Shown here: piece after piece, positions 1 to 64,000 of the stretch
Position numbering within the stretch: the stretch's first letter is position 1
How the letters are laid out: each line of letters starts with the position of its first letter
Assembly: GCF_021028975.2 (NCBI RefSeq)
Contig: NC_059431.1
Coordinates: forward strand, 30,566,001-30,630,000
Reading direction: 5' to 3'
DNA from: Sphaerodactylus townsendi
Lineage: Eukaryota
DNA length: 64,000 nucleotides
Notes under the pieces: model-generated
Database searches by the model: none
The model's input: the letters and a program-made list of their open reading frames with translations, nothing else
Told to the model about the DNA's origin: nothing
Translations under genes and position numbers: made by a program

Positions 1-595
1 ATGGTGTCATTACCCAGTCATTATTCAGTAATTTACCTTCAGGATTTTTTTTTTCATCTGTAACATTTACTTCCCAGTTAATTAAAACCAAATTAAATGC
101 TCATGATGACTGAATTTGTCTTTTTAATGCCTGGAAGAGAAATGTGGGGATGCTTCTCACATATTAGCTCTGCACTAAATAACTGCAGTGCACACCAGAA
201 TATCTACTAACTCAACATGTCATTTTTACTTACTTCAAACAACATTGTAATTTTCTACCCTCTTTTATGTTTCCTCCTCTGCATGTAATGCAAGTACTGA
301 TACATTTGCCAGAAATCCCTTCGCCTTCAGATATATGACAGTGCAAACCTGATTCCATGATGCAATGTTTCATTAGCAATCCATGAAATGAATATTTGCG
401 TATCATGGATAAGTTCATTATGGAAAAAATGTGAGGCGGGGAGCCTCTTTCTCCTGACACATTTTTTGTCCATGCTGTCTGAACAAAAAAATGAGGGAGC
501 TTTTTAAAGATGCCCCCATCTTCGGGACATAGAAATTATTTGCTACTGGATTCCCTGTGTGGACAAGACAATCCAGTTGTGATTGACTGCTTTAT

Positions 596-1020
596 TTATT
601 TATTTAAAATATGTTTGTGCTACCTTTCCACCGAATCAGGGTCCACAAGGTGAGTAGCATTAAAACATTTAAATAATTAAAATACAGTGAAAATAATAAA
701 ATTCAATGAAAAGCACATAAACAAACCGTGCTAGAAGGAGGGACAATAACCATTATTGGGGGTATGCCAGACAAAACAAAAACGTCTTCGCTTCCTGGCA
801 AAAGACACCAACAGAGGGAGACCAATTAATCTCTCCAGAGAGGGAGTTCCAAAGTTTTGGTGCCATGACAGAAAAGGCCCTTTCTTGGGTTGCCACCCAT
901 CTAGCTTCAGATGGTGGGACAACTGAATAAGTGCCTCTGAGGACCACCTATGTGAGCAGGTAGGTTTATTGGGTGGAAGGTGGTTGTTGAGGTATACTAG
1001 TTGCAGGCTGTACAATGCTT
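596..1020 (-). mobile_element. L2-type LINE 3' fragment
   Basis: Minus-strand ORF 753-947 contains RAFSVMAPKLWNSL, the typical L2 ORF2 C-terminal motif. A (TAAA)n tail lies near 596. Boundaries are approximate. Confidence 0.7.
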
Positions 1021-1529
1021 AGTGCTATGAAAACACAATGTCAGCTGATATGTGCATAGAAATGGATGAGCATTCACATCTGTGATCTCCAGGTGCATAC
1101 TTCAGAGCTGATATCTCAGGAAGATCTTACATGTTCTTCCCCTTCTGCATTTAATCATTGTCCAGCAATTCTATGCTATACAGCAAAACCCAGAAGCCAA
1201 TGGCACATCTATTTTGGCCATAACATCCCTTTTTCAGCAGGTAAGTGGAACACCCCTTGAGCTACTGGATAATCTACCCACTGTACATCCTTTAAAAAAA
1301 ATTCTGCCTCTCTTACTTATGCTGTCTGCCAGAGCTTATCAAAATGTTTTAAAATCAACCAGCATCTAGTTTACAGATGTTCTTATGCTTTCTGTCAGAA
1401 CTGCCTTAATTTACACCACAAATAATAGTCCAACATTTTCATCACAAACATCCAGGACATGGGTGACAAGAATTCATGTCACTCCGCTGTCAGACAGATG
1501 CAACTATAAGGTTCCCAATCAACACGTAC

Positions 1530-1765
1530 CTGACAGATTCTGCAGCGGTGATTGCAATTAGCGGAAGAGTCCGGAGCGGAAGACTGGTGGGCCGTGCCAT
1601 GGCCTCTGAATCACCTTTCCTATCCCAATCTGCTTGTTCCAGCTGCCTGAATGCCAAAGGGGGAAGCTGGAGTGTACGACAGGAAAGTCTCCTGACCCGG
1701 TATTGCTCCAGTCCTTGGAGAGCCCCTTCCTCTTCATTATGGGGGAACAGAGTTTCTTCAGACAC
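1530..1765 (-). CDS. PDE4D: Internal coding exon of a long-form cAMP-specific phosphodiesterase 4 (PDE4D7-type N-terminal exon)
   Basis: Translation VSEETLFPHNEEEGALQGLEQYRVRRLSCRTLQLPPLAFRQLEQADWDRKGDSEAMARPTSLPLRTLPLIAITAAES resembles human PDE4D7 as I recall it (SEETL..NEEE..VRRLSCRNIQLPPLAFRQLEQAD..RPTSLPL..LPLIAITSAES). Acceptor tttctttgttgttatag|GTG (phase 0) and donor AG|gtacgt (phase 2) give a 236-nt exon. A PDE4 paralogue cannot be fully excluded. Confidence 0.8.
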
Positions 1766-3345
1766 CTATAACAACAAAGAAATATGTCATGGGCTCCATC
1801 CATCATTCTTCACACATGTTTTGTTAGCAAAGTATTACAAGAAAGGGCAACTAAAAGCCCAGTTTTAATCACACACTTTCATAGCACTGACTAAAATGGG
1901 ATTCTGTTCCATGCCAGTGTGATTTTAAAAAAACAGTCGAAGAAAAAGCAAAGGTGATGCCATTGTCACTATCACGGCCCTGAAAGAGCCCTTTGTAAAG
2001 TACCTCTGGGCCAGGAAACACATGAAGTATTAACCATAGCAAAACCAGCTGCTGGAATTGTGTTATAATTCATATTCTCTCATTGGTTAACTGTTTAAGT
2101 TAATGGTCAGCCTAAAAATCTGTGGCCACTAAAGACAGCACTAAGTTGCAAAGCACTTTCGTGTATTCAAGCCATATAGGTCTGTGGCTTGAGGAATATT
2201 TAACCACCAATGTTCCTTGGTGTTTATGGCATGTTTATGGATTCCTGAAAACTCAGGTAGCACTGCAGCAACTCCTCTATTGAGATTTGTGAACATTATA
2301 ACCTGTACATAGACCTATAAACCCATCTGTCATTCCTCCACAAATTCTAGGCTAGAATATTATTCTAATACCTGCAAATGGCCCTGGTGTAAATAAAGAA
2401 ACTTCAACTGGAGCAGAATGCACCAGCTCATCGTTCCAACACTGCTAATGGCCATCCACAGACTATCTTGGCAGAAAACCCATCTACACCTTCCTCCAGT
2501 CCAAAGCACAAGCTCCTGTCTCATATTTGCTACCAACAAACACCAACATGCACAATGCGAAGTGGTGGTTCAACAGGATAGAAATATATTTTACAAAATC
2601 ATCTGTGCTATGTGAATTTTAGCTGACAGGATAAAACTGTGAGGTAGCTACAGTCCATGGAAGCCTGATGGGGAAAAAATGATGATCACTGTGCCACTGG
2701 ACTTCCAGAGAAGTAGAACCATTTCCATCAGGCTCACAATTTTCCTACTCAGCTTAGCTTAATCTTTAAAAAAAAACTATAGTTTAAAAGCAAAACTTAA
2801 AAAAAACCAGATAAGCACTTTATCATTGTTCAGTCAAAGTCTAGCCAAGGGCAGGTTTGGAATTATGATAGGTTTGCTGATCATGTAATCTAAATCTAGG
2901 ACATTGAAATCATTTTAAAAGATTTCTTGATTCTCAGCTTTTTTGTGTTTATTCATGTTAAAAGGAAGACAAAAACCTCTTGTCCTGCAAATGAGAACAT
3001 TTCCTTTGCTAAATAACTCCATCCTCTTATCAACAAGCTTGTTTCTTCTGAAATACATGAGAAAGTGAGAAAGACAGCTCCCCCTCCCCCAACCCTTTTC
3101 TGCCTGTGAAAGTGCAGGCCCTTCCTGCTGCCCTTCCTGCTGCCACACCATGATTGCCCCATTCACACCAAACACCAACTTGGAAGGTTTAAAAAAAAGG
3201 AGTGGACAAATTCATGGAGGACTGAGCTGTCAACAGCTGCTAATCATGACAGATACCTACGTCCTCTAGTACCAGTAATATGCTTTTTAAAATCAATTGT
3301 GGGAAGGTATTCCACACAGCTTTTTCCTCAAAAAATCCTCAGGAC

Positions 3346-6300
3346 CACAGGTGTCAAACTCGTGGCCCTCCAGATGTTATGGACTACAGTTCCCATGATC
3401 CCCTTCCAGCATGATAGATAGGCTGTTAGACAGTGCTGGGGTGGAGTCAGCAGTTGTGGTCCACATTGGTACCAATGACATTGGGAAATGTAGCCGGGAG
3501 GTTCTGGAAGCTAAATTTAGGCTGCTAGGAAACAGGTTAAAATCCAGGACCCCCAAGGTGGCATTCTCTGAAATGCTACCTGTTCCACGCCAAGAGGGCT
3601 TAGCCAGGGGCAAGCCGGAGATACAGGGTCTCAATGCGTGCGGATGAGAAGGTGGGTGGTGCAAGGCAGAGGGCGTTTCCAGCTTTCTATTGTCAGGAAC
3701 TGGGGAACCTTTTGGGATAAGCAAGCGCAGGCCTGGTACACAAAAGCGGGACGCGGGCTTCATCTTAACTGCTAAAGAGGGAACCAGGGTTGCTGGCCAA
3801 CATTAAAAAAAAGGTGGCAGAACAGCTTTTAAACTGGATCCCTGGGGGAAAGCCAGACAGGAGCTGAGGTGAGACTTCGTCTGGAATACAGAGTCCATGG
3901 GGATGCAGACAGAGAGGGAGGTTTTTTCTAAATCAAACCACATTCACAAGTGAGGAGCACAGCAATAATGATAAGGGATAGTGTCTACAAAAGGCTAGGA
4001 GGGCAAACACACATAAATCCCCAGGTTAGGGACAGAAACAGAGGTATACAAGTGTCTCTATGCTACTATGTAGAAGCAGCTCTCAACCTAAAATGGGGGG
4101 AGCTGGAGTACAGAGTTTTGAAGGAGGACATTGATATAGTGGGCATCACAGGAGACATAGGGTGGAATGAGGGAGAACCAGTGGGATGCTGTTATCCCAG
4201 GTTACAGGCTCTACAGGAAGCTGATAGGACAGGGCTGTATTGGGGGTGGGGTGGCCTCTCTACATCAAAAGAGAGCATAAAGCGTCACATAAAATAGACA
4301 ATGTGCAGGGGGGGAGCTTCGGTTCCTCTACAGAAGCAACTGTGGGATATCAATACCAGGTGAAGCATAGTTTAACATTAATAGGAATATATTATCGCCC
4401 CCCTGACCAAAAGCTAACACAAGAGGATTCTGAGATGGAAAAGAAATTAGAGAGGCCAACAAAAGGCAAAATGTCGTGGTAATGGGCGACGTAGAACTAT
4501 CCCCAGATAAAACTGGAAAAATGCATGTTCAGGTCATAGTAAGGAGAGAAACATTCCTGGATATGCTAAATGACTGTGGTTTAGAGCAGATGGTTGTAGA
4601 ACCAACCAGGAGAGATGTGATCCTAGATCTAATTCTATAGGGACCCAGGACCTGGCAAAGGGAAGTCAGTGTGCTGCTTGAGCCGAGGGGAACAGCCACC
4701 TCACAATGCTGTCAGATTCAGTATCTCTTGCATGCTTAACAAGTGACAACTACTAATGTAGTTACATTTGCCTTCAGAAAGGGAAATTTCTCAAAGAGGA
4801 GGGGATAGTGCGAGGAAGCTGAAAGGGAAAAAATCAAGGAGAGTCAAAAATGTCCAAGATGCTTGGAGGTTATTTAAAAACACAGTCTTAAAAAGTTTCA
4901 GCTTGGAATGTGTTCCTACAGGTTAGGAAAGGCAGCCAGCCCAGTCCAAAAGAAAAGCCACCAAGGGTTAACAACAAGGGACGCTGAGGAAATTATTAGG
5001 AAAAAAAAAAGATGTCTTTTAGAAAATGGAAGTCCAACTTAACTTCGATAAAGCATCACCAGAGAGAACACAAATGGTGGCAAAAAGAGAAGCAAGTTAG
5101 CTGTAAGGGAGGCAAAAGGATTATGAGGAACGATGGCTGTGAACATCAAGACCAGCAACAAACAGTTCTTCTGCTACATCAAAAGCAGGAAGCCAAAGGC
5201 GCGGGAAGCCGTAGGTCCCGCGATGACAAAGCCGAACAAAGGGTAAAAAGTGCTAAAAAGATGACAGGGTGATTGCAGAGAAGCTGAATGAATTCTTTGC
5301 ATCTGTCTTCACTCCAGAGGAGGTTAGGACCATTCCTGCACCTGAACCAAGCTTCTTGTGGAGGTGAATCCTGAGGAACCAATCTAAGATAGTGGTGGTG
5401 ACAAGGAAGAAGTTCTTGGCAGCCATTGATAAACTAAATGCTACCAAATCCCCTGGCCCAGGATTGCATTCAACCCAAGAGTTCTAAAGAGCTCAAGCAT
5501 GAAATTGTTGGATCTTCTCACTTTAATATGCAACTTATCCTTGAAATTGTGCTCCATCCCTGAAGACTGAAGATACTAATGTCACACCAATCTTTAAGAA
5601 AAGGAACTAGGGGGACCCGGAAATTACAGGCCAGGGGCCGCTTGACATCTGTTCCTGGTAAATTAGCAGAATCTGTCATTAAAGATGTACTATAAAACAT
5701 GTACAAAAGCAAGACCTGCTGAGAAAGAGTCAGCATGGCTTTTGTGTAGAGGCAACTCTGGTCTTACAAACTTCTACTTAGAGTTCTTTGAGGATGTAAA
5801 CAGGGTATACGTGGATAAGGGGGAACCAGTGGAGCATGGTTCACTTGGATTTCCAAAAGGCTTTGACAAAGTTCCTCACCAGAGACTATTTGAGAAAACT
5901 CTGCAATCAAGGAATAAGAGGGGAAGGATCCCTCCTATGGATTAAAAAACTGGTTGAGAAACATGGTTAAAACAAAGAGTGGGTGTAAATGGGAAATTCC
6001 CACAATGGAGAGATGTCGGAGTGGTAATGTCCCCTAAGGATCCCAGTATTGGGACCTCAGTGCTCTTTAACCTATCATTCATAAATGAGACCTGGAAGTA
6101 GGTGGGTAGTGTGGTGGGCCAAGTTTGCAGATGATACCAAATTATGGTAGGGTGGTGAGGACCACAAAGGATTACGCAGTGAGCTCCAAGCTGACCTTTG
6201 ATAAATTAGGCAGAGTGGGCTAAGAAATGGCAAATGCAGTTCAATGTAGCAAAATGCAAAGTGATGCACATAGGGCAAAAAAAATCCAAACTTCTTACAT

Positions 6301-7243
6301 ACACGCTTACAGGGTCAGTGCTTATCAGTCACAGACCAGGAAAGGGATTTGGGCGCCTTAGCTGGATAGTTCCATGGGAATGTCAACTCCAATGGCTGGC
6401 AGCTGTGAAAAAGGCAAACTCTAAGTGCTGGGGATAATTAGGAAAGGAATTCGATAATAAAATTGCAAAGATTGTCACGTCTTTATATAAAAGTCATCGA
6501 AGCGACCGCGAGACTTGGAGTAATTTCCTGTAGTTCGAAGTTCTGGTCGCCAAGCATCTCAAAAAAAGGATATTGAAGAGATAGAAAAGTGCGAGAGCAA
6601 GGGCAACGAGGATGATTGAGGGACTGGAGCACCTTCCTTACGAGGAAAGGCTGCAGCCGCTTGGGGACTCTTTAGTTTGGAGAGGAGATCGCCTGAGGGG
6701 GGATATGATTAGAAGTTCATAAAATTATGCATGGGGTAGGTAACATCGTTGACAGAGAGAAATTTTCTCTTTCAACAATAATTAGAACCAGGGGCATTCA
6801 TTGAAAATGCTGGGGAAGAATTAGGACTAATAAAAGGAAACACTTCTTCAACGCTAAATTGTGATTGGTGTTTGGAATATGCTGCCACAGGAGGTGGTGA
6901 TGGCCACTAACCTGGATAGCTTTAAAAGGGGCTTGGACAGATTTATGGAGAAGAAGTAGATTTATGGCTACCAATCTTGATCCTCTTTGATCTGAGATTG
7001 CAAATGCCTTAACAGTCCAGGTGCTCGGGAGCAACAGCCGCAGAAGGCCATTGCTTTCACATCCTACATGTGAACTCCCAAAGGCACCTGGTGGGCCACT
7101 GCGAGTAGCAGAGAGCTGGACTAGATGGACTCTGGTCTGATCCAGCTGGCTTGTTCTTATGTTCTTATGTTCTTATGATGCTGACAGGGGATGATGGGAG
7201 CTGTAGTCCATAACATCTGGAGGCCACGAGTTTGACACCTATG
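3346..7243. mobile_element. Palindromic non-autonomous hAT MITE (~135 bp) split by a CR1 insertion
   Basis: TIRs cacaggtgtcaaac / gtttgacacctatg. Perfect 8-bp TSD ctcaggac at 3338-3345 and 7244-7251. An uninterrupted copy lies at 63694-63828. Confidence 0.9.
3414..7177 (+). mobile_element. CR1 LINE, 5'-truncated within ORF1 (SGNH esterase), followed by ORF2 (APE + RT) with many frameshifts
   Basis: ORF1 fragment VVVHIGTNDIG (SGNH block III). ORF2 fragments include DIVGIT, IGIYYRPP, FDKVPH, gcagatgataccaaa (ADDTK) and MQFNVAKCKVMH. The 3' tail is (TTCTTATG)n at 7154-7177. Confidence 0.93.
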
Positions 7244-7922
7244 CTCAGGACATTTTATATTGGCTCAACCTGGTTTTAAAAAAAACGCTGAACAAGCTAT
7301 TTTTCCCCTAAAGTCGGCATAGTCATCTCCTGCTTGTCATACAGAGCTCAGGAAATGACTTATTTCTCCTGCACAATCACACAGCTCTCACTTTCGGTTT
7401 CTGTCTTCATCAGAAATCAAACATTTTGGTTGGCTAATTCCTTCTTATTGTTATTAGCCATTTGCTAAGCACTGAATAAGCGCCTGCCAGCATCACTGCT
7501 GGTTGTTTTTTTTTATAAAGTGCCATATAATTCGCACTAGTGTTTCCTGCCAATTCTGGCAATATATAGCTTTCTGTTTTCTTTTTTTGTTTTTAATTTT
7601 CCACGACGTGATTCCCATATTGTGTGTTTATGTCTTTGAAGACATCTCATCAAAAAATTTAAAAAACAAAAAACTATATATTGCCGGAATCAACAGGAAA
7701 CACTAAGTTGAATCATGTACTTTATAAGCTAAAGAAGGGGACAGCAGCGATGCCTGCAGAGCAAATGTTCTGGGGCTTAGCAAATGGCTGGTGGCACAGA
7801 GGAGTTAATGGGCAGAAAACAGCAGATGCGAGCATGGAAATGGGTTTTTTAAAGATGTCCCCAGGACATCTTATCTTGGTTGTGTGGAAAAGATCCATTT
7901 GTCTCCATTTGTTTGGCTCTTA

Positions 7923-8073
7923 GGCCCCTTCCGCACATGCAGAATAACGCACTTTCAGTCCACTTTCACAACTGTTTGCATGTGGATTTTGCTATTCCGC
8001 ACAGTAAAATCCAGCTGCAAAGTACATTGAAAGTGGATTGAAAGTGCATTATTCTGCATGTGCGGAAGGGGCC
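7923..8073. mobile_element. Palindromic MITE, PIF/Harbinger-like
   Basis: Long TIRs ggccccttccgcacatgcagaataa / ttattctgcatgtgcggaaggggcc, flanked by tta and taa. A second copy lies at 20242-20382. Confidence 0.75.
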
Positions 8074-9317
8074 TAAATAGTTGCTCTTTTCTAAACCTTC
8101 AACAGGTCAACATCCATTTTGATGCAACTGCATCTGCTGTTTCCCAGCACTGAATTTGTCTTTTTCACAGGGGCAGCAGGGCATGCTGCATGGGTTGGCT
8201 GGGAACCTTCTGAGAGAGATTAATATGCTATTTCCGCATCACCCAGCATGCTTGTCACAAATCAACACAAATCTACACCCCACACCTTGTCCTATGTGCT
8301 GTAGCCCTCCCATGGATCTGACCCTGAGCTGGGCCCAATCAATCTTGCTGGCAGCCCCAGTGAGCATTATGCAACATAGTGCATTCCTGTTCCAAGTCCT
8401 TGGGATTCATGAGAGAAAAGAGATGAATTTAAATCACCAGTTTGGAGGGCAACAAAATCACACTTCCTCTGTTTGAATGACACAGCTGGTATTGCCTGCA
8501 AACCAATTCACAGAAGTTAACAGCTGAGAAGGGGTGTTTGCTTACATAAACTTCCCACTGTGCACCGCTTTCTTCTTTTCACACTACTGTCATGCTCCAT
8601 GAAAGTTAACCTTACCCAAGCACTAAAAAGGGAGAATATGATGATAGTGCATTAACTATAATGAGAATCATTTCCCAGGACAAATCATTCCTTCCATTTA
8701 ACCAGGAAAAAAATGGACAGCTGCTTGTTTGCCCTACCGGTATATTATGCAAATATGCAATTTCCACCTTTCCTTATCAGGCTATGACAATCACATGCAC
8801 TCCCGTGCCCACAGTTCAAGTTTGCAAGGAGCCACCCAAGACACACGGGGAAGGAAGGAGCTGTGGTTGCCTACATACAGTTGTGGATTCAGGCCCTACA
8901 ATCTTCACAAAATGCCTGGAAACCCCTTTCCCTGCCTGAGATCCCAGAGAGTCACTATTAGTCAGAACAGGCAGTGCAAAGCTAGATGAACCAATGGTCT
9001 GACTCTGTCCAAGGAATCTTCATGTGTTCATCAAGAAGAAAACAAACAATTAAATGAAAAGTGACATTTGTGTCTTGCAAACAGGGGTCCATTCTTCACA
9101 GCACAAATAAAAATGTCCTGAGGACAGTAAAAGAAGCGTTTTGGGGAGAAAGCGCGGCCGCGGCTTACCCGCAGGCCGCCGTTGCGGGCCGGACGGGACC
9201 CGGCTCAGGCGGCGCCGCCCGGTCAGGGCAATGGCGTGGCCTCAGAGCACGGTCGCGCATGCACGTTGGCCGGGCTCTGGCAGGCCGCGTCATATGCAGG
9301 CGCCAGCAGGCGCTTGC

Positions 9318-9323
9318 ATATAA
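9318..9323 (+). promoter_or_regulatory. Candidate TATA box of the element's 5' module
   Basis: atataa in an otherwise very GC-rich 5' terminal region, upstream of gag. Confidence 0.45.
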
Positions 9324-10145
9324 GGAGGCGGCCTCGTGGGCGAGCCCAGTCTCGCCCAGGACGCCGGAACGCGAAGATCGTCGCTGGATCGCTCAGCCGG
9401 GTGGGTCCTTACAGAAGACGGGGTCGGGTCTTCATTCACTGGGCTTCACAACGCCCCCCCCCCCCCGCGCGCAACTTGCGGCTGCGGCTTTCTTCTCCGG
9501 CGGCAGCCGGGTAAGCCGGTGGCGGGGCCTTGGGGGCTTCCCCGACAACGCAGCTTTGCGGGGCCTCCACTGAGCCTCCCCTACTCCCCGGACGGCATTG
9601 GTGCAGGATTTTCGGGCCGAGCCGGGCCTTGCGCCCCCCCCCCCGCGACATTAGAGGGCTCCCCCCCGGCGTTGCCCGCATGTTTTTTGGCTGGAGGAGC
9701 GGCGCCCGTTCACCCGGCCGACTGGTCGGGTCCCTGGAAGGGACCTCAAAGTAAACGGGGCGTGGGAGTTTCCCCCGCCTGGCATCCGCCGCTCCCGCCC
9801 TCAGCCCGGCGGCCCGGCAGACGCGGCCCAGCTGGGGTTGGGGAGGGGACCTACTTTGGGGATCCCCCGAGTGGTGCTCTGCGGCAGGGGCGGATCTTTA
9901 CCCTTCCACTGGTTTCTACTTCATCGGCGGCTCGTGGCAATATCACGCGCGGTAGACTGGCGCGAGGTTAACCGCAGCTTCTTTCTCAATTTCTCCTCAG
10001 ATATTTAGCACTGCAGTGCTTGGCGCAGGTGGCTCGCGAGAGTCATAGGTTGGTGGGTTGAGGGCTCAGGTGCTCCTAGTGGGTCGGTGTCCCCCAACTC
10101 AGCTTAGTATTTTCTGTTCACTGTCCCAGTTTTCATAACCGGGCA

Positions 10146-11651
10146 ATGGCACCCAAGAAAGGGGAGCAGCGTGCGCCCTCCACTAGTGGCCGGGGCACTA
10201 GGACTAGTGCCCGGCGCGCCGTGGCCTCTAAGGGTGACCGGCAGCGGGCGGTGGGTGAGGCGGCGTCCCGTAAGGCCAGCACGAGAGCAGGCAGTCCCGC
10301 CACGGGGCAGAGCAAGGGGCGCTCTTCCAGCACCACAGCCCGGAATAAGGCCACCCCGGCCCATTCAGGGCCCAAGACCGCTTCCAAGGCCCAGGCCGCG
10401 AAACCTGCACCTAATAGGGGCGCGGCAGGCACAAGAGGGGCCCCTAGTTCCAAGTGGCCTAGGCGCTCGGATGCTGAGCTGTCCCAGCGGCCCCCCCCGT
10501 CAGGGGCTGCAGATGTCAGCAGCCTCATCTTTAGGAATTTGGCGGACACCTTTAGCCAGCTGGCCCAAGGGGCACCTGGGGGGCCTGCTGCCTCCTTTGC
10601 ATCTACGTCAGCGGCCCCGCAGCGCAGGGTGGGACCCCCGCGGGGGCAAGGGAGTGGTACTTCCTTGCAGGTTGTCGAGGAGGAGGGGGCGGTGACCTCG
10701 GCATCTGAAGGGGAGTCTGACGAGAGGGGGTCAGTCGTTCACCCACCGCGTAAGAAGAATCGGAAGTCGCGGAGACGTCGGTCGTCACGCCGCAGAGACT
10801 CTTCATCTTCATCGAGTGAGTATTCCTCAGACGAGGACTCCCTTCATGAGGATGGCGCCTTTTGGGAAAACAGGGCAACCATCCCCATGCTGCCACCTTG
10901 TCTCAGCAGTCGCAGGGATAAGAGCCTGGGCTTTCCGGAGGGGGCCACCCCTCCCCCCGCCCCCTTTTCGGGCACCAAAACCGTTAAAAATCCCCCAGGT
11001 CGCCATCTCACCAAGAAATTGAAGGAGAGGGCACTCAATGGCTACTACGTGGATGTGTTTGACTTCATTCGCCCAGGGTCCTCACCAGGAACCACTGGCC
11101 CCTCCCCGGCCACCGCCAAAAAAGGGAGGAGGGTGGAACGGTCATTTGACAACTGGCTTTCTGGTTTTGGGGAGTACATGGCCTTGATTGCGGCGGCTTA
11201 CCCGCTGAGGGCCTGGCAGCTGGGGGCCCACCAGTGTCACGTTTTGAGAGCCAGGGTCATCGGGGGTGACTTGGCGGCGATTACTTATGATGAAGAGTGC
11301 CGCAGGGCGGTGTCTGACACCAGTAACATCAGGTTGGACACGATCAATAGTGAGGCCTGGACGACCATGGTCCAGCCCTTCGCACGTTCCCAGAGTCAGG
11401 GTTTTAAAAGGAGGGGCAATTTCAGGGGCGATGGCCCCCGCCTGGTTTGCTGGGAGTATAACCAGGGCAGGTGCCAGAGACAAAAATGTAAGTTTGAGCA
11501 CTCATGTGAATCCTGCTTCGGTCCGCACACCAGGCTGGCCTGCCCGAAGGGGAGGAAATTACAGCCCTTTCGTGGAGCCCGGCCCTCTGCCAACTCAGTT
11601 CCTAGGAAGGATGGGGGGTCAGGCCCGCCTGCAGCACCCAGTTCTGCCTAG
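10146..11651 (+). CDS. gag: Gag-like ORF1 (501 aa)
   Basis: ATG in good context (gcaATGg). Low-complexity N-terminus with a basic/Ser-acidic tract, then a DIRS/Ngaro gag-like core (GYYVDVF..SFDNWLSGF..YDEECRR). C-terminal Cys/His finger CWEYNQGRCQRQKCKFEHSCESCFGPH..C. Confidence 0.85.
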   Translation: MAPKKGEQRAPSTSGRGTRTSARRAVASKGDRQRAVGEAASRKASTRAGSPATGQSKGRSSSTTARNKATPAHSGPKTASKAQAAKPAPNRGAAGTRGAPSSKWPRRSDAELSQRPPPSGAADVSSLIFRNLADTFSQLAQGAPGGPAASFASTSAAPQRRVGPPRGQGSGTSLQVVEEEGAVTSASEGESDERGSVVHPPRKKNRKSRRRRSSRRRDSSSSSSEYSSDEDSLHEDGAFWENRATIPMLPPCLSSRRDKSLGFPEGATPPPAPFSGTKTVKNPPGRHLTKKLKERALNGYYVDVFDFIRPGSSPGTTGPSPATAKKGRRVERSFDNWLSGFGEYMALIAAAYPLRAWQLGAHQCHVLRARVIGGDLAAITYDEECRRAVSDTSNIRLDTINSEAWTTMVQPFARSQSQGFKRRGNFRGDGPRLVCWEYNQGRCQRQKCKFEHSCESCFGPHTRLACPKGRKLQPFRGARPSANSVPRKDGGSGPPAAPSSA

Positions 11652-13272
11652 CCCCACAGACCTTGACTCGTTACACCGTATCGCTCTTACTCCTATTAAG
11701 ATCACCCCATTAGCTGCTTTACTTGCAACCTATCACAACCGGGCGGCCGCTCAGTTTCTTTTGAGCGGTTTTTCTCAAGGTTTCCGCATCCCCTACACGG
11801 GCCCTCGTACGGCGACTGTCTGCGGCAACTTGAAATCGGCTCGTGAGTTGCCCAGAGTTGTGGCCGCCAAGTTAGCAAAGGAGGTGGCCGCCGGCCGCAT
11901 GGCTGGCCCCTTCTCCGACCCGCCCATCCCGAACCTTAGGGTCTCTCCTCTGGGGGTGGTCCCCAAGAAGGCCCTGGGCGAGTTTCGCCTCATACACCAT
12001 TTGTCCTACCCGCGGGGTTTCTCCGTTAACGATTTTATTGACCCCAAGCTCAGCTCAGTGAGGTATGCATCACTGGACCATGCCATCTCCTTAATCAGAG
12101 CATGTGGCCTGGGAGCGATGCTGGCGAAGTGTGACATTCAGTCTGCTTTCCGCTTGCTGCCCATTCACCCCGACGACTTCTGCCTATTGGGCATTAAATT
12201 CGATGGTCATTGGTTCATTGACAAGGCCATGCCAATGGGCTGCTCGATAGCTTGCGCGGCTTTCGAATGCTTCAGCTCTTTCCTGGAGTGGGCTGCCAAG
12301 GGCCGGGCAGCCAGCCCTCATATCACTCACTATCTGGACGATTTTTTGTTTGTGGGCCGGGCCAGTTCCAGTGAGTGCCTGGACAGGCTTCATACATTCG
12401 AGGCCCTGACATCCGAGCTGGGGGTCCCCCTTGCAGGGGAGAAGACAGAGGGGCCGTCCACCTCTCTAGCCTTCTTAGGGATTACCCTTGACACTGTGCG
12501 GGGCACGTCCAGCCTGCCCATGGATAAGGTCAATAACCTGAATGCGGTCTTACATGATATGGCCAGCAAGCAGAAATGCACCCTTAAGGACGTCCAGGTC
12601 GTGTTGGGGCACCTGAATTTCGCTTGCCGGGTCATTGCCCTGGGCAGGCCTTTCTGCGCCAGATTGGCACAGGCCACGCGGGGAGTTAAGGCTGCCCACC
12701 ACTATATTCGGGTCACCGCGGGCATCAAGGCCGACCTGGCGGTGTGGCTAGAGTTTCTCAGGCATTTCAATGGGACTTCTTTGTGGCAAGCTAGATTCAC
12801 ACCAGAAGCCACTCTACAGGTACACTCTGATGCTTCAGGCAGTCTCGGGTTGGGAGTCTATTTCAGGGGCAGGTGGTGCGCCCAACGTTGGCCGGTGGAG
12901 TGGGAGGCTACGGGCCTCCTCCGGGACCTCACCTTCCTGGAGTTGTTCCCCATTTTGCTCGCTGTATATCTGTGGGCCCCTCACTTTGTGAACCGCAAGG
13001 TGGTGTTCTGGTGTGATAACCTAGCCGTAGTGCGGGTCATCAACCGTCAGTCTTCACGCTCTGAGTGGGTCATGCGCTTGGTCAGGAGGTTCGTGGCGCT
13101 TTCTTTGATTAACAACATCTCTTTTGTGGCCCAGCATGTCCCAGGAACCGACAACGAACTGGCGGACGCTCTTTCTCGCTTTCAGATGGTGAGGTTTTGG
13201 CGTTTGGCTCCCGGGGCGTGTCCACACCCGGACCCCTTCCCACAGGAGCTGTGGGATCTTGGCAACACCTGA
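11266..13272 (+). CDS. pol: Reverse transcriptase / RNase H (ORF2); true start uncertain (ATGs at 11287 and 11611)
   Basis: RT motifs KCDIQSAFR, MPMG and YLDDF. RNase H motifs SDAS, LELFPI, WCDN and ADALSR. The frame is uninterrupted and +1 relative to gag. Confidence 0.93.
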   Translation: MTWRRLLMMKSAAGRCLTPVTSGWTRSIVRPGRPWSSPSHVPRVRVLKGGAISGAMAPAWFAGSITRAGARDKNVSLSTHVNPASVRTPGWPARRGGNYSPFVEPGPLPTQFLGRMGGQARLQHPVLPSPTDLDSLHRIALTPIKITPLAALLATYHNRAAAQFLLSGFSQGFRIPYTGPRTATVCGNLKSARELPRVVAAKLAKEVAAGRMAGPFSDPPIPNLRVSPLGVVPKKALGEFRLIHHLSYPRGFSVNDFIDPKLSSVRYASLDHAISLIRACGLGAMLAKCDIQSAFRLLPIHPDDFCLLGIKFDGHWFIDKAMPMGCSIACAAFECFSSFLEWAAKGRAASPHITHYLDDFLFVGRASSSECLDRLHTFEALTSELGVPLAGEKTEGPSTSLAFLGITLDTVRGTSSLPMDKVNNLNAVLHDMASKQKCTLKDVQVVLGHLNFACRVIALGRPFCARLAQATRGVKAAHHYIRVTAGIKADLAVWLEFLRHFNGTSLWQARFTPEATLQVHSDASGSLGLGVYFRGRWCAQRWPVEWEATGLLRDLTFLELFPILLAVYLWAPHFVNRKVVFWCDNLAVVRVINRQSSRSEWVMRLVRRFVALSLINNISFVAQHVPGTDNELADALSRFQMVRFWRLAPGACPHPDPFPQELWDLGNT

Positions 13273-14168
13273 TTGCTGAGGGAGTGTTGGCATCGATTGC
13301 ACCTGCCACGCGGCGGGCGTATCAAGGAGCCATTAGGGCCTTCATTTCCTTCCACCAGTCGCAGGATGGACCGGCTGAGCCATTGTTTGGAGATACATCA
13401 CTCCTGCGCTACCTTGCCCATCTCCGTTCACAGGGTCGGGCAGCCAAGACCATGCGGCTGCATTTGGCAGCAGTATCCTTTTGCTGTAAGGCCTCTGGCA
13501 TTAATGACCCTACCGCCTCTTTCCTGACCAGGCAGGCAATTAAAGGATGGGGCAGGACCAGCCCCCGCAAGCCGGATGGGAGGCGCCCAATCTCATTAAG
13601 TTTGCTGTCCCGCCTGGCGTCAGCCTTGCCCCGCATTTGCTCCTCCGGTTTTGAATCGGTACTTTTTCGGGCCACTTTCAGCCTGGCCTTTTTCAGGGCT
13701 TTCCGGCCCGGGGAACTCGTGAGCACGTCATGCAGCAGCTCCAGCTCCAGGCCCCTCCGGGTCGGGGATGTGCAGGTTATGGGCGCCACCCTGGCCATCA
13801 CACTGCACCAGTCCAAAACTGATCAAGGGGCCAGAGGGTCTTTCATTACCATGCAGGAATCCACAGCGCAGGGCCCCTGCCCAGTGGCTGACACTGTGGC
13901 GTACCTTGCAGTTCGCCCCAATCGGCCTGGACCTCTACTTTTACATAAGGATGGGTCGTTTTTGTCTCGCTACCAGCTTATGGCAGTCTTCAAGTGCTGC
14001 CTGTCTGCATTGGGAGAGTCACCCTCTTCCTATGGCCTTCATTCCTTCCGGATCGGGGCGGCATCCACGCTTGCCGATCTGGGGGTCCCTGCCAGCAGGG
14101 TCATGGACGTTGGGCGCTGGAGGTCAGGGGCATTCAGGACTTACATCAGGCCGCTTACCCCGGCATGA
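13197..14168 (+). CDS. Tyrosine recombinase (ORF3); first ATG only at 13452
   Basis: Full catalytic set R (AFRPGEL), K (SKTDQ), HxxR (HSFRIGAAS), W (GRW) and Y (FRTYIR). The N-terminal core-binding segment (ASIAPATRRAY) lies upstream of the first ATG. Confidence 0.93.
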   Translation: MAFGSRGVSTPGPLPTGAVGSWQHLIAEGVLASIAPATRRAYQGAIRAFISFHQSQDGPAEPLFGDTSLLRYLAHLRSQGRAAKTMRLHLAAVSFCCKASGINDPTASFLTRQAIKGWGRTSPRKPDGRRPISLSLLSRLASALPRICSSGFESVLFRATFSLAFFRAFRPGELVSTSCSSSSSRPLRVGDVQVMGATLAITLHQSKTDQGARGSFITMQESTAQGPCPVADTVAYLAVRPNRPGPLLLHKDGSFLSRYQLMAVFKCCLSALGESPSSYGLHSFRIGAASTLADLGVPASRVMDVGRWRSGAFRTYIRPLTPA

Positions 14169-14218
14169 CGCGCCTACCTAGTTACAGGCCCTCATTTCTT
14201 TTCTCTTAGTTTCTGCAG

Positions 14219-14790
14219 GTGCCGGAAAAGTCGTCTGGGTGGTGGGCCACAGTATCGTCTACTGGGCTTCCCAGTACGCTGCATCGTCAGGCTGGAGTCA
14301 CGACCTGGGCCTCCGGCACCACCTGCACGTTTTCTGGTTTGGTTTCAGAGGCATGCGTTGGCATGACCTCCTTCCTCTCCTCTGGACCAAGATTCGAGCC
14401 TTTGGCCCTCCACAAGCTTTGATCATCCAACTCGGGGAGAACGACATCCCTGCGATTCGGCGGGTGGAGCTGCTCCAGTCAATCATCAGAGACATTGGCA
14501 TCATACACCGCCTCGCCCCTAAGACGACTATTTTCTGGTCCCACCTTCTGGAACGCCGCGTTTGGAGGGGGGCGCTGGACCCCCGCCGGGTGAACCGGGC
14601 AAGGGAAAGGACTTGTAGGGCCGTTGCGTGTTTTGTACTCGGGCTAGGGGGGCGGGTGATTCCGCACCACGACATTTCGTTCGGTTTAGAGGCTTTGTTC
14701 AGGGCAGATGGTGTTCACCTGACACAGTGGGGCATGGATCTTTGGTTACATGACCTGAGGTCGGGTTTGTGCGATTGGCTGGACATTTAG
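14219..14790 (+). CDS. SGNH/GDSL-type hydrolase (ORF4), probably a spliced 3' exon
   Basis: Blocks VWVVGHS (Ser codon at 14251), RGMRW, QLGENDI and DGVHL. The frame is open from 14182, but the first ATG (14353) is downstream of the Ser. A polypyrimidine tract with AG at 14208-9 and 14217-8 precedes it. Confidence 0.82.
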
Positions 14791-15170
14791 GAGGCATTTG
14801 GCGGGAGCAGGGGTGGTTCCCACCCCGCTCTCTGGCGGGTTGCGCATGGGGGGTGATCGTTTTAGTGAAGGGGAGCTACGGGAGCTCTTCTGGTAACACC
14901 TCCATAAGAGGTGAGGGCGGAGCAAGCCGAAGGTTGGGACGCCCGGCAGGGGCTACCAAGGCTTGCGCCCTGGCAGCAGGTTGGAACAGGCACCAGAAAG
15001 GGGTCTATCGCTCATCTGGCAGATCCTGATCCAATCTGACCTTCATGCTCAATTCCTCCAGCAGGCGGGCTGAGGAATTATTTAACTCTGGGGGACAGCA
15101 CTTGTGCTGCCCAGATCCTTTGATCCCCCCCATGCTGCGCCAAGTTTTTGCTTCCAATTAATGTCTTGCC

Positions 15171-15176
15171 AATAAA
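15171..15176 (+). terminator. Polyadenylation signal in the element's 3' module
   Basis: aataaa ~110 nt from the 3' end, followed by GT/T-rich sequence. Confidence 0.55.
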
Positions 15177-16215
15177 TATCTCTGGCTATGGCCAAATTGT
15201 TTACCCACTATAAGTTGTCATGCGTTTTATTGTGGTCAAATAGTCGGGGTTGCATGAGCCACCTGGTTCCCGCCTCGGCCTGCAAACTCCACACACCTTT
15301 TTTGCCAAGAAGTCTTCAGGACGTTTCTGCTCAACTCATCGCATTTAGAAAATGCTAAACTAGCAATCTTTTTTCTCACCATCCCCGGAAAAGGGGGAGC
15401 TGAGTACACAGGTACATTGGGTATATGGTGGAACCAACTGTTATTATATTGAGATATCAATATAATTTAGAAGTTGATGTGTTTTAGCTAAGCTCGTGCG
15501 GTTGAGCTTCTTTTCTTTGACTTTCACTTCCTGGCTACTGAAAGATGTCAGCAGGATAATTATGAAACAGAAAGGAGCCAACAACACGGAAGGGGGAGTG
15601 AGAAGAAAGGTATGTATTGCAATTTGAGGGAATGTGAAGGTTGAAGCTGGGTCGGCTGGCTATGGGTGGAAGGAAGATGTCCAGGGCAAAGCTGTGCTCA
15701 CTGATAAATGTGCCCTGCTCTGGTGGTGAACCAAATTAAAGTCACACTAGAAGTGGTGTTGCTTGCCGTGGAGAGAATGGAAAGTGAAAGTAGGGCTTGA
15801 GAAAATATGTCTGTACAGGAAATCTTGCTGCAATGGACATTTGCCCCTGCTGTGAAGTAGGCACTTGGTGTGTCATCAGCCCTGGTGTTTAATCAGCTCC
15901 CCTCACTCAAAAATGAGATTTTTCTACTGAAATGGCTGATTACAGCTAAGTCACCAATATTCTGCACAAACTGATATTTTAGGAGATAAGATGAACCTCC
16001 AAAAGCCTTTTTTTCTGATCAACCATATGTCTTACTTTTGACGTGGAGGCACCATAATAGTAATATTTAGTGCAGGAACTAGATTTCTTAACAACCTCAG
16101 CTTGCAGACTGAGACCAGGAAAACAATGAGGGAGAGAAGAGGAAGGAGAACAGCAGGACAAAGGAAGGAAACACATGGAGAAAATGAAAAATAACTGCAG
16201 GTTAGGAGCAGGTTG

Positions 16216-17193
16216 GCGAGGCACCTGTGGGACCCTGAGAGCTGGAGTGAAAGATCTCTATTAGCAACTTGAAGCTGAAAAGATAACTGTGAGACTGTTA
16301 CACAAACTGATAAAGCAAGAAAGAAAAGGCCTGATAGGCTGCGGAACCTGTACAACTCTACTGTTAAACTGGTAGAAACCCCTTTGTAACCAGTGTCTTC
16401 CCTGTTTGGTTTTAGGTAGCCACATTCTGATTCTCCCAGGCTGTCAATGATTCAAGGTGGGAGGGGGTAAAATCATGAGTACGGTCTGTTCTGCTGCTCA
16501 GTGTTATTGATTCTGTGTCTTTGCTCTACTGCATCAGTTTTATCTCTGGTAAATTTAAATTTCTGCTTAGTTTTAGGGGGGCGGCTTTCCTTTTTTAATA
16601 ATGATTTTTATTAAGTTTTTATGAACTACAAGTTGCTAAAACAAATACAGAGAACAAAATAGTGAACCAATCGGGTTAGCTTTCACGTCGGATTTAACTG
16701 GTTCTGCGAGGCACCTGTGGGACCCTGAGAGCTGGAGTGAAAGATCTCTATTAGCAACTTGAAGCTGAAAAGATAACTGTGAGACTGTTACACAAACTGA
16801 TAAAGCAAGAAAGAAAAGGCCTGATAGGCTGCGGAACCTGTACAACTCTACTGTTAAACTGGTAGAAACCCCTTTGTAACCAGTGTCTTCCCTGTTTGGT
16901 TTTAGGTAGCCACATTCTGATTCTCCCAGGCTGTCAATGATTCAAGGTGGGAGGGGGTAAAATCATGAGTACGGTCTGTTCTGCTGCTCAGTGTTATTGA
17001 TTCTGTGTCTTTGCTCTACTGCATCAGTTTTATCTCTGGTAAATTTAAATTTCTGCTTAGTTTTAGGGGGGCGGCTTTCCTTTTTTAATAATGATTTTTA
17101 TTAAGTTTTTATGAACTACAAGGCTGCTAAAATAACACAGAGAACAAAATAGTGAACCATCGAAGGCTTTCACGGCCGGATTTAACTGGTTCT
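16216..17193. repeat. ~490-bp tandem duplication (16216-16705, 16706-17193)
   Basis: Both units start gcgaggcacctgtgggacc. They look identical over ~420 bp and differ by scattered indels in the last ~70 bp. Confidence 0.9.
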
Positions 17194-17331
17194 GGTGGGT
17201 TTTCCAGGCTGTGTGGCTGTGGTCTGGTGGATCTTGTTCATAACGTTGCGCCTGCATCTATGGCTGGCATCTTCAGAGGTGTATCACAGAGGGAAGTCTG
17301 TTACACACTGTGACACTGGACCCTCTACAAC
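17159..17331 (-). mobile_element. Penelope-like element terminal fragment with degenerate hammerhead ribozyme
   Basis: tcgaaggctttcacggccgg..gcatcttcagagg resembles lizard Penelope ends. It is flanked by the 14-bp direct repeat caaaatagtgaacc (17145-17158, 17332-17345). Confidence 0.7.
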
Positions 17332-17688
17332 CAAAATAGTGAACCGATCACCCTACATTCTAAACTACATAAACAACAAAGGATACACATTACATTTAAC
17401 TACTTGACTTCCTGCCCCAAACCCACTGCTATATTTGTCCTTAATGTTATATTTCTATTTCCATTAATAGAATTTCCATTAAAGTGGACTAGCACTTTTT
17501 TTTCCTGAAAAGCTATTTAATTATCATTTGGTTTCATTTAAAATACAAACATACGGTAACCTTATCCCTTCAACTCAGTTCTTGGCTTTGAAAGCAACTA
17601 CATAAAATAAGAGGTGCATGGCTTGGATATGGTTTTCCATGCCAACACAAAGCTATCTGAGGTCTGTGATGCAGAAGATACCTTAATG

Positions 17689-18080
17689 CAGAGGTGGGAT
17701 CCAGCAGGTTCTCACAGGTTCCCGAGAGTAGGTTACTAATTATTTGGGTGTGCTGAGAGGGGGTTACTAATTGGTGATTTTGCCACATGATTTTTGCCTT
17801 AGTTACACCCCTCCTCTCAGCAGTAGCATGCAGAACTTGAAGCAGTCTAGCAGGAGGTGCACCGGCGTGTGTGGCAGCCTGCGCCTGCGTGCATTCATTT
17901 CCTGCCCAAGGACCGGCACAGCAGCTGCGTCCTTGCCACAGACCTGCCCAGGAATGCCCCATCCCTGGAATGCCCGGCCACGCCCCCATTGTGCCCCACC
18001 CAGCCCCATTGGCGCTACGCCACAGTTTGAATCCCACCACCATGGGAACCTGTTACTAAATTTTTTAGATCCCACCACTG
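17689..18080. mobile_element. Non-autonomous hAT element
   Basis: TIRs cagaggtgggatc / gatcccaccactg. Perfect 8-bp TSD ccttaatg. Confidence 0.9.
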
Positions 18081-18117
18081 CCTTAATGGACAATTCTGCT
18101 GCTGAGGCTAAGAGCTC

Positions 18118-18698
18118 TGTGATGAACAGGAGGCTGTCCTGCTCCTGAAGGGAAAATCGGTCACTCTGAAAAGCCAGAGAGGACTGTTGTTTCAGCATCC
18201 AATCACCTTTGAGAAGGGGGATGACAGAAGAAGAGTTTAGATTTGCCTCAGGGAGAGAGCAGAGACAACCAAGGTCTGGCTCAGGAAAGGGAGTAGACAG
18301 AATGAAAGGCAGCTGTCTCAGGTGTGTCGCAGAGCAGTTTAGCTCTGACTCTTGGAGAGAAGAGAGTGCTTGATTGCCAGACCTCTCTCTGATGATGTAC
18401 TATTGAGGCCTGTCTCTTGGTCTCTTGTACCATTTAGTCTGACTCTGGGGAAAGGGCAGGCTGGTGTGGGTGGAATCCTGCGTATGAGAGAGGACCCACC
18501 TTAGTAGCCTGTCAATAAAGGTCTGTGATTGAAGGCACTGAAGAAAAGTCTAGCTACTCCCTAGTCTTTACCAGGTTAAAGTTTTGTGCCTCAGCCAGGT
18601 TTCTCATTTGTCTACCTAAAAAACTGTACTGTTGGTTTTTTCGTAGCTTATATATTAATCCAGCCTCAGTGATCTCAGGAACCTCCTTGTGCACCACA
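18118..18698 (+). mobile_element. Possible old solo LTR
   Basis: tgtgatg..caccaca ends with an internal aataaa. No convincing TSD. Confidence 0.3.
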
Positions 18699-19527
18699 AA
18701 AGTTACTGCACAGCAGTGAACCCAAAGCATTTACACTCACTACCTGTAGAACACTTGGAAACTGAGGGGAAAGTTTATAGTTCAAAATAAACCTAAATCC
18801 CCAAAATCATAAGAAGTTGTGTGCATCTCCTCAATAGGGGGGGAAAAAGCTCGCCACAAGCTCCTATTCCTCATGGGAGGAATCTTAATCTGGGCTCTAC
18901 TACTCAGCTGCTTCACTCTCCTGTAAGAAGAACACCTGAAGGGACGCCAACCCACACTGTCAGCATATATGTCATCAAACCAAGGATTTTCAAACTACTG
19001 TTCTTGCTAGCTGTTAGCTAAAGAGCAGAGCTTTAGTGCTCAGCAGGTTTGCTTCACTATGTATAAACTCAGTTGGGTTCCGACTATTTAATTATAGAGG
19101 CAAAGATGGTCTTGCCTTGCAGCTCTCCCTATTATGCAAAATTCACCTTTGTGCATCTACTGGCATTGCTGCCCACTCCTGATTGAATCCGGATTAGTTC
19201 TACTGAAGCCTTCTGGCTACATCAGAGAAAACAATGTAGTGTTTCTCCCATAACAAATCAAAGAAATGTCGCATCTGTACGAAAGCCAAAACATCACTGC
19301 CTCCCAAGTCCATTAAAGCATTTTTCTTAGCCTTTGTGATAAAAATGGAGTGTGGTAATATTCTGAAGAATAATTCACAGCTTAGTCAAGGACTATTTAC
19401 AAGTTACAAATCCATGTACTGAACATACAGACTTTGTACTGAACATACAGACTTTTTGTCCCATTGGGATAACTTACAAATAAGCAAATAACAGCTCTCC
19501 ATAGGCATTTAAGAATGGGAAGGTGGC

Positions 19528-20030
19528 ATAGACAAGACAAGACAACCTTTAACGGCACAGTTAAAATTATTACATTACATTTATGCCATTAAGGGTTGTG
19601 GGAATTGAATTAAATTATTACATTAGATATAATACTTAGCCCATAGAAGTATCTGTTGGACATCAATCATAGCCTTCACTTAAAATTATTTGCAAGACTA
19701 AACAACTGTTGATCAGAGATTGCTAATAAAACATTTGCCACTTCAAAAGTAATGGTTGAGTTTCAGTCCATTGATAAGAATCAAAGAAGTTCACATTTGT
19801 TCAGTCTCTGGTAAAATTATGCTACAGTCCTAAATAATTTCTCCAAGTCTTTATGCAGTTGACAGTCCAACAGGATATGAGAGAGGGAATCAGGGGTCCC
19901 GCATCCACCAATGCAGAGTCTCTCTGAATACGGAATTCGCTGGTTTCTGCCAGCTAAGACTGCTGAGGGTAGAGTGTTTGTTCTGGCTTCCATGAATGCT
20001 CTTCTGAGTCTAGCATTGTCAGGTAGTTTT
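19528..20030 (-). mobile_element. Non-LTR retrotransposon 3' fragment (RTE-X-like)
   Basis: Minus strand reads RAFMEARTNTLPSA and ends in a short (TTGTC)n tail. It resembles the fragment at 29240-30105. Confidence 0.45.
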
Positions 20031-20241
20031 GTTGGGCATATATATGTACCCAGAAGAGACAGATTCTCAGTTACTTTTTATATATGAGTTTACTAACTAT
20101 AAAGGGAGGGTTACATGGAGATAAAATAAGAAATCCTTTCTTTCCTGTTACACATCTACATTACTGTACGTTTGGTTACCTATCTGCTGGCTTGTACTCA
20201 TGGCTGTAGCGGTATGCTGGTGGCGTGTCCGCTGAAACAAA

Positions 20242-20382
20242 GGCCCCTTCTGCACATGCAGAATAATGCACTTTCAATCCACTTTCAGAATTGTTTGCAA
20301 GTGGATTTTGCTATTCCGCACATCTGGAAAGTGAACTGAAAGTGGATTGAAAGTACATTACTCTGCGTGTGCGGAATGGGCC
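20242..20382. mobile_element. Palindromic Harbinger-like MITE (same family as 7923-8073)
   Basis: Shares sequence and TIRs with the 7923 copy. 3-bp aaa flanks. Confidence 0.75.
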
Positions 20383-23300
20383 AAAGAAACAGAGTTAACT
20401 TTATAACTTCAGATGTATGTGCTCAAGCAATGGCTATCTGACTGACCAAGAGCTAGTCAATAGATCAGGTCATAAACAGTGACTTCAGCAACTTGTTTAC
20501 ATACAGTGAACCCTTTTATAACTGAGTTGTGACAGACACTTGTAAAATCCCAACAAGTTTGGACAGACGTTGCGGGTTGATATTATTCCGAAATAGTACA
20601 GAGAGCAAATTTTGGGGTCTGCAGGAAATTTCTTCTGGCCTATAGTGTGCGCCACTGCTTCTGAGCAAGTCAAAGAGTAGATGGCAGTTGATTCAAATTG
20701 GTTGGATGATTAAAGAGAATCCCCACCCCTCAACAGCCTGAGGCAAACACACAGCCAACAACAAAGGAACATCACACACAGACAAAAGCTTCCCCAAGCC
20801 CTCAAAAAAAAAAACCACACAAGCCCTCAAAAACACACACACCAGATAAGGATTGAACTTTAAGGATAGCCCACACACACACACACACAAAACCAGAGCA
20901 CACCTTTTTCTCACTCTTTTTCCCCCTAGTCTCAGAGCACAATCTGTGTTGCTGCTACTGAGCAAGTCAAAAATCTTGAATGGCAATGCAGAATCTGCTG
21001 CACAAAGTGTAACAGTGAACACAGTACTTTTAGAAAAAATAGTTGAGGAAATTAGCAGGCTGGAGCATCATACGGCCTGAAAAAGTGGTGATGAACAACA
21101 TCCCCAGAATTTCCAATAAGTGTTCTTCAAATCAAGAACTCCCCTTTTTTGCTGCAACATTTGTCCTATCTTGCTAGCCCAAAAGATGCATCACATCTAG
21201 TTTATTTTTAAATGCCTCACTGGGTTGGAGATCACTGCAATTTCCCTTTCTCATAGAGTTTCTCATTTGCAGTATTTTATGTACGAGAACAAATGACAAT
21301 ATCACAGCCCGCTGTAGTAATTCATTTCTGATGGCTCATTGGCGCACGTATCTTGTTTAAGGATGCTGGTGTCGATCAACACTGACTATAGATTTGTGAA
21401 TCAGCACATGAGTTTGCTGTTTGGAACAAGGCCATGTGGGTGCAGCTGTGAGCAGCGTACCATTTATATAAAGCAAATCCAAAACACTTAACTGTGATTA
21501 AAGCCATGGCTCTGTCCTCCTCTACCACAAAACAAAAAGCTCCCTCGAATTGTGTTGACATGGTTGAAGTTGCTGAGCTGCGTACACACAAATGGCTTAG
21601 CCCCAGAGCCATAAGCACAGGGCTGCCTTTAAGCAGCACCCCTGGAGGTGATGGTACGTATTAATCAGGTCCCAGAAATGGCTTCTTAAAAGCACTTGAA
21701 GTACTGTATTTTCTTCACGGTCATTTCCTTAAATCACACAGTACATTAACTGACTAAAGCAGTCGTGCTTTCTCAGCTGCAAAGGAAAGTAAACAACACT
21801 ACTCCACACTTTCCCAAGCTTTGCTTCTCAAACAAGAAAAAGTGTAGAGGCAATTCTATAAACCTCAAGTATTACTAGCAAAAAGGATTACTTCATCGTT
21901 TGAGCCACTGGGTGCAGCACCGTAAAATCATACCTTTTGAATAATAACAAAAATAGAACACAGTTGGGCAGCCCAATCCAGATGGCGCCACCCAATCCAT
22001 GGAGAAAATTGTATGGGGCCATGCCAAGCTGTACCCCTTCTGCCACATAAGGGGCAGCGCCACCAGCACAGGGGGCAAACGTGCTGGCCACCAGCTGCCC
22101 CTCTGCTCTGTGGCACCAAAACCCAGAAGTCCAGGGCACCACATGAAGGGACATGTCGGGGTGTTCCCATAGGCAGAGCCAATGTTGGTTGGCTTCCATT
22201 GGTGTTCCAGCCAGGGAATGCTAGCCCCCATAGACTTATGCCAAAGTTTTGTGTGACATAAGCTATTCAAGTCAATGGGGTGATTCAGGCAGTGGAAGAA
22301 ATTTCAAATTTTGTCCCTGCTGTGCTGCTGAAAGTCCTTTTGGATGCAGCATGGCACTGCCTTTACCGCGCTGGTTCTGCCTGCTGTGGCAAACAGAATC
22401 ATGCTAATAGTCTCTAAGGTACAAAATAGACAAAATTCAGTTAAACCTTTCAAAAAAGAAAATGGAACAGGGAAAACAGATTTGGGCCTATATGGTTTTT
22501 GCTCTGTGGATCTCTCAAGACCTTCCAAATAGGAATAACTCTTTTGACGTTCAAACATCCTGGCATATTGATTAACATTAGGCGTTTTTTAAAAACTCAA
22601 GTTTGGGTCTACTTTTAAAACAGGTAAGAAATAAATTGCAGCATCCCAATGGACCAGTGAAATAGATCAGGAAGAATCTGAAAGCTAAGCCAACCTTAGT
22701 TTTGCAAAGAACCAGATCCGGAATGAACCAGCCCTGAAATGTTAAGACCGCTTCTACAGAGATTAGTTATTTTCAAATATAGGATTCTTCGGAAGTTTTA
22801 TCAGGAAGTACTTACTGAGAGTGCCATCAATAGCAGGCAAGCTTACTTGAAAGACAGCCTACTTGTCCACTGCCACAATGTGCTGATGAAGGAGAACATT
22901 AGGCATGTGTGATATGGCACTGATGTACTGGACAAGGCCAAAAGATACCTGTGAATTACAAAATGCTACAGGATTTGTTGCAGTGCACTGGGGTTCTCTA
23001 GCAATCATGTATGTCTTTACTGATAGATGCATCTAGTGGAAAAGTAGCTTGATGGTGGAAACTTTGGAGGCTGTTGATAGCAGACAATTGTTTTGTTCAC
23101 CATGCTCCAAGTGACAGAACACAGGACAAACTGTTCGGTAATCATAGAGGCTTGGATTTAAATATATGGTTCTTCCAATGGAAAGGCACTCATGATAGAG
23201 AAATGCACTGACATTTGCAAAGGAAGAGAGTTATTAACTTACCAATTCCCTCTCCCACTACAGACTCCTGCCGTCACCCTTATCCTTTTTATGATTCCTT

Positions 23301-26300
23301 TGAATTCCTCTGAGCAAAACTGTAGGGGTTCAATGAGATGTAGTAGAAAGGAGGACGTGGGAACGTCCATTTTACTAGCATTGCCCCAATTTCAGTAATT
23401 TGGATCCAAAGCAGAGGATTTTAACATGCAAATGTATCGTTGAAGGGTTAATGTGTAAACTTCACTGAATTTTCTCTGGCTGCTACTTTTATCAACACTG
23501 CACTGTTGAACCCAATCATGGTCTTTTATCAAACTAGCCCTTGCATCAGTTCTTCATAAACTGTGCATCTCTTCCTTCAAGTACAAATGTACAATATTTA
23601 TTTTTCTCGTTGCCCTCTTCTATAATAGCAGTCCTCTGCAAGATGGCAACCATAGTCAATCAGGCATTCTATGCTACATGAACTTGATACTCAAATGATT
23701 CATGTTGCTGATATTATAAATTGAAATCCATCACCTGCATTGCTTTTTACCCAGGCACTGGTATATCAAAACCATCTTCAATTACTAGAAAAAAATATCA
23801 TTTCAAAAAGTACTCTGATGATATTTGCTTTTGGCCACTGCTTTCACTTTTATTCATGGTATAGAAGTTTAGGACTTGGTTAGGCTTTGCTAACTTTGGA
23901 CTTGGATCAGTTGCTGTATTTAAGTCCAATTGACCCTCCCCCGAGTTAAATTATGTCCATTGCATTGCACATAAAGACGAAGGGTGTTTTATTATATCTT
24001 GCCAGGCCATTTAAAAGAAAGCTACATATAACCTAAAATACATACAAACAGAAATTAAAATAGATGGTGACAATTATTTTAAACCATTTCACGGATCGCA
24101 AGAACGCCTTACCAAGATAAACTAAAAATGAGCCTAAAGCATCCCTAGCAATCTCCTGCACTTGATAAGTGGAAGGCTTCAGACACAATGGCACAAAACT
24201 TCACAACTTGTCTGATCACTGGAGGATTTTTGTCAGAGAGTTTTTCAATCTTGATTTTTTCAGAAAGTTCTGACGGTTTTATCCAGCAAAGGCCTGATAA
24301 ATTTTGATCAAGTCATATTGTGAAGAGGACGTCTAAAAATACACATTCCAGGGTTTCCACCTTCCCAGACTTCCATGGACAGACTCTCAAAGCCCGAGGA
24401 ATCTTTTGAAGTACTGCATATGGATTTAACGAGCGCAATTAAAGAGAGGCTTCCCTCTTTCTGTCCACTTACACACTGCTGATCAAACCATTCTTTGGTG
24501 TGAGCAAAAGCTTGTATCATCAAAATAAATATCAGTGCCTATCCCAAGACACGTACAATTAAAAACTTTGTTTATTGGTAGTCATGGAGAACAGGGGTTG
24601 CCAGTTAACCAAATATTTCAGTTAACAAAGTTAACAAAGTTTTTACCCGGGATCAGAAGAGCAGCAGCAAGCGGGCAAGCAGCCGTGCCCAGGACTTGGC
24701 AGCTTTCTCAACAATGCTGCCCTCCTGCAACTACCCCACCTATGCCACTGTTTTCCCAGCAGCAATGAGAGAGTGGCAGTGTCAAGCAGGCAGCATGCAA
24801 GTGACCTGGGTGGGCACTTGGGTAAGGGTAGCCAGCCTCCAGATTGTACATTGAGATCACCTGTTATTCCAACTGATTTCTGAATAACAGCAATTACTTT
24901 CACTGGAGAAAATGGTTGCTTTAGAAGGTGGACTCTGTGGTATATTACCCCACTTTGGTCCCTCCTCTACTTATCCCCCCCAAGTTTCCCAGGCTCCACC
25001 CCCAAAATCTCAAGGAAATTCCCAACCCAGAGCTGGAAGCTCTACCCTGGGCCCTGTGTATGTCAGTTAACTGAGCTGTCCAATTAACCAAGTGCCAGTT
25101 AACAAAGCTTTTAATGTATTCACCTTTGCGCACCAGCCCACCTAACCTCTCTTATTTTTCTCTCTTTAAAAAATTAGGCTGTAATTTTAAATAAGTACCC
25201 AAAAAAAGAGATTATTCTTCTAATCCTCCTATCTCGCTGACACTTGAGGCAAATTATAAAATTAATAAATAATGTAACAGCACAAAACAAACAATTACCA
25301 TAATCCATTTTCATTCTACATTATCCACACGGGACAGATAATTTGAAGCAGCATATATTTACAAATACGCAGTAACTAGGGCTGAGTTGAAACGGGAAGG
25401 TGAATTTAAAAAAAAAACACCAAACAAACCCTCTTCATTGCTGTTAAAATAGGACCACAGCTTTTTAGCAGAGAGGAGGGGGCGGGGCTAATAAAAATTA
25501 TGTAGTTAGGGTTTGACAGTTAAAATAATCTGACATTATCCAGAATTGCTCCCATGAGCAGTTTTGGGAAAACCGTCTTCATTCTAAATGGGAGTCATTT
25601 GCCATACAACTTAGCCATACAACAGTGGTTTCTAAACTTTTTGCTGTCACACCTCCCTTGGATCTTATGACCCACATCTCCTAAATTTTAGGCTGGGTGA
25701 GTTTGCATTTTTAGGGTTTAAAAATCCAGAGCCGTTTCTTCATCCAGACCCTGATATTTATTTTCAGTTTTCTGGAAATAAATTTTGATAATTTTGTGTA
25801 TATAAAATATAGATAAAATAATTTACAGTTGCGAGGCCACTCACACCTGTCCTGGGGTCTATCTATACCACCTCGTCTTCATCCCCCTCCCTCTCCCCCA
25901 AGGGTGGATGGGGCATGGCTAGATGATGGGCCCCCTTCCCTCACCCTCCCTTCCCCTCCCCTTCCCAACCCCTCCCCCAGAGTTCACTATTTTCTGTGAC
26001 TAATGTAGTATCATCAGCATATCTCAAATTGTTATCCTCCTCCTTCCTTTTCACTGTGCCTTCATCTAAAAATCTATTTCAATTTTCTTTATATGTTTTG
26101 CATACAGATTGAGGAGATAAAATGCATCCTTGCCTAATACATTTGCCAATTGGAAATCATTCCGATTCTTCATATCTGTCTTAATAGTAGCTTCCCTTTT
26201 TTAAAAAACTAGCCAGAGCTTACATGACTTATACAGTCAATAGCTTTGTTGTAATCTATGAAACACAAGCTGATCGGCTTCTGAAAATTTCTTGTGCACT

Positions 26301-26387
26301 CCAGTAACAAATTTGCAATATGATCTCTAGTGCCTCTTCCTTTTCTGAATCCTGCTTGAACATCAGGCATTTCTTGTTCTATATACA

Positions 26388-27312
26388 CAGGGGTGTGGCT
26401 TCAAAAAATGGCACTCAGGGCAAGCACTGAAATTGCCCCCTCAGGCTCTGTTGCCCCAGCATAGCCTCCACAGTGAAGTAGTGGAGTCCGAGGGTGGGGG
26501 GAGATGCTGAGCCANNNNNNNNNNNNNNNNNNNNNNNNNNNNNNNNNNNNNNNNNNNNNNNNNNNNNNNNNNNNNNNNNNNNNNNNNNNNNNNNNNNNNN
26601 NNNNNNNNNNNNNNNNNNNNNNNNNNNNNNNNNNNNNNNNNNNNNNNNNNNNNNNNNNNNNNNNNNNNNNNNNNNNNNNNNNNNNNNNNNNNNNNNNNNN
26701 NNNNNNNNNNNNNNNNNNNNNNTTGCCAATGCAAGCCCTGAGGCTGTTCACACGAACAGCCCTGCTGACTGCACAACTGGCAGAGCAGGCTCTGCATGGC
26801 TGTGCAGCCCCCCAAATGCTTCCTTACCTCCTCCTGGCTTCCATCGCTCCATGGAGGCCAGGGGACATACCCCCATGGCCAGAGCGATGACTGCAGGGAT
26901 GGAGGCCAGGAGGCATGTCCCCTGGCCTCCAAAGAGCAACCAGGCAGCCAGGAGGAGATAAGAAGACATTTGGAGCCGGTGCAGGGAAAACGCCGCCTCC
27001 CACCCGCTGCCATTCCCATGGCAGCAGGTGGAAGACGCCACTTTTGAAAAACCTCGCTACCCGAACGAGGTTCAAAAGCAGCATTTTCACGCTGCTTGGG
27101 CGGCACGAACACAGCTGTGTGAACAGCGCCCCAGGGATGGTGTTTTTACCATCCCTAGGGTGCTGTTATTGGGCTGTGCAGAAACAGCCTGAGGCAGGGC
27201 TGCAGAGGTTACACTGGGGCATCAAATTACATGAACCAGATTCCATGTAGGGTTCTGCCTGCACCCCTGCCCAAGGAGCAAACCCAACCCCGCCCCTTTG
27301 GTTACACATCTG
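26388..27312. mobile_element. Non-autonomous hAT element spanning an assembly gap, with a probable nested TIR element (~26741-27130)
   Basis: Ends caggggtgtggc / gttacacatctg. Flanks tatataca / catataca (7/8 match). Confidence 0.6.
26515..26722. other. Assembly gap
   Basis: Run of N. Confidence 1.
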
Positions 27313-27822
27313 CATATACATCTGTAATAAGATTGTAAGCATCACTTTACACACGAGAAATTAATGCGATGGTCCACTAGATGCTGCAATCTTTGACATC
27401 TCATTTTGTGGAAATTGGAATGTAAATTGACCATTTCCAGTCTGTGGGTCATTGATTTGTTTTCCATATTAGTTGGCATATTTTTGTCAAGATTTTGATG
27501 GACTCCATTTCTGTGGCTTGGAATAGCTTTTCTGATATCCCATCTGCTCCGGGTGATTTTTTTTTCTCCCAATTTTTCTCTGTGCAGCTTTTACTTCACT
27601 TTCTAAAACTGTGGGTTCTTCTTCAAAAGATTCTTCTTGGAAGGAATCTGTCATACATCCATTTCCGTACAGTTCTTCAGTATATTGCTCCTTTTCATTA
27701 TTTTGTCCACTTCAGTTAATATGTTTTCATGCTTTAAATTTCCCTTTGATTTCTTGGATCTTGTGGATTAGATCTCTTGGACTTTCTTTTTGTTGTTCTC
27801 TTCTGTTTCTTTATATTGGTTA

Positions 27823-28990
27823 TGTCATGGGCTGACTGTCAAGGGTGGACAGAAGACAGGGTGCAGCTGATAGATATTTACTGCAGGTTAAACACAGGTC
27901 AGAAATGTCTCTTAAGGCACCTGACAAGGCACTGATTAGAGTACAGTCTGAGAACCAGTAAGCAAGGGTCGTCACAATCCAAAAGCAGGTCCAGGGGGCA
28001 AAGTCCAAGGGTCGTTACTGGAAACCAGGCTTTTCTGAGAAATTCATGGAACCGAAGCAGAGTAGCCATCAAGTTGACGAATTGCCTTCTGCAAAAACAC
28101 ACCAGCTGTGAGCTGTCTCTTATCAGCATGAGGGCGGAAATGCTGTAGGAATGTTTCTGCAGGGAGCTGATCCTGCTAGTAATGTACAAATGCTGAGCAG
28201 CCAGTTGAGCTGATTGTCTCCGCTCAGCTAATTTAAGGCGTAACCATTGGTGATGCTGCTCTAAAGGGGTGGGTGAACCAGGAGGACTGTTTGCAGAGGC
28301 GAAGTTGGGCCAAACTGTGCCCGGTGCACATTCTACATTTTCTGCCCCCCATGCCCCCCACAGCCACCCCCACGCCACCCTTCCTTTCCCCTTCCCACAC
28401 TTACCTTAGTTCCTTTCCTTTTTTCAGAATTTTTTCAGGCTGCAAAAGGCCTGTTCTCAGTAAAAACTGCCTGAGGAACTATACTTCCCAGGAGACCTTG
28501 TAAGCCCCAAAGTCTCCTGGGAATTGTAGTTCCTCAGGCTGTTTTTACTGAGAACAGGCCTTTTGCAGCCTGAAAAAGTTTTGAAAAAGGAAAGGAACTA
28601 AGGTAAGTGTGGGAAGGGAGGTGAGGGGGCATGGGGGGGTTGGGGGTGCCACAGGGGGGTGCCACGGGGAGGAAGGGGGAAGGGCCTGGGGCAATTTTTG
28701 CACCCCCAGGCGTGTACCCAGTGCATGGCGCACCCCTCCTGCCCCCTTGTAGTTCCGCAACTGACTGTTTGCTTGTGGTGCTAAGGGTGGACTCTGAGGA
28801 AGTCCTAACTTCGAGGGCCCCGCAGAGGACTCTGGATCAACAGCTGGTTCATCCTCTTCTGATGAACAGCTGCTCTCACACCTCCCACTCCTGAAACATC
28901 TTTTCGCTGTTAGTGGGGGGATTAACAGGGTTGTGTGGTAGGCTGCTTTCATCTTTGCTGTCTGATGCAGAGGAAGAACCGATCATGACA
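27823..28990. mobile_element. Solo LTR (Gypsy/ERV type) containing a hAT MITE
   Basis: Termini tgtcatg..catgaca. Perfect 5-bp TSD ggtta at 27818-27822 and 28991-28995. Confidence 0.8.
28294..28763. mobile_element. hAT MITE with long internal palindrome
   Basis: 8-bp TSD actgtttg at 28286-28293 and 28764-28771, with cag..ctg ends. Internal arms ~28389-28497 and ~28511-28619 are reverse complements. Confidence 0.85.
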
Positions 28991-29239
28991 GGTTATTATA
29001 ATACTTCTTTTTGTCTATGTGTGCAAGTTGCTGGAAGGCGGCATTTAAACTTTTGATTCTGTTTCTGTCACATTTACTTTCGCTTACAGCGTCTCTTCAC
29101 CAATTTAAAGAGTTTCCTCAGTCATCCTTTGGGGCTTTTCATTTCTTTTGCCTGCAAGAATAGTCTTTGCACATTCTGCTCTGATGATATCTCTAGTTTC
29201 AACCCATAGTTCTTCTAGTTTACATTCACTTGAAAATTC

Positions 29240-30105
29240 TCTCCAATCCATATTTTTCCATAAAATTATGGGATTACCTAACTGTGTCCCTTATGCAGCC
29301 CTATGTTTGGAACTTGGGCAAAATTCCTTGGAAACTTAAAGCCTGGCTTAGAGCTTTTAGATTTTGGCTGCGTCTTCATTATCTTCCATCTGAACATTCC
29401 CTTGTTTCCTTAATCCTCTCAGACACACAGGCTAACCCCTGGTTTTCTCTGATTGAAAATAAAATTGTATCTATTGGATTGTCTCTTGAATCACTCTACT
29501 CTCTTTCCTGCTCAGAAGTGTACAAACTACTCAAAGACCGACTCTTTGGGAATTTGCAGAACAATATCTAGCAGCTAAAAGAACTTGCTCTCCCACACAA
29601 TTTTTAATCCCATTTGAGCAGGGTCGCATGGCCCACTACTTATATTTTCTAACTAACCCCTGCTCAAGGAGCATTTCCTCTACCAAATTGCTAGATTCAA
29701 ATGTCATGCCATCTGTCTTACTACTTACATGGTGCAGGTGGTTTAATAACCTTGGGAAAAAATCTAAAAAGGTTGGTATGTAGCTGTAATTTAACGTGAA
29801 GTTGAAACACTGGCTCACCAGCTATTACATTGCGCTAAATTTGCTAAAATTAGATCTAAATATGTCAATCTACATCCTCTCTTCCAATCTGAGTTAACAT
29901 ATTTGATTAGATTATTTCTCTTGTTGAATAACTCTGATTCTGTTTTTTGTGAAGAGCTTCTGCAGTGTTTTGTTATGGAAATAACCAGAGCCAAAGTAAA
30001 ATTAAATATGTATTTATCTGAGGTTATCCTTTTTGCCTTTAAAATTTTTATGTTTGCTGTGTTTTGTTGCTGTTGTTCTATTTATGCCAATAAAGGCTTT
30101 GCTTT
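29240..30105 (+). mobile_element. Non-LTR retrotransposon 3' fragment (RTE-X-like)
   Basis: Frames IMGLPNCVPYAALCLELG and KAWLRAFRFWLRL. Ends tatgccaataaagg. Confidence 0.55.
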
Positions 30106-31321
30106 GCTCATTCACTTGAACTCTATAGCCATCACCATTGGAACTGTCTGTTCTCTTCTGCTGATGTGGCCGTTTATACTTGAATTGTGTGGATGCATTT
30201 TAGTCTCGTGTCTAAGCTGTAACTATTCCATCTTGAGTGAATCTGCTAGGAGTTCAGGCTCTTGATAGAGCCTTATGGTATTGTTGCCAGCTTTGCTGAC
30301 ACACATTACTCCCCCCACACACAGGGGAAATACAGAGTTTCCTGTGGTTTAATATTGCCAAATTGCTTTGGTTGTGATTGTAAAGTAGAGTTTTATACAA
30401 GTTTGCTGATTTCACTCTAAGGTTATTTCTTAAAGTATATTTTGTGTTTTTTAAGTTATTTTTCATAAGCTGCTTTGTTGGTCTATTTGACCACATAACT
30501 GTCATAAGGGTCAATTTGTCAATCAAATAATAAACTTAAGAAGCTAGGATGACTTAACTCTAAAACACAAAGTTAAATCTCAGTCATAGAACCTTAGCTG
30601 AAATAGTACGTTTTTATAACTAATAATTCAAGGCCAATCTGGCTGGCCAACATCTTCCAGTTAAATACATAAATCTTGCCTGCAATGAAAAATACTCACA
30701 TGACTGATAGTGCAATTAAGGTTTTTTTTCATTAAAACAATCCTTTAAATCTCAAATAAATATTCTACACACAAATCAAGGAGAACGGCATAATTGGCTC
30801 AACATGACCTTTATATTTGTCAGTCCAGACAAATTCATAAAATAAATTGAAACCAAGGGAATGATCCATCACTTTCAGCACATGGCAACAGGACTTTGTA
30901 AATGGTAGAAGATTCTTCTGTAAGCACCAACAGAGCCTTTTATATCCTCCCCAAGCACTGGCCATGCATACTACAAGTTACACTGCAGTGACCCCACTAT
31001 TTTTTCCCAATAGGAATAGGGTTGGCAACTTCAGCCTGGAAATTCTTGAAGATTTCGGGGCTGTGCTGCAGGGGGGGGGGGTTGAGGAGGGGTTTTACCT
31101 AGGATCTGTGATATACACTACAGAGCCCACCCTTCAAAGCTGCCATTTTCTCTAAGAGAACTGATCTCTGTAAACTGGAAATCAGTTGCAATTCCAGTAG
31201 AACCTGAAACCGCTCCCAGAGGTTGGCAAACCTAAATGAGAGATACCTGTCATAAATATATCCAATAGCCTCACTCTTTCTCAAGGCTTGTACACACAAG
31301 GATACTTAAGTTCTATGCTAT

Positions 31322-31848
31322 TAAGAACATAAGAACATAAGAACAAGCCAGCTGGATCAGACCAGAGTCCATCTAATCCAGCTCTCTGCTACCCGCAGTG
31401 GCCCACCAGGTGCCATTGGGAGCTCACATGCAGGATGTGAAAGCAACGGCCTTCTGCGGCTGTTGCTCCCGAGCACCTGGACCGTTAAGGCATTTGCAGT
31501 CTCAGATCCAAGAGGATCAAGATTGGTAGCCATAAATCGACTTCTTCTCCATAAATCTGTCCAAGCCCCTTTTAAAGCTATCCAGGTTAGTGGCCATCAC
31601 CACCTCCTGTGGCAGCATATTCCAAACACCAATCACACGTTGCGTGAAGAAGTGTTTCCTTTTATTAGTCCTAATTCTTCCCCCCAGCATTTTCAATGGA
31701 TGCCCCCTGGTTCTAGTATTGTGAGAAAGAGAGAAAAATTTCTCTCTGTCAACATTTTCTACCCCATGCATAATTTTATAGACTTCAATCATATCCCCCC
31801 TCAGCCGCCTCCTCTCCAAACTAAAGAGTCCCAAACCTGCAGCCTCTC
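31322..31848 (-). mobile_element. CR1 3' fragment, same subfamily as 3414-7177
   Basis: Clean [33 protein letters not shown]. 3' UTR nearly identical to 6975-7177. (TTCTTATG)n tail. Confidence 0.95.
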
Positions 31849-32731
31849 CATGTTCATGCTAACATATTCATGTTCCCCTGGTGGTCAGAAATTCTGTTAA
31901 CTAACTGTGCTTCAATAACCATTCTGGTCTTACAAATCATTTAACTGTGCAGTTTGCTGCAGTTAATTCAAGGCCAAGTGATTGACTAATATCCTCACTG
32001 AACAAAATATAGTTTGGGCAGGCAGGAGTTACACTCCAACAGTGCTTTTTAAAAATGGCATTCCAGTTATGTAAATAATAGGAAAGAACCTCCACCATCT
32101 ATCAATTCACAGATACTTAATGCAATTCTTAACTGATTTAACAGTACTGGATTTTGGGATGGCACTGATTGAAATCTCCAAGATATACAGTATTCAAAGG
32201 TGAATGTCAGACAAAGCAGTTAAGTATGGCTCAAATTGATAAAGAGTTTTAAAATAGTTAATCTGGTGGGAAAACATGATTGCTGCCATGTTCAGAGAAT
32301 AGACACTTGTAAAAAGGCTATGCGTTTTCTATATATCTAGATACAATTTTACATTTAATAAATATTTTAGGTTCAAAAGCCAAATTTTGTGCTGGGCTTC
32401 CACCACGTTCATTTACCCCAATCTTCTTTAGCAGTCTTTTAAACAAATTAAAAGCTCCAACTGTTCGACTGCCTTTAGATCATGCTCTGTTTTATGTACT
32501 TTGATATGTCGATTTAATTAGTCTTGTTAACAAGATGAACCATGCTGAGTCTTCAGTGACTACTATCACGTCTCTGAAGTGCCTTGCAACAAACTTCCTC
32601 TGATCCTTTAATAGCTTTTATTACAAGGTGCAATGAGTATTCAAAAGTATTCCAGATGACTAAAAATCACCCATATAATATACCAGCATAACAGAATCTA
32701 CAGTGTTAGGCCGTAAGAAGGCGTACAAACT

Positions 32732-32734
<3 letters not shown>

Positions 32735-32779
<45 letters not shown>
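32735..32779. repeat. (TG)n microsatellite
   Basis: Directly visible. Confidence 0.95.
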
Positions 32780-32782
<3 letters not shown>

Positions 32783-33149
32783 GCTAACTTAACTTGGTTG
32801 CAGTTTTATTCGTTGGAACAACTCTGATATTTCAATTAAGGTACAGAAGCATTTTCATTTTCCAGTTGCATTATTTTGGCAGCTAGCAACAATTTGCTTC
32901 CAGGACCCATGCTAACTAAATTACAACCAAAAATATTTTAAAATGCTTCCTACCCAACATCTTTTGTGTAACTGTCAAAATCTGGAGAACACGGTATAGA
33001 ATGCAATACACCTCCTTTATTATTGTTCCCCAAAGGAGGTTTGTATGACATGCCAGGCAAAGAGGATGAAAATGTTTGCAACAATCAAATAACATAGAAA
33101 ACCCCAAGACATGCCTGATGGTCCTTGCTATAAGCTAGAAGGGGGGGGG

Positions 33150-33510
33150 GGGGTCCCAACCTTTCTGAGCCTAGGGACACATTTAGAATTCTGACATAGG
33201 GTGGTGGAGACAGCCATAAAATAACTGCCACAGGTGATGGTGCCACACACAGAAGAAATGCAAGTTCAGGGGAGAAAAATATTTAAAAATTCGCTGAAGG
33301 AGAGAGAAAGAATAAAATAAACACCATGGTGGCAGCTGCCACTGAAAGCATGTTTTAATCTGCCTAGCCAATCAGATTTTCAGTGGCAAACCAGAATGCC
33401 TGCTAGGCAAGAGTCCCACTTGGCCCCACCCACTTTCTGAAAACGGTAGACACTAGGAGAGATATTGCTGAGTGCCACTGTGTCCAGGGGCATCATGCTG
33501 GGAATCCCTG
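33150..33510. mobile_element. Degraded hAT non-autonomous element
   Basis: ggggtcccaaccttt..gggaatccctg ends. Resembles the outer element at 54770-56258 in reverse orientation. Confidence 0.5.
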
Positions 33511-33539
33511 AAACACAAAGTATATTGCACAAATACACG

Positions 33540-34031
33540 TTCAGCGGAGGCCAATCTTCTGGTAGTCCCTGGCCCCTCAATGATGCGGCTGGCCTCCACT
33601 AGGGCCAGGGCTTTTGCAGCCCTGGCCCCTGCCTGGTGGAACGCTCTTCCTCCAACTGTCCGAGCCCTTCGAGATCTTGGAGAGTTCTGCAGGGCCTGTA
33701 AGACCGAGCTGTTCCACCGGGCCTTTGGAGATGCCAGCCACTGATGGCGCCCCTTCCTTCCTTTTTATCATCTTGGGCCTTCCATTCCCTCTTAAGAGGG
33801 TTTTTTTTAGGTGACCGGACGCTATATTTTTACATTTATATTTTACTTCATTTTGTATGCTGTATTTTAAATGGTTTTAATTTGATGCTTAGAGCCCTTA
33901 TTTTATCTTATATTGTATTTAATTTATTGAGAGGGCTCCTTTTGCTTATTTATGTTATATTGAAATGTTGTACACCGCCCAGAGCCCTCCGGGGGTGGGC
34001 GGTATAAAAGCCAAATAAATAATAGTAGTAT

Positions 34032-34083
<52 letters not shown>

Positions 34084-34095
34084 TGTTGTTGTTGT
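33540..34095 (+). mobile_element. L2 LINE 3' end with (TAG)n/(TTG)n tail
   Basis: RAFAALAPAWWNALP..CKTELF motif, then terminal gagccctccgggggtgggcggtataaa and a microsatellite. Confidence 0.8.
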
Positions 34096-34179
34096 TTGAT
34101 AAACGGTTAAAATAATCTACTGCCTGGAAAGTAACCTGTATGCATATTACACCTGTTTTCTAGTCCACCCATTGGTTAC

Positions 34180-34725
34180 CAACTAGCTTCTGGAATCAAT
34201 TCCAGGTGTGGGTTGTTACCTATAAAAGTATTGACTTATATATCATCAGCCGCCCATATCGAACTAGCGAAATACCGGAAGTCCCCTCCCTAAATGACTG
34301 GTACGTCAAAATGTGGATCTACATGGACCTTGATTTATTGACTCTTTCTTTACAAAATAAGGACATACAAAGAAACAAGGAAGATGGCTGGTCTTTGTTG
34401 AAAGAATTTTTTGCAAACTAAAATGTATACGAATGTATATTTGCTATCTCTTTTTTATAAGAGGAATGACAATGTTTGTTCTACAATACAGAAGGCTAGT
34501 AACAATTAACTGATTTTTTCCTCTAGATTAACAACATAACGATTGGTGAAGTCAAACCCAAGTTTAGTTAAACAAGTTGTAAATTATAAATATGACAATC
34601 CCCAAATAGGAGTTTATAACATGCATACTTTCTCTCTCCCTTTGTCGATTTTGTGTTAAAATTTTAACACAGTACATGTTTTTTCTTGTAATGTTGTAAC
34701 CTTAATAAACATTTATTATTTTTAA
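34180..34725 (+). mobile_element. L1/Tx1-like LINE 3' fragment
   Basis: VPSLNDWYVKMWIYMDLDLLT..W resembles an L1-clade ORF2 C-terminus. T-rich 3' UTR with aataaa near 34704. Confidence 0.45.
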
Positions 34726-36784
34726 AAATTCTTCATTGTTTGGAACCCTCATATTTGTAGTTACTGTGTGACAGCTTAATTTATCTGAACAAAGATCACA
34801 GCAAATACCCTTCCTGAGTATTCTCCATTGAGGCTCCCATCTAGTGATATGGGCAGGCTTCCACACTTTTATCATTCCCCAGAATGAATAAAATGGAATT
34901 GTTCAGAAGAAAGAGCACTTTTATAAAGGGAGTAAGGTTATAGTTTTAACACTTGTAAAATTTTTGGAAGTTTTTACTGTATTTTTACAGTATGTATTAT
35001 ACTGTTTTATTTCATTGTTTTCAATTTTGTGATCCCCCCCCCCCCTCCTTGAGTCTCAGTGGAAAAATTGGACCATAAAAGCAGTAAATAATCAAATAAA
35101 CAAATCACAAGGTGGAAGTAATACATCCCTTTGGGACCTGGGCTCCACATCTTTGAAAGGCATTTGCCTTGGCAAGAGCTCTTGCACCAGCTACCCTACT
35201 CTCAACAGCTGTTACTTGCTGTGTCAACACAGGATTGAGAAATCATCTGGCACACAACTGTATGCAGTTCATAGTCCTAACTCACTGAAATCCCTGTCTG
35301 GAAGAAGTGAGACAAGCACATTGCTTGCTAGCTTTTAAGAGGCACTGTAGAACAATCTGTTTCAGAGGGCTTTCTGTTGAACTGGTGTTGAACTGTTGAT
35401 GAATTCATCCTAAATTGTTGCTGGACTGCTGCTATTGTTCATTGTTTAAGAAGCAGTTGTCAAAGTGCTGGGCATTTCTGTTCGTTATTATTTGTAGTGG
35501 TTATTATATGCTTTTGAAATGTCATTGTCTGTATTTATGCAAGTTGTAATTGGATGCCTTTTTGTGAGATATAAACAATTTTAAATGAATATATGTGCCA
35601 TTGTCTCATTTTTTCATTCCTTCTTGAAGTGGAAGGGTCCAAGATCATGGACAAATGATTAATACAGACGTGCAGACAGACAGGGTTGAAATACCTGCCT
35701 TCCAGGTGTGATGAGCAGGCAATTTCCTCTAGACTTAATTTTCCACCATATAGAGAGTTGTTATATAGGGTACAAATGGTCTATAAGTTATTTTATATTA
35801 CGTTAAGCATTTTCTACCCTGCCCTGACATACCTATGAGTAAAAACATGGAGTCAGCAAATCCTGTTGCTATTCCTGACTCACCTAACTGCACAATCATT
35901 TCCTCAGGTCGTTTGTGCACTGAAGATATCAGATAAAACAATTCAGATTTTAATATCAGCAGCACATTATTATTACTTCCCATTTTTCCTTTAGCACTGT
36001 AAAGCCTCTACAGTCCATGGATAGCCTTATGCCATAAATACTCGGACAGCACAATCCAGGGTGGGAGGGAGGGTGAATTTCCCTCTGCATGTGGCACAGG
36101 CTTCTACCAGTGTAAATGCCCTCTCCAGGGCACTTACAGTGGGAGATGGACAAATCTGCTGGCATCCAGCCATTGTGGCATATTATGACACCCTGCTGTG
36201 ACAGCTGGTCTCATGCCAGCCCTTCCACACCACCCTTCAGCTACGCCGGCATTCTGGGAGCATTTCAGGGGCGTTCTGGGGGGCAAGGCCAAGCTTAGTC
36301 AGCCTCCAGACCCCTCTTGGCCCCTGTATGCCAACAGAGCTGCCAGCAGAGAAATGCCACCATTTTCACTGTGTATTCTATTCTCTTCCATGGGGGGAGT
36401 TGGAGGTTTGTTTGTTTTTTACTTTTTTGAGCTTCCCATGCCATGGGAAAGTCCTGTGGAGTGTTGGAGCAGCAGTTAAGCCATGCCATCCCAGTCTACC
36501 TCAGCTCTGGATTGAGCTATGAGCCATCACCTCAAATGAGTTAAACAACAATTATTTGGAGTGTTTCCATAAGGGAGTCATTGTGATAGCAGCAAGTACA
36601 CAGAAATTTACTGAATGTTCTAAAAGAAAACTGTGTGGGCTTCAGTAATAACACCAACATTAGCTAAATTGCAATACCTTTGTAAAAGTGTGCCAGTCTA
36701 CTGGCTGAACACAAATATATAAATTTCCATGATGTTAGCAACAGAACAACAACATATCTATTAAACTGGTATTATAGTGTACTG

Positions 36785-36974
36785 TTAAAGGCTTTCATGG
36801 CCAGAATCACTGGGGTATTGTGTGGTTTCCGGGCTATATGGCCGTGTTCTAGTAACATTTTCTCCTGATGTTTCACCTGCATCTATGCCAGCCACAGATG
36901 CAGGTAAAACATCAGGAGAAAATGTTACTAAAACACAGCCATACAGCCCGGAAATCACACAACAGCCCACTGAT
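36785..36974. mobile_element. Inverted dimer of Penelope-like terminal sequence (~170-bp palindrome)
   Basis: Arms ~36806-36884 and ~36896-36974 are reverse complements. Flanking repeat tattatagtg at 36770-36779 and 36974-36983. Confidence 0.75.
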
Positions 36975-39239
36975 ATTATAGTGGTTTTTCTCAACTGAAA
37001 AAACAAACACTATCAGAAATAACTGAATACACCTTTTAGGTAATAAAGTCAAGGGTCAGATATTTCCATTTTTAAAATCAGGATCACTGAAAGTATATCA
37101 TGAGCCAAATCTCAGGTGGTTCTGTTGCATATTTGTGTTTTGTATTTAAAGATCCTTGGTTCATCTCACATAGGATTGCAGCGGCTAAACATGTTTGGCC
37201 TACAGGTGAATTTCAGATGAATTGAACTACAGGTGAATTTCAGTACTTTGACCTACAAGTGAATTTCAGTACTTTCAGGTAGTTAGTTGTGGTAGTCTGT
37301 GGACAAAATTCAAGTTCAATAGCACTTAAAATATTCCAGAGTTTAAGCCTGAGTGAATCAGGCTTAAAATCCAGCGTTTGTCACCTCAAAGACTCTGAAT
37401 TTGGTGGAAAGACATACAAATGTTTTAAATAAATCAATATTTCTAACTGCTAACCTTCCATCTCCATTCTTTTGTTATGCAAATGACTCACATGAGTGGC
37501 CAGTGTTTAGTCAATGATTACAAATCAGACTGATAATTAATTTATTCTATTTATTTATTTATTTATATACATGTCTATCCCACCCTATGACTGAAGGTCA
37601 CAGGGTGTATTACAACATAAGACATAAAAATCACCTAAAATAATTATAAAACAATAAATTCTTCTTAAAATTGTCACATCCCCTCCAAGCCAGGATTCCA
37701 AGGGTGGTTTTGAGCATGGCGTGCAAGAACAACACAGACTCTCCGTGACAGAACAACTGTTCTGCAGGCAAAAGGTTTCAGTTTCAATCCTTGCCAGTGT
37801 TACCAGGGACCACCTTCCCAGATGAATGCTTTCTGTTCTGACTCCATCTTTTTGTTGTAACTCACTTCAGCAGCCATTTTAGGAGATTGCAATACCATAC
37901 TTTGGAGAAGGTGAAATTAAGGCTCTCCCCAGGCTATGCAAATGAGTGACCAAACGTTGGTATTGGGGAAACTAATTCACTGATGGAAGATTTCCATGCC
38001 TATCCACTGTCACAGGGGCTTGAAAAGCCAGACACCCACCTAGATGTATGTAGTTCCTGAATAACACGTCGGCCCTTAATCTGTTCCAATCAATAAACCT
38101 GCCTCTTGTTTCTCCCAAGTTTTCTATTGCAGATATCCTGCCAGTTCAAAACGAAAGGGGGTTGGCTTTCTTATTCTGGCAAGGTGACTTTTGGCATTCA
38201 GCATCTAATGTATGATTTCATCATGCTGCCTTCCTCAATTCAAAATGAAATAGCATCTTCTGCACTAAACAGATCACCTAAGGTACACTTTCAGTCTCCA
38301 CAATCTAAGCAGGCAGCACTCATTCCTCCTTCCTTGGTTTATGCAACTGCTCATGTTTGTCATTCCATGAGTCATGCAAGGAGCAGCAAACACAGACATT
38401 TATCACAGAGCAGACAGCTAAATTTTTCTATGAAATACAGCAAAGGGGTACCAGTTTGGACTGTGAAAAATAAGGGGCACTTTAGACATGCAAGTTCTGC
38501 AGTAAGGAACTTTCATTATTTTCTATTCTATTCCACATTCCACAATCATCAAAATCAACTAGCCACAGTAACTCTGGACCATATGGCAGTTCTACTCTAG
38601 ATGTAGGGAATGGCATGACAAATCCTTCCCCTCAAAAATAAATCCCTAAAAGTCTTGCATGACAGTTCGCCATGTGCATGTGGAGTTTTATTTTATTGCA
38701 TCTCCAAACTCCCAGACTGTTTTGTTCCTACTGCCTTTAGGTAAAAGTTTACTACTTGATTCTGATGATTGTACAATTTTCCTTCTATTATTCTGGACCG
38801 AGGGAAACATTTTTAATACAAAGTTCACAAATTGAAACAGTGTGCATCTGGCAATGCTAAATAAAGGTGGAAAACAAAACTACTGGCCTTTATATGTACC
38901 AATTAAAAAGTACTGAAGATATTTCAAATGTCTGCATCACTACAAAGTACATTTATTTCATGTATTTTATTTTTTATTGCCACCTGAGGGAGGGACATGC
39001 TAGCATAGAGATAGATACATCTGAGGTAAATAAGCACACAAACACTTTATTATGGTAATAAAATTGGCCATAGCCATAAGCATTTTATTGGCAGAAAGAA
39101 CAGGAGAGCATGTGGTGCAGCATGGGGGTCTGATTGAAGGGTTGGGCAGCCAAGCAGGCTGTCTGCAACAAAAGTTTTTCCCAAACCCAGCTGTTTGAGG
39201 GAAAGAGCTTTTACCCTGAGTAACAGGGAGAAGCAATGA

Positions 39240-39880
39240 AGGTGGGGAATTCCAGACTGGGTGGGCCGCATTCTGTAGATTTCCCCAAATTGCTGAAGGG
39301 GGTGCAGGCGGTCTCAGCCCAAGTCTGGGCTGCCAGACCCCTGGTTTGCTCCCCCCTACCTCATAAGGAGGTTCCCAAAAGGGGTTAGAAATCAGCTTAC
39401 CCCATGCCAGATCAGTCCCCCATGCGCCAATCGCCAGATGGCTATGACAAAGAAAGCAAAACTAGAGCCCTGTACCCCTACTAGCCATAAGGGAGTGGTG
39501 GGTGGGACAAGTTCGCCGACAGAGGAGGAAGAGGGCCCGCACGTGTCTCGCCCGCTGAGACACGATGCAACGTGAGGAAAAAGAGACAAAAAGGGGGGGC
39601 GAACTCACGCACTGGAGCTCCGAGCTCCGAGGTCACAAGTTAGCCAACGGAGGAGGAAGAGGGCCCACACGTGTCTGGCCCGACCATATATGGGAAGGGG
39701 GCGGTCCCTGGCTGCTGACGCCAGAGTCCTGCGCCCGGCACTGGGCATCCAATCGCCTGCGCCTGCTATGTAGACGTGGTCCCTTTGGAACCTCCCCCCC
39801 AGCCGAGGAGGGAGGAAGAGCAATGCGACCCTCCCCAGCCGGCAAATGGCGGCCGCGGTGAGTCCCTGCCACCCCCTTCA
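39240..39880. other. GC/CpG-rich insert, probably the 5' UTR/promoter fragment of a retroelement
   Basis: Local CpG enrichment and an internal 48-bp direct repeat (39507-39554, 39635-39682). No recognisable protein. Confidence 0.4.
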
Positions 39881-40177
39881 TGTTATTAATAGTCCATTTA
39901 TTTTCACAGGGACTCAAGGGGGATTATTCATAGTGAGTCAATACAATTAACAAAATGGGACATTAATGCATTAGGATATTAGAAGTTTGGAACTATCAGA
40001 TAAAAACAGAAGCACAACATAATTATGGATGGGTTACTGTTACTACTGATTTTATTGTATTTTATTGATTTTATTGGGATTATTCAATTTGTTCCTTCTT
40101 TTTAGTTGTAATTTATTTTTCTTGTTTGGCTTGCACACCACTCTAAGCCCTTCAGGGGTAGGGCAGTCTACCAAATC

Positions 40178-40233
40178 GAATGAATGAATGAATGAATGAA
40201 TGAATGAATGAATGAATGAATGAATGAATGAAT
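40178..40233. repeat. (GAAT)n microsatellite (tail of an L2-like 3' end)
   Basis: Directly visible, preceded by ctaagcccttcaggggtagggcag. Confidence 0.9.
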
Positions 40234-40329
40234 ATTACCATGATACACTAAGTGTTACAGAAATTATATAATATGATCTTTTTCTAATACATGATATAAA
40301 GCAGTATGAACCACAAGTTCCAAACATTT

Positions 40330-40610
40330 ATCCAAGTAAGTTTGTGAACTACTTTCTATTGTGCAACCTTATTAGCTGTGCGGAAAAGCCTTCTTGAATA
40401 GTTTGGTTCTGGATAGTTTGCAGAAGGCCAGGAAAGTGGGAGCTGTCCTGACCTCCCCGGGCAGGCCATCCCACAAAGTGGAAGCCACAACAAAAAAAAG
40501 GACATATACAGGGCAGTTGTTGATTTTGCCCATTTGCAGCTTGGCACCTGCCAAAGCTCCTGCTGACATGAGCAGAGCTGTTGTGGCAAAGCATAGGGAG
40601 GGAGGCAGTT
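40330..40610 (-). mobile_element. L2 LINE 3' fragment
   Basis: FFVVASTLWDGLPGEVRTAPTFLAFCKLSRTKLFKKAF. Confidence 0.7.
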
Positions 40611-41034
40611 TGTAATTTTTTAAAAATAATCTAGTTTTAAGTTTTAAGTATTATATGTGGATTGTAATCTTCTAGCAGCCAGGGCAAAAAGTGAAGCTCT
40701 GAATAAAATAAATGGGTTGATATCAGATAAAAAGAGCCTCGGTTTATTGAGGTCAGAACAAAAATTTAGACCTCTTACAATGTCAGGAAGAATTTTGGGT
40801 CTGGGTTCTTTATAGAGAAGACAGTATAAAACACAGACTCACTCTGAACAGCACAAATAACACATCTTGGGAACATGAAAAAGAGCATCTTAAGGAGGAA
40901 CTCTGCAGTTTTTTCTCCCCAAGACATCCCTAGGATGCCTTTTTTCAGCTGAAGGTGTCTTTTTAAAAAGTTGCACCTTCAGCTGAAGTGTGTATCTTCT
41001 TTCGTTAAGCTGCCTGCAAAATATCTCCTGCTGT

Positions 41035-41990
41035 TAGATGGATTTGTTATAGGTTGACTGACCAAACCCAAAGGGTGCTCACCAATAGCCCATCTTCATC
41101 CTGGAGAGAAGTGACTAGCTATTCAATATTTTTTATCAGTGACTTGGATAATGGAATAGAGGGCATGCTGATCAAATTGCAGATGACACCAAATTAGGAG
41201 GGGTATTTAATTCTCCAGAGGACAGGGTCAGAATTCAAACTGACCTGGACAGATTACAGAGCTGGGCCAAAACTAATAAAATGAATTTCAACAGAGATAA
41301 ATGCAAGATACTACACTTACACAGAAAAGATGAAATCCACAGATATAGTGTGGATATACGCCTGGCTTGACAACAGTACATATGAAAGGGACTTGGGAGT
41401 CTTAGTAGCCCACAAACTGGACATGAGTCAGCAGTGTGATGCAGCAGCCAAGACAGCCAACGCAATTCTGGGCTGCATCAATAGAAGTATAGTGTCTATA
41501 CTTCTATTCTGCATTAGTCAAACCTCACTTGGAATACTGTGTCCAGTTCTGGATACCACAATTGAAGAAGGATATTGACAAGCTGGAATGGGTCCAGAGG
41601 AGGGCCACCAAAATGGGAAAAGGTCTGGATTCCATTTCCTATGAGGAGCAGCTTAGGGAGCTACATGCATTTAGTCTGGAGAAGAGAAGGTTAAGGGGTG
41701 ACATGATAACCATGTTTAAATATTTGAAGGGATGTCCTGCTGAAGATGAAGCAAGCTTATTTTCTGCTGCTCCAGAAACTAGGAGATGTAATGGACTCAA
41801 AGTATCAGAAAAGAGATTTCACCTAAACATTAGGAAGAACTTCCTGATGGTCAGGGCTGTTTGACAGTGAAATGCATGCCTCAGAGTGTGGTCTCCTTCC
41901 TTTTTGAAGTTTTCAAACAGAGGCTGGAAAAATCAGTAAAACAGAGTGCTTTGATTGATGGCCCTTGTGGTCCAACTCTATGATTCTAAG
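41035..41990 (+). mobile_element. Older CR1 LINE, RT C-terminal half
   Basis: gcagatgacaccaaattagga (ADDTKLG), [32 protein letters not shown]. Ends in tatgattct. Confidence 0.9.
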
Positions 41991-42401
41991 GGGACAGACA
42001 AATCTCACTGGAGAGAGAGTTTCCACACAACCAAGAATGTCCTTTCTTGGTTTGCCATCTCTCTACCCTCAAATGGCGGGGCAACCAAAGCATGGCCTCT
42101 GAAAACGATTGGAGTTGTATGGGAGAATGCGCTCTTTAAAGTGTGTTGGCTCCAGACCATACAGAGGTTTAAAGGTCAATCCTAGCACCACAAGTTGAGT
42201 CCAGAAGCAAACTGGAAGCCTGTGTAGATAGGCAAAGACTGGGATTGCACGGTCCCTTAAGGGTCATATTCTCACAGTCTATCACTATTTATCTATTTAA
42301 AACATTTATTAACTGCCTTTCTACCTTGTGGAACTGAAAGCAGCTGATAATGTAACTAAAACCACATAAATTCAGCCATGACTTGAGGGCAACACACACA
42401 T

Positions 42402-43799
42402 ACACACACACAAGAACTCCGTGGCTCTAATGGTGCATCTCCATAGTTGTAGCCCAGCATTATGCCTCGCCTGTCTTTTCAGATCCTGAAACCAAATTTA
42501 GGTAAACCCTGGAACATGTGCCTGTGGCATGCCAGACCACTTGCTTGGCATGCAGGGTCACTGCAGATTAAGGTGAGCTCCTGAGATGCCTCAAGCACCA
42601 TGGGGGCTCAGCTTGTTCCCAGTGTGTTTGGCAAACTGCAACCCTCATATCTCTCCCTTCAGTTTGCTGGCACGCTAAGTCTTCACAATTTCAAAAATGG
42701 CCGCCTACTCCTCCCCTGGACTCCCCTTTATATTAAAACTGGCAATGTGTTTCCACTTTGGAGTTAAATAGTGTATATCTATGTAAAAATGTTTCCCTAG
42801 ATTATGCCTAAAAAACACTTGCCTATGCCCCATGTCTTCTTGACTTTCTCACTATTTCTTCAAAAGATGTTTCTTATTTCACTGATATAGCTACTTGTGC
42901 TTCATAACACAAAAGCTTAAAGCCAACTGATCCACTATGTTTTTTTTAAACTGAAGGAGCTTCCTTGATTACATGGTTTTCCCATGAGATAGGTTAGGCA
43001 GGAAGACTGATCCAAGGTGGGATTCATCGCCCAGTGGGGATCTGAACCTAGTCACAGTCAAGCTATTATAGTGACTCAGGAATACATTGCCTCTCACCTA
43101 GTTAAGAGATGAACAAATAAACAATGTTGGACTTAAAAAAAATAAAATTCAGTGTAAGTCCAAAAAAGACTTCAACCCTTATTTCAGTTTTTAATAAAAA
43201 CTTTAATGTTGAAAGAGTGCCATCAGGATGGCTGAGGAATGAGTGCACAGTAATGTAAACTGCCATGTCTGTAATACACTAAAGTGGAGATGTCTAGATA
43301 ATTTCCATCTGAGAATACTGAAGCAATTGTGACACACATTAAAAACTGCAAGCCGGAAAGGGTTGCAATGACTTTGCGAATACTACCTTGTGACGAGAGA
43401 ATAGCTGATAATCCTCCTACATATAAGGAAGAATACAAAAGTTACCTGGGAAACTACAGACCCCATTCATCTGTCCAGAATGGAATGCATGCTTTCACCG
43501 CACCTTTTGAAAAGCAGAATAGCTTAAAACCAGGAAGCAAATGGGAAATGGGATGAAAGGTGTGTGTTCCCAAACACACTGGGAACAAGCTGAGCCCCCA
43601 TGGTGCTTGAGGCATCTCAGGAGCTCACCTTAATCTGCAGTGACCCTGCATGCCAAGCAAGTGGTCTGGCATGCCACAGGCACATGTTCCAGGGTTTACC
43701 TAAATTTGGTTTCAGGATCTGAAAAGACAGGCGAGGCATAATGCTGGGCTACAACTATGGAGATGCACCATTAGAGCCACGGAGTTCTTGTGTGTGTGT
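42402..43799. repeat. 230-bp apparently perfect inverted repeat (42402-42631 / 43570-43799)
   Basis: Read by eye as exact reverse complements with a 938-bp spacer. Confidence 0.92.
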
Positions 43800-44490
43800 T
43801 GTATTAATTTACCTAAACACATATCATTCCGGGCTGTTTTCATACTTCGACAGATGACAAACTGACTTTTTTTTTCAGATGCAGGTGGAAAAAACATTTC
43901 ATATGCGGTTAAAGAATTTCAGTGAAACATTAAATACTGCTGTCCCAACCCAGCTTTGCGAAAGAAAACACTGCATGACTTAGCGATAGATTGACTGTGA
44001 CAAAAGAGAAAGCAATGTCAAGGACAGAGTCAACACTTTGTGCCTGTCCTACAGGCTGTATGGAAGAATGACCATGAACATGGAGAGCAGACAAGGAAAA
44101 GCGGGCATGAGAAGAGAAGAAATTCAGTTTTAGACATACTGAATTTGAAATGGTGATTAGACATCAAAACAGAAAATTGGAGATGTATAACTGTATAGAG
44201 AGGGAATTCAAGAGCAGAAAAATACAGATGGATGGAGGTAATCAGTATGCCTGAGCCCTTCGGGGGAGGGCGGTTTATAAACCTAATAAATAATAATAAT
44301 AATAATAATAATAATATGCACATGGTCCTGAAGTTCACAAAATTTTGTCAGATCACTTGAAAACAGTTGCAGAGGGAGAATGGGAAAGAGCCAAAGACAG
44401 TTCCTTGAGGAGCCCCAAGTGATAAAGGGAAAGCAAAGAATGTTCTTCCCTCTGGAAAAAAATGATAAATGAACAATGATGAACATCATC

Positions 44491-45619
44491 ATTAATCTTA
44501 GCTCAGGGTCTCAAGCTGGCCATAGCAGTGAACATGTGTAGGCCTCTGTTAAAGGTATACTAGAATTATAGGTATAATTATAAGATTTATAAGAATTATA
44601 AGATTAAATGATGAACAATGATAAATGAAAAATGATAAATGAACAATAAGATAATGACAAAGATCTGACCCAGTCTTTGGGTGGTCGCAATGCCAAGCCC
44701 TGGGCTCTGAACCAGTGCTCCAAAGCACAAAATTAATTTTTTTATATTTTTTATTGAATGAAAGGTTGCAAAAGAAGGCTTCAAAAAAACCCATAGTGAG
44801 CATATAATCATAAGGTACATTTCAAGTACACAATAAAACAGCAAAACTCAAGCTTGCTAACTAGAAAGGATACTTGCAAAAAGAATACTATAGAAGTCCT
44901 CATTGCATAAGCAAAGTTCTTCAAGCAAAATAGGTGAGCATATAGACAAAGAAAACATCAGTACTAATTCTGATGTGATTAATGTATGGCATAGGCTGGC
45001 CACACTAAACGATTACCAATTAACCAATTACCGGTAAGTATCAAGTTGGTAAGAACACTCTAGAATGTGAGGAATGTCATGTGGATAATCTTCAGCAATA
45101 AGGTAGAATCGACAGAAATTGCCAATTTAGTCTGGATCCAACCTGAATAATGTAGTCTTAGAACAAAAGTAAAGCATGTGCTCTTGAATATTCCAATGGG
45201 ACTACTCAAAATTGCTTGTCTTTATTCGTACAAATGTAAGCCTAATCTTCTGCTGGCACCAAGAAAGTCAAGTGGATTTTTCAGTTAACAGCTCCTACTC
45301 ATTCCGACATCAAGGGATAATTCCACATAGCAGTGTGTTTATATGCCTATGATTACTGAGATGTTAAATCTGATTATCAAGTTAGTGATATTTCAGCGTT
45401 TTTAATCTGTTTATTAATTAAAAATAAAGTAATGTTCCTATAATGATCTGCAGTTCTCTCTGCCCTTCCTTTGATTGTAACAAAGGGCTTTTTAACACCT
45501 ATTTTTTATAACATATGGTCTAATTGTCACTTGTTTACCTATAATTCTAGTATACCTTTAACAGAGGCCTACACATGTTCACTGCTATGGCCGGCTTGAG
45601 ACCCTGAGCTAAGATTAAT
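44491..45619. repeat. 84-bp inverted repeat (44491-44574 / 45536-45619)
   Basis: Reverse complements with one mismatch and a 961-bp spacer. Confidence 0.9.
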
Positions 45620-46222
45620 TTTTTTTTAAAAAAACCCGAAGTCTAATACTTGAATAGGGAGTGAAAATGTATTATGCATACATGCAACTCTTACCCTTTC
45701 CACAACTCTAAGAAATATTTTATTATTAGAAAAGGGCAGGAGTTCTATGTACTGAACATATTTTAGCTGATCTGATCTAAAATATGTGAACATGTTGGGC
45801 CATGTAAAAAGGCACATAGGTGTACTGGGCATGGATTCTGAAGTTACAGGTACCTAGACATTGGCCTAAAGTTAAAGTGAAAGAAAAAACATAGGATATA
45901 ATTCTCACACTGAGGTGTATGAAGGTGTAGGTGAGCTGTGCCATCTATGCCAGCATTGAGAAGTCTACTGTCATAACATCCGCTTCTTTAGAAAAAAAAA
46001 CCAAGGTCACCTTTTATATTCTGGCAATAGTGCTTGAAATCCAGGTTTCAGACATAGACGTGCACTCGATTAACTAGCACAGATCCCCCCCCCCGCCCAA
46101 ATTATCACATTTCATATCATTTTGTCATTATGCAAAGTGCTGTGAATTAATGATCACATTACTTGACTTAGAGACTGGCATTTTGTAAGGAACTCATTAG
46201 ATGAATAGCTGATACTAGATTT

Positions 46223-46254
<32 letters not shown>

Positions 46255-47441
46255 CAACACTCTTTCAGCTTGAAACAAAACCAAAGTATCAATTGTACTA
46301 AAACCGCATCCTACGCACGCACATACACAAATTAAATTAGATCAGGCCTGCAAACTTGTGACTCTCTATGGTGAACAAAACTCACCAACCTAGGTCAACA
46401 GTGGGTAAATGACCATGCAGTCCTAAGCACAATTATAGCCTTCTAAGTTCACTGACTTCAATGAACTTAGAAGGGTGCAAGTCTGTTTAGCATTGCACTG
46501 TAATTATCCACTTGTCTAAGATGGCAGTATCAGGATGCAATTAGTACCTGGCCAGTCACTTCATATGCCAAATGGATTGAGTTTTGCTTGACAGCCATCA
46601 CAAAGAGGATTCTGGCAACAAAGAATCATAGAGTAACCAACTGGGGGTCCCTACCACATTACAATCCTACTCCCCCACTAGCTGCACATCAAGTATGTGC
46701 CCCAGGTACTTTGCAAAATATTCCCAGGAAGTTCATGTCAGAATCAACATGAGATGAATCACTGCCGTTTGCTCTTTGATTAGGGCTCATTGTCTAGTAC
46801 AATATCACACCAAGCTTACTGGAAAAAATGTCTTGCAATAGCACAGCATGATCAAAATAGTATGAGCGCACATGGAGGTAACACAGCAACATCATATTCC
46901 ATTTCTTTTCAGGTTTTATATCGATTGTCATTCACTGGGAAGTTGTAATGATGCACAAGTGAATCTTTAGAAGGAAAATTCAAGCTGTTTAGAGTTAGAC
47001 AAAAAGAGATTTATTGACACCAGAAATATGCTAGATGATGTTGAAACACTCAGACACTAATGACTCAGGCAATTTTAAGGTTTCCATGGAAAAATATGGA
47101 ATTGGTTGTTTTTATGATATTTAATTACAAGCTTCTGGGCTATTCGCTTTCTAAACATCACTATAATTTTTCCATCTGTACCTACCAAATCCTTTCCTCT
47201 ACAAAACATCCTCAAATGTTTAAACAATAACAGGCAACAGTCCAAGGGCACATGTAAAAATGCAGCTATGGAGCACCAGGGAGTGCTACCCTGACTCAAA
47301 TGGAACCATTTGTGAGCTTATAAGTCAACTGCCATAAGCTTCTTGGAAGAAGAGAGGAATATAAGTATAAGGAATAAGGATAAAGAAAGTTTCAGGTGGA
47401 TATCTGGGTTGGTCTGTGGTAGAAGAACAACAAAGAATCAT

Positions 47442-48153
47442 ACGCTGTTTTTACATGGTCAAAATGCCCAGGGGTAGATATGGGAGCATACGTGCCATGG
47501 GGCTTTTTCCCCTGTTTCTGAGTCCCCACAGCTCCCTGGTTCTTCCCAGGAGTGGAGGCAGGGCTGATGCGTTATGCCCCAGCTGTTTCCAGATGAGCCC
47601 AAGGCTTTTCCATTTGCACTGTGATGGAGGTATGGAGGATGCCACTCTCCCAAACACACATTTTAGACGGGGGTGGGGGTGGAGGATGCCTACTCTCCCA
47701 AACACACATTTTAGACAGGGGTGGGGGTGGAGGATGCCTACTCTCCCAAACACACATTTTAGACAGGTAAAGGGGGCCATAAACAGGAATGTGCCCACTC
47801 TCCCAAATACACATTTTAGACAGGTAAAGGGGGCCATAAACAGGAATGTGCCCACTCTCCCAAATACACATTTTAGACCAAAGGGTGGGGTGTCAGAGAG
47901 GCGAGACAGAAAAATGGCCCCAGTTCTGCTGCTGTGGTGTTTTTCATGGCAGCAGAAGCACACGGGTCACAAAGGGGCATTTCAAAAGAACCACAAATTT
48001 GGCGGTTTTTGAAAGTCACAGGGAAAAGGGGAAATGGCAGTGCAACGCGGAGGCAGACCCTCTGCAGCTTCGGGGACTGTGAAGAATTCCCAGCTGCACA
48101 GGAGTATTCCCCGTGCTAACAATGGTACAATTTTGCCATGAAAAAAACAGCCT
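47442..48153. mobile_element. TIR element (Harbinger-like) carrying a minisatellite (47634-47878)
   Basis: Imperfect TIRs gctgtttttacatgg / ccatgaaaaaaacagc. Five copies of the core actctcccaaa(c/t)acacattttagac at ~48- and 60-bp periods. Confidence 0.6.
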
Positions 48154-48261
48154 ATTAGAGTAAAGAGTAACCAACTGGGGATAGAAGAGCAAGATGCCAG
48201 ACCAGGAGCATCATGAAGATGAACAGAATTTTCAGGGTATAAGTTTTTGACTGCCAAAGAA

Positions 48262-48560
48262 AGGAGAAGCAGTGGCGTAGGAGGTTAAGAGCTCGTGTAT
48301 CTAATCTGGAGGAACCGGGTTTGATTCCCAGCTCTGCCGCCTGAGCTGTGGAGGCTTATCTGGGGAATTCAGGTTAGCCTGTACACTCCCACACATGCCA
48401 GCTGGGTGATCTTGGGCTAGTCACAGCTTCTCGGAGCTCTCTCAGCCCCACCCACCTCACAGGGTGTTTGTTGTGAGGGGGGAAGGGCAAGGAGATTGTC
48501 AGCCCCTTTGAGTCTCCTGCAGGAGAGAAAGGGGGGATATAAATCCAAACTCTTCTTCTT
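48262..48560 (+). mobile_element. tRNA-derived SINE (Squam3-like)
   Basis: A-box tggcgtaggagg, B-box gtttgattcc, core gctgggtgatcttgggctagtcac, (TTC)n tail. Confidence 0.85.
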
Positions 48561-50214
48561 CAAACTCTTTTTGTCAGATTAAACACACACACTTTACTAG
48601 AAAGGTGTAAATCCCACAGATCAGTTCTGCAAGGGTCAATACACAGTCTCCCTCTGATACAAAAAGCTCTTCAGATTATTCTCCTGCCTAACAGAGAGGC
48701 TCTTTGTCCTGGAGGACCACACCACTAGCTGAATGGATCTGCAGGATCCACGTTCTTTGCAGTCACAGGACAAAAGGAGGGGTCAGGGAAAGAAGTTAAT
48801 GGAGCCATAGCTTCCCTTTCATATCATTTAATAATGTGACCTGACCATCCATGTCCCTGGATAGACTGAAATTATCTAAGCATACATGCAAAAGTCCCTG
48901 CAGGGCAAGGAGATGAAAACCAAACTCTATCACCACAGTTACTGTGCAGATGCAAAGCTCTTTTTTGGACTTCCCACACCACTGGAAAGTCCTGTGAAGC
49001 TAGTGAGGTGGTGCTGGTGCCATCCCAGCCTGCCAGCCCTGTCTGGATTGAGCTGTTATCTTCAATCCCTTTCTTGATGATCCCTAACATGGAATTTGCC
49101 ACTCTCAGAAATCTCCAGCATCTTTAGGCTGATTGGAAAGATGCAGAGATGTCTTCAGGTCTCTTAAAACATGTGAAGTCCAATGCATATAAAACTACAG
49201 CAGCAGAACAGTAAGAATACTGGAGTCTGTGGAACCTAATAATAGCTTCATGCTGTATGAGTTCTATGGGGCCAATCAGGAATTAAACTGGTAAGACAAT
49301 GTAAGTTAATAGATTTCTTTTAAATCAAAACCTTGAAACAGAACAATACAACTTTTTTTTTCAAACACAAAAATGCAGCAAGGAACAGAAACTTGTAGCC
49401 GATATTATCTTGACTTCAGCTGAATAATTGCTGTCTTTTTAAAAAAAACCTTCAGGGTTAACAAAGTCCAACATTCAGGTCTCCCAAGCATCAAAGTCCT
49501 CTTAATTGTGGAACAAACTGGGACCCGGCTTCTGTCTTCTGCTTAGGCTTTACAGCTCTGCAATAATAATATGATTTCAGTAATAATATCAAACGAAAAA
49601 ACACATACACCAACTCTACTCATTATTGTTTTGCATACAATGTGATTCCCATTATTTTATAAAGGCTCATAAAATGCCATCAAGCTCCCCAGCAACCAGA
49701 CTTCTCTTCAACTTTTTGTCTGCCTGTTACCCTAGTAGTTCTATCCACTTGCAGATCTGCTGCGGCTAAACGTTTGGAAACTCATAAACAGAACTAAAAT
49801 GATTTGATTTATGGCTTAGATGAAAGACTCTGAAAGACTCTGCAAAGAGGGCATAATAGAGTGATTATTACAACAAAAATGATGAGGCACTCACAAGTCA
49901 AGGTCTGAATAAATAGGCTGATTTGTGCCCTGCAAAATTATCCCAGAAGGAGGGCCTGGTCTTCACAAAAAATGTTTATACAAAAGAGTGACTATCACTG
50001 CAAGTGCTAACAAAAGAAATAACAAAAGAAGATGGAGTTTTATTTTTCACTAAGGCGAGTAACAGAGCCTGATTGAATACTTTTATGTATGAAAGAAACC
50101 TTGCTTTGGACTGACTGGAGAATATGGGGGAACTTATGTGTTCTCTAGGCATACATTACTGTAAACAGTGACTCTCCAAGGCTTTTCAGTTAATCAGAAC
50201 ACGAAGGCTTAAAG

Positions 50215-50406
50215 CTGTGGGGGGATTCAGCAGGTTCACACCACTTTGGCAGAACCAGTTGTTGTTATCGCTTCTCGGCCTATCGGCTAAGATCAAGTGA
50301 AGGGCAGAACCAGTTGTTAAAATGGTGCTTGTAAACAACCAGTTGTAAAATTCTTTGAATCCCACCACCAGAACCGGTTGTTAAATTATTTTGAATCCCA
50401 CCACTG
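50215..50406. mobile_element. hAT MITE containing a U2 snRNA retrocopy
   Basis: 8-bp TSD gcttaaag at 50207-50214 and 50407-50414. Same family as 58619-58754. Confidence 0.88.
50267..50299 (+). pseudogene. RNU2: 3'-truncated U2 snRNA retropseudogene (nt 1-33)
   Basis: atcgcttctcggcctatcggctaagatcaagtg versus U2 ATCGCTTCTCGGCCTTTTGGCTAAGATCAAGTG (31/33). Flanked by the 16-bp duplication ggcagaaccagttgtt. Confidence 0.9.
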
Positions 50407-50776
50407 GCTTAAAGTATCCTGTCCTTGCAGGTCATGGTTCCAATAGCAATTGGTAGTTCCAAGCACGGAGCTCCCAGACAACAGGAACTTTGTTATGTGA
50501 GAATCAGTCTCTCTCAGTTAAACTTTGCTGCCTTCCCCAAATGTATAAACTACATAAATTAGAGGAGAGACATACACATCCTCCATAACATAACTATGCA
50601 ATAGTTTTGGATGAGCATCATCTACTCATATATATCCAATGAGAGCTACAATGAGAGGAAAATTGTTGGTGCATTTAAACAGCTTCTATTTGTGGTTATA
50701 AACTTCGCCTTCAGGAAGATAAAGGATGCACTGCAATCCTATATTTGAAACTGCGTCCCATTGAAATCCCATAGAT

Positions 50777-51312
50777 CAGTGATGGCGAACCTTTTCGAGA
50801 CCGAGTGCCCAAATTGCAACCCAAAACCCACTTATTTATCGCAAAGTGCCAACCCGGCAATTTAACCTGAATACTGAGGTTTTAGTTTAGGAAAAATGGT
50901 TGGCTCTGAGGCATGCGTTACTCGGGAGTAAGCTTGGTGGTAGTTGTTGGCTTTGCTTTGAAGCAACCATGCAACTCTTCGAACGAGTGAATCATGACCC
51001 TAGGAGGGTTTACTCAGAAGCAAGCCACATTGCCAGCAACCGAGCTTACTCCCAGGTAAAGGATCGCATGTTAGTTCTTTGCATGAAAATCAGTGGGGTT
51101 TAACAGCACTTAACAGGGTTACCTATACTGCTTCCCCAAAACTAGGTCTTAGGTTTAATGCTAATAATCGAGCCCAGCGGCCCAGACCAGCCTAGATGTG
51201 TGTGGGAGGGGGGCAATTCCCCCCCCCACATGATGAACTCCGTTTCTGCGTGCCCACAGAGAGGGCTCTGAGTGCCACCTCTGGCACCCGTGCCATAGGT
51301 TCGCCATCACTG
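50777..51312. mobile_element. Non-autonomous hAT (Charlie-type) element
   Basis: Perfect 16-bp TIR cagtgatggcgaacct / aggttcgccatcactg. Perfect 8-bp TSD ccatagat. Confidence 0.93.
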
Positions 51313-52180
51313 CCATAGATCATTTTAAGCTGCTATTATGTACATGAAATCAATTGATTCAGGAAATACAATGTGTAACCCTAATTAATTGCAGGGGGAT
51401 GATATAACTCTCCAATGGACTGCTAGCAGGTAAGTGCAATGTGGGCACTGAATAATTGTCTACAATCCCAAGCATTAGAACTTATATCCCCAAATCTTGA
51501 TCAACATCCTGGCGGCTCCAAGAAGATTAGACTAGAAATAGTAGGTATACCCACACCCTTCTATCCAGCAACCTGATGCCAATGATAGTTCACATTGCTG
51601 CCTTCATAACATATTCCCTTTTAAGATTGATTTGGAGCAGAAATGTCTGATGTTTTGCTTATTAACTGCTTTGGATTTGCTGACTCTACAGACCAAATTT
51701 TTAAAAAAAATCTCGACAGAATGCCCTTGAAAGGAATGCTTTTGGAAGAACAATATACTGCATACATCAGCACCGTCACAAGATTAATGGCAAAGGGGTG
51801 ATGAGCAAGGCAAGTTTTCCATCATTTGCATTATTCTAATGATGAATAAACTAATATTGTTCAAACCAACATCAAAAGTAATCTTGTGAAATGCTGAATG
51901 AGAAAGAGGAAAAACACTTCATTATTTGATTGCACATGATTGGAAATTAGCGGCAGGGAGACAACTCCAGAACTATTCACATTTTTGCAAGCATCTCCGT
52001 AGAACACTCAGAAACATTTTTCTGTTCAAATATTGGCTGGGATGGTTTTACACTCATTCCTTTCAGAGAAGTTGAGACAGCAGGTATTGGGGAGGGAGGA
52101 ACCGTTGTGTTGTGCAGTGCAGCTAATGAGAAGGACCAAGAATGGGAGAGTAGTTGAAGCTGTAGCCTCCATATTGCTTT

Positions 52181-52330
52181 GACCTGGTTAGCCCAGATTA
52201 ACCCAATCTGATCAGAAGTTAAGCAGAAATAGTCCTGGTTAGTACTTGGATGGGAGACCTCCAAGCAAGTGTCCCATGCTTAAAAAATCCTGTAAATCTG
52301 CCATAAGTCTGCTGTGACTTGACAGCAAAA
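52181..52330 (+). mobile_element. 5S rRNA-derived SINE fragment
   Basis: cctggttagtacttggatgggagacc matches the 5S internal control region. A Sauria/RTE-like 3' end follows. Confidence 0.7.
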
Positions 52331-54120
52331 CAAAAACAAATACCATTTTTGCTGTAATGTCCCCCACTGTTCTTTCCCTGGTTCAGCAATGTGGGATTAC
52401 TCAATTACTTCGATGCCAAGCAAGGATTTTTTTTCATTCCCTACCTGTTTGGCTGGCACCTGGAACTGACTCATCTGTTTTGTTCCATGTCCCCCTTCTA
52501 ACCCTCCTTCTTTTGTATGTGTTTTAACTGTGTGATTGTTGTTTTTAGTTGTTTTAATACTATGTATTTTAAAAATATGTGTTAACATTTTTGATCCACT
52601 TGGGGACACCAAGTGGGCTGGAAAGGATGCAAAGAAATGTTTTAAATAAATAAATGGAGCTCTTTCACCTGCTTCATCTCTGTTGTTGTGGGCCTTGGTT
52701 GTACAGACTGGACTGATCCTAATGGCTAAATGAGGTCTTCATTAAGGTTGGTAGGATTTGTGTTTGTTGTTTAATTAGATAAGCACTCTGAGGCAACCAA
52801 GGACAAGGGAAGGCACACCAGCCAGCCACTGATAGTCGCTCAGTCCCAAGGGCTGGAAGAGGTTGTTCTCTCAGTGCTGCATATCAGCACTTGGAATTTT
52901 TGCACTGAAGGTGTGTGTGGGGACTGCAGTTGATGGCCAAAGCCTCCCTGCACAAGTTTGTTGCAGGTGAGGAAAAACAAAGATGTGGAATGTGATCTGT
53001 CAAGTTACCCAAATGTTGGCAAACCCAACAGGGCAGACTGTTAGGGAGCCTGCACAATTGGGCAAAGCGGAGCGGGGGGGGGGGGAGCGGGAATGAGTTT
53101 AATTATTTTTGCCAATTAATAAACCCTAGCTTTACAGACACATTTTGTCTGGCATCTTCCATTTGGGGCATGCGAACAAACGTTCGAAAGACATTTAGGA
53201 ATACTCAGAAGGGCGTTCACAAAATGTGCACATCCCTACACAAACATGACCTACTTGTTTCTAATAGCCAAACATGAGTCTGTGCATCCCTTCCAGAAGG
53301 GAAGCATATGCCCCAGTCAGCATCTGACATGTCTAAACAAATATGAGAGCCAAATTATTAATCACATCGTAGAACTGCTCTGAATTATTCCTCCTGAATC
53401 TGTAAATGGAGAACTGCACAATTTCTCCCCCAAACAACAACAACAAATCTTGCACATGGAAAGCCATTATGTGTCTGGCATCTATGCATATGTGCATGCA
53501 CAGTTTTTAAATACGAGCCATCTCCTCCCCAAGGTATGCACATGCCTACATTCTAAAACTTGTGATAGAATCCATTGCTCTGCACACAATGAGCTGTTCA
53601 TAGAAGCATCTTGCTTCCCCATCCCACCCCCTCATGCAGAAAGCTGGAAGCCATCAGATGCCTAATCAACATGACTGATGCCTACTGATGTCTAAGATGA
53701 AGCAGTTACTGTTGAACACATAAGGCTCCTTTCAAACTACATGACAGTGTCTCATGTGTGTTTGGGTGCACGTGCCAGATCCTTGGGACAGAATCCAAGG
53801 ACAGAAGATAGATCTATCTGGCAGATCAGGGTAGTTAAGGAGGCTTTTGAAGCCAACAATCTGGGCAATCCAAGAAAACACTTTCACCCTCTTTTAGTAG
53901 AAAGAATCCCAAGTTACTAAGCAAAATCAAGCAGGTCATAATGTTAGCTTCTCAAGTGGCAAATTCCAGTGAGAAGTCTTATTTGTAGCCTTGGCATCAC
54001 ACATTCTTTTTTTTTCTAGTGCCAAGGATAATGTAACTCATCTCACATCCATCACTTAACTGCAGCTTTAACAGTTATAATCTACCAGTTCTTCTTGCCT
54101 ATGATTAAAAGTTTGCCATA

Positions 54121-54549
54121 GGAGCAGCAGTGGCGTAGTGACTAAGAGCAGTGGCTAAGAGCAGGTGCACTCTGATCTGGAGGAACCGGGTTTGATTCCC
54201 AGCTCTGCCACTTGAGTTGTGGAGGCTTGTCTGGGGAATTCAGATTAGCCTGGGCACTCCCACACACACCAGCTGGGTGACCTTGGGCTAGTCACAGCTT
54301 TTCGGAGCTTTCTCAGCCCCACTCACCTCACAGGGTGTTTGTTGTGAGCGGGGAAGGGCAAGGAGATTGTAAGCCCCTTTGAGTCTCCTTCAGGAGAGAA
54401 AGGGGGGATATAAATCCAAACTACTACTACTACTACTACCACTACCACTACCACTACCACTACCACTACCACTACCACTACCTCTTCCTCTTCCTCCTCC
54501 TCTTCCTCCTCCTCTTCCTCCTCCTCCTCCTCCTCCTCCTCCTCCTCTT
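54121..54549 (+). mobile_element. tRNA-derived SINE (Squam3-like) with compound (CTA)/(CCACTA)/(CCT) tail
   Basis: High similarity to 48262-48560. Microsatellite tail at 54421-54549. Confidence 0.85.
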
Positions 54550-54769
54550 CGGTTAATTCCTCTAAAGATCTGCTCTGTTTGATGTTCGTTACCCCTGCAT
54601 CTGCTCATCCATGTTCATCACTTACATGCAGCATAGTGTAAAGCAGCTGTCCCAGGCAGAATGCTGCAGAGAGAGAAGTGTTGAAGCAGAGGCTGAAAGC
54701 TATGATTTTCAATGAAGTGAGTTGACAAAATTCAGCTGCCAGTATACAGGAAGTGTATAGGACATACAC

Positions 54770-56258
54770 AAGGGCTCCCCAACTTTGTGCCTGTGGACAT
54801 CATGGCACCCGCTGACACCTTTTCTAGTACCCATGAAGAAAGATGGTCAGGCCAAGTGGGGCTTTTGCCCAGCATTTGATGGCTGTGCAGAGTTTCAAAA
54901 TATTGCTTTGGCAGCAGCTGCCACCACAACACCAGCATTTTCACTGTGTGACTAATATAAGATGCAGCAGCCATTTTGCTGCTGGCTGTGGCTCCTGGGG
55001 CAGACATTTTGCAGTTGCACTCACTATATAGTGTTAGAACTCCAAAGGTCAGTGGCGTATCTAGGCAAACTGGAGCCCTGGGCAAAACCTGAGTTTGATG
55101 TTCCCCCATGGGTAGCCACCCTCCCCCACCGTGACCAAACAATGATTTTTTCCACCAGGTCATTTCAAAGTCACCATCATATCATAGAACATGCCCCAAC
55201 TTACAAATCTGAACACAGCAATGGGCCATGCCACCCAGCAGAAATAATTTTTGAAAACATTTTCAAAATGCTTTCAAAATGTTTTATTACTGCTATGAAA
55301 ACATTTTATGGTGTTGTATTCCCCCCCAATTGGGGGAAACAGCATGACTTTCAATGTTATTTAAACTGGGGACCCCAGATTCTCCCTTTAAGGTGGATTT
55401 AAAAGGATAATCTGGTCTCCCTAGTTTAAACAAGTGATGCTAGAATCCACCCCCAAACAGCATCATTTTCAATGGTGTTTAAACTAGGGAGCCCAGATTC
55501 TCCTTTTAAATCCACCTTAAAGGGAGAATCTGGGGTTCCCAGTTTAAACAACATTGAAAGTGATGTTATTTTGGGATGGATTCTCCCCCACCTGAAACAG
55601 CATCACTTTCAATGTTTAAACTGGGAACCTCAGATTCTCCCTTTAAATCCATGCCGAAGGGGGTGGATTTAACAACAACAACAACAACAACAACAACAAC
55701 CTTTATTAGGCATTGAGAGAATAAAAGAAAGAAAGAAAACAAGCATTGGCAGGAAGGAGGTGAATTTAAAAGAAGAATCTGGGGAAATTTAGGGGTGCAA
55801 TTATTAAGATAGCAGCACCAAAATTTCAGAGTATATTCTTGAGACCTTCCTGATGATACCACCCAGGTTTGGTGAAGTTTGGTTCAGGGGGTCCAAAGTT
55901 ATTGACCCTCAAAGGTGTAGCCCCATCTCCTATTAGCTTCCATTGGAAATAATGGGGGATGGGGGCACTGGGAGTTCATAACTTTGGACCCCTAAACCAA
56001 ACCTCACCAAACCTGGGTGATATTATCAGGAGAGTCTCCCGAAAAATTCCTGAAATTTTGGTGCTGCTAGCCTAAAAACCGCATCCTCTGCACGCCAAAA
56101 AAGGAAAAAACACTGAAAATACAAAAAAACCCCACAAACAAACCTGCATTTTTGGCGCCCACCACAAGGGGGTGCCCTGGGCAACTTCCCACTTTGCCCA
56201 ATGGGAGGAACGGCTCTGCCAGAGGTACCTGCTGGCTTGAAAATATTGGGGACCACTG
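54770..56258. mobile_element. Old hAT element split by a younger hAT
   Basis: Ends agggctccccaac / ttggggaccactg. Flanks acatacac / acatgcac (7/8 match). Confidence 0.55.
55050..56218. mobile_element. Non-autonomous hAT (Tip100-like) element with internal subrepeats
   Basis: Ends cagtggcgtatct / aggaacggctctg. Flanks ccaaaggt / ccagaggt (7/8 match). Repeated tttaaactggg..cagattctccc units. Confidence 0.7.
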
Positions 56259-58444
56259 ACATGCACACATACACTAGTCCCCTGCAATGCACTGCACACT
56301 GGTCTCCCCCCAAAAATCAATTCAGAAACTCCAATTGGTGCAAAACAGCCTGGGCTATTGGTGGCATGTGGATGAGCTGCAAGCAGAGGAAACCTCCATG
56401 GGAAACCTTTACCAAATGGCAGAGACAGGAGAATCTCTGCAGCAGCACACAAAATGTAGGGTGAAACTGTGAAACTGACAAGAGCTCCATTGGGCAGCAG
56501 GCCAGCCTGTTTTGGCTGGCAATGCTTTTTTTATCCGTGGAGAATAAACACAAAAAGGCAAAATGGAGTTTTTAACAATGTCTGCAGGATGTTTTATTTC
56601 TGCTGTGTAGAAAAGACCAATGTGTAGTTAAGCCATAATCCATTGGGAAATTCTCCTATGCAAGCTCCATCTCTCAGCCATTTCAATGAGGTTCACAAAG
56701 AAAAAAAATATGTGCAAATTTATATGAAAGCTGGATGCTTGCATATTTACTTCATTTCCCCCCCAAGACCTGGTAAGTTCTGCAAGGTTTTCCCTTCCAC
56801 TAATTTTTTTTACAGTTCTCTACTTCAGTACTTTAGTTTTGTTGCCTGCGTTCTAGTCGGAAATGATGCTACTAAACCATTTTTGTTCTGAGAACTTCCC
56901 TCTAAAGCTCTTTAGCCTGGCATCCATCTCTTCTGTCTCTTTATTGTTACAGTATTAAAATATATATATTCCTTTTCATTTTGGGCAATATCACAAAGTT
57001 ATAATCTTATCTAAACTTCTGCAAGCAAGAGAGACATTCTGCACCAGGCCAAACATTCTTGCAAGGAACCCCTTTCTATAAAGGAAACTTTGTGTGAACC
57101 CTATCTTTGGTGCAAAATGTGAAAAATTCAAACACACATTATGTAAACAAATTCATTAAATTCCACACATGGCCATGCATTCAATTTGTTTCAATGGAAT
57201 ACGTTTCCATGTAAAAATCAAAGTTCTGGTTTAATTTCTTTAGTCAGGAAGCACGTGCTGTTGGCAAATTGCTATGGGCTTTTCCACAGTACCAATCAAT
57301 GCTCCAACTGTATGTTCACCTTTACCTGATACATACATTAGTCTTTTTCAAAGGTAATAACACAACCGAACAGAGGGTAGAATGCTTTCTTTGGAAGGCA
57401 AGAAAGGGAAAGCTTCCCCATCTTTTCTTTTAGAAACTGGCTAGATAAGCAGTCAAGCAGAGGAGAAGAGATAAGTATAGATCCATCACATGATTTGTTT
57501 AACAACTCAATGAAACTTTCACAGAATGGATTGCTGGAGAGAGGGCAAAAGTAAGCTACAGCCTTCTACCTTCCAATACCATAAATAAATAAACATATAT
57601 ACATATATGACTAGATGATGGAGTTGTACAGCTTCGGAATGAAACACATCAAAAGTATTACTTTGAAAAACAATTGTAGACAGACTGGCAATACCCCACT
57701 TGCTGACGATACTCTTGCAAGAACAGTCTCACATCATACCCAATCACAATCCAAAAATATGTCAGTTCAACACTGGACTTCATCCATATCTCCTGCAAAA
57801 TCTTGTACTTCACCAAACAATTGCTCATTTGTGCACAGTAAATCTGGCATTGCCTCAACCCTTTTCCTGGTCTCTTTTCATTCCTTCTCTTTCACTGGGA
57901 GATCACATGTCCTCCTACTTTTTTTCTGATCCCAAACTTTGGTTGGATTTGATTTAAGCCATTGCTTTCATGCAGTCAGTTTCTTGGATCCCTTGTTAAT
58001 TTCATCTAGCAACAGAAACTTAAAAACACAGCAGTCCCAGAACTTGGGATATTGTACCAGGTGAGATCATCAGTCCACGTAGCCTGGTAAGGTGCAGTTT
58101 GCTCTGACTGATAGCAGCTCCTTCAGGTCTCAGGCAAGCTGAATGACCTGAAATCTTTATAAGAGGAGATGAGCAGCAGCTGCTGGGACCTGTTGCGTGC
58201 CAAGCACTTGCTTTCTCTCTGAGCTATGTGGCAATCATTCCCCCCCCCTCCATCTTTTCTTGCTCTTTGGTATACTTCATCAGCTGTGGGAGGGGGAGTG
58301 CAATTAGTGAGTGTTTACTAATAATAATAAGATTTCATTTCAGAGGATGAAGTTTATGCATATAGGAAATGTGTTCTATAAGACAAAAGAGAATTTCCTT
58401 CCTTGCCGGCTGAGCCATTTATCCATATTAAAGCCCCCCACAAC

Positions 58445-58600
58445 CAGAGGCATAGCTCCAAGGGGGCAGGGGAAGTGTGTGATGCACCGGGTATGCACCC
58501 CTGTGGGGTGTGGCAAGGGTGTTCTGGGGCATTCTGGGGCAGGACGGGGGCGGAGGACACACCAGTGCACCAGGCGCTTTCCCCCCTTGCTACTCCTCTG
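58445..58600. mobile_element. hAT MITE
   Basis: TIRs cagaggcatagc / gctactcctctg. 8-bp TSD cccacaac. Confidence 0.85.
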
Positions 58601-58618
58601 CCCACAACTACTTGTGGT

Positions 58619-58754
58619 CAGAGGTGGGATTCAAATAATTTAACAACTGGTTCCGGTGGTAAGATTCAAATAATTTAACAACTGGTTGTTTACAAGCACC
58701 ATTTTAACAACTGGTTCTGTCGAAGTGGTGCGAAGCTGCTGAATCCCACCACTG
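58619..58754. mobile_element. hAT MITE (empty-site counterpart of 50215-50406, opposite orientation)
   Basis: TIRs cagaggtgggattc / gaatcccaccactg. 8-bp TSD cttgtggt. Confidence 0.9.
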
Positions 58755-58764
58755 CTTGTGGTAG

Positions 58765-58948
58765 AATGTACCATCAGGTCAAAGCCATCTTATAGCATCT
58801 CTGGGGCTTTTCAAAGCATGAGTCATTCAGAGGTGATTTGCCAATGCCTGCATAGTGACCCTGGGCTTCCTTGGTGGTCTCCCATCCAAATACTAACCAA
58901 GGTCACGTCTACTTGGTTTCCGAAATCTGACTAGTCTGGGCCATCCAC
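58765..58948 (-). mobile_element. 5S rRNA-derived SINE
   Basis: ggtggtctcccatccaaatactaacca is the reverse complement of the 5S box C region. Confidence 0.65.
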
Positions 58949-61070
58949 ATCTACTTAAAGTCAAATAATTCATCTGGAATTCCATTTTTTAAAATAAAAA
59001 ACAAACAAACCTATAGTATGCCTAATTTGGTTCTTAGATCAAGAAAAAAAACTAGGCTTATAAATAACAAGGCAATCCAAAGAAAATAATAGTATGTATT
59101 ATTTTATTTTACACCACTCCACCATCATTTGGATTCAGACACACAGAAATAGTAACTTCAGGGGATAGACAGGGAATCCTTCATGATAAGTAAAATAAAT
59201 CTCCAATATTAGATCTGGTTTGTTATCCAGAAATAATAGTTGAAGCCCAGACACATATGAAGTGAAGCATTTAAATCTCACTAGACAGACAGGCAGGCCA
59301 ATTGCTGAAGGAAAGCAACAAACAGCTCACAGGCAGCAGCACAAACCCCTGCAGAAATGGACATTATTAGACACAAATAATCCTGGAAGTACTTTTTAAT
59401 GTTTACAGTTCAGTGCTTTTTTAAAAAAAATACAAATAAGCAGCTTATTAATCTTTCAGACACAGCCTTCCACACGGCTGGTAGAGCTGAGCAATGCAAT
59501 TGATGTGCTTGTCAGAACCACATCATGCAAATGTACAATCCAACAGCTATAGTGGTATTTACCGGAGGGAAATTAAAGTCCAAGCTACCAGCATTTGCAT
59601 AACACGTATTAAAAATAACCCAGCATTATTGCAGGCAGAGAAAGCTGAGGGATGAAGGTACACAGCTGCAGACCTTCTGTATTTTAATATGCCAACTCTG
59701 AACAAAAGCACAAAAGTTGTCCTTAAAAAATTATTCAAGTTAGTTACTTGATAGCTTTGAATGTTCCTGCAGAAAGACTTCCTGGGACTAACGGTAGAAA
59801 ATTCAACATCAACATTTACCAAGGAGAAATTGTAGAAGCAAATTCATGTCACCTCTAGCAAGTAATATTGCCTTCTGGCAGAACCAGTTCTGCTTACCCA
59901 AAAAGTCCAACAACCTTTCACATTTTTTAACTATGAGACCACATATGGTTTCAGCAAAAAAAACCTTTTGCCCTCATTAAGTTCTCCTTCCCATAATCTT
60001 GATTCTTGTACGTATTAAAAAAAAGACACTCCCTCCCAGAGATAACATGATACCTCACACCACAGGCAATTGGCACAAAATCTATACCGGTAGTAGTTTC
60101 GAGCCTGTCCCCCCGCCCCCTTCCCCTGGGTTGGGCTGGGCTGGGCTCAGGGACAGTTTCCTCAGATGATGAACAGGATGTGTCAGAGGCCATTTTGACA
60201 GAAGACCAGCAGAGTCACAAGATGCCCAACTTTACTGGATCTGCTACAGACTCAGTGCCTCTTCCAGACTGAATCCCTGGATCTCGAAGCCTCAGTCAAA
60301 AGACCTACTTCTAAAGGCTTAAACCCAGGCAATGCTGTCAACATGCTGGAATCTACAAAAGCCAGTCACCAGCCTGGTAGGGCCAGATTCTGAACTACCA
60401 GTCTCCCTAAGTTCTCCTTTCAACCTGGAAAGAGCAGCAGAACAGTGGGTCCATGTGGAGACAGTTCAGTGACAAAGAAACACCAGGCTGCCCACCCATG
60501 TTCCAGCTATTAAGCCTAAGGGCACATAATGCTTTCCAGGATTGCAGTTCAATCAAGTCCTGATTAGATGAAGCCCAGGAACACATGGGGGCTCTTCCCA
60601 GATAAGAAAAAGGCTGTGGATCATTTTTTATTGGCAATAGCTGGTATCAATCAGATACCACTTGGTACATTGGTGGTAGGCAGCCAACTGATCAGAGCTC
60701 CCCAACCGAACTGAATCTCCAGGCACTTTAGGAACATTGAGAAAAGTTACAGTAGTTCTGTGGCTAGAGAGACAGCTTCTTTAGACATTCTGAAAGGGAG
60801 TAGAAATAGAGAAAAACAGTTTTCATTTGGGGGCTCTTCTCTAGCTGAGGTGGAAGCTGTATGACCGAGTAGAACAAAATAACATTGGCGTCAAGCATGA
60901 GACTGGAAAGGTGTAACCACATAAACTGAAATTTGCCAAGTTTACTTTTCTTCTCTCATTTAAATCATGAGCAGAGTTATTGAAAACATTCATATTCCAT
61001 CTGATCTAGTAACTTACTTATTTGATCTAGTAATTTACATCTAGTAATTTACATCTGATCTAGTAATTTA

Positions 61071-61440
61071 CAGGTCACGGGGCCTGTAAGACCGAGTTGT
61101 TCCACCAGGCTTTTGGAGAGGCTGGCTGCTGATGTGCTGCCCCTCCCCTTGGTGGTCTCCACAACATCTGTTCGGTCTACCATTCCCCTCTTGGGAGGGT
61201 TTTAGCTGTCGGATGCCATATATTATATATTGTATATATTGCATACTAGAACACTGCACACTGTACGTTTTTAGCTGTACAGGTTTTAGCTATTTTAGCT
61301 ATTTTAATTTTAGCTATTTTAAATTTAATAGAACCTATATGTACCTTATTTATATTTCTATTTTGCTTATGTCCTAAATTGTGCTCTATCTGTTATTTAA
61401 AATGTGGTACACCGCCTAGAGCCCTCTGGGGAGAGGGCAG
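61071..61440 (+). mobile_element. L2 LINE 3' end running into a gap
   Basis: gggcctgtaagaccgagttgttccacc is shared with the copy at 33540. Terminal acaccgcctagagccct. Confidence 0.75.
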
Positions 61441-61643
61441 NNNNNNNNNNNNNNNNNNNNNNNNNNNNNNNNNNNNNNNNNNNNNNNNNNNNNNNNNNNN
61501 NNNNNNNNNNNNNNNNNNNNNNNNNNNNNNNNNNNNNNNNNNNNNNNNNNNNNNNNNNNNNNNNNNNNNNNNNNNNNNNNNNNNNNNNNNNNNNNNNNNN
61601 NNNNNNNNNNNNNNNNNNNNNNNNNNNNNNNNNNNNNNNNNNN
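61441..61643. other. Assembly gap
   Basis: Run of N. Confidence 1.
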
Positions 61644-63693
61644 GAGTTTTCCACTGAAAAACCAGTTGTGTTAATTTCCTAATAAAACTATCTTGAATTC
61701 AAATGTTGAAGAATTCAAATTTTATCCCACCCCCACCCCTGCAGTTCTGCACTGTATAACTGATAAATGTTCCCTTGTTCAGCTGCATATACACAGAGCT
61801 TGGTGGTGGTGAGCACAAGAACCTCTGGAACAAAGCCAAGGCATTTTAATTCTGCTGCTTTACAAGAGGCAGAAGAAAGCAAGACAGAACATTAATTCCC
61901 TCACTAACCTTCTTGGTTTCAAGTATTAATGCTGCTGTTTTAAAGCTGCACTGAGGAAAATCCTGGAGATTTTAAGCTTGGATAAGCTTGATGAAATGGT
62001 CCCATCACAAATTCAGTTAGTTTAGATTACTGACTTGGTGAATTAAGATGAATCCAGAAATATTCTTAACGTACTGCAAATGTTGGTATCTGTGTATATT
62101 TCCCAAGTAATTTGCATGCGTAAATTCTGTCCATGCACCCACACACACACCCATAAACACACATATAATGGATTAGATTATATTTCCATGGATTAGATAA
62201 CATTTCCATCATTTGGAAAGGAACTCTAACCTAAATTGGGTTGATTATTAGATTGGATGTGTGATCTTGTTGTTCACTGTGCTGAGCCCGGTTTGCTGAG
62301 GTAGGGCAAGATATAAATCTAAAATAAAGTTAAAGTTAAGTGTTTGTGACAATGCAGGCCACATGTATAAGGTGCTACTGAATTGTTTTCAAGCATTTAC
62401 CGATTTGTAAGATAATGCAAACCTATGCCCAGTTTACCATGAGAATTAACCGAATTTATAAACCGCAACACTTTTTCAGATGTTACATCATGGCAATAAA
62501 ACAACCTTACATAGAAGGGCAATGCTAATAAGCCATTCAAGATAACTGAAACATTTAAGTGACAGAACAGCCATTCTTTAGAAAGGACTGATCTTTTGTG
62601 AAGCATGATCAAAGCTGGCTTGATAATCAGTTAAGTATAGTAACTTGTTACTTCAAGAACACTGATTTTGCCTCCCTGAAAACATACTAGTTGGTCACAG
62701 GTAATAAGGTCAAAATTTCCTATGAAATACTATATATATAATAATAAAGGAAAGCTAGTTTAGCAGTAATTGTATCTGTAGCCCTCCTTCCATGTTAGTT
62801 TACATCTTCCTTTTACCTGTACCATAAAATATGAACAGGAAAGACTTTGCTTTTGACCTATGTCAACACCTATAAAAGAATTTTTATCAGTTGTCTATTG
62901 TTATTTGGCTGCTAACTGTGAGGGTACTTCAACATAAAGTCACAGTAATTCCTTAGCAGCAGGCAGTGCCTAGCAAGAAACATTTTCTGAAATTAGTAGG
63001 TGAAGGTCGAAGCAAACGAGATGCTGGAGGAGCTATGACTGTATCTTCCCAGCAGATCTTGAAGATCTACAACAGCCATGCATAGCTCTGATTCATATCA
63101 GACCAGTGCTAGAAGGAAGGACAACTCACAAAATTTTTCCAAATACTGGCATGCCCATGCAGTCCTTGAGATTTAAGGAAATTCAGGTATTTGGAAGGGA
63201 GGGCACTGATTTCCACTGATACCCTCCTCCCACTGAAGACCCCTATTTTGCCATTTATGCTGACCGTGGAAGTCCAGTTAGTTAAAGAATAAGGTTTCAG
63301 AGGTCTCAGTGGACTGCAGAGGGAAGCAGGAAAAATCTGCAGGTCACTGGATAAACACTGCAGTTACAGCTGTTCCACATAATATTTTCATGCCCACTTT
63401 TCTCCTAAGTATCTCAGGAACACTTTAAAAAAGATGCTTAATAACATCAGAATCCAATCTAAAACCTTATGCTCCCACCAGCAGCACATTCCCTTTAGCA
63501 CAGATACAGATGGCTCAAGAGTTCTAAAAATAATGGTTTTGCTGCCTCAGCAGAAATTCAGGAGGGCTAGAGGCCCTCTCATCTCATCCAGGGCTGTCCA
63601 GAGGTATGGGGCAGCCAGTACAAGGCTGAAGCATAGACTGTTACTAAATCTGCCTTAGACAAGAAAGGTATGGATAATGGAAGTTGCTGGGAG

Positions 63694-63828
63694 CACGAGT
63701 GTCAATCTTGCAGCCCTCCAGATGTTATGGACTACAGTTCCCATCATCCGCTGCCAGAATGATGCTGGCAGGGGATGATGGGAACTGTAGTCCATAACAT
63801 CTGGAGGGCCGTGAGATTGACACCTATG
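63694..63828. mobile_element. Palindromic hAT MITE (intact copy of the 3346-7243 family)
   Basis: Near-perfect palindrome centred on ccagaatgatgctgg, flanked by the direct repeat ctgggag. Confidence 0.88.
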
Positions 63829-64000
63829 CTGGGAGGAACAAAGTTGCCACACAGGAGCACTGTGGGAAAGACGAACCTTCAAGTGTATGGGAGTCAGGTC
63901 ACTAAGGAATACCCATCTTTCTGTTTTCTATTAAAGGGAGCACAGGGGTTTAGCTTTTTGGTTAGTGAAATTAGAAGGAGGGGAAAGGAATGGACACCAC

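Follow-up and report, generated by a model that had tools for sequence, protein, structure and literature searches.

An apparent one-repeat form of an SGNH-bearing Ngaro-type retrotransposon in a squamate genome, inserted at a shared AAA

The closest described systems are the Ngaro-SGNH families of Xenopus (PMC9210276), in which, according to the available part of that account, an SGNH hydrolase ORF lies behind the recombinase and split repeats are present, many copies having lost all or part of them; the DIRS-54_XT consensus has no split repeats, although two of its copies carry them. For Cafeteria Ngaro elements and solo AB repeats, the accessible text of PMC8547959 proposes that reduced forms arise from recombination between the repeats. 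In DIRS-like elements with a 3 bp circular junction, the trinucleotides given in the available portions of PMC3266345 and PMC7192593 include AAA, AAT and AAG. As far as the sources reached by a literature search extend, published models of Ngaro cDNA closure and insertion were built on the repeat layout alone. The locus described here offers a base-exact filled and empty site, a 3 bp core and an intact recombinase ORF.

The window (the whole 64 kb stretch of DNA that was analysed) contains a 6.1 kb squamate element at 9152-15283. With a probability of roughly 0.5, we read it as a recently inserted, intact Ngaro-type retrotransposon of the vertebrate SGNH-bearing clade in a real one-repeat form, A1-ORFs-B, of a family with A1-ORFs-B1-A2-spacer-B2 as its full form. 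The features are as follows.

9111..9148, no strand: left half of the host palindrome (target), from the empty-site fold and contig depth
9149..9151, plus strand: left AAA crossover core, common to the target, from the empty-site joint
9152..9380, plus strand: repeat A, single copy, with the promoter part and about 50 bases after a TATA-like box; right edge placed by analogy with the 39 kb derivative; contig depth is high up to bin 9172-9407 and 7- to 60-fold lower beyond it
9154..9179, plus strand: hairpin at the start of A, ten pairs, one bulge and a 5 nt loop, at the same position as the conserved hairpin of relatives
9282..9334, plus strand: 53 nt inverted repeat containing the TATA-like box (9319-9323); z -6.33, 0 of 200 shuffles as stable, BLAST E 1.5e-5
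10146..11651, plus strand: gag-like ORF, 501 aa, with a putative C-terminal CCCH finger; weak zf-CCCH_10 match, E 0.006, below the cut-off
11620..13272, plus strand: RT/RNase H ORF; RVT_1 E 7.9e-10, YLDD present, RNase H motifs near the end
13113..14168, plus strand: tyrosine recombinase ORF, 351 aa stop to stop; Phage_int_SAM_4 E 3.2e-6, motif positions
14182..14790, plus strand: SGNH/GDSL hydrolase ORF, 202 aa stop to stop; Lipase_GDSL_2 E 9.2e-7, just under the cut-off, and motifs
14805..14831, plus strand: hairpin just before B; z -4.29
14831..15283, plus strand: repeat B, single copy, AATAAA at 15171; alignment to the 39 kb derivative and empty-site joint
15284..15286, plus strand: right AAA crossover core, from the empty-site joint
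15287..15326, no strand: right half of the host palindrome (target), from the empty-site fold
38977..39878, minus strand: related ORF-less derivative with A1, a second A-end copy, a C-rich spacer and B; probable ends, which share AA

Contigs of four of ten runs were mapped on 8700-15750. An empty-site joint, 9148 -> 15284, which skips 6135 bases with three letters fitting both sides, was found in X1 (one contig, depth 19.7), X4 (one contig, depth 32) and X5 (two contigs, depth 55.1), three runs that represent two studies. The X3 contigs did not carry this joint and included one with a single difference in 293 bases; contigs prove presence, not absence. The empty site carries a single AAA in three of the four runs, which shows that the element integrated through a short common core and duplicated no target sequence. 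The crossover fell inside the shared AAA. The junction letters (ggggagAAA on the left, AAActccacac on the right) read as the original prediction had written them, and its termini at 9149..15286 with a 3 bp AAA overlap proved exact. Crossover in a shared trinucleotide without target duplication is also what the available portions of PMC3266345 and PMC7192593 describe for DIRS-like elements. The accessible part of the Xenopus account describes neither an empty site nor a crossover core nor a terminal hairpin for Ngaro.

The empty site folds into a single 83 nt hairpin (z -2.3) with AAA in the loop, and the insertion took place at the apex of this host palindrome. The palindrome is multi-copy, as judged from contig depth and from paralogous contigs across the site. 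Palindromic targets were rejected as a general rule: nine other reconstructed targets, whose core overlaps are approximate by a few bases, are not palindrome apices.

All four reading frames of the element are open. Gag, RT/RNase H and tyrosine recombinase ORFs in one orientation are a Ngaro trait, and the SGNH hydrolase ORF after the recombinase is a trait of the vertebrate type. R198, K235, H310-x-x-R313, W336 and Y344 are the predicted catalytic residues of the recombinase, which we take to be the expected set. The best named relatives of the RT/RNase H ORF are lizard proteins (58-63%). A search of viral contigs gave no relative of the element. In a quick midpoint-rooted RT tree, calculated without a named Ngaro reference or a DIRS outgroup and including elements with split repeats, the element sits in a squamate clade nested in a clade (support 99) that also holds L007 and L081; the latter has full split repeats and SGNH.

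The gene order (gag, RT/RH, YR, SGNH hydrolase) and the lack of a methyltransferase agree with the Xenopus elements as described in the available part of PMC9210276, as does the length of A (236 bp there, about 230 bp here); the squamate host and the length of B (152 bp there, about 450 bp here) differ. Cafeteria Ngaro, in the accessible text of PMC8547959, differs in having no SGNH frame and in that its reduced form lost the ORFs, which the squamate element keeps. Inverted terminal repeats some 120 bp long, together with an internal complementary region and, in many cases, a methyltransferase, characterise the DIRS-like elements in the available portions of PMC3266345 and PMC7192593; none of these features was found here. 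No Pfam match to a methyltransferase domain was obtained after RNase H, where the ORF stops about 30 codons past the last RNase H motif, and no long inverted match was found between the ends or to an internal junction copy. A 21 nt inverted match (9161-9181/9498-9518) was discarded as a DIRS-type signal, being one of 109 such pairs.

A second copy of A or B was sought by a repeat search of 8000-17000 and by a word-7 BLAST that compared the element with the whole window, and neither gave one; when the two element ends were aligned locally, the scores were 39-40, and shuffles averaged 39. The absence of a second copy of either terminal module, reported previously, is thereby upheld. The copy is filed as a reduced form and not as a complete canonical element because the split direct repeats A1-ORFs-B1-A2-B2 are absent. 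Its B is entered like B1 and left like B2, and the hairpin before it resembles the one preceding B1 in canonical relatives (folds of nine relatives, made without shuffles).

The derivative at 39 kb, whose A is about 240 bp, has a 48 bp second copy of the A end (39554-39507 versus 39682-39635) followed by a C-rich spacer that starts at 39506 and then B; on its sequence it appears to retain an A2-spacer-B2 remnant. A C-rich spacer of this kind also trails A2 in 10 of 12 relatives. Relatives in long contigs comprised 24 distinct loci (L136 duplicates L090), distant from the element with RT best segments 34-42% identical. Half were too fragmentary for scoring and were excluded before the count (L094, L102-L104, L141-L144, L146-L149). 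The 12 scorable loci gave seven with full split repeats, one B1-A2-B2 without A1 and four one-repeat copies. Three of the latter four lack a second copy of A and of B and keep three frames open. On the RT tree, the one-repeat copies adjoin split-repeat copies and are scattered, not forming one clade.

A real loss of the second repeats, by either of two routes, is about as probable as its opposite, and the earlier idea that A2 had been removed by B1xB2 recombination or by assembly collapse is supported. In the scheme that we propose, the cDNA of the parent would have closed into a circle through a B|A junction, and the recombinase would have crossed the AAA of that junction with the host AAA. 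The A2-spacer-B2 block may tentatively be taken as lost after insertion, by recombination between identical B1 and B2; the one-repeat form would then be the mirror product (B1xB2) of the Cafeteria A1xA2 reduced form (accessible text of PMC8547959). Somewhat less likely, the block was absent before insertion, the inserted circle having just one B|A junction. Its transcript would begin some 200 bases into A and terminate roughly 90 bases short of the end of B. The element can supply proteins but should be a dead-end template, since no internal junction rebuilds its ends.

The strongest rival, less probable than real loss and still a serious one, is assembly collapse, with a canonical A1-ORFs-B1-A2-spacer-B2 locus at which the assembly would have skipped from B1 straight to the sequence beyond B2. 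B1 and B2 of a young copy would share about 450 bp without a difference, two gaps in the window (208 and 203 N, within 35 kb) suggest short contigs, and the four open frames together with an empty site in three related samples leave little time for a deletion. Among short metagenome contigs of one family, some likewise run A-ORFs-B-flank (L052, L059), and their sister contigs (L050, L051, L064) carry either A-spacer-B or a B|A junction. However, collapse is unneeded where intact one-repeat copies lie in contigs of 360-705 kb beside resolved canonical copies, and the same assembly preserves a 490 bp tandem duplication of 97% identity 1 kb away.

A further reading is more speculative and rather unlikely: a two-junction Ngaro circle could be resolved by its own recombinase into two one-junction circles, each inserting alone, to give intact A-ORFs-B helpers and solo A-spacer-B copies, with the recombinase reading an asymmetric site made up of the B end, the core and the conserved hairpin 4-7 bases inside A. 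If true, no attachment signal would have been defined for the superfamily before this one, as far as the literature search reaches.

The signal itself is a separate question. The original prediction proposed the inverted arms across the joined ends as a recombinase site. These arms do exist around AAA, with perfect pairing over just 2 bp beside it and 80-92% GC, and the palindrome is real yet only modestly above chance. For arms of 12, 14 and 20 nt, the anchored palindrome score gave p = 0.112, 0.036 and 0.013 against arm shuffles and the folding energy p = 0.19, 0.048 and 0.10; 2.6% of random GC-rich pairs scored equally well. The L073 junction, whose core was mis-set in this comparison, was disregarded. 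In the 39 kb derivative the palindrome was absent (p = 1.0), and as a recombinase site it is weakly supported.

A symmetric att-like site centred on AAA, with a recombinase that favours targets whose core is flanked by inverted arms, is doubtful. With a flexible spacer allowed (p = 0.025), the window junction scores highest of 13 tested (7, p 0.025), and 11 natural junctions sum to 42 versus 31.6 +/- 3.9 (p 0.02), a sum that keeps the mis-centred L055 and L140. The empty target has 4 bp perfect arms around AAA, as do 24 of 2173 AAA sites in the window, and 31 pairs across its centre, where none of 600 sampled AAA sites reaches 28. Against this, only 2 of the 11 natural B|A junctions have p < 0.05, and in the comparison with the nine other empty targets central pairing amounted to 0-11 pairs there and 30 here.

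A hairpin 4-7 bases inside repeat A was found in 14 of 14 invertebrate relatives; the left ends of L093 and L135 were placed by the hairpin signature itself and that of L086 by eye, and none was located for L145. The hairpin at 9154..9179 gave z -2.83 in a 30 nt window chosen post hoc and -0.45 in a 40 nt window, and in the 39 kb derivative it was not significant. The right arm of the palindrome has 10.7 expected pairs within A versus 0.7 across the core, in a single-strand fold that does not speak to double-stranded DNA binding. Because pairing within A outcompetes pairing across the core, this arm is better read as the 5' arm of the hairpin inside A. As the signal read by the recombinase or used in cDNA closure, the A-start hairpin with the B end is a likelier candidate than the AAA-centred palindrome. 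The literature search returned no description of a hairpin at the start of A, nor of intact one-repeat copies as a class, although founding papers and reviews may contain both. Three short signals recur in distant animals, namely the A-start hairpin, a second hairpin that precedes B1 and the C-rich spacer that trails A2, and they make a binding and recombination assay easy to design.

A family that truly replicates as A-ORFs-B, its circle closed by the joined-end palindrome, is improbable: four of four metagenome contigs (L060, L065, L072, L073) show ORFs-end-flank with different flanks and no repeats found, and no 3'-to-5' (B|A) joint is among the 15 of 163 joints listed, though canonical siblings should yield one, but those contigs are short and equally prone to collapse, neither end would be templated, given that a TATA-like box lies 170 bases in from the left terminus and AATAAA 112 bases in from the right one, and the 39 kb derivative has its second A and C-rich spacer. 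Since one-repeat copies also recur within split-repeat lineages, the family-wide A-ORFs-B architecture offered as an option earlier is not borne out. The missing second repeats are probably not a new architecture. For annotators, it is common for an intact Ngaro copy to lack split repeats, and this lack alone does not define a new class.

Sibling copies show depths of 1.0-3.0x for A and 2-14x for B relative to the ORFs, a hint only, as these ratios were taken either from a single site in A and a single site in B or from bins in which short overlapping contigs raise the depth. ORF-less derivatives could also produce such A/B depth ratios.

Contigs from four of the ten listed runs were aligned to window 8700-15750 for empty-site joints. 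A joint 9148->15284, with three letters fitting both sides, was present in three of the four runs (two studies), so the termini given in the original prediction are exact. A single AAA is present at the empty site and target duplication is absent; the crossover lay inside this AAA. Because one joint-bearing contig matched the left flank over 449 bases without a single difference, the insertion is recent. Sharing of a trinucleotide at insertion is a known pattern in DIRS-like elements according to excerpts of two papers (PMC3266345, PMC7192593), and the present element behaves likewise; no such statement for Ngaro was found in the portions of the literature examined.

The target (9111-9148 plus 15287-15326) is an 83-bp imperfect palindrome whose 15-bp outer arms pair at 13 of 15 positions, and it forms part of a host repeat that occurs in multiple copies. 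Folding of the empty site gives a single 83-nt hairpin with AAA in the loop (z -2.3). Its 31 pairs across the centre compare with none of 600 sampled AAA sites reaching at least 28; a fold as stable was found in 13 of the 600. Nine other empty targets had 0-11 pairs across the centre, and the palindromic target is therefore one striking event, not yet a rule. Weak look-alikes of it lie at 3297-3345 and 40840-40903, and 3343-3416, 7175-7246 and 63690-63830 are copies or halves of a transposon-like palindromic repeat of about 140 bp.

The element (9152-15283) is a GC-rich, CpG-rich island (CpG observed/expected 0.5-1.0 versus 0.08-0.35 in the flanks) with four intact plus-strand frames: gag-like, RT/RNase H, tyrosine recombinase and SGNH hydrolase. 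The same set, likewise lacking a methyltransferase, is described for amphibian Ngaro-like elements (PMC9210276). Among named proteins, the closest relatives of the RT come from lizards (58-63% identity). Two neighbouring inverted repeats occupy 9282-9334 and 9329-9366; the former (z -6.3) has a TATA-like box within its 3' arm and could gate a promoter. A donor-like site and polypyrimidine acceptors (9511-9512, 9999-10000, 14208-14209, 14217-14218) make an intron in the 5' leader likely, judging from sequence, and putative acceptor sites lie shortly upstream of the SGNH coding part.

The element has a single left module (A) and a single right module (B). As originally noted, neither end has a second copy, whether inside the element or elsewhere in the window. 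Relatives were collected from 80 metagenome-contig loci (the best 80 of 496), 24 genome-contig loci and 19 long-contig stretches. Canonical relatives have the layout A1-ORFs-B1-A2-spacer-B2, with a hairpin before B1; the spacer opens with a C-rich run in 10 of 12. A hairpin (z -4.29) also directly follows the last ORF here and leads into B, which is B1-like at its entry (via the hairpin) and B2-like at its exit into host DNA. This B could be aligned with that of a related derivative:

39878-38977, minus strand: ORF-less derivative with A1, a short intron-like piece, a second A-end copy, C-rich spacer and B

The second A-end copy (48 bp) is immediately followed by a C-rich run of the same kind and then B, and by sequence this is an A2-spacer-B2 remnant. 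The derivative's target is A-rich, with AA common to both ends.

In a quick RT tree the window element fell in a squamate clade, itself inside a clade (support 99) with L081, a relative with SGNH and full split repeats. The A2-B2 spacer is about 1.26 kb in L081 (L081:6186-7443; listed with L051 after 5528), far above the 85-140 bases in L055, L089, L095 and L097. Twelve of 24 distinct long-contig loci could be scored for repeat layout: seven were full, one lacked A1 and four were one-repeat copies, three of these with all three frames open. One-repeat copies adjoin full copies in the tree and are ordinary; the window element is of an established type, and its reduced form is a common one. L150 is a candidate solo A-spacer-B copy. 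Three results count against a split-repeat family: no B|A joint (B end to A start) among the 15 of 163 joints listed, repeats absent from four of four short contigs of one metagenome family, and no close full-length sibling among the relatives fetched. Among siblings, depth over A and B exceeded that over the ORFs, a weak hint only.

We put the probability that the second repeats were really lost at roughly one half. Assembly collapse, which would leave identical sequence, is a somewhat less probable explanation; it is made plausible by short metagenome contigs, in which some sister paths have the B|A junction and others lack it, and by two gaps of about 200 N in the window. Long contigs hold intact one-repeat copies alongside resolved full copies, so real loss is no less plausible. 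A 490-bp tandem duplication (97.4% identity) lies 1 kb from the element, at 16216-17194.

The layout and the published circle model of tyrosine-recombinase retrotransposons suggest that the full parent's RNA would run from inside A1 to inside B2, that its internal B1|A2 junction would serve to rebuild both ends and that the closed circle would then be inserted by the recombinase. A2-spacer-B2 would go missing after insertion or via a one-junction circle; a two-junction circle with resolution is a putative route that we infer. The reduced copy would still make proteins but fail to rebuild its own ends.

The original prediction was borne out as an observation and in part as an interpretation. 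Very GC-rich arms of the proposed att-like palindrome are present across the joined ends, but only two perfect pairs flank AAA, significance varied with the test (p 0.013-0.19; 0.025 with a flexible spacer) and the palindrome is absent from the related lizard element. Among natural B|A junctions, two of 11 reached p < 0.05, and the pooled 11 were slightly enriched (p 0.02).

The hairpin at the start of A, next to the core, is a stronger signal. It begins at +4 to +7 within A's first 40 bases (z -2.0 to -5.3) in all 14 invertebrate relatives with a placeable A start, which are not independent since nine are related in sequence:

Loci with the A-start hairpin: L035, L049, L051, L055, L064, L073, L089, L090, L095, L097, L137-L140

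Over 16 elements mean z was -2.9 at the A start and -0.31 to +0.21 in 12 other windows (-100 to +120); two-sided changes occurred at four of nine hairpin pairs in ten aligned A starts. In the window element, 9154-9179 forms a stem of 10 pairs that is significant in a 30-nt window (z -2.83) but not in the 40-nt window used for relatives (z -0.45). When the joined ends are folded as a single strand, this stem receives 10.7 expected pairs versus 0.7 across the core. The derivative at 39878-38977 has no such hairpin (z +0.57). No earlier description of the A-start hairpin was found in the literature searched, founding paper and reviews aside; the conserved hairpin and the base-exact insertion site are what this analysis adds. 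Relatives of the long-contig group also carry a TTAA motif every 10-13 bases or so across the junction, which may resemble a binding-site array.

Animal-type Ngaro elements and other repeats occur on long prokaryote-binned contigs (L086, L089, L090, L093-L095, L097, L102-L104; genome bins G001-G004), and these bins therefore seem to contain host DNA. L091, L092, L100 and other G005 contigs consist entirely of a Ngaro segment duplicated in inverted, fold-back orientation; an artefact of amplification or assembly is the probable cause.

What the first reader, a model, noticed from the sequence alone, without database searches (positions are those of the whole stretch)
9152..15283. Apparently intact, young Ngaro-type YR retrotransposon with four open ORFs including an SGNH hydrolase, in a squamate PDE4D intron
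Seen: gag, RT/RH, YR and SGNH frames have no stops or frameshifts. All expected catalytic residues are present (YLDD; RNase H D-E-D-D; R-K-HxxR-W-Y; S-G-N-DxxH). CpG is retained in a CpG-poor host. Known: Ngaro elements lack the DIRS1 methyltransferase, and some amphibian Ngaro elements carry an SGNH ORF of unknown function. Inference: this is a recent insertion from a possibly active reptile family. It lies antisense to the PDE4 gene.
Basis: partly seen in the sequence, partly recalled or inferred. Interest (0 to 1): 0.8.

Follow-up and report, generated by a model that had tools for sequence, protein, structure and literature searches.

The report
Coding-intact lizard Ngaro retrotransposon lacking repeats
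This is a recently inserted copy of a known kind of jumping gene (a Ngaro tyrosine-recombinase retrotransposon carrying an esterase gene) in a lizard or snake PDE4D gene; its genes are unbroken, but it lacks the family's terminal repeats and its esterase seems to need RNA splicing to be made.

Summary
Window 9149-15297 (+) carries four open frames in the order gag, RT/RNase H, tyrosine recombinase (YR), SGNH esterase. All catalytic residues are present. CpG o/e is 0.61-0.87 against 0.22 in the flanks. The element lies antisense and upstream of a confirmed PDE4D exon (1530-1765, minus strand) of a squamate.

It belongs to the Ngaro lineage. It has no methyltransferase domain. All four ORFs are homologous and collinear with lizard, snake and Xenopus elements that carry split direct repeats (SDRs).

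"Intact" is overstated. This copy has no SDRs, whereas four intact relatives have them at 99.5-100% identity. Its 5' end matches a relative's A-repeat start, and its 3' tail looks like a single B repeat. That fits a B1/B2 recombination or an assembly collapse.

The SGNH frame has no ATG before its catalytic serine. A GTGAGT donor in gag (10815|10816), conserved among closer relatives, and a polypyrimidine-AG acceptor (14218|14219), seen in every relative examined including Xenopus, are both phase 1. They predict a spliced Gag-N-terminus-esterase fusion. The nearest solved relative is the zebrafish LINE ORF1p esterase.

Youth is supported only indirectly. Copy number could not be tested. This is a new member of a known kind, of moderate interest.

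The parts
9149..15297 (+). Whole retrotransposon copy (about 6.15 kb): 5' non-coding region, gag, RT/RH, YR, SGNH, 3' non-coding region. It contains no internal or terminal repeats.
   Evidence: GC and CpG step at about 9150 and about 15000-15300. No direct or inverted repeat over 25 nt links the two ends.
9149..10145 (+). 5' non-coding region. It is GC-rich (0.67) with CpG o/e 0.87. Its first 70 nt or so are homologous to the start of the A1 repeat of the snake element L007.
   Evidence: Local alignment of window 9156-9216 with L007 6030-6098 scores 37, against 18.3 +/- 2.4 for shuffles (0 of 500 reach it). It begins AAAGCG like the L004 and L003 A repeats. The ORFs inside it have no Pfam hit.
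10146..11651 (+). gag-like ORF1 (501 aa). Residues 1-223 are basic, Ser/Ala/Arg-rich and low-complexity. The C-terminal part is conserved and carries a CCCH zinc finger.
   Evidence: tblastn matches residues 230-495 to the gag regions of L001-L007 at 24-47% identity. Composition: 86% disorder-promoting residues and net charge +28 in residues 1-223. Zinc finger.
10816..10821 (+). Predicted 5' splice site GTGAGT. Exon 1 would end at 10815, after the first base of gag codon 224 (phase 1).
   Evidence: The same GTGAGT sits at the homologous Ser-rich gag position, also in phase 1, in L001, L002 and L006. The annotated donor of the Sphaerodactylus model P0130 is the same octamer.
11266..13272 (+). 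RT/RNase H ORF2 (+1 frame relative to gag, 386-nt overlap). YLDD at 12331-12342. RNase H D/E/D/D fall in the motifs starting at 12823, 12934, 13009 and 13159. There is no methyltransferase domain.
13197..14168 (+). Tyrosine recombinase ORF3 (-1 frame relative to RT/RH). Catalytic motifs start at 13698 (R), 13812 (K), 14040 (HxxR), 14112 (W) and 14136 (Y).
14190..14218 (+). Predicted 3' splice site: a polypyrimidine tract with two in-phase AGs (14208-14209 and 14217-14218). Exon 2 would start at 14219 (or 14210), in phase 1.
   Evidence: An equivalent tract plus AG lies 20-45 nt upstream of the GHS codon in L001, L003, L004, L005 (Xenopus), L006, L007 and L008. It is used as the acceptor in four annotated models.
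14182..14790 (+). SGNH esterase frame (ORF4). The folded domain starts at about 14227. Motifs: GHS at 14245, RGMRW at 14347, LGEND at 14431, DGVHL at 14707. There is no in-frame ATG upstream of the catalytic Ser.
   Evidence: AlphaFold2 model with pLDDT 93.5. SGNH fold matches with TM 0.65-0.75. The profile hit to 4c1b has E=1.5e-6.
14791..15297 (+). 3' non-coding region, interpreted as a single B repeat. AATAAA lies at 15171-15176, about 120 nt before the end.
   Evidence: In L003, L004, L005 and L007 the B repeat starts 20-30 nt after the SGNH stop, is 427-596 nt long, and carries AATAAA 65-119 nt before its end. The end-motif resemblance is weak and not significant.
1530..1765 (-). Host PDE4D exon (N-terminal, long-isoform-specific) with a splice acceptor and donor. 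The retrotransposon lies 7.4 kb upstream of it on the gene's strand, in antisense orientation.

Best explanation
The feature is a recently inserted copy of a squamate family of Ngaro-lineage tyrosine-recombinase retrotransposons. It runs gag, RT/RNase H, YR, SGNH esterase, and lies antisense in a PDE4D intron. Shown: all four reading frames and their catalytic residues are intact. Shown: the copy has no split direct repeats. Its 5' end is an authentic A-repeat start, and its 3' tail has the size and poly(A)-signal position of one B repeat, so its layout is A-internal-B rather than A1-internal-B1-A2-B2. Inferred: this arose by B1/B2 recombination, or by collapse of B-A-B in the assembly. Inferred: if the layout is real, the copy can still supply proteins but probably cannot regenerate full termini, so it is not autonomous in cis. 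Inferred from comparative evidence: the unspliced RNA serves gag, RT and YR. The esterase comes from a subgenomic mRNA spliced from the gag donor at 10815|10816 to the acceptor at 14218|14219 (3403-nt intron, phase 1 on both sides). That would fuse the basic, disordered first 223 residues of Gag to the SGNH domain. By analogy with its closest solved relative, the zebrafish ZfL2-1 LINE ORF1p esterase, the domain is probably a weak lipolytic esterase and acidic-phospholipid binder that brings the element's ribonucleoprotein to membranes.
For: ORFs, domains and residues. Collinear homology of all four ORFs with L001, L003, L004, L005 and L007. Split direct repeats in those relatives (A of 184-241 nt, B of 427-596 nt, 99.5-100% identical). 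None in the window. 5' end homologous to the L007 A1 start. Position of AATAAA in B. Splicing: the SGNH frame opens at 14182 without an ATG. Polypyrimidine-AG precedes SGNH in eight loci, including Xenopus. GTGAGT lies at the homologous gag codon in four elements that share only 30-47% gag identity. Four NCBI gene models in Podarcis, Zootoca, Sphaerodactylus and Erythrolamprus join a gag exon to SGNH with GT..AG, phase 1, and introns of 3365, 3398 and 3570 nt. The exon-2 start coincides with the start of the confidently folded domain. Esterase; ZfL2-1 properties from PMC3905857. Youth. Host gene.
Against: I have no RNA evidence for the splice. The NCBI models may be partly ab initio, and such models pick in-frame GT/AG pairs by construction. 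The lacertid models use different donor hexamers. The window has a second phase-1 GTAAGT in the gag zinc finger (11487|11488), although its position is not conserved. Absence of SDRs might be normal for this unsampled family: one Xenopus Ngaro-like consensus is reported without SDRs (PMC9210276). The similarity of the 3' end to relatives' B ends is not significant. CpG level does not separate young from decayed copies well: the degraded Eublepharis copy has 0.57. Esterase function is by analogy only.
Confidence: 0.7

Rival explanations
1. One reading: a complete, autonomous, possibly active Ngaro element.
For: All frames are open and all catalytic residues are present. CpG is high. The 5' end looks authentic. 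One published Xenopus Ngaro-like family consensus lacks detectable SDRs.
Against: No A or B duplication exists anywhere within 4-21 kb of the window. Every intact relative examined, from frog to snake, has A1...B1-A2-B2. No second copy is in the window. No close relative is in the databases searched.
Confidence: 0.15
2. The locus is really complete (A1-internal-B1-A2-B2), and the assembly collapsed the identical B repeats, dropping A2 and one B.
For: The observed layout, an authentic A start followed by one B-sized tail, is exactly what a B1/B2 collapse would leave. In relatives B1 and B2 are 99.8-100% identical over 427-596 nt, which is hard to resolve with short reads.
Against: Nothing in the window indicates a collapse. 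There are no Ns at the site; the N runs are at 26515-26722 and 61441-61643. A real B1/B2 recombination gives the same sequence, so the two cannot be told apart here.
Confidence: 0.25
3. The SGNH frame is expressed without splicing (non-AUG initiation, reinitiation or frameshifting after YR), or it is not expressed from this copy at all.
For: DIRS-group ORFs commonly overlap and lack their own AUGs. RT/RH and YR here also lack a nearby ATG. Some relatives do have an in-frame ATG upstream of SGNH (L003, L001). No RNA data are available.
Against: YR and SGNH are separated by stop codons, and their relative frame differs between elements: +1 in the window and -1 in L003. The junction phase relative to gag is 1 in every model. 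A pyrimidine-rich AG site is kept in the short YR-SGNH spacer in eight loci.
Confidence: 0.25
4. An old insertion whose frames are kept open by host selection (a domesticated gene).
For: Open frames can reflect selection as well as youth.
Against: Four different overlapping frames, the splice signals and a CpG-rich UTR are all preserved. The location is antisense and intronic. No host-gene-like orthologue set appears: the nearest proteins are 54-66% identical, multi-copy TE products.
Confidence: 0.03

Closest known systems
Ngaro-like families of Xenopus tropicalis (DIRS-53_XT and DIRS-54_XT in PMC9210276). A genomic example was fetched here as L005.
   Same: Same four ORFs in the same order: gag, RT/RH, YR, SGNH. 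No methyltransferase domain. RT is about 50% identical, YR about 34% and SGNH about 32%. A polypyrimidine-AG site, phase 1, lies before the SGNH domain.
   Different: L005 has split direct repeats: A1 5728-5911 equals A2, and B1 11303-11784 equals B2. The window copy has none. The host is a squamate, not an amphibian. gag N-termini are unrelated in sequence.
Squamate elements behind NCBI 'uncharacterized protein' models: Podarcis L003, Zootoca L004, Erythrolamprus L007, Sphaerodactylus L006, Eublepharis L002.
   Same: Collinear homology of all ORFs, with RT 50-60% identical. The gag-to-SGNH splice layout is the same. GTGAGT sits at the same gag site in the gecko elements. The 5' end resembles the A1 start of L007.
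   Different: This is a different family: the window's RT joins a clade with unnamed Logan and ENA sequences, a gecko and an anole, at 0.68 or more substitutions per site. Those with intact ORFs keep SDRs.
Esterase domain of the zebrafish ZfL2-1 LINE ORF1p (PDB 4c1b; PMC3905857).
   Same: It is the best solved-structure match by sequence profile (E=1.5e-6, with the next at 5e-3 or worse; 25% identity). Same SGNH fold and the same catalytic Asn and Asp-x-x-His blocks. In both cases a retroelement attaches the esterase to its nucleic-acid-packaging protein.
   Different: In the LINE the esterase is part of ORF1p, behind a coiled coil, in an element that uses target-primed reverse transcription. 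Here it is a separate 3' frame of a YR retrotransposon, apparently joined to the Gag N-terminus by splicing. Block I reads GHS rather than GDS.
Subgenomic spliced mRNAs of retroviruses and env-bearing LTR retrotransposons (from established knowledge; an analogy only).
   Same: A 5' donor near or in gag and an acceptor just upstream of a 3' accessory ORF. The unspliced RNA doubles as genome and gag-pol mRNA.
   Different: The product here is an in-frame Gag-N-terminus fusion to a cytosolic-type esterase, not a membrane glycoprotein. The element uses a tyrosine recombinase, not an integrase.

Membership tests
Ngaro (YR retrotransposons, order DIRS) | Encodes RT/RNase H followed by a tyrosine recombinase on one strand, after a gag-like ORF | tested here: met
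Ngaro (YR retrotransposons, order DIRS) | No methyltransferase-like domain after RNase H (this distinguishes Ngaro from DIRS1-like and PAT-like) | tested here: met
   The last RNase H Asp (D634) is 34 residues from the ORF2 stop, and the YR frame already overlaps it. Pfam finds no other domain.
Ngaro (YR retrotransposons, order DIRS) | Split direct repeats A1 ... B1-A2-B2 | tested here: not met
   No direct repeat links the ends at seed sizes 7-11 over window 4000-21000. The repeats are present in homologous elements L003, L004, L005 and L007. So this copy is filed as a Ngaro-lineage copy by homology, not as a structurally complete Ngaro element.
Ngaro (YR retrotransposons, order DIRS) | RT and YR group with Ngaro reference elements rather than DIRS1 or PAT in a phylogeny | tested here: inconclusive
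   No DIRS1, PAT or DrNgaro1 reference sequences were obtainable. The RT falls in a squamate clade inside a set that includes the X. tropicalis SDR+SGNH element.
Ngaro, tetrapod subgroup with a fourth ORF | SGNH hydrolase ORF downstream of YR | tested here: met
   Literature description.
DIRS1-like | Inverted terminal repeats plus an internal complementary region, and a methyltransferase domain | tested here: not met
   Only three short inverted pairs (21-24 nt, 75-86% complementary) were found, none of them terminal. There is no methyltransferase domain.
SGNH/GDSL hydrolases | Block I Ser, block II Gly, block III Asn, block V Asp-x-x-His | tested here: met
   S24, G57, N87, D176 and H179 are invariant or nearly invariant in 24 homologues. 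The Asn and DxxH blocks align to 4c1b.
SGNH/GDSL hydrolases | Three-layer alpha/beta/alpha SGNH fold | tested here: met
   AlphaFold2 pLDDT 93.5 and pTM 0.89. Foldseek probability 1.00 and TM 0.65-0.75 to TesA, PAF-AH Ib and sialate O-acetylesterases.
SGNH/GDSL hydrolases | Esterase or lipase activity | not testable with these tools
   Needs an enzyme assay.
Tyrosine recombinases | Catalytic R-K-H-R-(H/W)-Y | tested here: met
   The HxxR...W...Y box aligns to Cre.

The most novel reading that the evidence does not exclude
Tetrapod Ngaro elements, from Xenopus to lizards and snakes, express their fourth gene from a conserved subgenomic splice that fuses the disordered, basic N-terminus of Gag in frame to a LINE-ORF1p-type SGNH esterase. 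A YR retrotransposon would then make two Gag-headed proteins, one for packaging and one for lipid or membrane targeting, in the way retroviruses make Env. The window copy keeps both splice sites intact.
Probability: 0.6. Interest if true: 0.5.

Novelty: new member of a known kind. Interest (0 to 1): 0.4.

Why it matters
Ngaro elements with an SGNH ORF are described for amphibians. The searches here show that the same four-gene design is widespread in squamate genomes, where its products are annotated only as 'uncharacterized proteins'. This window adds a coding-intact copy of a family that is otherwise unsampled. On its own that is routine transposable-element annotation.

Two points give it some value. 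First, the copy shows that open reading frames alone do not make a YR retrotransposon intact, because the terminal repeat architecture has to be checked as well. Second, the comparative evidence gives a concrete, testable answer to how the esterase ORF of unknown function is expressed: a phase-1 gag-to-SGNH splice. It also indicates what the domain resembles, namely the lipid-binding esterase of L2/CR1 LINE ORF1p. That links an open question in two retroelement classes, which is why retroelements carry SGNH esterases.

An insertion antisense in a PDE4D intron with a CpG-rich 5' region could also matter locally for that gene, but I found no evidence for or against this.

Tried and rejected
1. 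I searched for split direct repeats and ITRs with the repeat finder and word-7 BLASTN over 8.5-16 kb and then 4-21 kb. None belong to the element.

2. The 100%-identical repeat at 16216-17194 looked like a possible B1/B2. It is a plain 490-bp tandem duplication outside the element.

3. I looked for other copies in the window by BLASTN and tblastn. There are none. The only hit is a 72% match of 105 nt at 39054-39154 on the minus strand.

4. An exact look-up of gag and two ATG-started RT versions found nothing in the collection, so copy number could not be estimated.

5. I considered a second strong phase-1 donor, GTAAGT at 11487|11488 in the gag zinc finger. L001 has one six codons away. Both arise from Cys/Gly-Lys codons and are absent from the other elements, so I rejected them as chance.

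6. GTRAGT occurs four times in the element, about what chance gives, so the hexamer alone is not evidence.

7. The match between the 3' end motif and the lacertid B ends is not significant against shuffles.

8. The look-up of P0127 failed.

9. L008 turned out to be genomic, not a spliced cDNA.

10. Goodwin & Poulter 2004 (the Ngaro founding paper) is not held, so what it says about ORF4 expression is unknown to me.

11. I looked for slippery heptamers in the RT/YR overlap and saw nothing canonical.

12. I did not run the large representative-protein search, because the word search and family scans left no protein unidentified.

13. The N runs were left untouched.

Full report
OBSERVATION. The stated region is a sharp compositional island. 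GC is 0.55-0.68 between about 9.0 and 15.0 kb, against 0.39-0.46 on either side. CpG o/e is 0.66 overall: 0.87 in the 5' kilobase and 0.61 in the coding part. The remaining 57 kb has 0.22.

Four long open frames lie on the + strand:
- 10146-11651, 501 aa, starting with ATG.
- 11266-13272, 668 aa.
- 13197-14168, 323 aa.
- 14182-14790, 202 codons.

Pfam assigns RVT_1 to the second frame, the phage-integrase SAM-like domains to the third, Lipase_GDSL_2 to the fourth (30.1 bits, just under the 32.9 cut-off), and a weak CCCH finger to the first.

CATALYTIC RESIDUES AND DECAY. I aligned the RT/RH frame with the 120 best database homologues. 110 columns are at least 95% conserved, and the window copy departs at one of them (F529L). 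Conserved columns include D290, Y356-L-D-D359 and the RNase H residues D522, E559, D584 and D634.

In a six-element YR alignment the Arg of AFRPGE, SKTD, HSFRIGAA, GRW and the Tyr of TYIR fall in invariant columns. The C-terminal box aligns to Cre.

In 24 SGNH homologues G22-H23-S24, G57, G85, N87 and (nearly) D176 and H179 are invariant, and the window copy has all of them.

I simulated neutral decay on the actual sequence, with CpG sites mutating 10 times faster and indels at 10% of substitutions. All four frames stay open with probability 0.08 at 0.5% divergence and 0.006 at 1%. With substitutions only, the 5% level is reached near 2.5% divergence.

CpG is no lower than in relatives whose repeats are 100% identical (0.70 in L003, 0.54 in L005). 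It is a weak clock, though, because a broken gecko copy still has 0.57.

WHAT IT IS RELATED TO. The word search with RT/RH found 696 homologues. The best is only 66% identical, on a Logan contig. The named hits are 'uncharacterized proteins' of Eublepharis, Anolis, Zootoca, Podarcis, Hemicordylus, Rhineura and Erythrolamprus, followed by amphibians. The SGNH frame finds 31 homologues, again in squamates and at most 54% identical.

I fetched the loci behind several of these hits. tblastn with the four window proteins shows the same order, gag-RT/RH-YR-SGNH, in L001 (Logan), L003 (Podarcis muralis), L004 (Zootoca vivipara), L005 (Xenopus tropicalis) and L007 (Erythrolamprus reginae). L002 (Eublepharis) and L006 (Sphaerodactylus) are deleted copies.

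A FastTree of the RT places the window in a well-supported clade with two unnamed sequences, then a gecko and an anole, then lacertids. The nearest tip is 0.68 substitutions per site away. So this family itself is unsampled in the databases.

The literature held here describes exactly this design for amphibians: Ngaro-like elements, no methyltransferase, split direct repeats, and an extra SGNH ORF 'with no proven function' (PMC9210276). I found nothing that describes it for squamates, although DIRS-order elements are known there.

NGARO OR NOT. Three features fit. The element has no methyltransferase domain: ORF2 ends 34 residues after the last RNase H Asp, and the YR frame overlaps it. It has no ITR/ICR. 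It has the fourth SGNH ORF.

A phylogeny against DIRS1 and PAT references could not be done, because no such sequences were obtainable. That test is inconclusive.

The defining split direct repeats are absent from this copy. Nothing links the 5' and 3' parts at seed sizes down to 7, over 4-21 kb of the window. All four intact relatives have them:

| Locus | A1 = A2 | B1 = B2 |
|---|---|---|
| L003 | 4083-4293 = 10805-11015 | 10381-10807 = 11188-11614, 100% |
| L004 | A 206 nt | B 596 nt, 99.5-99.8% |
| L005 | A 184 nt | B 482 nt |
| L007 | A 241 nt | B 467 nt, 100% |

I therefore file the feature as a Ngaro-lineage copy by homology that fails the structural criterion.

WHAT HAPPENED TO THE ENDS. 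The first 70 nt or so of the element align significantly with the start of the A1 repeat of the snake element (score 37 against 18.3 +/- 2.4 for shuffles, 0 of 500). They begin AAAGCG like the lacertid A repeats. The 5' end, at about 9149, is therefore authentic and not truncated.

In every relative, B1 starts 20-30 nt after the SGNH stop, is 427-596 nt long, and has AATAAA 65-119 nt from its end. In the window the tail after SGNH is about 480-505 nt, with AATAAA (15171-15176) about 120 nt before the composition break at about 15297. The resemblance of the last bases to lacertid B ends is suggestive only.

The simplest reading is A-internal-B. This is what homologous recombination between B1 and B2, or a collapse of the identical B repeats in the assembly, would leave. 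The two cannot be distinguished here.

In the accepted model for SDR elements (from my knowledge of Poulter and Goodwin's reviews, not tested here), the internal B1-A2 copy restores the transcript's missing ends. If the layout is real, the copy is probably not self-sufficient for replication, although it could supply proteins.

HOW THE ESTERASE IS MADE. The SGNH frame opens at 14182, 14 nt after the YR stop. It contains no ATG before the catalytic Ser; the first Met lies downstream of it. Just upstream of the domain lies a 29-nt pyrimidine-rich tract ending in two AGs (14208-9 and 14217-8).

The same arrangement, a pyrimidine tract and AG 20-45 nt before the GHS codon, is present in L001, L003, L004, L006, L007, L008 and the Xenopus element L005.

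Several NCBI models of SGNH homologues begin with gag-like basic and Ser-rich sequence. Mapping four of them onto their loci gives, in each case, a GT..AG intron that runs from the N-terminal part of gag to this acceptor, with phase 1. Intron lengths are 3365, 3398 and 3570 nt, and 1533 nt in the internally deleted copy.

In the window the homologous Ser-rich spot of gag reads TCG A|GTGAGT. Exon 1 would end at 10815, the first base of codon 224, which is phase 1. The acceptor at 14218|14219 supplies the other two bases of a codon in the SGNH frame, and the alternative AG nine bases upstream is also in phase. The intron would be 3403 nt.

GTGAGT occupies the same codon position in L001, L002 and L006, although the surrounding gag sequence is only 30-47% identical. 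The hexamer alone occurs four times in the element. A stronger-scoring GTAAGT in the zinc finger is a by-product of Cys-Lys codons and is not positionally conserved.

Exon 2 begins two or three residues before the first strand of the confidently modelled domain. The residues upstream of it have low confidence.

I did not build, translate or search the joined product.

The exon-1 part of Gag (223 residues) is 86% disorder-promoting residues, has a net charge of +28, and ends in an Arg/Lys-rich stretch.

I rate the splice as likely (about 0.6-0.7). There is no RNA evidence, and gene models may choose in-frame sites by design.

WHAT THE ESTERASE RESEMBLES. The AlphaFold2 model from the 24-sequence alignment is confident (pLDDT 93.5, pTM 0.89). 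It matches SGNH hydrolases such as TesA, PAF acetylhydrolase Ib and sialate O-acetylesterases at TM 0.65-0.75.

By sequence profile the best solved relative, by three orders of magnitude, is 4c1b, the esterase domain of the zebrafish ZfL2-1 LINE ORF1p (E=1.5e-6, 25% identity). Its low TM in the fold search reflects the domain-swapped crystal form.

That protein is a slow esterase that binds acidic phospholipids and liposomes, and it was proposed to give ORF1p Gag-like membrane targeting (PMC3905857). GDSL ORFs are also known in bdelloid LTR elements and Athena elements (PMC5408684).

By analogy, the Ngaro esterase, tethered to the Gag N-terminus, would act in membrane or lipid association of the element's particles. 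This is inference.

HOST CONTEXT. A minus-strand exon at 1530-1765, with a polypyrimidine-AG acceptor and a GTACGT donor, matches short annotated PDE4D N-terminal proteins. Identities are 84% to Phrynocephalus, 76% to two snakes, 68-70% to turtle and alligator, and lower to birds and mammals.

The host is therefore a squamate and the gene is PDE4D. The element lies 7.4 kb upstream of this exon on the gene's strand, in antisense orientation.

Homologues have a 15-residue exon further 5'. I did not find it in the window. An intronic position is therefore likely but not shown.

VERDICT. This is a real, coding-intact and probably recent copy of a known kind of element, in a host group where the kind is common but little described. 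'Intact' and 'possibly active' go beyond the evidence, because the terminal repeats are missing and no other copy could be examined. The new points are comparative: a conserved phase-1 gag-to-SGNH splice layout, and kinship of the esterase with LINE ORF1p esterases. Interest is moderate, and the feature is a new member of a known kind.

Noticed in passing
window 16216-17194: A plain tandem duplication of a 490-bp unit (two copies, 97% identical overall, with long 100% stretches), 0.9 kb downstream of the element. It is not related to the element's repeats.
   Followed up: partly
window 7920-8076 and 20241-20385: Two copies (85-93% identical) of a roughly 157-bp palindromic repeat with inverted ends, resembling a MITE or foldback element of the host.
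   Followed up: no
window 39054-39154 (-), with a GC- and CpG-rich patch at 39250-39750: A 105-nt stretch is 72% identical to the element's 3' non-coding region around its AATAAA, and a second short collinear match lies about 200 nt away. It may be an old fragment or solo remnant of a related element. No coding homology was found nearby above chance.
   Followed up: partly
window 25944-26400 (-), next to the N run at 26515-26722: Open frames here read like a LINE reverse-transcriptase fragment (motifs of the type QAGFRKGRGT...FIDYNKA). I did not search them. The N run was left alone.
   Followed up: no
window 54326-54614 (-): Simple-sequence tract that translates as long runs of Glu, Val, Gly and Ser (trinucleotide repeats).
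   Followed up: no
L002 11923-12549 and L006 7001-9372: Relatives decay by internal deletion. The Eublepharis copy fuses a truncated YR directly to the last residues of SGNH. The Sphaerodactylus copy has lost most of RT and all of YR but keeps the gag donor and SGNH acceptor, and it is still modelled as a spliced gene.
   Followed up: partly
window 11266-11651 and 13197-13272; L003, L005: The frame relations gag to RT (+1) and RT to YR (-1) are the same in the window, the Podarcis element and the Xenopus element. The RT and YR frames lack nearby ATGs. How they are translated is unexplained, and I saw no canonical slippery heptamer in the RT/YR overlap.
   Followed up: partly
window 7456-7789: A roughly 330-nt imperfect palindrome (69% self-complementary) in the 5' flank.
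   Followed up: no

Follow-up and report, generated by a model that had tools for sequence, protein, structure and literature searches.

From its ORFs, its candidate splice sites and their phase and conservation, all observed directly, we infer how the Ngaro retrotransposon found in the window (the 64,000-nucleotide stretch of Sphaerodactylus townsendi DNA analysed here) is expressed: the recombinase and the hydrolase are probably made by splicing and the reverse transcriptase (RT) by a +1 frameshift. One promoter and one gag ATG would give four proteins. The unspliced RNA would encode Gag and, through a +1 shift at CCC-TTT-CG, a Gag-RT/RNase H fusion, and splicing from the sole conserved donor, after 10815, would join the 223 N-terminal residues of Gag to either the tyrosine recombinase (YR) or the SGNH hydrolase. 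By arithmetic, the products would be Gag (501 aa), Gag-Pol (1041 aa), GagN-YR (567, 550 or 530 aa from acceptors 13135, 13186 and 13246) and GagN-SGNH (416 or 413 aa). Nonsense-mediated decay spares RNAs whose stop is in the last exon, and because each spliced RNA would have a single intron and its stop in the last exon, it should escape. More speculatively, the common basic, Arg-rich leader may carry recombinase and hydrolase to RNA or particle. The features are as follows.

9149-15285, forward strand: Ngaro retrotransposon, gene order gag, RT/RNase H, YR (recombinase), SGNH hydrolase
9149-9375, forward strand: A repeat at the 5' end, matching the A2 repeat that lies inside sister copies L032 and L033
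9319-9323, forward strand: TATAA within the A repeat
10146-11651, forward strand: gag ORF, 501 aa, first in-frame ATG at 10146
10813-10821, forward strand: conserved putative 5' splice site CGA/GTGAGT, cut after 10815, phase 1
11565-11573, forward strand: CCC TTT CGT, read in the gag frame, a candidate site of +1 ribosomal frameshifting into RT, which occupies the +1 frame
11572-13272, forward strand: RT/RNase H frame past the proposed shift (frame open from 11248)
13108-13135, forward strand: branch-like ATTAAC (holding a YR-frame stop), pyrimidine tract and putative phase-1 acceptor CAG/13135, the first AG past the branch-like motif
13113-14168, forward strand: YR frame, first ATG at 13452
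13166-13186, forward strand: putative phase-1 YR acceptor CAG/13186, a CAG Gln codon in 14/14 groups
13226-13246, forward strand: putative phase-1 YR acceptor CAG/13246, the sole open acceptor in group F2
14182-14790, forward strand: SGNH hydrolase frame, Ser at 14251, first ATG at 14353
14191-14219, forward strand: pyrimidine tract and tandem putative phase-1 acceptors TAG/14210 and CAG/14219
14833-15285, forward strand: B repeat, with AATAAA at 15171

Identity and coding content of the element

The element is a Ngaro retrotransposon by its domains, gene order and split direct repeats. A Pfam scan of the four ORFs finds RT/RNase H and a tyrosine recombinase; a DDE integrase and a protease are absent, as is, at E 0.1, an adenine methyltransferase. 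The RT frame matches RVT_1 (E 1.1e-9) and, weakly, RVT_3, and stops 99 nt past the RNase H LSR motif. The YR frame matches Phage_int_SAM_4 (E 3.2e-6) and, weakly, Phage_integrase; the SGNH frame matches Lipase_GDSL_2 at E 9.2e-7, slightly under the curated cut-off. The N-terminal half of Gag is disordered and basic/Ser-rich, and the conserved C-terminal half carries a Cys/His knuckle (zf-CCCH_10, a weak match at E 0.006, below the cut-off). The order gag, RT/RH, YR, SGNH is that of tetrapod Ngaro elements such as DIRS-53_XT. In the parts of PMC9210276 covered, Xenopus DIRS-53_XT and DIRS-54_XT have the same four ORFs and the same split direct repeats (A1..B1-A2-B2), and no methyltransferase was found there.

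A DIRS-like element would have inverted terminal repeats plus an internal complementary region; terminal inverted repeats were looked for here and none was seen, direct repeats being found instead. An A-B-A-B layout is present in 22 of 101 stretches, including the close sister L032, and the window copy carries A and B only, the A2-B2 part of its sisters being missing. The empty-site joint, 9148 to 15284, is present in all four sequencing runs compared. These runs consist of contigs that resemble genomic DNA, with even cover and empty-site joints, and among the 15 joints listed of 113 in these genomic-looking contigs none falls at a predicted splice site, which weighs neither for nor against splicing. 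Conservation was assessed across 100 other genomic copies, 45-100% alike in SGNH. A search of this genome with query P0108 at E 1e-40 returned no more distant clade, and the 72 pattern matches in a metagenome scan reduced to one locus.

The preliminary description held that the downstream ORFs lack usable ATGs. For SGNH, recomputation confirms that the first ATG (14353) lies downstream of the Ser codon (AGT, 14251), with an in-frame TAG at 14179. The YR ATG at 13452 is not wholly past the N-terminal domain, as had been stated: it encodes residue 114, within the final ten residues of the SAM-like match (residues 60-123), and a protein begun there would still lack almost the whole domain. An upstream Met for YR occurs in 6 of 68 copies. 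The RT frame does contain upstream ATGs, at 11287, 11290, 11431 and 11611, but none is kept across families.

The gag donor and access to the RT frame

The preliminary description also proposed that one gag exon is spliced in frame to alternative enzyme exons, because phase 1 is shared by its three donors, cut after 10254, 10815 and 11487, and by its five acceptors, 11660, 13186, 13246, 14210 and 14219. We reproduce these phases, and we concur with its caution that part of the agreement could be chance. Taken alone, the agreement is weak evidence and partly forced, since a phase-2 GTRAG within an ORF would be a stop and phase-0 GTRAG is mostly absent (missing in 78% of 2000 synonymous gag resamplings); likewise, every CAG that encodes Gln in the RT frame necessarily gives a phase-1 acceptor in YR. 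Conservation across families, unlike phase agreement, exceeds chance. With splice sites scored by simple motif and pyrimidine counts, conservation of the donor and of the SGNH acceptor, each in one phase, exceeds protein constraint, and that of the YR acceptor is only partly separable from RNase H.

Only one of the three donors is retained. The site after 10815 reads GTGAGT in 67 of 73 copies and in 18/18 groups, persisting while the encoded residues vary (S/G-E-Y/L/S/F) and while neighbouring Ser codons vary too; its exon side (CGA) is a poor consensus match. Among 113 residue-conserved gag columns, just four use a single codon in all groups: GAG 10818, within this donor, and CCC 11565, TTT 11568 and CCC 11583. 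The donor after 11487 is confined to 6 of 80 copies, all from the window's own subfamily plus one close copy, and that after 10254 is already lost in close copies L033 and L037. The segment joined would be only the 223 disordered N-terminal residues and not whole Gag. An intron in the 5' leader, running from a donor after 9510 to acceptors at 10001 and 10130, was considered as well; it is not conserved.

Two of the remaining single-codon columns belong to the motif CCC/TCC-TTT-CG, and we lean towards a +1 shift at this candidate site as the source of RT. By group, CCC is kept in 14/14 and TTT in 15/15; TTT is present in all 53 copies in which the motif was found (59 examined). Single-codon Phe columns number 0 of 25 in RT and 0 of the other 4 in gag. 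Within 40 codons downstream of the motif a stop occurs in the +1 frame of 5 of 56 copies, compared with 42 of 56 in the -1 frame; the +1 frame is open upstream of the motif as well in 41 of 56 copies, so its openness does not pin the site. The influenza PA-X site UCC_UUU_CGU shifts +1, and changing UCC to CCC, the commoner form in our element, cuts PA-X shifting by 40-70% (PMC3498833, in the part covered).

Alternatively, splicing to SGNH and YR could be real while RT arises by reinitiation after the gag stop or from a separate start, CCC TTT CG then being an RNA element for packaging or priming. We regard this as rather doubtful. In every group the conserved RT residues begin some 20 nt past the gag stop (at 11671 in the window); L138, a distant and degenerate element, lacks the motif; and the second invariant CCC at 11583 would suit such a role. 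On the other hand, no conserved ATG lies close to the RT start, the motif never leaves the gag frame, its Pro/Ser swaps retain CC, and the +1 frame is open onward to RT.

The original proposal, in which RT too is reached by splicing and all three enzymes are alternative 3' exons, now appears unlikely. The window does have a phase-1 CAG at 11660, and a Zootoca gene model (P0013) splices gagN to RT. However, the 11660 acceptor exists in 1 of 15 groups, the first conserved RT residue is preceded by no other phase-1 YAG shared by more than 3 of 15, and the P0013 join drops residues kept in 13/14, 17/17 and 17/18 groups. Splicing to RT would also leave the invariant CCC TTT CG unexplained, and this frameshift-like motif fits RT better.

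Acceptors of the recombinase and hydrolase

We consider gag-to-SGNH splicing from donor 10815 very likely, and gag-to-YR splicing from the same donor likely; for both, nucleotide conservation and gene models in other lizards argue for the join originally suggested. The SGNH acceptor keeps its position and phase across families: a phase-1 YAG is found in 89 of 94 copies, at -35, -38, -41 or -44 from the catalytic Ser and mostly outside coding constraint, and SGNH acceptors in phases 1, 2 and 0 number 145, 7 and 3. The tract before 14210 is the richest in pyrimidines of any YAG in the element (16/17), and a branch-like motif precedes the acceptor in 70 copies.

The YR acceptors are less uniform. 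An open phase-1 acceptor is present in 66 of 68 copies. A branch-like TRAY contains the YR-frame stop in 13 of 16 groups, and the first AG downstream of this TRAY, 16-25 nt on, is the acceptor; stop and acceptor shift together between groups. In the window this AG is 13135, which was absent from the preliminary list. The site at 13186 is the sole open YR acceptor in groups F0, F10, F11 and F23; that at 13246 serves group F2, where a YR-frame stop lies 16 nt ahead of it, and is missing in several other groups. Because these signals coincide with RNase H residues (ADxLSRxQ, INNI), protein constraint can account for part of their conservation; CAG makes up 75% of Gln codons. A YR acceptor is also present in L138, and the recombinase acceptor may therefore be ancient in animals.

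Public gene models in several geckos and lacertids join the gag segment to SGNH or YR at the predicted points; RefSeq models concerned include XP_060127315, XP_028584265 and XP_054845443. GagN-SGNH models occur in Zootoca, Podarcis and Paroedura, and gagN-YR models, joined at a 'DG' equivalent to 13186, in Eublepharis and Podarcis; 13186 is the join point of P0001 and P0011/P0023. In model P0034, on L122, exon end and exon start fall exactly at the homologous 10815 donor and SGNH acceptor. Zootoca LOC132592812 has a gagN-SGNH isoform (X1) and one that reads through gag (X2); at its join the latter carries G-S in place of G-E, which means that the donor there is not GTGAG. The gene finders behind such models may merely choose the best consensus sites, and a gag-like rule picked out only 7 of 118 scorable representative proteins. 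Donor-spanning queries, in a search that favours full copies, yielded no spliced reinserted copy among 40 of 194, 40 of 64 and 20 matches. The one match that ends near the donor (L131) continues for 11 nt beyond it; L132 and L133, considered as spliced copies, are ordinary deletions or insertions.

The standing guess for YR expression is a frameshift into YR, a suggestion of Poulter and Butler (2015) quoted in section 3.4 of a 2026 paper (PMC13003380). In its programmed -1 form, from the RT/RNase H overlap and with splicing serving SGNH alone or being incidental, we judge it improbable. In almost every copy scored, the YR frame is indeed -1 relative to RT, whose end it overlaps, and the YR acceptors fall on RNase H codons. 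Yet no strict X_XXY_YYZ is common to the 16 groups, relaxed matches are scattered, and in F2 only about 40 nt of overlap are left. Splicing better accommodates the joint movement of stop, branch-like motif and acceptor, and the models from two lizard lineages that share the 'DG' join.

It is very unlikely that the sites are chance or protein-driven, the public models gene-finder artefacts, and internal promoters, near-cognate starts or reinitiation the source of YR and SGNH: the partly forced phase, an in-frame ATG upstream of SGNH in 28 of 94 copies (13 of 22 in group F0, which counts against splicing) and model P0039, where the SGNH acceptor is used with a different upstream donor and the conserved GTGAGT is skipped, speak for this reading, but GTGAGT outlasts amino-acid change, the SGNH tract and YAG hold a single phase among groups whose SGNH DNA is 42-76% alike, and one-base tract indels in F0 break the frame of the upstream ATG and not the acceptor.

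Parallels with known systems

Spliceosomal introns reportedly occur in some YR elements (Goodwin and Poulter, 2004). The literature searched gave no splicing model for the present elements; Repbase reports and supplements may already describe splicing. For Xenopus Ngaro, the covered text of PMC9210276 gives no expression mechanism ('splic', 'intron' and 'frameshift' do not occur in it) and credits the hydrolase with 'no proven function'.

The closest parallel to the proposed recombinase fusion is the SD' RNA of murine leukemia virus and its P50/P60 products, in which a donor internal to gag fuses N-terminal Gag in frame to an integration-enzyme domain (PMC10496198, as far as covered). There, full integrase still comes from Gag-Pol and P50 is accessory, whereas in Ngaro splicing would be the main route to the entire recombinase and hydrolase. 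For the hydrolase, ORF1p of the non-LTR element ZfL2-1 also ties an SGNH domain to an Arg-rich, Gag-like N-terminus, and its esterase is membrane-binding (PMC3905857, in the part covered); ZfL2-1 ORF1p is one ORF, whereas in Ngaro this architecture would arise by splicing, in an isoform additional to Gag.

PA-X-type +1 sites are known from viruses and ASXL genes, and none was found for a retrotransposon in the literature searched. Influenza A PA-X has the same YCC_UUU_CGN in the zero frame with its downstream ORF in +1 (PMC3498833; PMC5009743), and the amalgavirus UUU_CGN is similar (PMC5052127), each as described in the parts covered; DIRS and Ngaro are not named in the covered part of PMC5009743. 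The Ngaro candidate differs from PA-X in being mostly CCC, not UCC, and in lying at a retrotransposon gag-pol junction.

If the scheme is right, recombinase and hydrolase share a leader derived from Gag, a point that biochemical work on either enzyme would have to take into account, and many 'uncharacterized' two-exon SGNH models in lizard annotations would be explained as transposon transcripts. Only tentatively do we suggest an overlooked retrovirus-like Ngaro programme combining a spliced recombinase and membrane-binding hydrolase, a PA-X-type Gag-Pol, an ancient YR acceptor and repeated donation of the SGNH exon to lizard host genes. The SGNH acceptor would offer host genes a route to capture the hydrolase exon; two host-gene models, P0002 and P0004, finish in it.

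The element and the comparison set

The GC-rich stretch 9149-15285, surrounded by AT-richer host DNA, is a YR retrotransposon whose ends were set by comparison with sister copies; an empty-site joint (9148 to 15284), present in four of four sequencing runs, also marks them. It contains four frames.

Reading frames of the element
gag: 10146-11651, uninterrupted
RT/RNase H: to 13272, uninterrupted
recombinase (YR): 13113-14168, uninterrupted
SGNH hydrolase: 14182-14790, uninterrupted

Sister copies carry split direct repeats arranged A1..B1-A2-B2 (22 of 101 stretches), and the window copy has A and B repeats only. The four-frame order and the split repeats are features of tetrapod Ngaro according to the accessible part of PMC9210276, and the assignment is made from these features. 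Within the A repeat, an imperfect palindrome (9282-9334, a self-match) surrounds a TATA box. A tandem duplication 3' of the element (16216-17047, period 490 nt, identity 100%) is either recent or an assembly artefact.

The preliminary description proposed that one gag exon is spliced in frame to alternative enzyme exons, using phase-1 donors at 10254, 10815 and 11487 and acceptors ahead of RT (11660), YR (13186, 13246) and SGNH (14210, 14219). All of these coordinates and phases were reproduced. Agreement in phase is nevertheless weak evidence because a phase-2 GTRAG is impossible inside an ORF, because a phase-0 GTRAG is absent in 78% of synonymous resamplings of gag, and because RT-frame Gln codons automatically give phase-1 acceptors for YR. 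We therefore examined conservation among copies instead. A further 100 copies in this genome made up the comparison set, namely 20 stretches derived from 40 DNA matches and 80 hand-picked from the 150 SGNH matches that were scored among 2861 candidates, with stop-free copies preferred. Together with the window copy they form 27 groups at 80% SGNH DNA identity (13 with at least two copies; between-group likeness 42-76%), and group counts are not independent events because the groups have common ancestry.

Splice signals for SGNH and YR

GTGAGT stands at the 10815 donor position in 18 of 18 groups and in 67 of the 73 copies that could be aligned there. The codons across it are AGT or GGT, then GAG, then TAT, TAC, TTG, TCN or TTC, such that the residues vary and the six bases are constant; the adjoining Ser codons also vary while GTGAGT stays. 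Across 89 copies in 15 groups, gag has 113 columns with a conserved residue; four of these keep a single codon, and the donor's GAG is among the four. This donor is conserved at the nucleotide level through amino-acid changes. The other two proposed donors did not hold up: 11487 is confined to six closely related copies of the 80, and 10254 is already absent from the sister copies L033 and L037. Phase-1 GTRAG motifs in gag (10146-11648) number seven versus 1.9 expected by synonymous resampling (P = 0.0025), and one is conserved. We rejected a leader intron (9511-10129; CGG/GTAAGC, acceptors 10001 and 10130) that looks good here, is partly present in L037 and is not conserved in other groups.

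Ahead of SGNH, 89 of the 94 copies whose GHS motif is intact have a pyrimidine tract and phase-1 YAG, and acceptors in phases 1, 2 and 0 number 145, 7 and 3 in these copies. A branch-like motif lies upstream in 70 of the 94, a second acceptor often follows 9 or 12 nt further on, and the spacing from acceptor to catalytic Ser varies in threes only (-35 to -44). Counter-evidence comes from an in-frame ATG farther upstream in 28 of the 94 copies, 13 of them in group F0; in other F0 copies, one-base indels break the upstream-ATG frame and the SGNH acceptor is retained.

For YR there are three acceptor positions (13135, 13186 and 13246), at least one of which is followed by an open frame in 66 of 68 scorable copies; a Met lies upstream of YR in six of the 68. 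Where a group has a single acceptor, a YR-frame stop directly precedes it.

Sole YR acceptor by copy group
13135: F6
13186: F0, F10, F11, F23
13246: F2

In 13 of 16 groups the YR-frame stop lies within TRAY and the first AG, 16-25 nt downstream, is a phase-1 acceptor, the exceptions being F9, F12 and the degenerate F20. The YR signals are less clean than those of SGNH because they overlap RNase H codons. PMC13003380 (accessible part) quotes Poulter and Butler (2015) as proposing a -1 frameshift into YR; no -1 slippery site is shared across the 16 groups. The distant element L138 retains a CAG/ATG recombinase acceptor. In this degenerate Ngaro on a metagenome contig (43% RT identity), LSRFQ CAG/ATG at L138:5560-5690 likewise opens the DGE recombinase frame.

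Reading of the RT frame

Splicing from gag to RT, by contrast with the SGNH and YR parts of the proposal, is probably wrong: acceptor 11660 is present in 1 of 15 groups. No ATG for RT is common to the groups. A fixed gag motif ∼100 nt ahead of the RT domain was found in 53 of 59 copies examined, with TTT in every one; the six copies without a recognised motif also have TTT, with the next codon changed in three.

Codons flanking TTT in the 53 copies
Before: CCC 47, TCC 4, TCT 1, ATC 1
After: CGN 51, CAA 2

None of the 4 gag and 25 RT Phe columns elsewhere keeps a single codon. RT lies in the +1 frame, and in 51 of 56 copies this frame stays open after the motif. The motif corresponds to UCC_UUU_CGU, at which influenza PA-X is proven to shift by +1 (PMC3498833, accessible part); the shift in the element is putative. 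As limits on this candidate site, CCC in place of UCC cuts PA-X shifting by 40-70% in that study, the +1 frame is frequently open upstream of the motif as well, and the motif is absent from L138. Further codons fixed in all groups are CCC at 11583, GAC at 12133, AAC at 13114, CCA at 13141 and CTT at 13258. The last is fixed because the overlapping YR frame has Trp there, and the CCC may belong to a frameshift stimulator.

Public gene models and the proposed expression programme

Public models and predicted proteins (P-numbers) join gagN, the basic, Ser-rich N-terminal gag segment upstream of 10815, straight to SGNH in Zootoca (nine sequences in two clusters, and P0032), Podarcis (P0008, P0009, P0040, P0045) and Paroedura (P0027, P0028, P0170). 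Joins of gagN to YR at a 'DG' equivalent to 13186 occur in Podarcis P0011 and P0023 and in the patchwork model P0001 of Eublepharis. Zootoca LOC132592812 has a gagN-SGNH isoform X1 and a gag read-through isoform X2, and NCBI as a rule gives isoform names only with transcript support. P0034 matches sister copy L122 at 100% over residues 1-30 and 31-280, with GTGAGT at the end of exon 1 and the SGNH acceptor at the start of exon 2. There are counter-examples: P0039 uses the SGNH acceptor with a different donor, and P0013 joins gagN to RT, deleting conserved residues. Seven of 118 scorable rows among 150 representatives were gag-like by our rule, and those outside it include many amphibian models whose low-complexity leaders are of another kind. 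With these joins and the conserved donor and acceptors, the splicing scheme is supported for SGNH and YR.

From the splice sites and the candidate frameshift site, which are present in the copies, we infer their use as follows. One promoter in the A repeat (TATA 9319) and one gag ATG would drive all products; unspliced RNA, also the genome, would give Gag and a little Gag-Pol through the +1 shift; and splicing from 10815 would give GagN-YR or GagN-SGNH. The scheme would parallel MLV, in whose SD' RNA the N-terminal portion of Gag is fused with a part of integrase (PMC10496198, accessible part), and the predicted GagN-SGNH is similar to the esterase-bearing ORF1p of ZfL2-1 (PMC3905857, accessible part). 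Neither a splicing model nor a PA-X-type site for Ngaro ORFs was found in the open literature other than Repbase and the two principal papers from Poulter's group, a scope that includes accessible parts of PMC7192593, PMC9341512, PMC3783388, PMC8547959, PMC3266345, PMC6681497 and PMC4495291. The family itself is known, and the proposed expression programme is likely undescribed; a prior description is possible.

P0086, from a Logan contig of 1677 nt, has a 394-aa gag-like leader and SGNH in a single called ORF; should the sequencing run be RNA, it would represent a spliced transcript. The element's SGNH exon also appears in host-gene models (P0002/P0014, P0003, P0004/P0005, P0178), the carriers being a ZNF318-like gene (Eublepharis), a Lacerta gene and a SPRYD4 isoform (Rhinatrema, by name only), which suggests that host genes captured the exon repeatedly via its strong acceptor. 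P0024, P0025, P0035-P0037, P0047 and P0050 (1309-3112 aa) contain 2-6 SGNH domains in tandem, which are relatives of the element hydrolase, and possibly represent a domesticated gecko hydrolase gene; P0024 has five annotated isoforms.
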